Under the pieces are notes generated by a model. That model was not told where the DNA came from. It ran no database searches and saw only the letters and a program-made list of their open reading frames with translations. Shown here one piece after another: positions 1-39,264 of a stretch of 39,264 nt of DNA. A program made the position numbers and the translations under genes. Positions within the stretch are counted from its first letter, which is position 1. Each line of letters opens with the position of its first letter. Origin of the DNA: Stramenopiles sp. TOSAG23-6 (Eukaryota); the NCBI GenBank assembly GCA_900128565.1, contig LT635937.1, positions 1-39,264 on the forward strand. Reading direction: 5' to 3'.

Positions 1-295
1 CTATAACGTTGCATAAAAAGGCAATTGCTCTATACACAAGTGCCGGATACTCTGAGAGCAAACCATCTGTCCAAAACGGTACAGTAAAAATAATACATTT
101 AGAGAAAAATCTGTAACCTTATATAAATTGTGTTGGTAAAATACTTTGTAATTAATAAACACTTCTTCTATTAATTCTTGAAATTATGTTGGTAAAATAT
201 TTAATTTTTTTTTTTTTTCTTTCCATACAAAAGTTCATAACTCTAACAAAAAATCAAAGTATGATCTATATGCAATTATTTAATTTAGAAAAAAA

Positions 296-1071
296 TTAAG
301 CTGGGAAATAATCAAGAGCTTCAAAATCTGCACCTAAGGAAATGCTAAGTGCTTTGGCTTGTGCTATATTGACTCCGGGTGCTTTTACAGCTGTCGCAGT
401 GACACTAAATTCCTCTTCAACTGCAGCTGCAATAAAAGCACAAACCTGAGGGAAGCCACCTGTACTAGCGTCAGGATTCGCTAATGCTGCATATTGTTTT
501 GGATTTGATGTTAATAATTGAACAGACAATCTTTTAACACCTGACTCTTTCAATTTTGTAATTATATCGGTAGGAAATAGTCCATTCGTCTCGACTCCGA
601 ATGGTATTCCGTGACGATTTTCCTTCACAATTGCGACAGTTTCTAATAGTGTGTCTAATTTTAATAGTGGTTCTCCTTGACCAGCAAAGTACACACCCTC
701 ATCACTCTCTCCCATTGAAAAAAAATGTGTGCAATATGTCAACTATAATCAAATAAAAAAACAGTGATAATACAAAAGAAGGCATTAGTATTATTTCAAG
801 TGAATACAAAATACGAGCCGACTGAGGTCTTCCAACGATCACCATCATATGCATTTTCTACTATTGCTGCTAAATCATCTGGAGTTGGTTCAATTCCATC
901 GGGTAATGGATAAAAAGGAGCATATGAAGCTGGAAATTTAAAACCGGGACCAAAGACATCAAAATGATTTTTACCCCGGTTAGTTCTATTTGTAAGGGAG
1001 AAAAATAAACGATTTCCGATGGTGTATGCAAATCCCTTTTTCGCGCTCTGTGCAGCAGAAGTCGCTGCCAT
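296..1071 (-). CDS. TatD-family-associated radical SAM-like protein; two exons (approx. 1071-823 and 742-296); lacks the CxxxCxxC motif
   Basis: The ORFs 796..1071 and 296..742 together give the family pattern: AYTIGNRLFFSLTNR, EPTPDDLAAIV, VYFAGQGEPLLKLDTLLE, VETNGL, KRLSVQL...NPKQY, GGFPQVCAFI. A candidate GT-AG intron at 822..743 keeps the frame. Confidence 0.8.
743..822 (-). other. Probable spliceosomal intron (80 nt) in the radical-SAM-like gene
   Basis: Minus strand reads TCA|GTCGGC ... TACTAAT (branch-like) ... T-rich tract ... TATAG|TTG, a phase-0 join. The acceptor is better supported than the exact donor; an alternative in-phase donor is TTT|GTATTC. Confidence 0.55.
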
Positions 1072-1532
1072 AATTACAGCACTGTAACTACTTTGTAGTT
1101 TCTTGTGGAATATTTCAGTGAATCCTTAGAATTCAATTCAATCGGCTTTTTCACTGTGCTGTTTTACTCGCGAGTGTGAGTCGAGCGACTGACTGGCCAT
1201 CGACCAGGCCAAAACGGATCATCCATCGGGAGTATTTCCAAATATCGGGGTTTTTTGCTGTAAAATTTTTTTAAAATTGATGCTCCTCGCGTGAGATTAG
1301 TTGAGAACTGAGCATCTTCTCCTCCTCGCGGCCTCCTCGTGATCTCTTCGCTGTGAACTTTCGTCTCTCTATATTGAACGCAAACTATTAGTATACCCTA
1401 AATACTACAAAGGATTCTATCATCGGTCGGTGCCAAGCAAACTTAGATTACAGTTGAAAATACAATGAGGTGTTTACAGATAACCGTGTAATTCAAAAAA
1501 AAAATATTCTCGTGGACAAGACGAAGCATAGT

Positions 1533-4500
1533 ATGAATATGTTCTTCGTAGTGCTACTTCTTTTTTGTATGAATACTTCAGACTCGATTCAATCAAGAGA
1601 AGGAAATTATGCAAAACGTACCATTGCTATGGAACTATTAGATTTAAAAGGCAAATTGCACAAGAGGGAAACACCCATGAGCAGTATCAGAAAGCAAGCC
1701 ACCTCGCGTGTGAAAGGTACTTGTAAACTGAATAGTTTAATTGCTTGTTCAAAGGATTCGGATTGCATGGATTTAGGCCCCTGTTTAAGTGCAGCGTACT
1801 ATCAGTATTATCTTAATAATACTAAACAACATCAGGATTATCAAACGAATGGTTCTAATAGTACAAATATAACTATGAAAGATGTTGACGACAAAAACGT
1901 AACACTTTTGCGTAATAATGACACCACAGAGGGTATCCCAATTATCCAACACCCAAAAGAAGTAAACCTCACAGATACAGTAAAAAACATCGGAAAAACA
2001 CAATATACAAATTCAGAATCTGGGACAGTACCAGTGTCAATGTATCCGCCTGAGATTCCAAAACTTCCATCAGAAAAGTTTTGCACATTAAATGTCGATA
2101 AAAAATGTGACAGTGACGAAGATTGTGGTAGTAGTGGCCCATGCATGAGTGAAACAAAGGCTGAAAAAATAGAGGGTTTTGTTACTCCAATGAATCAACT
2201 AAATCAGACGAAAAGTAATATGACAAATATAAATTCCGGCAATAAAAATTCTACAAAAATAGATAAAGTTACTTCTGTTAATAGAACTCCGATAAACGAC
2301 ACAAAAAGGCTTGATAATTCTGTTAACAGAAATCCGATAAACGGCACAAAAAGGCTTGATAATTCTGTTAACAGAACTCCGATAAACGGCACAAAAAGGC
2401 CTGTTAATGAAAGCACATTGGAAGAATATTCAGATGTATTAAAGCATCCCATCTTTCGAAATATAAGTGTAGTATCCCATCCTCAATCTCTACTGAACAA
2501 TCAAAATAATCAAACAACAATATTACCCCTTCTAGACAATTCACCAAATGCAACTGCTTGGGGACTAGGGTATACTTTGGATCCACGAGTACAAATGTCG
2601 TCTGATTCTTGGTCCGTCCAACCACACAACAATAATAGTAATGGACCTTTGAGGCGCAGGGATTTAGAACAACGTAACGTACGCAAATCTAATACAATAT
2701 CGCCTAATGATGGTGTTGCAATACGCGCTGCTCTATGGAAAGCTGTACAGATTAATGATATTGTTGAAGTTCGACGGCTCATAGGTCTGTCCACATTATC
2801 TCAAAAAGATCTCAATTTAAAAAATAAAACAAGACATACAAAAGACGGTATCACAACTGAAACTGCTGTGAAAATACCTGTTTTACAGTGGGGTGGGATT
2901 GAACCTAGTGCATCAAGAAGATTAAGCTCATACTTGTATAATGGTGGTGTTTGTAAGTCAAGACCAATGCTTCGATGTTTGAAAGATGACGAATGCCATG
3001 AATATGCTCCATGTGTTACTGGTGTGTGTGCATATGATATAGAATTACGATGCGTTCAAGACGCAGAATGTCGTGAAAAGGGTCCATGTCTTCAACAGAG
3101 TGATCTTGGACATTGTAAACTCAAATGGGACCAACCTTGTATGAATGACCCTGAATGCCAAAAGTTCGGCCCTTGTACCTTTGGGGGTGAAGGAATTTGT
3201 CAAAAGGATGAAAATCGGCCATGTTCCCGAGATCAACATTGTTTCTCCTTTGGACCATGCTCTTTTGATGGAATTGGTCACTGTGTGAAAGATATGTCAA
3301 GAGGATGCTCGAAGAATAGTCATTGCTTTGAGAATGGGCCTTGTGCAATAGAAAATGGTACTGGATATTGCTCGCAGGATCCAGATATTCCATGTCAAAT
3401 AGACTTACATTGTGTTGACAAAGCACCATGCTTATTACCTGGTGCGTGTTATAGAAACGAAAAGATTGGTTGCTCTGGTCCACTTCACTGCAAAGTTGCT
3501 TCGCCGACGGGTGGCAATGATACTGGTCCGTGTTCTCCGACAGGTTGGGTTGGTAAATGTGCTCTTGAACCACAGAGAAAATGTAAACTTCAAAGTCATT
3601 GTGAACCTGGCAATGTTGGTCCATGTCTTGATGGTAGTGACAATAGAAAAGAATCACCTACTGGTGGAAAGGCAACTGCTGATGGTGAATGCTGTCTATG
3701 TTTGCCATTAAATCCGGACGCTCGCTGGCCAGGAGTGAATAGCTCTCCTATTGGAGAAGCCATGGGGCTTAAAGAATATGTGTGGGGTAAGAAGGGTGAT
3801 CCTGAGCCGAAAAATCCTGTTCGGCGGAAGAATCAACCACGATGGGAATGCTGTCCCTGTAGCGATAATCCTGATACTGGAAATGGTGCAGCTAAAACTG
3901 GTAGAGGTGTATGTATTAATTCTAAGGATAAAAATGCATGCAATACTCAAGCAGATTGTGCAGCTGATGAAAAACCTTGTCTGTTTGGTGGCAAAGGTTT
4001 TTGCGATAAAAAAAAAGAAATTACATGTAGTGCTGATATGCACTGTAACCCGGACTTTGGACCTTGTATGATGCCGGGTAAAGGGACTTGTGTGTTGGAT
4101 ACGAGGAAGACGTGTGACTCTGATCAAGATTGTGACAAAGTAGGACCCTGTGGGTTTAAAGGTGAAGGACATTGTGTAAAAAAGTCTTCAAAAAGTTGTG
4201 GTTCTGATAATCATTGTATTGACCGCGATGCAGGTGATTTAGGTCCATGTGCCTTCTTAGGTGCTGGATTTTGCAGGAAAATATGGACCCGGCAGTGTAA
4301 CACGGACAAACATTGCATTCAAATAAAATCAGATGGAACCAGTAATAATCTTGGACCGTGTGATATTGGAACATGCACTCATTCATCTGGTCACTCTTGT
4401 TCTGTGGATAAAGATTGTTTTGTAAAAAGTAAAGATAATCCTAAGAAGACTACAGACGTCGGACCATGCAAAACTGGGGCACACCGGCGAGATACATGTA

Positions 4501-7500
4501 GGCGTGCACCAGATTTACCATGTATATCTGACAAAGAATGTGGTACACGAGGACCTTGCATGTCTGGTCAATGTTCCCTTGATCGACTACGTGGATGTGC
4601 AGTTGACTTAGATTGCGGGAATACAGGACCTTGTCTCACTGGCATTTGTAAAGAATCAACCGATATAGCTTGCCTCACGGATGGTGAATGTAATATCCCG
4701 AACAAAGAAGTTGGTGGTGTTGTAAAGACTGACATTGGTCCATGTGTAAGTGGGTGGTGCGAAAAAGATCAAACCATTGGCTGTGATTTGGATTCTCATT
4801 GTGGAGACTCGGGTCCTTGTTCTATATTGACTCGAGGTTTTATTCCAGCACTACAAAGAGCTATTAAAGCTTCAGAATTGAATCATAAAAATTCCATGAA
4901 AACTTTCCCTCATAGTAAATCAGCAAACATGACACGTATAGAAGCTACAAACGCTGTTGCAAATGCAATGCAAGAAAAATCGTTGCTTACGAAGAGAATG
5001 AGACCGGATCTTCAAGGTCCTGCAATGCAAGCATGTAATTTTCTTGGGATAGAAAGGTGTAAGGAAATGTTAGGTGCTGCATACAACAGTTCGCATGTTG
5101 ATGTGGTAACAGCATTCAAAGTTTTACGGTCTGGTGATGCCACATCAGCATGTCTGGGGTTTGGGTGGTATAAATGCACTGAGAGTTTAAAGGAGGCAAA
5201 AGATAGACAACACGAAGATGTTGTTTTAGCAATTAAAGAATTAACACATAGTAGCAAAAAATTAAAAGAAAGAATTTTACTATCTAAAGAAATGGTCGCC
5301 GATACTCGATTGCGTGATGTTGCTCGATTGCAACGTTTGAATGCCCCACAAAGTGATATCACCGAGGCATCTGTAAAAGCAGCAGTTGCTTTAGAAGAAT
5401 CATTGCGCTCAAATTTACAACTTCTTGGGGTCTCAGCATCAAGCACAAAAGCCTCGATATCACCTCCTGAAATAGTTGCAAAGGCACGAGAAAAACAGGC
5501 CAAGTCATTACTTAGGGATGGTAGCATTACCGAAAGACAATTTGAATATATGCGACGTGATATGCATGCGTGGCTTCTCAATGCAACACGAATCAGAAAC
5601 CCGCAAAATTACACTATCATAGAGTCTCCTGGTTTTGAAAATAACTATGCTGATGTCTTTAAAATAGATGCTGGTTCTGGAACTCGTTTTGGATTTAATG
5701 GTACTACTAACGAACGAGGTGGTCCGCTCAAAGCAATCGGCAACGGTCGGCCCGGTGAGAAACATGGTGGAAAAGACAACATAACAAATTCATTTCGTTT
5801 CCATGAGGATAGTATGAAGTTGAAACGACTATATCAATTAGAGCACTTGGAAATGGGTAGTCAAATGTGGCCAAACCGAACACCAATCGATAGTTATGGT
5901 CCGCCACTTTTCTTTTCCAACTCAACGGGAACACCATTAACACTAGACATGTGCAACGGCGAAAAAGAACAAACAGCTGATTGTTATTGTCGAGTGCTTG
6001 GACCAAAGTTATGTGGTGAAAGTCTATTCCTTGCATACTTACAAGGCCACTCGGAAGTTATAGCTGCCATCCGTTCCACTCTCCGGGGCAATTCTACATC
6101 AATGGCGCTGACAATGTGTCGTGCATTAGGACCAAATAGATGTCGCAAAACATTAGCAGAAGCTGTAAGAAGCAATGACATTGCTGTTGTGGCCGCCTGG
6201 AGATTTCTTGTAAATGGAACGCTAGCCTTCCCTGCAATGAATGTTCTTGGTAACACACTGGCGCCCAATCGATGTAATAATTACACGGACTGCTCTGATA
6301 TAACAACGTGTATTGGTGGTCGCTGTTTAGAGCCTCGTGGCTCGGAATGTATGTCTCATAATGATTGTGTACAAGGTCGAAAGTGTATTGAGAAACGATG
6401 TTTTGCTAAACAACCATGCACAAGAACTTCGATGTGTACTTTTGATGAGAGATGCATTGGCGGACATTGCGCTGAAATTACTCCAGGTGTTCCATGTGCT
6501 CGGCGAGAAGACTGCGGTTTTGCTCAAGAATGTCGTAATTGGAAATGCATGCGAGTTGCGAAGCTCTTATCTTGCAAACGATCAATTGATTGTGGTCATG
6601 GACAAACATGTGGCCTCTTTCAAACATGTATTCCACGTCCTCCCTGGGATTGTGCCTCAGATAATGATTGTCCGTTCAAGACGACTATGTGTAATGTTAC
6701 TGAGGGGAAATGTGTGCCTAAAACCCGCACTGTTACTACTGGTGGTGAGTGTACATCTCCTGCACAATGTACACTTCCCGGGCAAACGTGTAGATATGGA
6801 AAATGTATTATTGTTGCTGAAGGGGCCCCCTGTGTTTCTACTGAAGGTTGTGGAGCTGGTTTTGCTTGTGATTTATCCGGGGGTTCCCCGGGAACTTGTC
6901 GAGGTCCAATTAAGATTGGCAGTTTATGTACAGGCGGACCGGGTACGGGTTCGTGTGCAAGTGGCCAAGTTTGTCGTGACGGAGTTTGTGTACTCGCGCC
7001 TAGTGTGGGTTCTGCATGTAAAGGTCCGGAATGTGGCTCTGGTAAGATGTGCGTGGAAGGATTTTGTGTATATGCGCCAGTTTCTCTGGTAATTCCACCA
7101 TGTAAAAGTGTCCCAAATATTGATCATGGTGGAGTATTTGCCAATCCTGGTAAACGAAATGAAACCGAGAAAGACAGCTTTGATGAAAATAAATGCTCGG
7201 GTGTAATGCCAATGGGTTCGTGTACTTATAATTGTAAAGAAAATTTTGAAATCCCTCCAGGTATATCTAACATTACAAACTGTCGATTAAACTCAACATG
7301 GTCAGAAGAACCACCAAAATGTACTTCCGAATTTACTTGTGCCCCAAACAGAGCTCTTCTGAGAGAAGATACATGCAAAGCGAAAGGTATTTGCAGTTGT
7401 TCGTCTCCTGTTTTACCCGGAACAAAGAAGCCACCCAAAACGTTGGATTCTACGACATGTGTTAACTGTGAAGATGAAGGTACTGGAGATAAATGTACTT

Positions 7501-10500
7501 GGACCTCTGATAATGAATGGCTTCGTGGAAAGGGAAAGATGGCTCTATTTTGGGCAATTCAAGATAGAAATCGGAGAGGTGTCCAATTTCTTTTAGATTC
7601 TGGTGCAGATCCAAATATAAGATTAGGTATAGAAGGTTGTCTTGACCCAACAATGACTTTCAATACTACAGAGGAAAAAGAAACGTATAAAAAAGAAATT
7701 CTTGCATCTCCTTGGTGTGAAAGTGCATCTATGAAAAGAGCAGTTGATGTCGCTGATGAAGTAGGTCCTGAAAGAACAGCAAGCATCATTCGTTCTGCCG
7801 GTGGTATTCCTGGTAATGCTGAAATGGTGTATCCATTTAAATGGGAGTCAGTAGTGGAAGCATGGAATCGTACTGCTGATGAAAAAAACTTTGGTATCCA
7901 TGGACATCTTCAATTCTTACCTTGGTGGCAATGTACGAACAGAAATGATCGCAAACGAGGTAAAGTGGGTTGCTACCCACACGCATATGATTGGGGCGAT
8001 TATAATGATTTGGCTTGTGATCCTGACACAGGTCTTAATTGTGAATGTGACGAAGAAGAACCTCCTGATAGTCCTTATACATGCGAAGTTGGTCAAGATC
8101 CAGATACTGGTGGGAAAACTCGCATAAAGAAGGGAAAATTTAAAAAAGGAAAACATCGAGAAGGAACTAACAGAGAAAGGAAACCAAAAGGATTTAAAAG
8201 ACCAACTGGTGGGAAGATTGGTCAGCCAGGTGATTGTGATTGGAATCCATTTACAAATTTGCCTTATTTTCTGTTTTGTATTATATTGAAGGTTCTCAAA
8301 CCTTTATTTACAATGTCGATGTTAGAGACAGGAGCTTCTTCTAATCAGTTAATGCTACCATATCAACCCCCAGTAGTTTCTAATAGTAGTATATCAGTTC
8401 CTTTTTTTCAAACACCAATGGAGAAAAATGATGTATATAATTCGTATATTGATACACCCATGGTTATAACAGATATATACCCACTTGCAAATAATCATTT
8501 TGCAGACAATTTCAATTCGTATAATGGCAATAAAAGTCAAACAAAAGTTGGTTTCAACCCCGTACTGGTAAAATATCCAGTGGATTTTTCTAACACATGG
8601 AATACGCCCAACTTGACCAATGCATTGTTATCATCAGTCATTGTCATTGAGCCTGAACGGTTTTCAAATTTAATTAGTGTGCTAGAATATCGTAATCGTA
8701 CCAGGAAGGGCAATATTTTACAGTATCACTCATTCACAAATTTGAACATTACCGGAAACAAATCAGCAAATGTGAAATTGAACGATAAGAATATCGATAT
8801 CATCAGAACCAGTGGAATGGGAGCAATGCGAAAATTGCTGCATTTCAATACGAGGAGCACAAAAAGAAGACACCTGCGTGGTGCGTGGGGTGTCAATCCT
8901 TCTAGTGTATTGCCATTAGATGAAACCCTGAGAATTCAAAAGAATGATGAGTCTTCGCGATTTTCTGAATTAAGAAATGAGCAACTTCGAGAAAGCTGGA
9001 ATTCTGGTGCAGTTTCATCGATGGTGAGTGCCACAAGTAGTCGAAATGGTGGGTCAGGTAAATGTGCCAAAAGTAAAGCTACATGTTGGACTAATTTAGA
9101 TTGTCCTACAGGGGACACGTGCTCTAAGATAAATAAAAAAGAAGGTGCTGGTTTTCAAGATCAATCTTGGGATAAATCAGAGAAGGGCGTGGATGCAAAA
9201 GATGCCCTTCAGACGCAAATGGCAACCTCTTTAGAAAACTTTGGCGGTGATAAAAATAAAAGAGGTGGCGGTCGTCAGGATACTTCAGTAGGTGGAAGTA
9301 ACGCAATCAGTGAAAAGGGGAAAGCTAATAAGGGCGAATCCGATAAAAGTAGTAATGACAGTAGTTCAAGTTCAACCATTGCTACTACTCCTAGAACAAA
9401 TTGGAAATGGTCAGGAAAGGAAAACATGAATACACCGGGGATGTCAGATTTCTCGTTCTCTCCCATGGATCATGGCCGTGGTATATTTGTCTTTGGTGGA
9501 ATGCGACACGATTACGACAAATTCACAAGCGGTCAAAATGTCTATTTAGATGAAGCATGGTACTATCGTCTTGGTTGGAATGAGACTACTTCCGAAGTAA
9601 CATGGTATGGTCATTTTTGGTTACCAACAGCTCTTTTGGGAACTAAACCATCCCCTCGAGCAGGACACACTTCTGTTGTTGCAGCAGCATTAGGAAGTGG
9701 AGACAGTGAAATTTGTTTCGAGGACGTCGAACAAATTTCTGCCACAGCCAAACGACAAGCAAGTGACCCGCGCAATAAAGCTCTTGAAGAAGCAAAAGCA
9801 AAAGCCGCTACAATGGATGTGCATGATGAAAAATCGACAAAGAAAGAAGGCGAATGTGTTGCTAGAGTTCCATCAGATACATCTGAGTGCACGCCCATCG
9901 TAGACCTCGACGTATGCAAGGGTAACATTAAATGTAAAGTAAGTTCAGAAAGCTCGTCGTCGGCTCCAGTCGATCAAGCTGATATGTTTAGATTTGAAAA
10001 AAATACTTCTTCAGAAGCAGATGACACAAATGAAATTGAGGGAAACAACAGAGAAGATGAAGATGATGAAGATGATGGCGATGACGAACATCCGAAACCT
10101 TCATACAAGACAATATTAATATTTGGAGGATATAATGGAACTCATTTCTTCAACGATTTATATTCGGTTTTTCCAATTGAAGAGTCCAGTCAACAGTTAG
10201 CAAAACAAATGGATCGACTCAAAATGCCAAATGACACTGATATATTCAAAAAGCGAGCATCAACTTTTGACTACAAACATTTTTTGCAACACGAAGGTTT
10301 TAAACGATGCGTCGGGAAGTTTAATGATACTGATACGGGTAGTATAATCGAAGGGGCAGCTGAGTGGTGCCTCGGGTTCTTTGCTCTACCATGGGAAGGA
10401 GAGCCTTGGGTACGAACTTTAGGTGATCCAAAACGAAATGATTCCCGTGGGAATGAGTGGGCAGACAAACCTCGATTCCGAAAAGTCTTGCCATATTGCA

Positions 10501-13500
10501 TGGATACAAAACACCATAGAGAAAGAAATCCCAATACATTTCAATTTCGACAAAGGCGCACCCGAATTCGAAATAAGCAACCATGTATGCCAACATCTTA
10601 TAGAGGTTGTTATTTAGATTGCAAAAATGGCATGGAAGACAATAACCGTGCTTTACCGACTATGGCGGGAATAATGTCGAAACAAGAATGCGAAGACTCT
10701 GCCAAAAATTCATTCGCAAAATTTTATGGACTCCAAGGTCAAGATTTATCAAGCAATAATACAAGACGCGATCTAAGCCAGTGTTGGATAGGAAATTCAA
10801 CGTATGACACTATGGGGAAAAGCGACGACTGTAATATTTATGGTCTTCAAACAAGAATTGCATATGGTAAGAATTGTACAAATGCTGTATATGAGGTAGA
10901 AGTTAGAAGCACAAAAACCAGTGGAATATTTGAATGCAAAGGATGTGATGAATATGGAGGTCCAGGATTGATAAATTGTAAAGTAGACAAAATCACCGAC
11001 GCTGAGAAGGACATACACGAAACACTAACAAAACAATGTTTCGCAATGGATAATGCGAATATTCAACACAAAGATAATTGCGAAAAACATAAATCAATCG
11101 CAGAATGTGATACACAGTTAGAATGCACTACTGAAAAATGCAGTGCGAGCTCATTTATTGTGTCATATGTTACTAGCAATAATATTGCAAATTGTTCAGT
11201 AAAATATTGCAATGTGGAAGATGATCAGGGTGATGCTGAAAAGGCTCTTTCGTATGAAGTGTGTATGAGTATTTTTGACTGTCATGCATACTCTGAGGGA
11301 GCTACTTCGCCGAGATATGATAGTGGAAATTCACAATGGAGAAGGGGTTCTAAAAAACGTTCATTTTGCCATCCAATTGGTAACGCTTGCGTGGAGCGTG
11401 GTATTGGAGATGATATTATTGAAATATCTAGAGAGGTTTGTAATAGTCGGACACTTCCAGCTCCGAGATACCGACATGCATCTACTGTTATTGGACCTTA
11501 TATGATCATTCATGGAGGCATGGGGGCTACGGGTTTTTTGAATGATACAAGAATATTTGACACAAGGAATTCAACATGGTTAGCTGTATACCCGAGCGGG
11601 AATTCTATTCCACCTTCCCGTGCTGGACACTCAATGACAGGTATAGGTACACGTGTCATAATATTTGGCGGATATTCTGGGAGCGCTGGGTTATTTAACG
11701 ATGTATATGTCTTAGAAACTGGGTGCAAAAAAGTACCACCAAATGAAGGCGGGGGATTCAACTGCGGAGAGTGGCCCAACATGAAGTGGCGAAGCGTAAA
11801 GATTGATGGCCCACGCCCCTCAGCAAGGTTTGGACATCGCAGTGTATCTGCAATAGATTCCTCGATGATGCTTAGTGTAGGTGGCTATGGAGCAGGCTCG
11901 GATAATCAGGACTGGCGCAAGCGAAGGAATATGGAAGGTTTACGAAACGAAATGATACTACTTGATGTTTTAGTTCCTAATGTGACCAGTGTATTTCCTC
12001 GTCAAGGATCACCGTCGGGTTATCAAACTGATAATGTCACATGGTATAAGGGGAAACCATACATTAATGAAGTTATTGACTCGAGTGGCAATGTGCTCAT
12101 AAAAAAACACACTAAACTTGCTGGAAGATTGAAGATGCAAATTAGAGGTCGCAGTCTTGGCAATTGTCCGAAGCCATATGCCACAGTCAATGGGATCCAG
12201 AGATGCAATACTACGTGTACGGATGCTTCCTGCAATGAAAGCGTTTGGCACTCGAACAATAATAATGTTATGGTAACTATCGGGAAAAAGAAATGTGATC
12301 ACATTACTTGGTATAGTCCAAACTATATTGAGTGTGAAGTACCCCCGGGGGTTGGAAAACTTCTTAATGTAGTTGTCTGGGCATTTGGACAGTCAACTTC
12401 GACAGACCCACCGAATCGATTGTGGTCCTATGACCCACCCAAAATACTAGATATCTTACCATCTTTTGTGTTGGACTTTCCTGGTGTCCCGAGAGGTCCA
12501 CTAATTATACAAGGAAAGAATTTTGGTAGCCCAGAACTTGACAAAGATGAGTTAATGATGAAGCTGACTATAGGAGGACAAGCATGCTTGAAGTTCATAC
12601 ATGTGTCTGACACTACTATTATATGCCTATGCGTTGCTCGACGAGACAAAAATCAGCCTATAGGTAGCGAAGCAAAAGGTGGCATGACAGTATCTATTGG
12701 AGGACAAGAAGCGGTTGAAAAAAATAAACCGGCAATAATATCCGCACCAGTGAACTTTGCAAAATTAATGAAGAGGCAACTGAAGCGCAGAGGAAGTCTT
12801 GTAAGGTGCCCAGAAGCCGATGATATGGCTCGATTACTATTTACTCCCGGTATGGAAGCCATTCAGGATGACTTAAAATTGTTTCAAGAAGAATTCAAAG
12901 AAGACGCCGAAAATATTAGCTTTTCTGGAAGCCAGGATGCTTGTAGTGATGAGAGAAGTTCAACAAGAGACGATTGTTTATCGAAAGGTATTTGGGCAGA
13001 CGGTGGGTGTAATCCAGATCAATCAATCAAAACAAAGGAAGAATGTAAAACTAAGAGGAATTGGAAAGTTCAACCGGCAAAGTGTAGCGATGATACCAAA
13101 AAAAATAAAGCCGACTGTGAAAGTTCAGCATCTACGCCGATTACATGGGATTCTGAAACCAAAAGTTGCTCCGATAATAAGTCGGCAACAGAAGGAGAAT
13201 GTGCCGCGAGTCAAGCAGCTGCAGCAAATATTAAATGGATAGAAGAGTCCGAAAGTTGTAGTGACTCAAAATACTCCTCGAATAAAGCGAAATGTACGAA
13301 TGACCTTTGGACCAGTGCACATTGTTTAAATAAAGCCGGGGGTACATGCGAAGAACTACCATCTGGTGGATGTACGTTTTCATTTCAATTTCGAATTAGT
13401 TTTTTTTTTATAGTAAATTTTGTATCTAACAAAAATATCAAATTTTTGAAATAGTTTTTGACAGTACATGTACACCAAAGTACGAGCACTTGAGCTCAGC

Positions 13501-16500
13501 AGACTATAACTGTAAAAAACATGATTGCAATGGGAAGCTGATTTTTCAAGCTGAGCCATTCGATAATGTCACCTGTACAACAATCGGAGAATGGTATGTT
13601 GGGAGTACACAGGCAACGCTTAGAAAAATGGTTGCGAATACTATAGATGCCCAAACTGCAGAACGAAATGCAATAATTAAAGCGACAAATATCACACATA
13701 AGCCACTACTTGAAGCCTACGCTCGTAAAGTTGCCTTTGTACAGACTATGCTTGACGCAAAGATTTCTATCAAAGAAATTCACCGACGGATATTTGCTGG
13801 ACTAGAGAAGCTATCTTTGACAAATGATATCACTGCACGAAACTTTCTCGGTAATATGACTGCTCTAATACGAAAAGACATGAACATTGCTATAAATGCA
13901 ACAAATGTTGTTAATGAAAACAAGATGAAAACAGAGGAGTTGGAGAATGATTTCAGTGCAGCAAATAAAACATTTACTGACGCTAACGAAAAGGCTACTG
14001 TAGCTAAAGCCACATTTGAGAAAGTTCAAAATATAGAAAGAAAAGAAAGGTTAGACCGCTCACGCGTTTGTGCGCTAGAAAATAATCGTGAATTCGATGG
14101 CGAGAGTGCACAGTTTGACACAACAGATCCTTGTATTGTTGATTATTTAGAAAAACGGCGATTTGAGTTAAAAGAGGCTCGTGTTGATATGCTACAACTT
14201 ATCTCTGCAGCAAATGCTACACAAAGTGGGTATACGACAAAATTTTTTGCATTTAATAAATCCCGAAGTCTTCTTGACAAAGTAATACCGATTGCAAACA
14301 AGGCGAAGAGCGCATTGAATATGACTATCAGAACTGCAATAAAAAATATCACAAACGCTGTTACCGATATCAATAGTTTTAAAAATTCATTAACAAATAT
14401 GAGTGGGCGCAAAGAGCTTCTGAACAAGACAGCTGAACTAGGTAAAGATTTGAATAGAACAAGTTCTGTTATTAGCTTCTGGAACAATCTTCCAACTTTG
14501 TTGGATCGTGTATCTGGCGCAACAAATATTTCCAGAGGAGTTTTGCCAGATGACCTTGTGAATGGTTTCCATGACGCCGATTTTTACGACGTAAATAAAG
14601 ACTTGCGTGGTCTTTTAGATGCTGTCGGAAGCAAAGATGTAGTTGGCAACATTTTAATAGATTTACAGAAAAATTTAGACGTTATAAAAAGTAGAAATGC
14701 AACACTAGATGATGTCTTTAATGCATTAAAATCAAACATTTCAGAGAGTCTACATGGAAACATCGATGTAGAACACAATGGAATGAAAAAGATCACAAAA
14801 CTCGCAGGAATGGTATCACAATTGAGCATAATGAAAGCATCAATGGATGCCGCCTCAGCTACAAGATCAAAAGCACAGTCTTCCAATATCACGGATAGTC
14901 TTGTCAGAGAAGTTTCAAAGATGCAAAATTATTTTAATCAACAAGATATATTTAGTGGTGTAATCAAATCCCTCAAAGATGGCACAGCTTCTGCATCAGA
15001 TAAAGAAACAATAGAAACTTTACAGAAGACGATGAATATAGCTAAGGATAATGCAAATCTTAAAGTGGAGGATGAAACAAAATATTACCAGNATCTTCTG
15101 ATTTCTGATCTTGATGATGCATGCAGCGCATACAGGGATAAATATCAACAAGAAAATAGTGGAACACAGGATTCAATTTTATTAGTTGGCGAGCAGTGTA
15201 TTAAGCGCACTCTAGGCCCAGATAATTCATCGACAGAAACAATATTAGATGAAAAGTTGTGGCGGAAGCCCGTTGCAGATAAATCAATCAGTGAAACAGA
15301 AAACACAGATACTTCAAATAATGGGATAATCGGAAGCGTCGTAAAGTACATACAGCCAGATGGAACTGACGAAGGAAAACGGATCACTGCAAAAGTCATA
15401 GGGTTTGAAGACAATGAAGAAAAGTTAAAAGAATCATTTAGTAAGATGCCGTACTATGTCCTGAAACTAGGGGACAGTAAAGAAGTTCATACATTGAGAT
15501 CCCAGTTTTTCATAAAAGGAGAAGAAGGCTACGAAGATCCTGAAGCCGAATCTGAAGTAAGCCCCGAATCCATCGCAGATGCTGAAAATAGTAAAAGCGA
15601 CACGAATGTGTCAGAAGGGGCTAACTCAAATGAAGACGACGCTGGAAATAAATCGGGAGAAAATTCTGAGAATAGTTCAAATTTACTTCATTCTGGGAGT
15701 TCAGATACCGAAACTACAGAGAGAGACACAAATAGTGGAAGTAGAACAACCGAAGTTAAAGTTGGACCCGAAGATACTGAAGATATAATGTTTATTGAAA
15801 CAGGTATAGATACAGCAAATAAAATACATTTGCGTGGCTCTGTATCTACCGTATACTTACAAACGGAGAAGAGCGACACCCCTTCCAGATTTTCAAAGAC
15901 TCCTCCAAATTTGCATACATGGCATGTGTGGTTATCAAAACATAGCATGGGAATATTCAAAAATTTGAAAATTCAAGAAGCTAAACAATCTCAAAATGTA
16001 TTTAATAGTAATTATTCGTTTATCCCATCTGACTTTATGAATGTAAACCAACTTGAAGCACTCATTAAGGGCGATCGAAAGTTTCCTACGTCACGTAGAA
16101 GAATTCCAGAAAACACATTCGCTAATAGTAGTCGGTTCAAACATAATACAGGTACTTCAAATGCACCTATATGCAACTTAGTAATGGATCATGGAAAATC
16201 AATACAACAGATGCAACCCTGTCATTGCGATAAGTTGCAAAGTTTGGCAGATCTAAAAGGTAGTATTGGTATCGAAGATATCCCAGACGATTGTCTGGGT
16301 GATGTCAAACATTTCGCATACTCTCTTGCTTGTAAAAAAATGTGGAATGTATACATGGAAAGTTGTAGCCCAAAGCACATGCGATTGTATCGCACATCAG
16401 GAATACACGTAATCTATAACCAGTGCCACTTACTGAAATTTTCTACTGCTGCTGTGTGTGGAATTGTACCAGGCGAAGATTGGAAATCTCCATTTGTACC

Positions 16501-17191
16501 CAGTAATACTAAATCAGATGCAGAAAGTATGCGTTTTATGAGATCAAAGTTTAGTTGGCAAAGACCTGTTAGTGGAGCATTAGAAAGTAAACTAAAAGAA
16601 ATAGTCAGAAAACTGGAAAGAAGATCACAAGCACCAGCATCATTTATGAGACAGTGGTCAAAGTATGTGGCACATATACAAGACGATAATATTATAGAAT
16701 ACGATTTGTTTAGATTTAGACGAGCGTATGACATTGATGTACCATACGTGTCTGGAAAGACTTATCCAATGACATCTATTCAAATAGAAACTCCCCAAAC
16801 AATTGAGAAACAAATTGATATTGATATTGATTACGCTTTACATATGAGTAACAAGATGGCAAATATGCCGGTTAGTGCTCGATGGATACAACCAAATTTT
16901 CTCTGCTCAGTGGGAAAGCCAATGCTTCCACGCCGATCATTTGGCATAATGAAAGTAGGTATGGGAGACAAGTTTATCCTGTTTTTTGGAGAAGGAATCA
17001 ATGATGGACCTTTGTCAATGAAAGTTGGAGATAAATCATCAATAATGTCAAACAGTACATTTGGAATATTACCACTACCACCGAGAGATTTGAATGATAC
17101 ATTTATTCTGACGGACTTATACAAAGCTTCTGAAGATGAAAAACTCGGTTATGGATTACAGCTGATGTCATGCAATGGTCATCAACTATAG
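1533..17191 (+). CDS. Giant (~5,190 aa) secreted mosaic protein: signal peptide, ~20 four-Cys GxC-x7-C-x5-C..GPC repeats, ankyrin-like repeats, further Cys-rich repeats, Sushi/CCP, Kelch blades, WSC, two IPT/TIG domains, coiled coil; exons 1533-13371 and 13455-17191
   Basis: The first in-frame ATG at 1533 is followed by a hydrophobic leader (MNMFFVVLLLFCMNTSDS). The phase-1 intron 13372-13454 fuses the 3994-aa and 1233-aa ORFs (...LPSGG-F-FDSTCTPKYEHLSSADY...). Motifs: Sushi CKSVPNIDHG..CTYNC..WSEEPPKC (7101-7323); ankyrin ALFWAIQDRNRRGVQFLLDSGADPN (~7542); Kelch PSPRAGH/PAPRYRH/PPSRAGH/PSARFGH with IFGG; WSC YRGCY..RALP..C..FYGLQ..QCWIG..NAVY (10599-10898); IPT PNVTSVFPRQG..IECEVPPGVG..WSYDPPKI..IIQGKNFG (~11976-12720). 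Confidence 0.85.
2274..2400 (+). repeat. Coding 45-bp tandem repeat (about 2.8 copies; SVNRTPINDTKRLDN)
   Basis: TCTGTTAA(T/C)AGAA(C/A)TCCGATAAACG(A/G)CACAAAAAGGCTTGATAAT repeated near-identically; it encodes N-glycosylation sequons (NRT/NDT/NGT). Confidence 0.95.
13372..13454 (+). other. Spliceosomal intron (83 nt) in the giant gene
   Basis: GGAT|GTACGT donor, T-rich body, TATCTAAC branch point, TTGAAATAG| acceptor. Removing it restores a continuous frame between the two long ORFs and deletes an implausible AT-rich ORF tail. Confidence 0.92.
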
Positions 17192-17568
17192 TCGACGTCT
17201 ATAATGTAAAAAATGAAATGTTTATAGAAGAGAAATCTAGGCGAAAAAATTTCTTGTGTTGAGCCTTGTTGAATATTATATCGTTTATTATTATTCACCT
17301 GTACCAGATTAATCCTCCAAAATATGTAATACATATTTTCATTTTCATTGTTCATAAGGAGATCATAGGTGATTTCAATCGTCTAAAAGGAATCACTATC
17401 TACTGTCTAAAGCACCATTTTAAATATATATATAAAAGAGTTATTGAATTCTAGTAAATTTTTATTAAGTACTAGTTAGTGTTTGGTTAAAAGTCTGGGC
17501 CATCATTCGCATTAGATTTTGAGATCAGCTGCATAAATACGAATAACGCGCGCAGGAGACAGGCGACA

Positions 17569-17659
17569 TGCAGTACTAAGTATTGCTGATTGCTTGAATA
17601 TAGCGAACATCTGTAGATTCTGGATTGCATCAAAAAGAGATTAGTTTAGATAATGCACG
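17569..17659 (+). repeat. Direct repeat copy 1 (orphan copy of the RING-CH gene 5' region including ATGCACG)
   Basis: 17590-17659 is identical over 70 bp to 22051-22120. TGCAGTACTAAGT is shared just upstream, and CATCATTCGCATT is shared at 17501-17513 vs 22006-22018. Confidence 0.97.
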
Positions 17660-17740
17660 CGTGAATTAAGTATAGAAAGTATTTCATGTACTTTTTTATT
17701 GTACTTTTCATTTGACAAAATTTAATTTTGCATAACATCT

Positions 17741-20700
17741 TCAATCTACCGAGAATTTGATATACTTTGGAAAGGACTGTTTTTCTACCATCAGATTCAA
17801 CAAAGTCACAATTTTTGATGCACTCTCAGTTTTTTCTTCTTCTTCTCTCAAGACTCTAAAGCACAACATTTGAAATAGTTCGTCATTCCCGTATGTCCTA
17901 CCTATCCCAATTGGTGTGAACAAGTCACAGTTGACAATGTCCTTTTTATCAGGCTTACTCCAACAAAGTCCCATTTTTGTTGTCTGTATTACTTTACTGC
18001 ATTTTGGAATTCCTTGTGACATGTATATCCTGCGAGCAGCAATATTGCGAATTACATCCTCTGCTTCCTGAGCCATCATTTCCTTATCCAATTCAATACG
18101 TTCCCGACGTTCATCCTCATCTAAATCTTCATATGAAAAATCCAACTCTTGAGGGCGAGATTTGGATTGTTTCTCAGGAACAGCCACTTCATTATATGGA
18201 AGGCAAACATCATCTTTTCTTGGCATTTCACATGCAACCATTGCATATATTTTACGGCCCGGCAAGTATACATCTCTCACCATTAATGATATGTCAAAAT
18301 CTTCATTGTAATCGATACCACCCTTGACCAGTAGTGACGTCATTTTTTCGGCATCTGGTTCAGGTACTAATTCGGTCAATTCTTGTTGCAAGGCACTTAG
18401 ACTACTCAAATGCAGTGCTTCTCTTACATCTCGCTCTGCGGATCTGCTTGCATTTTGACATGCAGTATGAATTACATCTGCTTCCACTCTAACAACATCA
18501 CGCAATAAACCCCAAAATAACTCTTGGTTTGTGTCATGTGTAGCCTTTAGCATACTTAAATCCTCTTTTTTACACTTTAGTGACCAGTGTTTTGAGATCT
18601 GTAGAGAGGAATCAGTTCCATGCCCATTTATACTTACCATATCGAACATTACTTTTTGTGTCTTTAATTCACGCAATTTATTGATTATGTTGTTTATGCC
18701 ACCACCAATTAAAGTATAATTGAATTGATTTTTCTGTAAACATTCAACTTCATTTGTGAAGAGTCTGCTAAATACATTATTATGATCTGCTTCAGGTGTT
18801 GTATAAATGATCAGAACATTTTTGGCTGTTTCAGCATTTTTTGATTCATATTGCTCTTCCCCGCATTTAACATAACGAAAACTGTATGTTGGCAGACTTA
18901 AAGGCCTATAAAATTTAATCAGATGACATTCCTCACATTTTTCACACACATTACGAGCTCTGCAGCGATCTCCTTCTAAAGAATGAACTCTCTTCAAATT
19001 AATTTCTTCATGAGAATCTACACCATTCGGCAACTTAAAGAGTTGTTCATGTAAACGATGAACATATATTTGCAATGTACCGTTTTGAATCTTATCATAT
19101 AATCCTCTTGGGACTTCTCCGCCAATTGGATTTGGATTATGGAGGAAACCAAAAAAAGGGTCAAAGTCTGTACGCATTTTGAATTCTTTCAATGCATGCA
19201 TCTTCCCCATAGTCTCTGGTATCTGACCTTGAAGCCGATTATCATTCAAGTCCAGAATTTTCAGATTATCGAGATTGCCTAAACTTTCAGGTATTTCACA
19301 TCGAAAGTCTTGGTTTATTCTTAAAACTTCAAGATTAAGAAGTGTACCAATTTCAGATGGAATAACCCCATACAAAAGTTCATTATTAGCAATGGATATT
19401 TTCACAAGACTCTTCATTGCACCAATAGACTTTGGTATTTCACCTGTAAACTTTGTGTTTTCCACCAATAACTCTGTAAAATCAACATTGAACTGATCAA
19501 TATCTGGAAATTTGCCCTCGAAATCTGGACCTCGAAGGTGTAAAACTAAAGGTCTCTTATGAGAGACTATTCGTGCCACTTTTCGGATTACTAAAAAATT
19601 GTTGTCTACATGCCCACAAAATTTCTCCAATTCGTTCATGGATTCTTTCTCCAATTCATACAATGGCTTCAATTCAGATTGCTTCAATTCATTAATGGAA
19701 TCTTCATCCAATTCATAAAATGGAGAAAGATCCTTTAATGTTTGAAATGCCTTAATTTTAACATTCTGAATGTCTTCAATGCACTCACCAAGGCCAATCA
19801 TTTTCAAATACTCTTTAATTTTTGCAAATTCAGACTCTGTGCTCTGATATAGTATTTCAAATTCTAGAAGCTCGCGTACTTCTGCACGAGGATAATCTAG
19901 CTCATACCAGCGGTAATCTTTACCAACAATTCTTTCTGGTTCTGGACCATAAAAATGGTTGTGTGAGATAACAAAACTTTCTAGTGCGTTGTGCTGAAGT
20001 GCGGTGGGTGGTAATGTTCCTGACATATTATTATGACTGATATCTAGAACTTCCAATTTTATAGGGAGTGTATTTGGAAATTTTCCTGTGATCTGATTAT
20101 GTGATAAGTTAAGTAGTTCCAAGCTTTTCATATGTAGACCAAATTCTGGCAATTTTCCTCTTAATTTATTGTTTGATAATCTCAACAACGTCATTTTGTC
20201 ATGTTCTAGAAGTCTTTTCCATGGTATCAATCCTGTCAAATTATTACCTCCAAGGTCAAGACGTTCTAAATTTTGCAAAAAAAAGCTAGGAATTGATCCA
20301 GATAGTTTTCTGCCGTATCTGTTGCATAAGGAAATTGATTTCAGTGCTGTGAAAGCTCTGAAGATTTCTTGTGGTAAAATCCCAGAAACATCATCCGAAG
20401 TCAAAGTCACAATTAATTTCTTCCTTGGAAGTTCATAGAAGTTCCATCTATTGGATAAAGTTCCAACGATCTTCAGAGTGCCATAACTATAATTTACTTC
20501 CACTCTTTGAAGTAGACTCCTAAGTCTCTTTTTCTCAGCACTTTCAGCCTCCATAACCTCCCTCCAATTGGTATCACCCTTTCTTTCGGGGATTGTTATT
20601 GCGTTTTCCCTAATAGGCTCACTGTATGCCATTAGTTCAAGTTCTTCTAATTTTTCTAGATTACCTATACCAGATGGAATCACATCACCACTGATTTTGT

Positions 20701-21589
20701 TAAAAGCCAGGTCAAGTTTTTCCAGTTGTGTGAGTTTCTGAAATCCCTCTGGATAACGACCATTAATATTAGTATGAGCAATTCGTAAGTCTTTTAGGTT
20801 TGTCAGAGTCGTTATACCTTCAGGTATTTCTCCACTTAGTTTGTTACCAGTCAACTTGAGAACAGTTAGTTTCTGTAATTCACTGATTGTTGACGGTATA
20901 TGCCCTGAAAGTTCGTTGAATGACAAATCAAGATGCTCCAGATTTGAAAGTTTAGAGACTTCAGGTATTTCTCCGCTTAGCTTGTTGTGTGACAAACTAA
21001 GATACTTCAGATTTGAAAGTTTAAAGACTTCAGGTGGAATTGCTCCAATAAGGGGACAATCTCTGCCAACAAGAAGTACTATTATATCCGTCAAAAATCC
21101 AATTGAAGCTGGGATTTTCACTGGGATTTGTTTTCTGTTCATATATTCGTTGCATATGTAGAAACGAGGTGTTTTGTGTATGTATGCCGTTGCGACGTTT
21201 ACATTTATTCTCATTTCGTAAAATTTCACGGAGTCTTTGTTGTAGTCTATTTCGCATACCACTCCAAATTCTTCATCTGATAATCTGTTCAATTTCCTTA
21301 AATAGTTCCCCCATAGAGTAGTAGTAGTATCAGCATCTCCAAGAAGCTTGCTTCTGTCACATGATTTTAAACCTTCTAAACCAAACTTTTGCTTGAATTC
21401 ATTGCTTAATCTACCCTTTCCATTGAATTCCTCAGGAACCATTCTTTTCGATGGTTCTTTCGCTTCTTGCACTGGTTCACCTGGTTCACTGGGTACTCTG
21501 GGTTGAAGTGTTGTTCCAGCAACATCGCCTCCTTGAGCACATTCCAAGGATAGCACAAAGACGATTAACAGTGGTAGTAAACGTGACAT
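17741..21589 (-). CDS. Signal-peptide-bearing plant-type LRR protein with a C-terminal caspase-hemoglobinase-fold (DUF4347-like) putative cysteine peptidase domain
   Basis: Leader MSRLLPLLIVFVLSLECAQG (ATG at 21589). Many LxxLxLSxNxLSGxIP repeats in three blocks. The C-terminal domain has NVLIIYTTPEADHNNVF, MVSINGHGTDSSLQI and ADVIHTACQNA (His-Gly and Cys each following a hydrophobic strand). Single exon, no transmembrane helix seen. Confidence 0.85.
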   Translation of the reverse strand: MSRLLPLLIVFVLSLECAQGGDVAGTTLQPRVPSEPGEPVQEAKEPSKRMVPEEFNGKGRLSNEFKQKFGLEGLKSCDRSKLLGDADTTTTLWGNYLRKLNRLSDEEFGVVCEIDYNKDSVKFYEMRINVNVATAYIHKTPRFYICNEYMNRKQIPVKIPASIGFLTDIIVLLVGRDCPLIGAIPPEVFKLSNLKYLSLSHNKLSGEIPEVSKLSNLEHLDLSFNELSGHIPSTISELQKLTVLKLTGNKLSGEIPEGITTLTNLKDLRIAHTNINGRYPEGFQKLTQLEKLDLAFNKISGDVIPSGIGNLEKLEELELMAYSEPIRENAITIPERKGDTNWREVMEAESAEKKRLRSLLQRVEVNYSYGTLKIVGTLSNRWNFYELPRKKLIVTLTSDDVSGILPQEIFRAFTALKSISLCNRYGRKLSGSIPSFFLQNLERLDLGGNNLTGLIPWKRLLEHDKMTLLRLSNNKLRGKLPEFGLHMKSLELLNLSHNQITGKFPNTLPIKLEVLDISHNNMSGTLPPTALQHNALESFVISHNHFYGPEPERIVGKDYRWYELDYPRAEVRELLEFEILYQSTESEFAKIKEYLKMIGLGECIEDIQNVKIKAFQTLKDLSPFYELDEDSINELKQSELKPLYELEKESMNELEKFCGHVDNNFLVIRKVARIVSHKRPLVLHLRGPDFEGKFPDIDQFNVDFTELLVENTKFTGEIPKSIGAMKSLVKISIANNELLYGVIPSEIGTLLNLEVLRINQDFRCEIPESLGNLDNLKILDLNDNRLQGQIPETMGKMHALKEFKMRTDFDPFFGFLHNPNPIGGEVPRGLYDKIQNGTLQIYVHRLHEQLFKLPNGVDSHEEINLKRVHSLEGDRCRARNVCEKCEECHLIKFYRPLSLPTYSFRYVKCGEEQYESKNAETAKNVLIIYTTPEADHNNVFSRLFTNEVECLQKNQFNYTLIGGGINNIINKLRELKTQKVMFDMVSINGHGTDSSLQISKHWSLKCKKEDLSMLKATHDTNQELFWGLLRDVVRVEADVIHTACQNASRSAERDVREALHLSSLSALQQELTELVPEPDAEKMTSLLVKGGIDYNEDFDISLMVRDVYLPGRKIYAMVACEMPRKDDVCLPYNEVAVPEKQSKSRPQELDFSYEDLDEDERRERIELDKEMMAQEAEDVIRNIAARRIYMSQGIPKCSKVIQTTKMGLCWSKPDKKDIVNCDLFTPIGIGRTYGNDELFQMLCFRVLREEEEKTESASKIVTLLNLMVEKQSFPKYIKFSVD

Positions 21590-21892
21590 TATCAAATTGT
21601 TAATGCGATAGTAATATTATTTGTCTTTTTGCTAGTTCTTGTTGTACACTTAAAATACAGAATATCCGTTATTGAATAAGATTGAATACGTCTATCACCA
21701 AGGCTAACAAATGCGAACAAATGAAGAAAGGTAAAATGGATTTGAAATGCAGCTTTTGGACTGTTCTTCTTTTATGTATATTGGTATGAGAATAATTTGT
21801 TTTTATACAAAGAGTGATGTGATATACTTTTAATGCGTATCTAATTGTAAAGAGATATTTACTAGTAGGTAAAGAGAAAACAGAATAATCCC

Positions 21893-21935
21893 CCGGATTG
21901 ACGAAAATCACCGGATCGACGAAAATCACCGGATT
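21893..21935 (+). repeat. 18-bp tandem repeat CCGGAT(T/C)GACGAAAATCA (~2.4 copies) in the LRR/RING divergent intergenic region
   Basis: CCGGATTGACGAAAATCA CCGGATCGACGAAAATCA CCGGATT, read directly. Confidence 0.9.
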
Positions 21936-22030
21936 CTCTCTACCTACTTAAGCTAATAGTATAACACGAAATCGAGGTTTTTTATTGAAAGACGAAATGG
22001 GCAATCATCATTCGCATTTCAAATGGACTT

Positions 22031-22120
22031 TGCAGTACTAAGTCTTGCGCTTGCTTGAATATAGCGAACATCTGTAGATTCTGGATTGCATCAAAAAGAG
22101 ATTAGTTTAGATAATGCACG
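22031..22120 (+). repeat. Direct repeat copy 2 (5' region and start codon of the RING-CH gene)
   Basis: Matches 17569-17659 and contains the ATG at 22114. Confidence 0.97.
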
Positions 22121-23163
22121 AAGTGCTTTTTGAGCGATATTTTCGCCAATACTTCACAAAGTTTCGTCAAGATGGCATAGATCCTGCTGATGCTGCTGCT
22201 CTTGCTATTCGCGTCAGTAGACAAAGAATCACGAACGAATTTACAGCAAAAAAAGAACATAAACTTGAACCCACTGTAGAAAATATTGAAGTACCTTCGG
22301 AAGTGACAGAAGCGAAATCTGATATAGATAATGAAATATCCCCTCCTGTTACAACTCAGCAAACGGTTGATGAAATCGATGATGATAGGGTAAGAATATG
22401 TAGAATTTGTTTTGGATTTTCTAATGAAGACGGGCTTGGCAAAGTTATCCGGCCTTGTCATTGCAAAGGTTCAATTCAATACATACATATAGAGTGTTTG
22501 AATGCATGGCGCCGTTCATCAAGTAACCCGAGAAGTTATCATGAGTGTGAACAATGCGGCTACAAATATCGTATTCATAGGACTTCTTTAGCTCTTTTCC
22601 TGTTGAAACCTGAAACTCCTATAATATTAACAATTTTAGTAATCGCGTTGGCTGCGTTTTTTATAGGATGCCTTTTTTGCTTGTTATCCCCATGGCATAT
22701 ACCACAACGTTTGTATCATTTATGCTTTTTTAATCCACCATGGAGACATTGGCATTTTGTGACAGAAAATAGCTTCTTCAGTGGTATGGTTTTAGTTTTT
22801 ATTATTTGGTTGAAAAGTACTATTGCTGTGTGTTTAGATATGTTTGCTGTTGGAGCAGCTTCTCTAGGATTTATAGGATTTGTACTAGTCGTTAGAAGAG
22901 AAACTCTTCGTCATTGGGGAACTAATGAGGGGAGGCGGCATTTATTTATGAGTGGCTTGTGGCTTTCATCTTTAAACAGTAGATGGTCCAGATTTGCTTT
23001 AGGTATAGGTTTAGTGTACGCATATTCTTATCTGTTTCAGCAAAGTACTGTGATTTGTAAGGACAAAGCACAAAAGTGGGGCGAGAGATTACTCCAAATT
23101 GACGAGGATCATTTTGAAGATAGTTCGGTACCTCCTACTGATATTAATAATAAAGAAGATTAA
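22114..23163 (+). CDS. MARCH-type RING-CH (RINGv) membrane E3 ubiquitin ligase
   Basis: CRICFG..VIRPCHCKGSIQYIHIECLNAW..CEQCGYKY (C4HC3), followed by several hydrophobic segments. Confidence 0.93.
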   Translation: MHEVLFERYFRQYFTKFRQDGIDPADAAALAIRVSRQRITNEFTAKKEHKLEPTVENIEVPSEVTEAKSDIDNEISPPVTTQQTVDEIDDDRVRICRICFGFSNEDGLGKVIRPCHCKGSIQYIHIECLNAWRRSSSNPRSYHECEQCGYKYRIHRTSLALFLLKPETPIILTILVIALAAFFIGCLFCLLSPWHIPQRLYHLCFFNPPWRHWHFVTENSFFSGMVLVFIIWLKSTIAVCLDMFAVGAASLGFIGFVLVVRRETLRHWGTNEGRRHLFMSGLWLSSLNSRWSRFALGIGLVYAYSYLFQQSTVICKDKAQKWGERLLQIDEDHFEDSSVPPTDINNKED

Positions 23164-23485
23164 CTATTGTTTAATTGCTGATGGTATAGCGTAGTGAAGA
23201 ATAAACACGATATAAATATCAAAACCAACACCAATATCATAGAGTCAATCTATGACACAGTTGATTATTTCACGCAAATGCCTAAAAAGCCAATCGAAAT
23301 ATTTTTTGTGTTTCAAAAAGTGTTTTATTGATCGTAGTATAAGAACTATTTCTTCTGATTGCTAGGAGAAATAGTCGTACAAATAATACATTACTCAGCG
23401 AAATTGTCACTGAAATAAAAAATCCCAACAAGAAATTTCAATAAATAGTATGTAAAACAGTTTGTCCGTACATCAAGCGTTGGAT

Positions 23486-23866
23486 TTAAGAATAGTTCAA
23501 GCGGAAAATGCAATTGTGTACGTAAAATTGTCCTGGCCCCGTGCTAACTAATTGAAACATCTCCGAAAATTTAAGTGGGTTGGCACTATCAATGGTCAAA
23601 TCACCACTTACAAAGATAAGCATAGCATTGTTTGTTGTGCTTGGCTGAACATCAATACTTTTAGCTTGGTGTACCACCTTTGCTTGGCCACTAGCGCCAC
23701 CAAGACTCATGAGTTTTCCAGCAATTGCGGCTGGACCTTCGAACATCTGCCCTTCAAAGGTAAGCTTTGAATTTGCCTGATACATAGCTTGAAGACCAGG
23801 ACGATTGGTGTCAAACGTGGTATAATAGTGTCTAACGAATTGTTGAGCAATCTCTTGGGACGACAT
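23486..23866 (-). CDS. NTF2: Nuclear transport factor 2
   Basis: IAQQFVRHYYTTFDTNR..LTFEG..IFVSGDL..PLKFSEMFQL..FYVHNCIFRLNY; 126 aa, typical NTF2 sequence and size. Confidence 0.95.
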   Translation of the reverse strand: MSSQEIAQQFVRHYYTTFDTNRPGLQAMYQANSKLTFEGQMFEGPAAIAGKLMSLGGASGQAKVVHQAKSIDVQPSTTNNAMLIFVSGDLTIDSANPLKFSEMFQLVSTGPGQFYVHNCIFRLNYS

Positions 23867-24094
23867 GATGGTAATTTAGAATGAATCGGAGTGCGTGTTA
23901 AATAGCGTGGATCGTAAAAATCAGAGAGAGTCTCTCTGCCCCATCAACAAGCGCAAAACAAGCCAGTTTTTGACCCATCGATAGTTACCCGGTACACTCA
24001 CTAATGCCGATTCAAGTCAGTTTGTTTGTATTACCTATATTATGTTCATAAGCCACAGCACTGGGCAATAAATAGACAAAAGTGCATTCAAAGA

Positions 24095-26977
24095 ATGCCC
24101 CCCACTGGAGCAATTGAGTGCAGAACATCAAATGTTCGTAAAAATAAGAAACGCAAACGAACAAAGAAGAAAAAGAAAAGGGCAGCAATAGTTAGTGAAG
24201 CTGTACTTAAGTCAGATGTGAAGGTTGCTGCGGCGCTGAATTTGCTTCCAGCGAGTGTTAAAGACACCCAGGAAGTGATACCCCTCCATACTGAACTCAT
24301 CACGTCTATTACATCTAGTAAAAGTAAAAGACGTAAACGTACAAAAAAAACAAAGCTTGGTATTGGTAGTTCTACTGTAAGTGGAGTGTGTTTCGCTTTT
24401 CAAAAGGGTAATTGCAAGCGAGGGGATACATGTTTGTTTTCTCATGAGAGTGGTGAAGTTGGTTTATGTAAACAACTTATTCAAGGAAAGTGTCGTCGTG
24501 GAAATGATTGTCCATTTAGTCACGACATTTCAATGGAAAATAGCAAAGAAAAGTTGTCTTATTCAAAGACGTGTAGTATAGAGTGTTTGGATGGACTTTT
24601 ATCACTATCAGAATCGGAAAACTCCTGGGTCAAACACAACTTACCAACTGCTGGGTCTATGCCATCCAAAACTGTTAAAGCGATTATTACTGCCGCAATT
24701 TCGAGTGCAGCACCAGCAAAAACAATCAATATTATTTCTTCCTCTAAAAAGAATGCTAATCGTATTACTGAAAATAGTTTAAAGAATAGTATGAAAAATA
24801 GTATAAAAAATAGTACAAAGAGTATTGCCGAAGCACAGTTTAAAACAAGAAAAAAATGTACAAATGATAGTATAGCCCCAATTAAAGATACTATGAAATT
24901 TAAAGTTATCAGAGAAGGATTTCAGCATGGTGCTCGTTCTCGACCTGTCAGGCCTACAGTTGAACTTCCACGAATAGATTGGACTTCTGAGAATCTTTCG
25001 TTTCTTCGAAAAGATTTTTATGAGGAGCATAAAGAAGTGTCCTCTTTCACAGAAGCTGATGTGTTGAATTATCGCACAGCAAAAGGTATTACAGTTCATG
25101 GTAATAATGTACCAAATCCTATAACGAAGTTTTCACATGCTTGTTTTCCAGATGCAATTGTCAATCGACTTAATATGGCAATGTTTAGAGAGCCAACCCC
25201 GATTCAAGCCCAGGCATTACCTGTAGTACTTAGTGGATCTGACATGGTTGGTATTGCACAAACCGGTTCTGGTAAGACATGTGCATTTATTCTTCCTGCA
25301 TTAGTCCATTTAGAAGCTGTGACTGATGCGGATGCAACAAAACGTGGCGATGGCCCCATATGTCTTGTGATAGCTCCTACGAGAGAATTAGCATGTCAGA
25401 CGCATACGGAAGCATTGCGTTTTGGAGGAGAAGATTTGAAAGTTTCGTTAATTTATGGAGGAACATCAAAATATCCACAAATGGATGCATGTGCAGCTGG
25501 TGTAGATATAATTGTTGCCACACCTGGACGTTTACTGGACTTTTTATTGAAGGGTTATACTAACTTACGTCGCTGTTCCTATTTAGTTCTAGATGAGGCT
25601 GATCGTATGCTGGACATGGGATTTGAACCTGATGTTCGTGAAATTGTCAGTCAAATCCGTCCTGACCGTCAAATGCTGATGTTTTCTGCAACATGGCCTG
25701 AAGATGTTCGCGAGCTTGCTCATGATTTACGTTCACAATCAAATTTGAATACACCAAGTGAGTGTATACAGGTAAATATTGGTGCAGCGGACGGAGGGCT
25801 TCATTGTAATCATCGTGTCGGGCAACAATTTCGTTTCCCTGGTGATGACCAACAAAAAGATAAACTTCTAGACAAAGATCTTGATGATCTTTTAGCTGGT
25901 CGTTGGGAAAAATACGTTATTTCCGCAGCTGGTGATGCTCCTTCTGATGGTGCATTTGAAGGTGTTGTTAAGAGTGATGTAGGTATTGGATATTCAAATG
26001 ATACGCGTGTGCTTATTTTTGTATCCCGTAAAGATCGCGCAGCTCAATTAGCAAAACGCCTATCGAATGGTGAAACTCTTTCCGGTAGAAGAATATTAGC
26101 TGGAGCAATTCATGGTGATTTATCTCAGTCTGAAAGAACATCCTCACTGTCTGGTTTACGATCGGGTAAATTGCAAGTACTAGTCGCAACTGATGTTGCT
26201 GCTAGAGGACTAGATGTGGATGGACTTCGATTTGTTATAAATTATGATTTTCCTCATACGTGTGAAGACTATGTACATCGTATTGGACGTACCGCGCGCG
26301 CAGGTAAAGCTGGAGTAGCAATGACATATTTCACTGGAAAAGATGCCCGACAAAGCCGAGAACTTGTTGAGCTTTTGACGGAAGCAGACCAAAAAATTCC
26401 AAAGCAACTTGCATCATTTGCAAAACAACCTGTATCTCAAACAAGTAGAGAAAGGTATATTGATTTCTTACATTCAAAACACGAAAAGCGCACCAGAAAC
26501 TGCGTAGGTAGAGGATTAGGTCGTGGTAGAGGATTTGGACGTGGTAGAGGATTAGGTCGTGGTAGAGGATTAGGTCGTGGTAGAGGATTTGGACGTGGTA
26601 GAGGATTTGGACGTGGTAGAGGATTAGGTCGAGGAATGACCAAAGATTCAGCAAAACCAATACGTGTTTGGACAGAAGAACGCCCTGACTTTCGAAAACG
26701 GGGCCAAGGATTTACAAATGCAAAAGGAAAAAGACTCGGGAAAAAAGAACGTCTTGCACAGAAAGCTCTTATAGCTGCTGGTGGCTCAGCATATCCTGTG
26801 AAAGCTACCTTTTCTGCACCAGTAGTTGGAAGTAATTGGTCTAAGATGCAGAGTGCAATAAGTGCTGGCACAGGGCGTGGGAAAGGTCCTGGAGGTCAAG
26901 GGGCAGGGAATAAGATGGGACCCGTGGCATCTATGGCGATCAAAAAGTTTACAGGAAAAAAAATCACATTTGAATAA
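24095..26977 (+). CDS. DDX5/DBP2-like DEAD-box RNA helicase with two N-terminal CCCH zinc fingers and a GRG-repeat tail
   Basis: KDFYEEH, PTPIQ, AQTGSGKT, PTRELA, TPGRL, DEAD, SAT, TDVAARGLD, YVHRIGRTARAG; CFAFQKGNCKRGDTCLFSH and CKQLIQGKCRRGNDCPFSH. First in-frame ATG at 24095. Confidence 0.92.
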   Translation: MPPTGAIECRTSNVRKNKKRKRTKKKKKRAAIVSEAVLKSDVKVAAALNLLPASVKDTQEVIPLHTELITSITSSKSKRRKRTKKTKLGIGSSTVSGVCFAFQKGNCKRGDTCLFSHESGEVGLCKQLIQGKCRRGNDCPFSHDISMENSKEKLSYSKTCSIECLDGLLSLSESENSWVKHNLPTAGSMPSKTVKAIITAAISSAAPAKTINIISSSKKNANRITENSLKNSMKNSIKNSTKSIAEAQFKTRKKCTNDSIAPIKDTMKFKVIREGFQHGARSRPVRPTVELPRIDWTSENLSFLRKDFYEEHKEVSSFTEADVLNYRTAKGITVHGNNVPNPITKFSHACFPDAIVNRLNMAMFREPTPIQAQALPVVLSGSDMVGIAQTGSGKTCAFILPALVHLEAVTDADATKRGDGPICLVIAPTRELACQTHTEALRFGGEDLKVSLIYGGTSKYPQMDACAAGVDIIVATPGRLLDFLLKGYTNLRRCSYLVLDEADRMLDMGFEPDVREIVSQIRPDRQMLMFSATWPEDVRELAHDLRSQSNLNTPSECIQVNIGAADGGLHCNHRVGQQFRFPGDDQQKDKLLDKDLDDLLAGRWEKYVISAAGDAPSDGAFEGVVKSDVGIGYSNDTRVLIFVSRKDRAAQLAKRLSNGETLSGRRILAGAIHGDLSQSERTSSLSGLRSGKLQVLVATDVAARGLDVDGLRFVINYDFPHTCEDYVHRIGRTARAGKAGVAMTYFTGKDARQSRELVELLTEADQKIPKQLASFAKQPVSQTSRERYIDFLHSKHEKRTRNCVGRGLGRGRGFGRGRGLGRGRGLGRGRGFGRGRGFGRGRGLGRGMTKDSAKPIRVWTEERPDFRKRGQGFTNAKGKRLGKKERLAQKALIAAGGSAYPVKATFSAPVVGSNWSKMQSAISAGTGRGKGPGGQGAGNKMGPVASMAIKKFTGKKITFE
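26507..26632 (+). repeat. Coding 18-bp tandem repeat x7 (GRG[L/F]GR)
   Basis: Two unit variants, GGTAGAGGATTAGGTCG(T/A) and GGTAGAGGATTTGGACGT, in the order L-F-L-L-F-F-L. Confidence 0.97.
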
Positions 26978-27015
26978 TTTTATACTATAAAACCACTATG
27001 TAAAGAACTTTACAG

Positions 27016-28065
27016 TTAACCATTTAAATCAAGTTGAAAGTAATTTGACTCAGTTGTATTTTTGGAGACATTTCTCAATATTATCAAAGCAGCAGCAAGA
27101 TCTTCCACTGCGAGACCGAGACTTTCGAAAATAGTGACTTCATTTGATAAATTAGCGTCAGGTTCATTATTTGATTTTTCAACTTTATTTACTAGTAAAT
27201 GTCCAATTGTTCCCAGAATATGAGAGTTTTCTATAATACCCTCTCTCAATGGGACAACAACATCACCAGGTTCATTAACACAAGAAATTATTGAATCCGT
27301 GTATAATTTACCTCTTTTTATCAAATCGGAGTCAAGTTCTCTCATATTTGGTGTACAAGATCCAACAGCATTGATATGAGCTCCATCTTTGACCCATTCA
27401 GATTTTAGTAAAGGTTCTACAGCAGCAGTGAGTGTACATATAATATCTGCATTTTCCACGGCACTGCACACAGAAGAGCAACATATTACAGAAAGCTGGG
27501 AGTAGCGTTTCAAGACACTTTGAACAAATAATTTCAGACGACTTTCGGTTCTATTCCAAACAGTTAATTTCCGTATGTTAGGTCTAACAATAAGCATAGC
27601 TTCAAGATGAAACATAGCCAAAGCACCACACCCAAGTAAACATAAATGTAGACCACTAGAATCCAGTGGTTTGGACTTATGTAATAGCTTTGTCGCAATT
27701 GCTGAAGCAGCTGCTGTTCGAATCGAAGTTACAGTTGTAGCATCAATCATCAACAGGAGTTTTCCTGACATTGCTTCAAAGAGCATGATAACACCTTGAT
27801 GACTATGTTTCCCTGGGCGATTAGAATTGCTAGGAAATACAGTGATACACTTATTACAGCAATAGGCTTTCTCGTCATCTAACTTTGCAAAACTTGGCAT
27901 GTTTGCTAAAATTGAAAATTCTTCTTGTGGAAGTTTGTAACCAAATCGAAGAGGCTGCTGATAAGTTCCGATCTCAAGACCCTTAAGAGCGTTTTCAACA
28001 CCTTTAATACATTCTTCAAGTGGGAGCAATGATTTCACTTGATCAGCACGTACAATTGTTGTCAT
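27016..28065 (-). CDS. Ornithine cyclodeaminase / mu-crystallin (ketimine reductase) family protein
   Basis: KCITVFPSN..SHQGVIMLF..TSIRTAAASAIAT, Rossmann LLGCGALA, ADIICTLT, GAHINAVGS, FESLGLAVEDLAAA. Confidence 0.93.
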   Translation of the reverse strand: MTTIVRADQVKSLLPLEECIKGVENALKGLEIGTYQQPLRFGYKLPQEEFSILANMPSFAKLDDEKAYCCNKCITVFPSNSNRPGKHSHQGVIMLFEAMSGKLLLMIDATTVTSIRTAAASAIATKLLHKSKPLDSSGLHLCLLGCGALAMFHLEAMLIVRPNIRKLTVWNRTESRLKLFVQSVLKRYSQLSVICCSSVCSAVENADIICTLTAAVEPLLKSEWVKDGAHINAVGSCTPNMRELDSDLIKRGKLYTDSIISCVNEPGDVVVPLREGIIENSHILGTIGHLLVNKVEKSNNEPDANLSNEVTIFESLGLAVEDLAAALIILRNVSKNTTESNYFQLDLNG

Positions 28066-28254
28066 TATACTTGACCCTTCTCAAAGTGGAATGTTCTTTT
28101 CGGTCTTTTTTTCGTCACTCGCTCGGTTCTTTTTTAGAAAATATCTCCGAGTCTGCGTTTGACTTGCGACTTCGACTTCGACATCTTTTGCTTGAAATTA
28201 AAATTTTACAAATAAATTTCAAATTTATAATTTTTAGGAAAAAATATTTCATCT

Positions 28255-29997
28255 CTACAATTCATTATGCGATTGATGTGAATCACACTTTTTCATTTCT
28301 ATATCTAAATCCATTCTAAAATCATTTGGTTTAGCAAAATCTAAATGCTCATTTGATACTCTACATTTTTTCTCTACAAAACGCAAACACGCCTTTGACT
28401 CAATTTCTTTACTAGCTTCAATAATACTACTTTCTAGATGTATTAAATGATCTGGTCGTGTTTCAGGCATATTACCAACAGCAACGATCCAACTATGTAC
28501 AGGCATTAAAGCCAATGCTGGTAACCATTGCCTAGTATAACCAAAAGCAACTTCCAACTCTCCTGGGTGGCTAAAAAAAATATTTCCCCATAATTTTAAT
28601 AGTAACCATCGAGCAATTAAAAGACCATTTACATGAGTTGTCCACCAAAAATGATTCAGAAAAGTTTTCATAGATTTTTCATATTCAAAAGGATCACAAA
28701 CATTTTGCGAAACACTTATAGAATTGTAAAGAATATAACTTTGAAGATTGTTAAACTTATTCTCATCATTGACATTGAAGTTTCTTTTGTCTACAATAAA
28801 TTCAGAGATTGGGTTGCATCCTATTTTTCTTTCTTTTGGTAGAGAACTAAGCTTTTCAAGTTTCCTAAATGCATCCATATGATTTCCCAACCGGAGTTGA
28901 AAGACACCATTTGGCTGTATCACATGCAATACTGCAGCAGCTTCTTGCAAATCATGTGGTCGAATAGCTACGCTTTCACTGACAATGGGAACAAAATGAG
29001 TAGCTTCTGATGAAGATAGAATAAATAATGTTCCTTTTCTAAACCCTCCAACGTCACTTTCATCAACTAATGTTAGACTAAAAGTATCCAAACCGTCTCT
29101 CGATTTTTTGTTTTCTGATTCTATGAGCAAGTATCCTGATTGTGTACATTTTGATGTGGCAGAGTATAATAAGTACACATTAGAAATTCCAGATACATTT
29201 CGCTTCAAAGATTGTATTAGAGAATCAGCCTCTGATGGTCGATCTTTACTAAATATCAATATGTCAATCAAAAAATTTTGAGAGAAATCATGCCAAATGT
29301 TTGACCAGTCCTTTTTATTCTCTAATTTTGCTTTTGATAACTGTCGAAAACGAAGTCTTGAATCCTTCTCTACAACGACATCTACTGTTTTATCTTCTAT
29401 GTCAGTTTTCAAGGTAACTTGACTTAGACGATTAAGAATGTCTGCGTATCCTGAAGCTTTAATCGGATGCGAGGCTAAATCTCCTGCCTTATCAGAAATA
29501 TGAACATCTACGGAGTCAATTGCAAGTGGAAGGCCAGATAAGCGACCTTGGACAAAAGCTCGGAAAACTGCGAAATCTGGTGTTAAATGTGGAGACATTA
29601 TTATACTTCCAGACACTCTTTCTTCTCCAAGTATATTTGAAATGCCATCTGATTTTAATTCACTATCAGAAATACAGTGCACTTCTGGCGTATTTGTGTG
29701 GTGCGTCACAAACGAAATACAAAGTCTGTGGGAAGGTCGTTTGAATTGCTTAGCTTGTAATGTCACAATTAGATCACTATCAGGCGAAAGAATGATGAAA
29801 TCGGTGTTTTCAAAGTCAATACGTTTAGCTCTTTCATTCGATTTATTTAAAGAGCTTATTCTGATTGATACACTGACTCGGTTAATGCCATCTGTGTAAT
29901 CGTTGAAAGTTAAACCCCACGCAACTTGGTGCTCACACAAACCAAGTGTCAGGAATATTAATACAATCAGCCTAGGCATATGTTCTAAATTCCACAT
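28255..29997 (-). CDS. Secretory-pathway protein with a C-terminal GT-A (GT2-like) glycosyltransferase-like domain
   Basis: N-terminal hydrophobic leader (RLIVLIFLTLGLC). IDILIFSKDRP..LIQSLKRNV..VYLLYSATS..GY, FQLRLG and HPGELE resemble the FSKDRPxQ family of uncharacterised glycosyltransferases. Confidence 0.6.
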   Translation of the reverse strand: MWNLEHMPRLIVLIFLTLGLCEHQVAWGLTFNDYTDGINRVSVSIRISSLNKSNERAKRIDFENTDFIILSPDSDLIVTLQAKQFKRPSHRLCISFVTHHTNTPEVHCISDSELKSDGISNILGEERVSGSIIMSPHLTPDFAVFRAFVQGRLSGLPLAIDSVDVHISDKAGDLASHPIKASGYADILNRLSQVTLKTDIEDKTVDVVVEKDSRLRFRQLSKAKLENKKDWSNIWHDFSQNFLIDILIFSKDRPSEADSLIQSLKRNVSGISNVYLLYSATSKCTQSGYLLIESENKKSRDGLDTFSLTLVDESDVGGFRKGTLFILSSSEATHFVPIVSESVAIRPHDLQEAAAVLHVIQPNGVFQLRLGNHMDAFRKLEKLSSLPKERKIGCNPISEFIVDKRNFNVNDENKFNNLQSYILYNSISVSQNVCDPFEYEKSMKTFLNHFWWTTHVNGLLIARWLLLKLWGNIFFSHPGELEVAFGYTRQWLPALALMPVHSWIVAVGNMPETRPDHLIHLESSIIEASKEIESKACLRFVEKKCRVSNEHLDFAKPNDFRMDLDIEMKKCDSHQSHNEL

Positions 29998-30265
29998 TGC
30001 TCAAAAATTTATTCCAAAAGAAACGTAAAGCAGTTAGGATTCAAATGCATTGAAATAAATTGCAATTCATCCAAGAAAAATCGAGGCTTCCAAGTTCGAC
30101 TTCGGCTTCACTTCACTTTGACTCTTTCGATTTTTGAGAAAAGAAAATCTCCGATGATCAGATCTCAGATCTTCGCGATCTATCTTCAACGGCTACTATA
30201 CGAAACAAAAACAGGTACACATACTATAAAATAGCATCAGTACCTAAAGAGCAGTCCGAAGTGGA

Positions 30266-31804
30266 ATGGATACAAAAGAAGACTGCCCTAGCAGCAGCAT
30301 TGAAGATTTGTACTTAGATGAAGAATCTATTCAAGAAGCATTCCGTGGTTTTTCTCCAATACTGAAATTTGGTGAGTTCAAACCCACCGTAGATTTGACA
30401 CAACAGCTCACATCCAGTTGTGTTTCGGATAAAAGTTCAGATACTGGATGCATAAGAGACAACACGTCATTTAATTGTGATCAAAGTGATCATGGAATTG
30501 TCAAAGTAGTAGATGTGTATGATGCTGGAAACCAGCATGAAGGTTTCGACGTGAAACAAGCCTCTGCTAGTGTTCTGGATATTGACTTAGATACAAAGCA
30601 AGAATCTGTTGTTGTTGTTCCAGAGATTATCTCAGATACTTTGCAAGATGCTTCGCCAGTTAAACAGGCAAAATCCGAGAAATCAATTGTAGAATTTTTA
30701 GAATCCAACTTCAAAGAGCATGAAATTCAGAAACAAGAAAGATACACGCCAACGGAACTTATTTTGACTTCAGCTGGTACAGGTAGTACTAAGACATCAG
30801 CTGGTACAGGTAGTACTAAGACCAAAATGAGGCAAAAGAAGTTACCCACAACAGGGACATTAGCACCACGTAAGACAACGCCGATAATTTCACGGGAAAA
30901 AAAGATGGAAAAATCGTCTCCAAAGAATGTAAGAAATAATGGAAAGAAAAAAATGAAAAAAAATAAGAAGAAGTCTCAGAAGAATCTGAAAACTACTCTA
31001 AAACATGGGACAGAACAAACCATACAGCCCCCTAAGAATAAAAAGAAACTTCAAAAGATTATGAAAACTATCCCAGAAAAAATTATACAACCATATATGG
31101 ATCACATCGTAAAACAACGTAGAATAGTCACTTTGGCTGAAAGAGGTGGATGGAATAACTCACCTCCATCCCCTCCACCGAAAAAGATGAATCAAAAACA
31201 TCAGTACAGGAATTCAAAACAAATGCAGCGTGATCAAAAAAATGAACAACGGAACAGAGTTCGTAATATTTCTAAGCGAATACAACAAAATCGACAAAAG
31301 CAACAAGAATTATCCAAACAACGCACAGTTCATTACAATAATAATAACAGACAACAGCAAAGCATAGTTCACCGTAATGTAGATAATAATAACAGACAAC
31401 AACAAAACAGAGTTCGCCATACTACTCCAAATAACAATAACAGACGACAACAACAACATAGCAGAGTTCGCCGTACTTCAAATGATAGTAATAAACAACA
31501 ACCAAGCAGAGTTCGCCATAATACGTCAAATAATAATAGCAGACAACAACAAAACAGAGCTCACAATACTTCAAAGAAGAATAATAAACAACGACCACGC
31601 AGACCTCGCAATACTACTTCTCATAATAATATTGAAACGATTCATAACAGAGTACGAAAAATAAAGCAGATAAAACCACAACTTCAAAATGATACAAATC
31701 ACATAAATAGTAGAAGTATTTTAGAAGCAGCCCGAAGAAAAATTTTGCTTAAAAAACAAAATGACCATCGTCGTGCTCAAAGGAAAAAAAACTTCGCCGA
31801 GTGA
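30266..31804 (+). CDS. Hypothetical low-complexity protein (acidic N-terminus, K-rich middle, N/Q/R-rich repeats)
   Basis: 512-aa ATG-initiated ORF with about seven RV[R/H]x3-4NNNNRQQQ-type repeats, a 27-bp duplication (TSAGTGSTK x2, 30767-30820) and a GGWNNSPP motif. No globular domain recognised. Confidence 0.75.
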   Translation: MDTKEDCPSSSIEDLYLDEESIQEAFRGFSPILKFGEFKPTVDLTQQLTSSCVSDKSSDTGCIRDNTSFNCDQSDHGIVKVVDVYDAGNQHEGFDVKQASASVLDIDLDTKQESVVVVPEIISDTLQDASPVKQAKSEKSIVEFLESNFKEHEIQKQERYTPTELILTSAGTGSTKTSAGTGSTKTKMRQKKLPTTGTLAPRKTTPIISREKKMEKSSPKNVRNNGKKKMKKNKKKSQKNLKTTLKHGTEQTIQPPKNKKKLQKIMKTIPEKIIQPYMDHIVKQRRIVTLAERGGWNNSPPSPPPKKMNQKHQYRNSKQMQRDQKNEQRNRVRNISKRIQQNRQKQQELSKQRTVHYNNNNRQQQSIVHRNVDNNNRQQQNRVRHTTPNNNNRRQQQHSRVRRTSNDSNKQQPSRVRHNTSNNNSRQQQNRAHNTSKKNNKQRPRRPRNTTSHNNIETIHNRVRKIKQIKPQLQNDTNHINSRSILEAARRKILLKKQNDHRRAQRKKNFAE

Positions 31805-32150
31805 ATAGTCAAGAGTAGAGTGGAGATAAAAATGAAGAATAAAAAAAAATGTGTAATAATCAAGTCTATTTTATATATATTTATTAATTTAATGTACTAT
31901 GACTATAAACGACATTGTAAAGATAAACTGCACTATGATTCGAACATAGAAAATACCCAATTTTATACAGCAAAAAGGTTTAGCTCAAAAGAGCAACGAA
32001 CAGTGCCGTTAAAGAAAAAGTAATGAACAAGTCGAAACTTGCATCTATATATAGTAGTGTAAGTACGTACATACGTACGTAGTGAATAGGGGTGTTACAC
32101 AGAAATTTTTCAAAGGGAAACTAAAAGATCAGAATTAATATTGGGGGAAA

Positions 32151-32215
32151 CTGAAATAAGGAAATAAAAAGAGAAAAATATAGGAAATAATAAATGCAAA
32201 ATTAAAGAGTCTTAC
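32151..32215 (-). other. Probable 3'-UTR intron of CDC20
   Basis: Minus strand: stop TAG, AGCTAG|GTAAGA, a long pyrimidine tract, then TTTCAG| at 32151. An alternative acceptor CTGATCTTTTAG| lies at 32121. Confidence 0.6.
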
Positions 32216-32221
32216 CTAGCT

Positions 32222-33724
32222 CTAACGAAGAGACATACCACCAAACATTCTTGAGGCATCTCCAACAACAGACTTCTTTGTACGAGGACGGCTGCGACCA
32301 CCAAAAATATTCCAGAATCTTAGAGTTTCATCAGCACCAGCAGAACATACTGTACTTCCATCTGGAGATGCACAAAGATGTAAAACACGTTTACCGTGAC
32401 CTTTCAGTTCTGTAATCTTTTGCATCTTTGGATAACTCCAGAGGCATAGTTGATTGTCACTGAATCCGTGGGATGATACAATTTCCTTATCACTAGGACT
32501 CCACAAAAGAGCACAAACCTGTGATCCAGTATCCATAGAATTGAGACAAGCACCATTACTAGTATTCCAGAACTTGATACATCTATCAGCAGTACCACCA
32601 CCAGAGGCAAGTACATTTCGTTGAAATGGACACCAAGCAAGTGCTTTGACTGCAGCCTGGTGTGCACCCAAGGTACATCGCGCTACTTGTTGGTGAGTAG
32701 ACAAGCCAAATGAATCACGTGATCTTCCACGACTAGATGCGGATTTGCGAGCATCCCAAAGACAGAGAAGATTATCATTTCCACCAGATGCTAAGGTAGT
32801 GCCATCGGGAGACCATTCAAGACCACAGACTTCTTGCTTGTGTCCTATTAAAGAAGCAACATGGTGGTTGCGCTCACGAACATCATGATTATGAATTGTT
32901 GTATCCCGACTACCAGAAGAAACAATGTGTTGATTCCAGCTCAATGATCCAATTCGTCCACGGTGCCCACTCATTGAGCGGACTTGTTGCAACTTAGAAG
33001 TATCCCAAAGCTGAACGTCGGCGTCGGAAGTGGCTACGGCAAGGTGACACGAAGAACCTTCTTTTACCCACTTCACTGAAGACACATACGATTCATCCTC
33101 AAGACACATAAGCTCTTCTATTTCACCAGTGGTAGCATTCCATAAGTAAACAGCGCAGTTCAATGCAACTGCAAGGATATTTGACGAGTTCCAATCGAGA
33201 AGGTTTAGATAATAATCATCCATTAAATCAGGTGCGTCCAAAACACGTTCAGGAGCGCTAGGAATATGACGTTTGACATTTGCTTGCTTCCTTTCATGTT
33301 GTCCCTGTGAGTAGAGGACCTTGATCGACTCGTGGTATCCATCTTTATTCACTGGGGCTTTCTGTTTAAAAGCAAGAACACGCTGGCCTTTGTCGTCATC
33401 ACCAGAACCAAAGAGTTTAGATGCGAGATCACGCTTGAATATTTCATGATTAGGACTTTTACGTCCAGATTCTTCGTTTTCTTTCAAAAGGAAGGAAGAA
33501 ATATCCATGTTCATCACATTTCGATTCGGAATGAATCTGTCCCCATTGCTTGGGGTCTTGGAAGGCTTTGCAGGTGTCCTTGACGTTTTCGTTGGAGTAT
33601 TTGCCCTTGAAGAAGCTTGGAGTGCTTTGCGCTGCCATCGCGGCACGACGGACGAAGTGGCAGAAGAAAAATTCAAGAGTTCATCTAGTTCAGTTGCATC
33701 GACAGTGCGGGTTGTAGAAGACAT
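32222..33724 (-). CDS. CDC20: Cell division cycle protein 20 (Fizzy), APC/C co-activator
   Basis: C-box DRFIPNR, KEN, Mad2-interacting-like RVLAF, PERVLDAPDLMDDYYLNLLDW, WD40 repeats with LASGGGTADRCIKFWN and SAGADETLRFW, C-terminal LR tail. Confidence 0.96.
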   Translation of the reverse strand: MSSTTRTVDATELDELLNFSSATSSVVPRWQRKALQASSRANTPTKTSRTPAKPSKTPSNGDRFIPNRNVMNMDISSFLLKENEESGRKSPNHEIFKRDLASKLFGSGDDDKGQRVLAFKQKAPVNKDGYHESIKVLYSQGQHERKQANVKRHIPSAPERVLDAPDLMDDYYLNLLDWNSSNILAVALNCAVYLWNATTGEIEELMCLEDESYVSSVKWVKEGSSCHLAVATSDADVQLWDTSKLQQVRSMSGHRGRIGSLSWNQHIVSSGSRDTTIHNHDVRERNHHVASLIGHKQEVCGLEWSPDGTTLASGGNDNLLCLWDARKSASSRGRSRDSFGLSTHQQVARCTLGAHQAAVKALAWCPFQRNVLASGGGTADRCIKFWNTSNGACLNSMDTGSQVCALLWSPSDKEIVSSHGFSDNQLCLWSYPKMQKITELKGHGKRVLHLCASPDGSTVCSAGADETLRFWNIFGGRSRPRTKKSVVGDASRMFGGMSLR

Positions 33725-33871
33725 TGTTTTCAGTTTGTTTTATCGCAGATTTTATTGCTTGAAAGCTTTTACCTATAATATGTTGTTCAAAAAGAGAAAC
33801 AGCAGAGAGACACAGAGAAAAGTCTAAATCTCAAAAAATGCATTTGAAAACTTGAGCGGAATTTTTCTAAC

Positions 33872-33886
33872 AGTTACCGGGTAACT
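33872..33886. promoter_or_regulatory. Palindromic AGTTACC-G-GGTAACT element in the CDC20 / calmodulin-like divergent promoter
   Basis: Perfect 7-bp inverted repeat with a 1-bp spacer. A related AGTTACCCGGTAC occurs at 23983-23995 in the NTF2/helicase divergent promoter. Confidence 0.5.
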
Positions 33887-34018
33887 TATTAATACGTTAT
33901 GTTTTGTGAACGTTCATGATATCTAACAAATCTTTCGTATTCCTAAGTGATCTTTTCAGACTCTGTGAACCTCCTTCAATTTTCATCACGGGATTAGTAC
34001 TTCAATTAGATATCCATT

Positions 34019-34468
34019 ATGCCAAGTGAAGTTACAGCTGATGATAAGGCTCTATTTTCTCAAGCATTTATCATTTTCGACCGCAACGGAGACGGGACTG
34101 TAGATGCTACAGAATTTAAGGAAGCTTTGAAAGTCTTGGGTAGAGAAATTTCGGATGAAGACCTAAAGGCTATAATGGGAGGTGAAAAATGCAACCATGA
34201 GCAATTTGTGACAGCTTTAAGTAATATGAAAAATGGAACTCCAAATCAGAAAGAGGTGTTGGACGCCTTGGCAGTTTTCGACAAAGGAGACGGGACAGTA
34301 TCTGCCTCAGAGCTGAAAAACGCCATGCTAAATATGGGACAAAAACCACTATCCGAGAGCGAATGTGATGCCTTATTGAAACAAGCAGATGTAAATGGCG
34401 ACGGTAGTATACAATATGAATCGTGGGTTACATCCACAATGAATCAAACTTTAAAAGGAACATTATAG
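34019..34468 (+). CDS. Calmodulin-like / myosin-light-chain-like EF-hand protein
   Basis: 149 aa. EF loops DRNGDGTVDATE, DKGDGTVSASE (one residue short) and DVNGDGSIQYES; EF2 is degenerate, so this is not canonical calmodulin. Confidence 0.9.
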   Translation: MPSEVTADDKALFSQAFIIFDRNGDGTVDATEFKEALKVLGREISDEDLKAIMGGEKCNHEQFVTALSNMKNGTPNQKEVLDALAVFDKGDGTVSASELKNAMLNMGQKPLSESECDALLKQADVNGDGSIQYESWVTSTMNQTLKGTL

Positions 34469-34581
34469 AAATGTATATATATCCTATATTTATAAAGTAA
34501 AGTACTATCTGCTAAGTGTGTTAATAGAAATGTATATATATCCTATATTTGTAAAGTAAAGTACTATCTGCTAAGTGTGTT
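34465..34581. repeat. 59-bp-period tandem duplication of the whole spacer between two convergent genes
   Basis: 34465-34522 and 34524-34581 differ by one substitution. Each copy contains the + strand TAG and the - strand TAG context. Confidence 0.96.
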
Positions 34582-36664
34582 GAAAGCGGCACATGTCACC
34601 TCGTATACATGTTTTGTCCTTCTGAAAAGAAAAACATGGTCCCCATTCTTTCTTGTTGGGTGTCTTTTTCTCTGTAGTTTGTTTTACATTGCTCTTCCTA
34701 CACTTTTTACTCTTATTATCTTGACTATTCTTGTTGCGCTTTTTACACGCATTATCTTGAATATGACCTTTCATCCTGACTTTTTTTGCTAATTGATTAA
34801 TATTGGGATCAACAGTCTGGCCACATCGCTGTAACAAGCTTACTAAATCGGGCGCAAGGGGTGACATATTTTTCGTGAAATAAGAGTGAGATTCCCCGGC
34901 TCTACCAGCTCTACCAGCTCTGCCTATTCTATGAACATATTGTTCAAGAGTTGGAGGGAAATCATAATTCACTACAAATCTCAGATTCTTAATATGAAGG
35001 CCACGTCCGGCAACATCAGTCGCAACTAATACTGGAGTCTTTCCAAATTTGAAATTTTTCATGGCCTTATCACGCCAATCTTGCTTCATTTGTCCAAATA
35101 TAGCACCGCATCGACAGTTGGCTCTTTTTAAAAACGAGACTAATTCTTTAACTTTTTTTGTAGTATTGCAAAATATTAAAATATTAGCTGCTTGGCGTAC
35201 ACCCTTCTCTTTGTCACTTTTTCGTATTCCGCGGAGAAGTTTCATGAGTTTACCTTGTTTTTTATGCTCCGCACACAAATGTACTATCTGTAATAAATTT
35301 TCCGGGGCAATCAAATTATCTGTTACGTGTTTTGTTGTAGTATTCTTTTCACCATTTGATGATATCTCCAAAATATGTTTTTCTAATGACTTTTCATTGT
35401 TTTCTACATTATTTTGCCCAACATGACAAGAAATATCAGTAGGCTCCTTTTGTGTATCTAAGATATCATTTATTAGGTTTACTTTGCATTTACGTTGTTG
35501 TTTCTCTTGATGTTTTGTACTATCGTGAGTGCTAATTGTAGTACACTTTTCCTGTTCTGGGTTGATTACTTCAAAACGACTCTTTTGTTGGAGTTTCTTC
35601 TTCGATAATGCCAATTTAGATACATGGAAAATGTTAGCCTTTGGTGCCCAAGTACGAGCAGCAATCTCAATTTTTGGAGAGAGTGAAGCCGTAAAAAGCA
35701 TCATTTGCCGATCTGGTCGAAGATATTTAAAGATGGCATCAATTTGCTCACGCATGCCCATTCCAAGCATCCTATCTACTTCATCCACAACACAGTATGT
35801 AACACAAGGTAAGACAAAGTCACCAGATTGCAACAAATCTAAAAGCCGACCAGGTGTTGCAGTGAGGATCGTTACTGGAAGATGCTCTTCAGTAGCTGTC
35901 ATGGAAGATTCTATTGGTACTGTTGTTTGTAGGCTTGCAATTTGAGCAGCTCTATTTACACCTCCATACACTGTGGAAGATCGTAAACCAAATAACCTGC
36001 GAAATCTGTTACAAACAGATTGTACTTGTGTAGCTAATTCTCTTGTAGGTACAAGGATCAAAGCGACAACACTTTCTACAGAATCTGTTCTTGTTTGAGC
36101 TACAATGTGTGCTACAGCTGGGAGTAAATAAGCCAATGTTTTTCCAGAACCAGTTTCTGCAACACCAATTACGTCTCTACCACTCAAAATCGCTGGCCAA
36201 CAAAACTTCTGAATTGGAGTTGGGGCGCTAAATCCACGAAGGGTAATAAATTTCTTGAATAAAGGTGGTACACGTGGATCATCGAAATCCTCCAGGGGTG
36301 TTGCAGTGTTGTTTTCTCCAGTATGATTAGCATAGCCAGAAAGAATATTTCGCACAAACGAATCTGTCCTTGGTAGAGCTGGTGGTACACACAACTTTGC
36401 ACTATTGAATTTATCCGTATAGTCAGATACTTCGCATTTCCTACGCTTAGTAGAATCAACCACAATGGATTTCATACCACTTGTCTTATCACTAGTGCTT
36501 TCAATTATTCGTGGTGCCTCCTTGTACTTAATCTTCTTTCTCTTCTTCTGACTGCGCTGCATTTTATACTTCTCCCACTCGTCAGCCCCATCTCCAGCCA
36601 TTTCAAGAGCAGCCATACCGCTCCAACTAATAGCAACTTTGCGACTTCTTTTCTGATTATCCAT
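34571..36664 (-). CDS. DEAD-box-family RNA helicase (DBP2/DBP3-like; DEVD and TAS variants) with a C-terminal CCCH zinc finger
   Basis: PTPIQ, AETGSGKT, PTRELA, TPGRL, DEVDRML, FTAS, TDVAGRGL, YVHRIGRAGRAG; terminal CFSFQKDKTCIRGDMCRFQH. First in-frame ATG at 36664. Confidence 0.92.
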   Translation of the reverse strand: MDNQKRSRKVAISWSGMAALEMAGDGADEWEKYKMQRSQKKRKKIKYKEAPRIIESTSDKTSGMKSIVVDSTKRRKCEVSDYTDKFNSAKLCVPPALPRTDSFVRNILSGYANHTGENNTATPLEDFDDPRVPPLFKKFITLRGFSAPTPIQKFCWPAILSGRDVIGVAETGSGKTLAYLLPAVAHIVAQTRTDSVESVVALILVPTRELATQVQSVCNRFRRLFGLRSSTVYGGVNRAAQIASLQTTVPIESSMTATEEHLPVTILTATPGRLLDLLQSGDFVLPCVTYCVVDEVDRMLGMGMREQIDAIFKYLRPDRQMMLFTASLSPKIEIAARTWAPKANIFHVSKLALSKKKLQQKSRFEVINPEQEKCTTISTHDSTKHQEKQQRKCKVNLINDILDTQKEPTDISCHVGQNNVENNEKSLEKHILEISSNGEKNTTTKHVTDNLIAPENLLQIVHLCAEHKKQGKLMKLLRGIRKSDKEKGVRQAANILIFCNTTKKVKELVSFLKRANCRCGAIFGQMKQDWRDKAMKNFKFGKTPVLVATDVAGRGLHIKNLRFVVNYDFPPTLEQYVHRIGRAGRAGRAGESHSYFTKNMSPLAPDLVSLLQRCGQTVDPNINQLAKKVRMKGHIQDNACKKRNKNSQDNKSKKCRKSNVKQTTEKKTPNKKEWGPCFSFQKDKTCIRGDMCRFQHT

Positions 36665-36970
36665 ATTTAAGCACAAGATATAATAAAATCTACTCTAATT
36701 CAATGATCTTGGTGATAGAAAATGCATATGAATGTACTTGAATGCAATAGTATATGCCAAAATAAGCCTGGTACCGCGTATCTGACCCGCTTAAGATGCG
36801 TCAACAGCTGACTACATTTAGGGTACGAGTAAGTACGAAATTCTCTATATAAATTTTATCCATTGTAAATTGAGTAATTGAGTATTATTGTCAAAGAAAT
36901 TTGTACTTCAAAAGGGTAAAAGTAGGGTATAAAAAAGGAAGTTGCAATCAATAATTTTATTTTCAATTTT

Positions 36971-39264
36971 TTAAAGTACATTCAAAATAGCTATAATCAA
37001 TACGAGAGAAACCGAATGCATTTCAGCTCTGGGGGTAGAATCATTGTTATCAGTCAAAATAACGTCTACTGGTGATTCATCGGATGGTGGTTGTTCCGGT
37101 GGAGTCAAACTGTTTTTTACTGTAGACGGATCACTCACAGTTGTGTTCAATTCTCTCTCTAACGTTACTTTGTCCACATTTGTCTGTTTACTGAGAGCGG
37201 TAATAAAAGAAGTTTTCGAAAAAGATTTTTGAACGTCTGCCAATCCTTGGGCACTTGCAATACCGGATTTCTTGAAAAATAGGGCTGCTGCAGAGTGACC
37301 CTTGGATAAAGAGGCAACAGTAACGGCATCTGTAACAGAAGTATCTGCTCCATTGCTTGCAGAAACTCTAATAATTTCTGTTGGTAATTTTGTGGCTAAA
37401 ATATCTTGTGAAATTTGTGGTTGATTCTGTGCGTATTTAGTAGCTTCAGTTTGTATTATTGGATCAGTTGATTGTACAACATATTCGCGTACAAATTTAT
37501 CAGTGGCACCCGATGCTAAGCGACGCACATTTCCTGTAGTTGAAGAAACAGCGAAAATCTTACAGACGTTTCCTGCATTATTCCCACACATCAATGTAAT
37601 CAATGCTGCCACAATTGCAGATTCTTCTTTGCTACAATCTGCTCTCTTACAATTCACATTCAAATAAATGTAATCAGATTTCGTTACGTTTACTGTAACC
37701 TCACTTGCAGACATTCCACTTGCTTCAAGTGCTGCTGATGACAATACTTTCGCTGGATTTGGTAAGGATAAAATTTCTTTCAAGTTACCCAGTGGAAGCG
37801 TCATTTTTGCCACTACTTGAGTTATAACTGGTGCGGGTGTTTCGGGTACTTTCTCATCTGGTTTTTCTGTGTCTCCAAAGTTGGGTGTCATAGTTTTTTC
37901 GCATTGCAGAGTAGGTGCCTTTAACGTTCCATTGTCACAGGAGAAGTCCCCACTTGTATTAGTAACAGGGGTATATCCACTTTTGCATAATATCTTACAA
38001 GAACCACCGCTTTTCAGTTCTATCTCGCTTATGCAACTTTGGTCAAATATTGTATTCTCTGTAAATTTCTGTGGCAAACTACATGGCGATTTTACCTTCG
38101 ATTCACAATTGGTGCCTTCAAAACCATCCTTGCACTGACAAGTACAGTTTCCAATTAAACCACTTGCAGTTCCTTGATCTTTGACACATTTTTCTCCATT
38201 GCTTCCAACGAGACATTTCTGTGCAGTCTCACAGTGATCGCCTTCATAACCATCCATACATTTACAGGTACAATTTTTACCAGTACCTGCAGGCTCACCT
38301 TGGCCTTTAGTACAGGGATGATTATTTGGTCCTACTGTACATTTCTTTGCAGTCTGGCATTCATCGCCTTCAAATCCAGCTTCACAATCACATTTACAGT
38401 CCCCAGTGAAACCTGATACTTTACCCTGTCCTTCCACACATTGTTTACCGCGTTTGTTAGCAGTACACGCTGCAGCTGTTTGACAATTCAATCCTTCAAA
38501 TCCTGTTCCTTTACAATCACATGAACAATGTCCAATTAAACCAGTTGCAATTGAATTATTAAGACAGGCTTCACCATCTTTTCCAGTTGTACATTTCTTG
38601 GCAGTTTGGCAATGATCACCTTCATAACCATCATTACATTCACATCTACAGTCTCCAGTAAAACCAACTGGATTGCCCTGTCCTTGGACACACTGGGTGC
38701 CGTTTTTATTAGCAGTACACGCGGCAGCTGTTTGACAATACAATCCTTCGAATCCTGTTCCTTTACAATCACATGAACAATTTCCTGTTAGACCAGTTGC
38801 AATTGAATTATTAAGACAAGCTTTACCGTCCTTTCCAGTGGTACATTCCGAAAAATTTTCACACTCGTCTCCTTGAAATCCATCTTTACATTTACATGTA
38901 CAACTTCCAGTAACACCTATGGCTTCACCTTGATCTTTGACACATTCCTTTCCATTCTGACTAAGCAAGCATTTTTTTGCAATTTCACAAAGAAGGCCTT
39001 CATAACCATCGATACATTTACACCCACAATTTCCAGTCACACCAGTGACAACTGAATTGTTCAGACATGCTTTACCATCCTTTCCAGTTGTACATTTCTT
39101 TGCAGTCTGACATTCATCGCCTTCAAATCCAGCTTCACACTCACATTTACAGTCTCCAGTGAAACCTGATACTTTACCCTGTCCTTTTACGCATTGTTTA
39201 CCGCGTTTGTTAGCAGTACACGCGGCAGCTGTTTGACAATACAATCCTTCGAATCCTGTTCCTT
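36971..39264 (-). CDS. 5'-truncated EGF-like repeat surface protein with a Sushi-like module, an RRL motif and a probable GPI-anchor signal
   Basis: The frame is open to the window edge. Nine ~42-aa six-Cys units (C..GK.C....G..G.C.C.C..G[FY]EG..C); Sushi-like GGSCKILCKSGY..FSCDNG..LQC; VRRLASG; hydrophobic C-terminus SVSLVLIIAILNVL with no cytosolic tail. Confidence 0.85.
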   Translation of the reverse strand, partial: GTGFEGLYCQTAAACTANKRGKQCVKGQGKVSGFTGDCKCECEAGFEGDECQTAKKCTTGKDGKACLNNSVVTGVTGNCGCKCIDGYEGLLCEIAKKCLLSQNGKECVKDQGEAIGVTGSCTCKCKDGFQGDECENFSECTTGKDGKACLNNSIATGLTGNCSCDCKGTGFEGLYCQTAAACTANKNGTQCVQGQGNPVGFTGDCRCECNDGYEGDHCQTAKKCTTGKDGEACLNNSIATGLIGHCSCDCKGTGFEGLNCQTAAACTANKRGKQCVEGQGKVSGFTGDCKCDCEAGFEGDECQTAKKCTVGPNNHPCTKGQGEPAGTGKNCTCKCMDGYEGDHCETAQKCLVGSNGEKCVKDQGTASGLIGNCTCQCKDGFEGTNCESKVKSPCSLPQKFTENTIFDQSCISEIELKSGGSCKILCKSGYTPVTNTSGDFSCDNGTLKAPTLQCEKTMTPNFGDTEKPDEKVPETPAPVITQVVAKMTLPLGNLKEILSLPNPAKVLSSAALEASGMSASEVTVNVTKSDYIYLNVNCKRADCSKEESAIVAALITLMCGNNAGNVCKIFAVSSTTGNVRRLASGATDKFVREYVVQSTDPIIQTEATKYAQNQPQISQDILATKLPTEIIRVSASNGADTSVTDAVTVASLSKGHSAAALFFKKSGIASAQGLADVQKSFSKTSFITALSKQTNVDKVTLERELNTTVSDPSTVKNSLTPPEQPPSDESPVDVILTDNNDSTPRAEMHSVSLVLIIAILNVL

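Follow-up and report, generated by a model that had tools for sequence, protein, structure and literature searches.

The window, meaning the whole stretch of 39,264 nucleotides analysed here, is a single gene-dense contig (C452; 38% GC) of an assembly of 21 Mb in 6236 contigs. A long gene encoding leucine-rich repeats (LRRs) lies on its minus strand, between two direct copies of the start region of the neighbouring gene, which encodes a RINGv membrane protein. The features of the locus are as follows.

13628-17191, plus strand: upstream host gene, an ORF of 1187 aa with no Pfam family
17496-17659, plus strand: left copy of the RINGv start region (conserved blocks 17496-17513 and 17569-17581, a 55-base spacer and the 70-bp core)
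17590-17659, plus strand: left copy of the 70-bp perfect repeat (sequence self-comparison; assembly search)
17651-17668: palindrome whose centre falls exactly on the left junction (pairing at 8 of 9 arm bases, including all of the inner 4)
17660-17740, minus strand: 3' flank of the LRR gene
17741-21589, minus strand: LRR gene of 1282 aa, a single uninterrupted ORF, antisense, between the repeat copies
18185-18826, minus strand: putative caspase-clan cysteine-protease domain (aa 922-1135; Asp-His 935-936, His990-Gly991, Cys1044)
21614-21950, minus strand: LRR promoter module, diverged copies of which pile up in seawater runs
21900-21934, plus strand: 17-bp tandem duplication (a similar motif is present on C111 and C2005)
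21998-22120, plus strand: right copy of the RINGv start region, with a 12-base spacer; it provides the RINGv ATG
22051-22120, plus strand: right copy of the 70-bp perfect repeat (sequence self-comparison; assembly search)
22114-23163, plus strand: RINGv (RING-CH) membrane protein gene, 349 aa, intact (PF12906, E 1.6e-11)

The insert of 4.4 kb contains one long ORF and matched LRR families only; a search for Rfam families at the locus gave 0 matches. The RINGv ORF is intact and retains an upstream copy of the repeat, in agreement with the initial annotation, which proposed that the host gene had kept its promoter. An orthologue search with RINGv returned one distant match only, and its ATG is therefore the first in frame, a putative start.

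The LRR protein and its C-terminal domain

The LRR protein has a hydrophobic N-terminus, which is likely to be a signal peptide, three blocks of plant-type LRRs and a C-terminal orphan domain, with no clear membrane anchor. The C-terminal domain (aa 922-1135) has two paralogues in the assembly, on C68, where an LRR ORF lies just upstream, and on C2441. A His-Gly pair and a later Cys are conserved in all three proteins. In the catalytic layout of the caspase clan, His-Gly follows one strand and Cys a later strand; in a low-confidence model of the domain, strands end at both His-Gly and Cys. An Atlas feature search pointed to clusters of DUF4347 and Peptidase_C80 at 0.82-0.88 (leads only). These two families, which we take to be caspase-clan proteases, have the same arrangement of His-Gly and Cys; they differ from the window domain in that the latter has no Pfam or PDB match and is fused behind a predicted signal peptide and LRRs.

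No caspase-clan Pfam family matched the domain at E values up to 1, and a PDB sequence search gave no match. Fold models reached a pLDDT of 34.5 from the single sequence and of 43.7 from a five-row alignment; among the fold-search rows shown for the latter there was no caspase-clan chain, the best Z (6.0) being to unrelated alpha/beta folds. The search for relatives of the domain outside the source organism matched only the protein itself, which appears in one source under a name that includes MAST3, presumably for the marine stramenopile group MAST-3. The name of protease given to this gene at the outset is thus backed by the conserved motif and by weak feature matches, and was not confirmed by Pfam, PDB or fold comparison; we regard a caspase-clan protease as a good candidate identity for the domain. 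The cargo would then probably be a secreted LRR recogniser coupled to a putative cysteine protease, and its architecture and variability (see below) suggest a role in recognition or defence. The GC3 of the gene (0.296) is within the host range (0.23-0.33), which indicates that it is not a newcomer to the genome; a foreign origin was unsupported by composition.

The repeated start region and the left junction

The perfect repeat of 70 bp was recovered where it had been described (17590-17659 and 22051-22120, spacing 4461), and the upstream extension claimed for it is present as two 13-bp blocks (17569-17581 and 22031-22043; 17501-17513 and 22006-22018). Both copies end 4 bases past the RINGv ATG, as had been noticed, and the left copy provides three codons followed by a stop. 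The 70-mer is not a dispersed high-copy repeat, a point on which the proposal of an insertion depended: the assembly search found 2 copies only, a count that is a lower bound in this incomplete genome. Aligned with its neighbouring block, the repeat gave 91 columns at 96.7% identity (E about 7e-36), and the most upstream 13-bp block scored above 500 of 500 shuffles. Still further upstream no homology was detected, 403 of 500 and 211 of 500 shuffles scoring equally well. On the left the total homology extends over about 165 bases (17496-17659), on the right over 123 (21998-22120).

The two copies are far from uniformly similar. Three differences lie immediately 5' of the perfect core, and the spacers between the 13-bp blocks are unrelated (55 bases on the left versus 12 on the right); in a seawater run, X5, the right-copy spacer exists in a third version, of 18 bases. 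Seventy perfect bases beside such divergence are not what uniform decay of one recent duplication leaves. Judged from their alignment, the copies look like diverged versions outside the core, and not like the product of a single clean recent duplication. The outer parts may be old diverged versions, and the core may be the tract of a recent crossover or conversion, or else a leader kept under constraint. The left copy would be the native promoter of an empty allele. The CGCG motif, considered as a marker of native promoters, was non-discriminating (10 of 47 upstream regions; 1.28 per kb versus 1.06 per kb in coding DNA).

Standard routes of gene movement were considered. In agreement with the initial annotation, the 25 longest inverted pairs (of 35) included no long terminal inverted repeats at the ends of the cassette. 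Comparison of the two intergenic regions gave no terminal inverted repeat with a short target duplication, the longest inverted exact match being 9 bases, which speaks against a cut-and-paste DNA transposon or a Pack element. A retrocopy was rejected because 17660-17740 contains no poly(A) and because about 400 bp of 5' flank is inside the unit.

A palindrome scoring as high as the one at the left junction occurs at a fraction of 2.3e-4 of the positions in the window and, among 374,680 positions in the controls, at 285. Its central 8-mer is found a single time in the window and a single time in the 376 kb of controls; the palindrome was sought after the fact, at a handful of junctions. Snap-back end joining leaves inverted repeats at repair junctions (PMC5728401), and a palindrome of 8 of 9 bases at this position is the kind of product that such break repair would give; a palindrome occurring naturally at the donor, and supplying microhomology, would look identical. 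The likeness to snap-back synthesis-dependent microhomology-mediated end joining lies in the inverted repeats at junctions. In the sections of that report available to us, the process is known for small indels at engineered cuts, versus an insert of 4 kb here, and the palindrome of the window differs in having no loop between its arms (PMC5728401).

Other LRR loci and seawater sequences

The N-terminal LRR part gave 159 matches in the assembly, from which 40 stretches were taken and 5 near-identical duplicates dropped, leaving 35. The controls were 38 stretches of 9.9 kb, which are not matched gene families, and the repeated introns of the genome were masked. Repeats of 75-162 bp bracketed 2 of the 35 LRR stretches and 0 of the 38 controls; the enrichment is not significant per stretch (Fisher p 0.23) and has a p of 0.009-0.027 per ORF. 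The count of 2 is a lower bound, because many LRR stretches end near the gene.

At the first of these loci (C27), 162 bp at 91% identity surround one LRR gene, with a GPI-transamidase gene downstream. A further copy of the repeat is present on C147 and C4181, and the promoter of the C27 LRR gene is 87% identical to C147 over 290 bases, ending at the LRR ATG. At the second (C1969), the repeat is 75 bp at 97% identity, corresponds to the 5' coding region of a permease-family gene, and surrounds an LRR gene and an Mpo1-like gene; the LRR gene is head to head with the intact permease gene, as in the layout of the window. Both C1969 copies overlap ORFs, and the locus was dropped by the non-coding filter; it was nevertheless counted. 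At C27, the copies of the repeat elsewhere indicate a dispersed promoter that need not be target-derived. Neither locus has a junction palindrome.

Non-coding flanks are held in common with an unlinked LRR gene in 10 of the 35 LRR stretches, some at 71-75% identity, and were shared between no two controls; such sharing serves in PMC2869330 as a sign of dispersal at the DNA level. Several matches were set aside: a 69% match between an LRR stretch and L095, of coding type; intron-family repeats on C79 and C1220 (masked); on C59 a repeat of 21-26 bp, too short for the length cut-off; on C28 LRR duplicates in tandem; and, in the controls, an array of repeats (L095) and a repeat lying within a single ORF (L094). 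For the LRR gene of the window, the incomplete assembly contains no DNA-level donor copy and no unlinked parent that is more than 75% identical over 50 non-coding bases.

Variation at the locus was estimated from contigs of seawater runs, the only runs listed as containing the sequence apart from those of the organism itself; the listings covered 32 records out of 93, 40 differences out of 85 and 18 loose ends out of 38. Runs X3, X5 and X6 belong to one study, and X4 is a different sample; the RNA runs X7-X13, which contain a small share of the sequence, were left out and are not taken as a sign of expression. Differences from the window amounted to 54/2992, 21/696 and 7/354 positions in the LRR gene for X3, X5 and X6 respectively, and to 10/4257, 3/1770 and 6/2346 in the flanks; the X6 flank count leaves out one mostly intergenic record (4/362), with which it becomes 10/2708. 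The LRR gene thus varies about 8-18 times more than its flanks in these three runs. The divergent LRR contigs could be alleles or close paralogues. Among the differences listed, 23 of 26 in the LRR gene are protein-altering, compared with 5 of 9 in the flanking genes; positive selection was not retained as an explanation, as 23 of 26 is not clearly above a rough neutral expectation of about three in four.

The initial annotation had predicted an empty allele. Among the records listed for runs X3-X6, no contig carried the corresponding joint (17659-22121), bins without cover, such as 22062-22382 in X3, being uninformative. One contig, record 22 of X5, starts exactly at 22051 and continues unbroken into RINGv. 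Such a start would be expected where two upstream versions lead into a single exit, the situation created by an empty allele, and is a weak hint of one; poor cover of the other exit would also account for it. A 26-nt probe from the repeat gave 0 matches in metagenome contigs, and the RINGv protein gave 85 pattern matches there, 0 of them confirmed.

Origin of the arrangement

We favour, with a probability of roughly 0.55, an insertion accompanied by a long duplication of its target and produced by ordinary break repair, with neither a transposase nor an integrase. An empty chromosome, carrying the upstream gene, the left-type promoter and RINGv, would have broken just past the RINGv ATG. By folding back, or with the help of some 9 bases of microhomology, the broken end would have changed template and continued on the 3' flank of an LRR gene; repair would then have copied this gene together with its promoter and with an earlier, diverged form of the RINGv promoter, before the shared 70 bases brought the copied DNA back to RINGv. 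As donor, the likeliest candidate is another haplotype in which the LRR gene and RINGv already stood head to head. The product of this linear template switch would also arise from a small circle that integrated through a single crossover within the 70 bases, and the two are indistinguishable here. The end point of the repeat is accounted for, since surviving events must leave the neighbour with a working promoter and an ATG. Of the insertion as first proposed, the long target duplication is supported by the repeat, the intact RINGv gene, the repair signature at the left junction and the variability of the LRR gene. That it was recent, and a single event, is doubtful: near-identity is confined to 70-91 bases, and the remainder of the homology, which totals roughly 165 bases, is strongly diverged.

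The LRR gene could instead be an old resident, the left copy being a pasted or left-over fragment of the RINGv promoter (a repair patch or the relic of a tandem duplication), so that no gene moved. The missing donor copy, the host-like composition and the lack of an empty joint among the records listed agree with this, and the 75-base coding fragment duplicated on C1969, upstream of which no homology is visible by eye, looks like a pasted patch. A patch taken from the right copy would however not have the unrelated 55-base spacer between conserved blocks; the X5 hint of a left-type entry into RINGv and the dispersal of LRR genes along with their flanks in this genome also argue against it. We consider a resident gene unlikely.

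Insertion by break repair was also weighed against a dedicated cassette system, in which mobile promoter modules ending at a start codon exchange cargo at fixed slots and the repeats serve excision and re-insertion. The promoter module of the LRR gene is the main point in its favour. Contigs of X3, X5 and X6 match the window from 21614 upward and diverge below; on the minus strand an ATG arises exactly at this breakpoint, which lies 25 bases upstream of the ATG of the LRR gene, and two third-codon positions distinguish the two variants printed there. Summed depth reaches a peak of 96, from 8 contigs, at 21652, compared with 7-10 on the flanks, depth being no measure of copy number. The same promoter type thus fronts another gene, at this slot, elsewhere, or in a sister species. 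The match of the C27 LRR promoter to C147, which stops at a start codon, points the same way. Against such a system, the module is single in the assembly, no second copy being found there (a match with 3 mismatches on C391, between convergent genes, was judged to be chance). The alternative start is absent from the assembly, and viral contigs searched with both probes gave 0 matches. The bracketing repeats of the window, C27 and C1969 do not match each other and range from 70 to 162 bp, and the incomplete assembly yielded no recombinase (no match to the tyrosine recombinase family, PF00589). Conserved promoters in front of fast-changing N-termini would, in addition, look alike. We therefore give little credence to a dedicated system of this kind. 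The same low standing applies to its wider form, a transposase-free system in which dispersed promoter modules ending at the start codon swap cargo, secreted LRR recognisers, some with a caspase-like protease of an undescribed family, change places in polymorphic slots next to housekeeping genes, and gain, loss and amplification in wild populations are made possible by the duplicated promoter of the neighbour.

An artefact, in which two haplotypes or an amplification chimera were stitched together through the 70-bp repeat, had to be considered because the assembly contains perfect multi-kb inverted duplications (C27; L095, L096, L110), typical of amplified DNA. A fold-back junction is also a signature of chimeras, and no seawater record among those listed spans the cassette. 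Over 85% of amplification chimeras are inverted, as stated in the available part of PMC1855051, whereas the repeat of the window is direct and its copies have different upstream sequences. A contig of X4 (17630-17985, 0 differences) connects the tail of the repeat with the 3' end of the LRR gene; with 30 letters in the repeat it falls one below our 31-letter bridging rule, and its start, 30 bases before the end of the repeat, is where a 31-mer graph would be expected to branch. Of the sampled words, 0.99 are present in run X1 and 0.98 in run X2, two runs that may be the source itself. An artefact is, on these grounds, highly improbable.

[quoted passage not shown] For insertions of restriction-modification genes with long target duplications, the criteria include an insert below 20 kb and a unique direct repeat above 30 bp (PMC2853133). 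Three of four such features were found in the window, namely a repeat longer than 30 bp, its non-dispersed nature, and an insert below 20 kb without a mobile element; the fourth, an empty allele, defines the bacterial cases as presented in that source and is a reconstruction here. As in those insertions, the repeat overlaps the end of a neighbouring gene, there is no other mobile element and the cargo is of a conflict type; from the cases as described there, the window differs in its eukaryotic host, an LRR cargo without a nuclease, diverged outer blocks and a junction palindrome (PMC2853133).

Among transposed genes of Arabidopsis, LRR genes belong to the mobile classes, and dispersed copies share non-coding flanks (PMC2869330). 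The flanking repeats consist of host sequence, mostly of 30-290 bp, and in many cases match the target site; integration of circles has been proposed (PMC2869330). The LRR cargo between repeats of target sequence is alike in the window, and the sharing of flanks is alike in other LRR stretches of the assembly. The differences, relative to the portion of that work at hand, are a stramenopile-like protist as host, the lack of a parent copy, and a repeat made of a neighbour's promoter and ATG (PMC2869330). The LRR families of Tetrahymena evolve fast, by shuffling of 90-bp exons linked to a retrotransposon (PMC6564038), and present, like this genome, a large and rapidly changing protist repertoire; in contrast to the exon shuffling outlined in that source, the window has an uninterrupted ORF between copies of a neighbour's promoter.

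Our literature search, with most subscription papers outside it, found no published protist case of this layout. It returned no paper on MAST-3 together with leucine-rich repeat, single-cell and stramenopile, and only PMC2869330 on transposed genes with flanking direct repeats.

In conclusion, the arrangement is most likely a footprint already known in bacteria and plants, to be ascribed to repair of a DNA break and not to a novel jumping element; the present evidence does not make it a new class of mobile element. What is new here is the junction palindrome, the diverged outer copies, the variability of the LRR gene together with the occurrence of its promoter before a different start codon, and the existence of repeat-bracketed LRR loci. 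The cargo is a candidate recognition-plus-protease protein, highly varied in the wild, with no relatives detected elsewhere. A footprint of bacterial restriction genes and plant defence genes is thereby extended to an uncultured marine protist. For a process that is poorly explained the locus adds two clues, one junction bearing a fold-back signature and the second copy showing signs of having come from a diverged haplotype.

Gene content of the window

The region upstream of the LRR cassette is occupied by two long open reading frames.

1533-17191, Cys-rich kelch/IPT protein of 3973 aa, followed by an orphan ORF of 1187 aa

These two ORFs are separated by 173 bp. Because the 3' end of the kelch/IPT ORF consists of intron-like sequence, they may form a single gene. 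Less than 8 kb separates two ORFs that resemble DEAD-box helicases and carry CCCH-type fingers, one recognised by Pfam (24095-26977) and the other by eye (34571-36664). A 59-bp tandem duplication (34465-34582) has a calmodulin-like ORF on one side and a DEAD-box-like ORF on the other. CDC20 (32222-33724) has a paralogue on contig C75 of the same genome assembly (fetched stretch L113, 3380-4781), with 71% DNA identity.

Introns and assembly features

Intron density was very uneven among contigs: repeated-intron motifs of the genome matched once across the 39-kb window, compared with 0-17 times per fetched stretch elsewhere. Perfect, multi-kb inverted duplications were observed on C27 (L043/L044) and in L095, L096 and L110, and are probably amplification chimeras. 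The window contains a single N, at 15092.

Paralogues of the putative protease domain, and repeats at other LRR loci

The putative C-terminal protease domain of the LRR protein has two paralogues in the assembly, both apparently interrupted by introns.

L039 2847-6657 (C68), paralogue 1
L004 3-1621 (C2441), paralogue 2

The C68 paralogue ends in a hydrophobic C-terminal tail, and no bracketing repeat was found for it in L039. On C1969 (L070, 503-3128), an LRR gene together with an Mpo1-like gene is bracketed by a 75-bp duplicate, which is a piece of permease 5' coding sequence. An LRR gene on C27 (L043, 4642-6602) has a promoter-like module on either side; this module was found again on C147 (L125, 744-1072), 5' of a small membrane-protein ORF, and the 5' flank of an LRR gene on C365 is related to it.

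The LRR promoter module

The LRR promoter (21614-21950) is present in one copy in the incomplete assembly of this organism (G000). Diverged copies accumulate in the seawater sequencing runs X3, X5 and X6, some of them running on into another start codon. A tandem motif of 17-18 bp occurs at three sites (window 21900-21934, C111:820-839 and C2005:4639-4658) and is possibly a promoter element.
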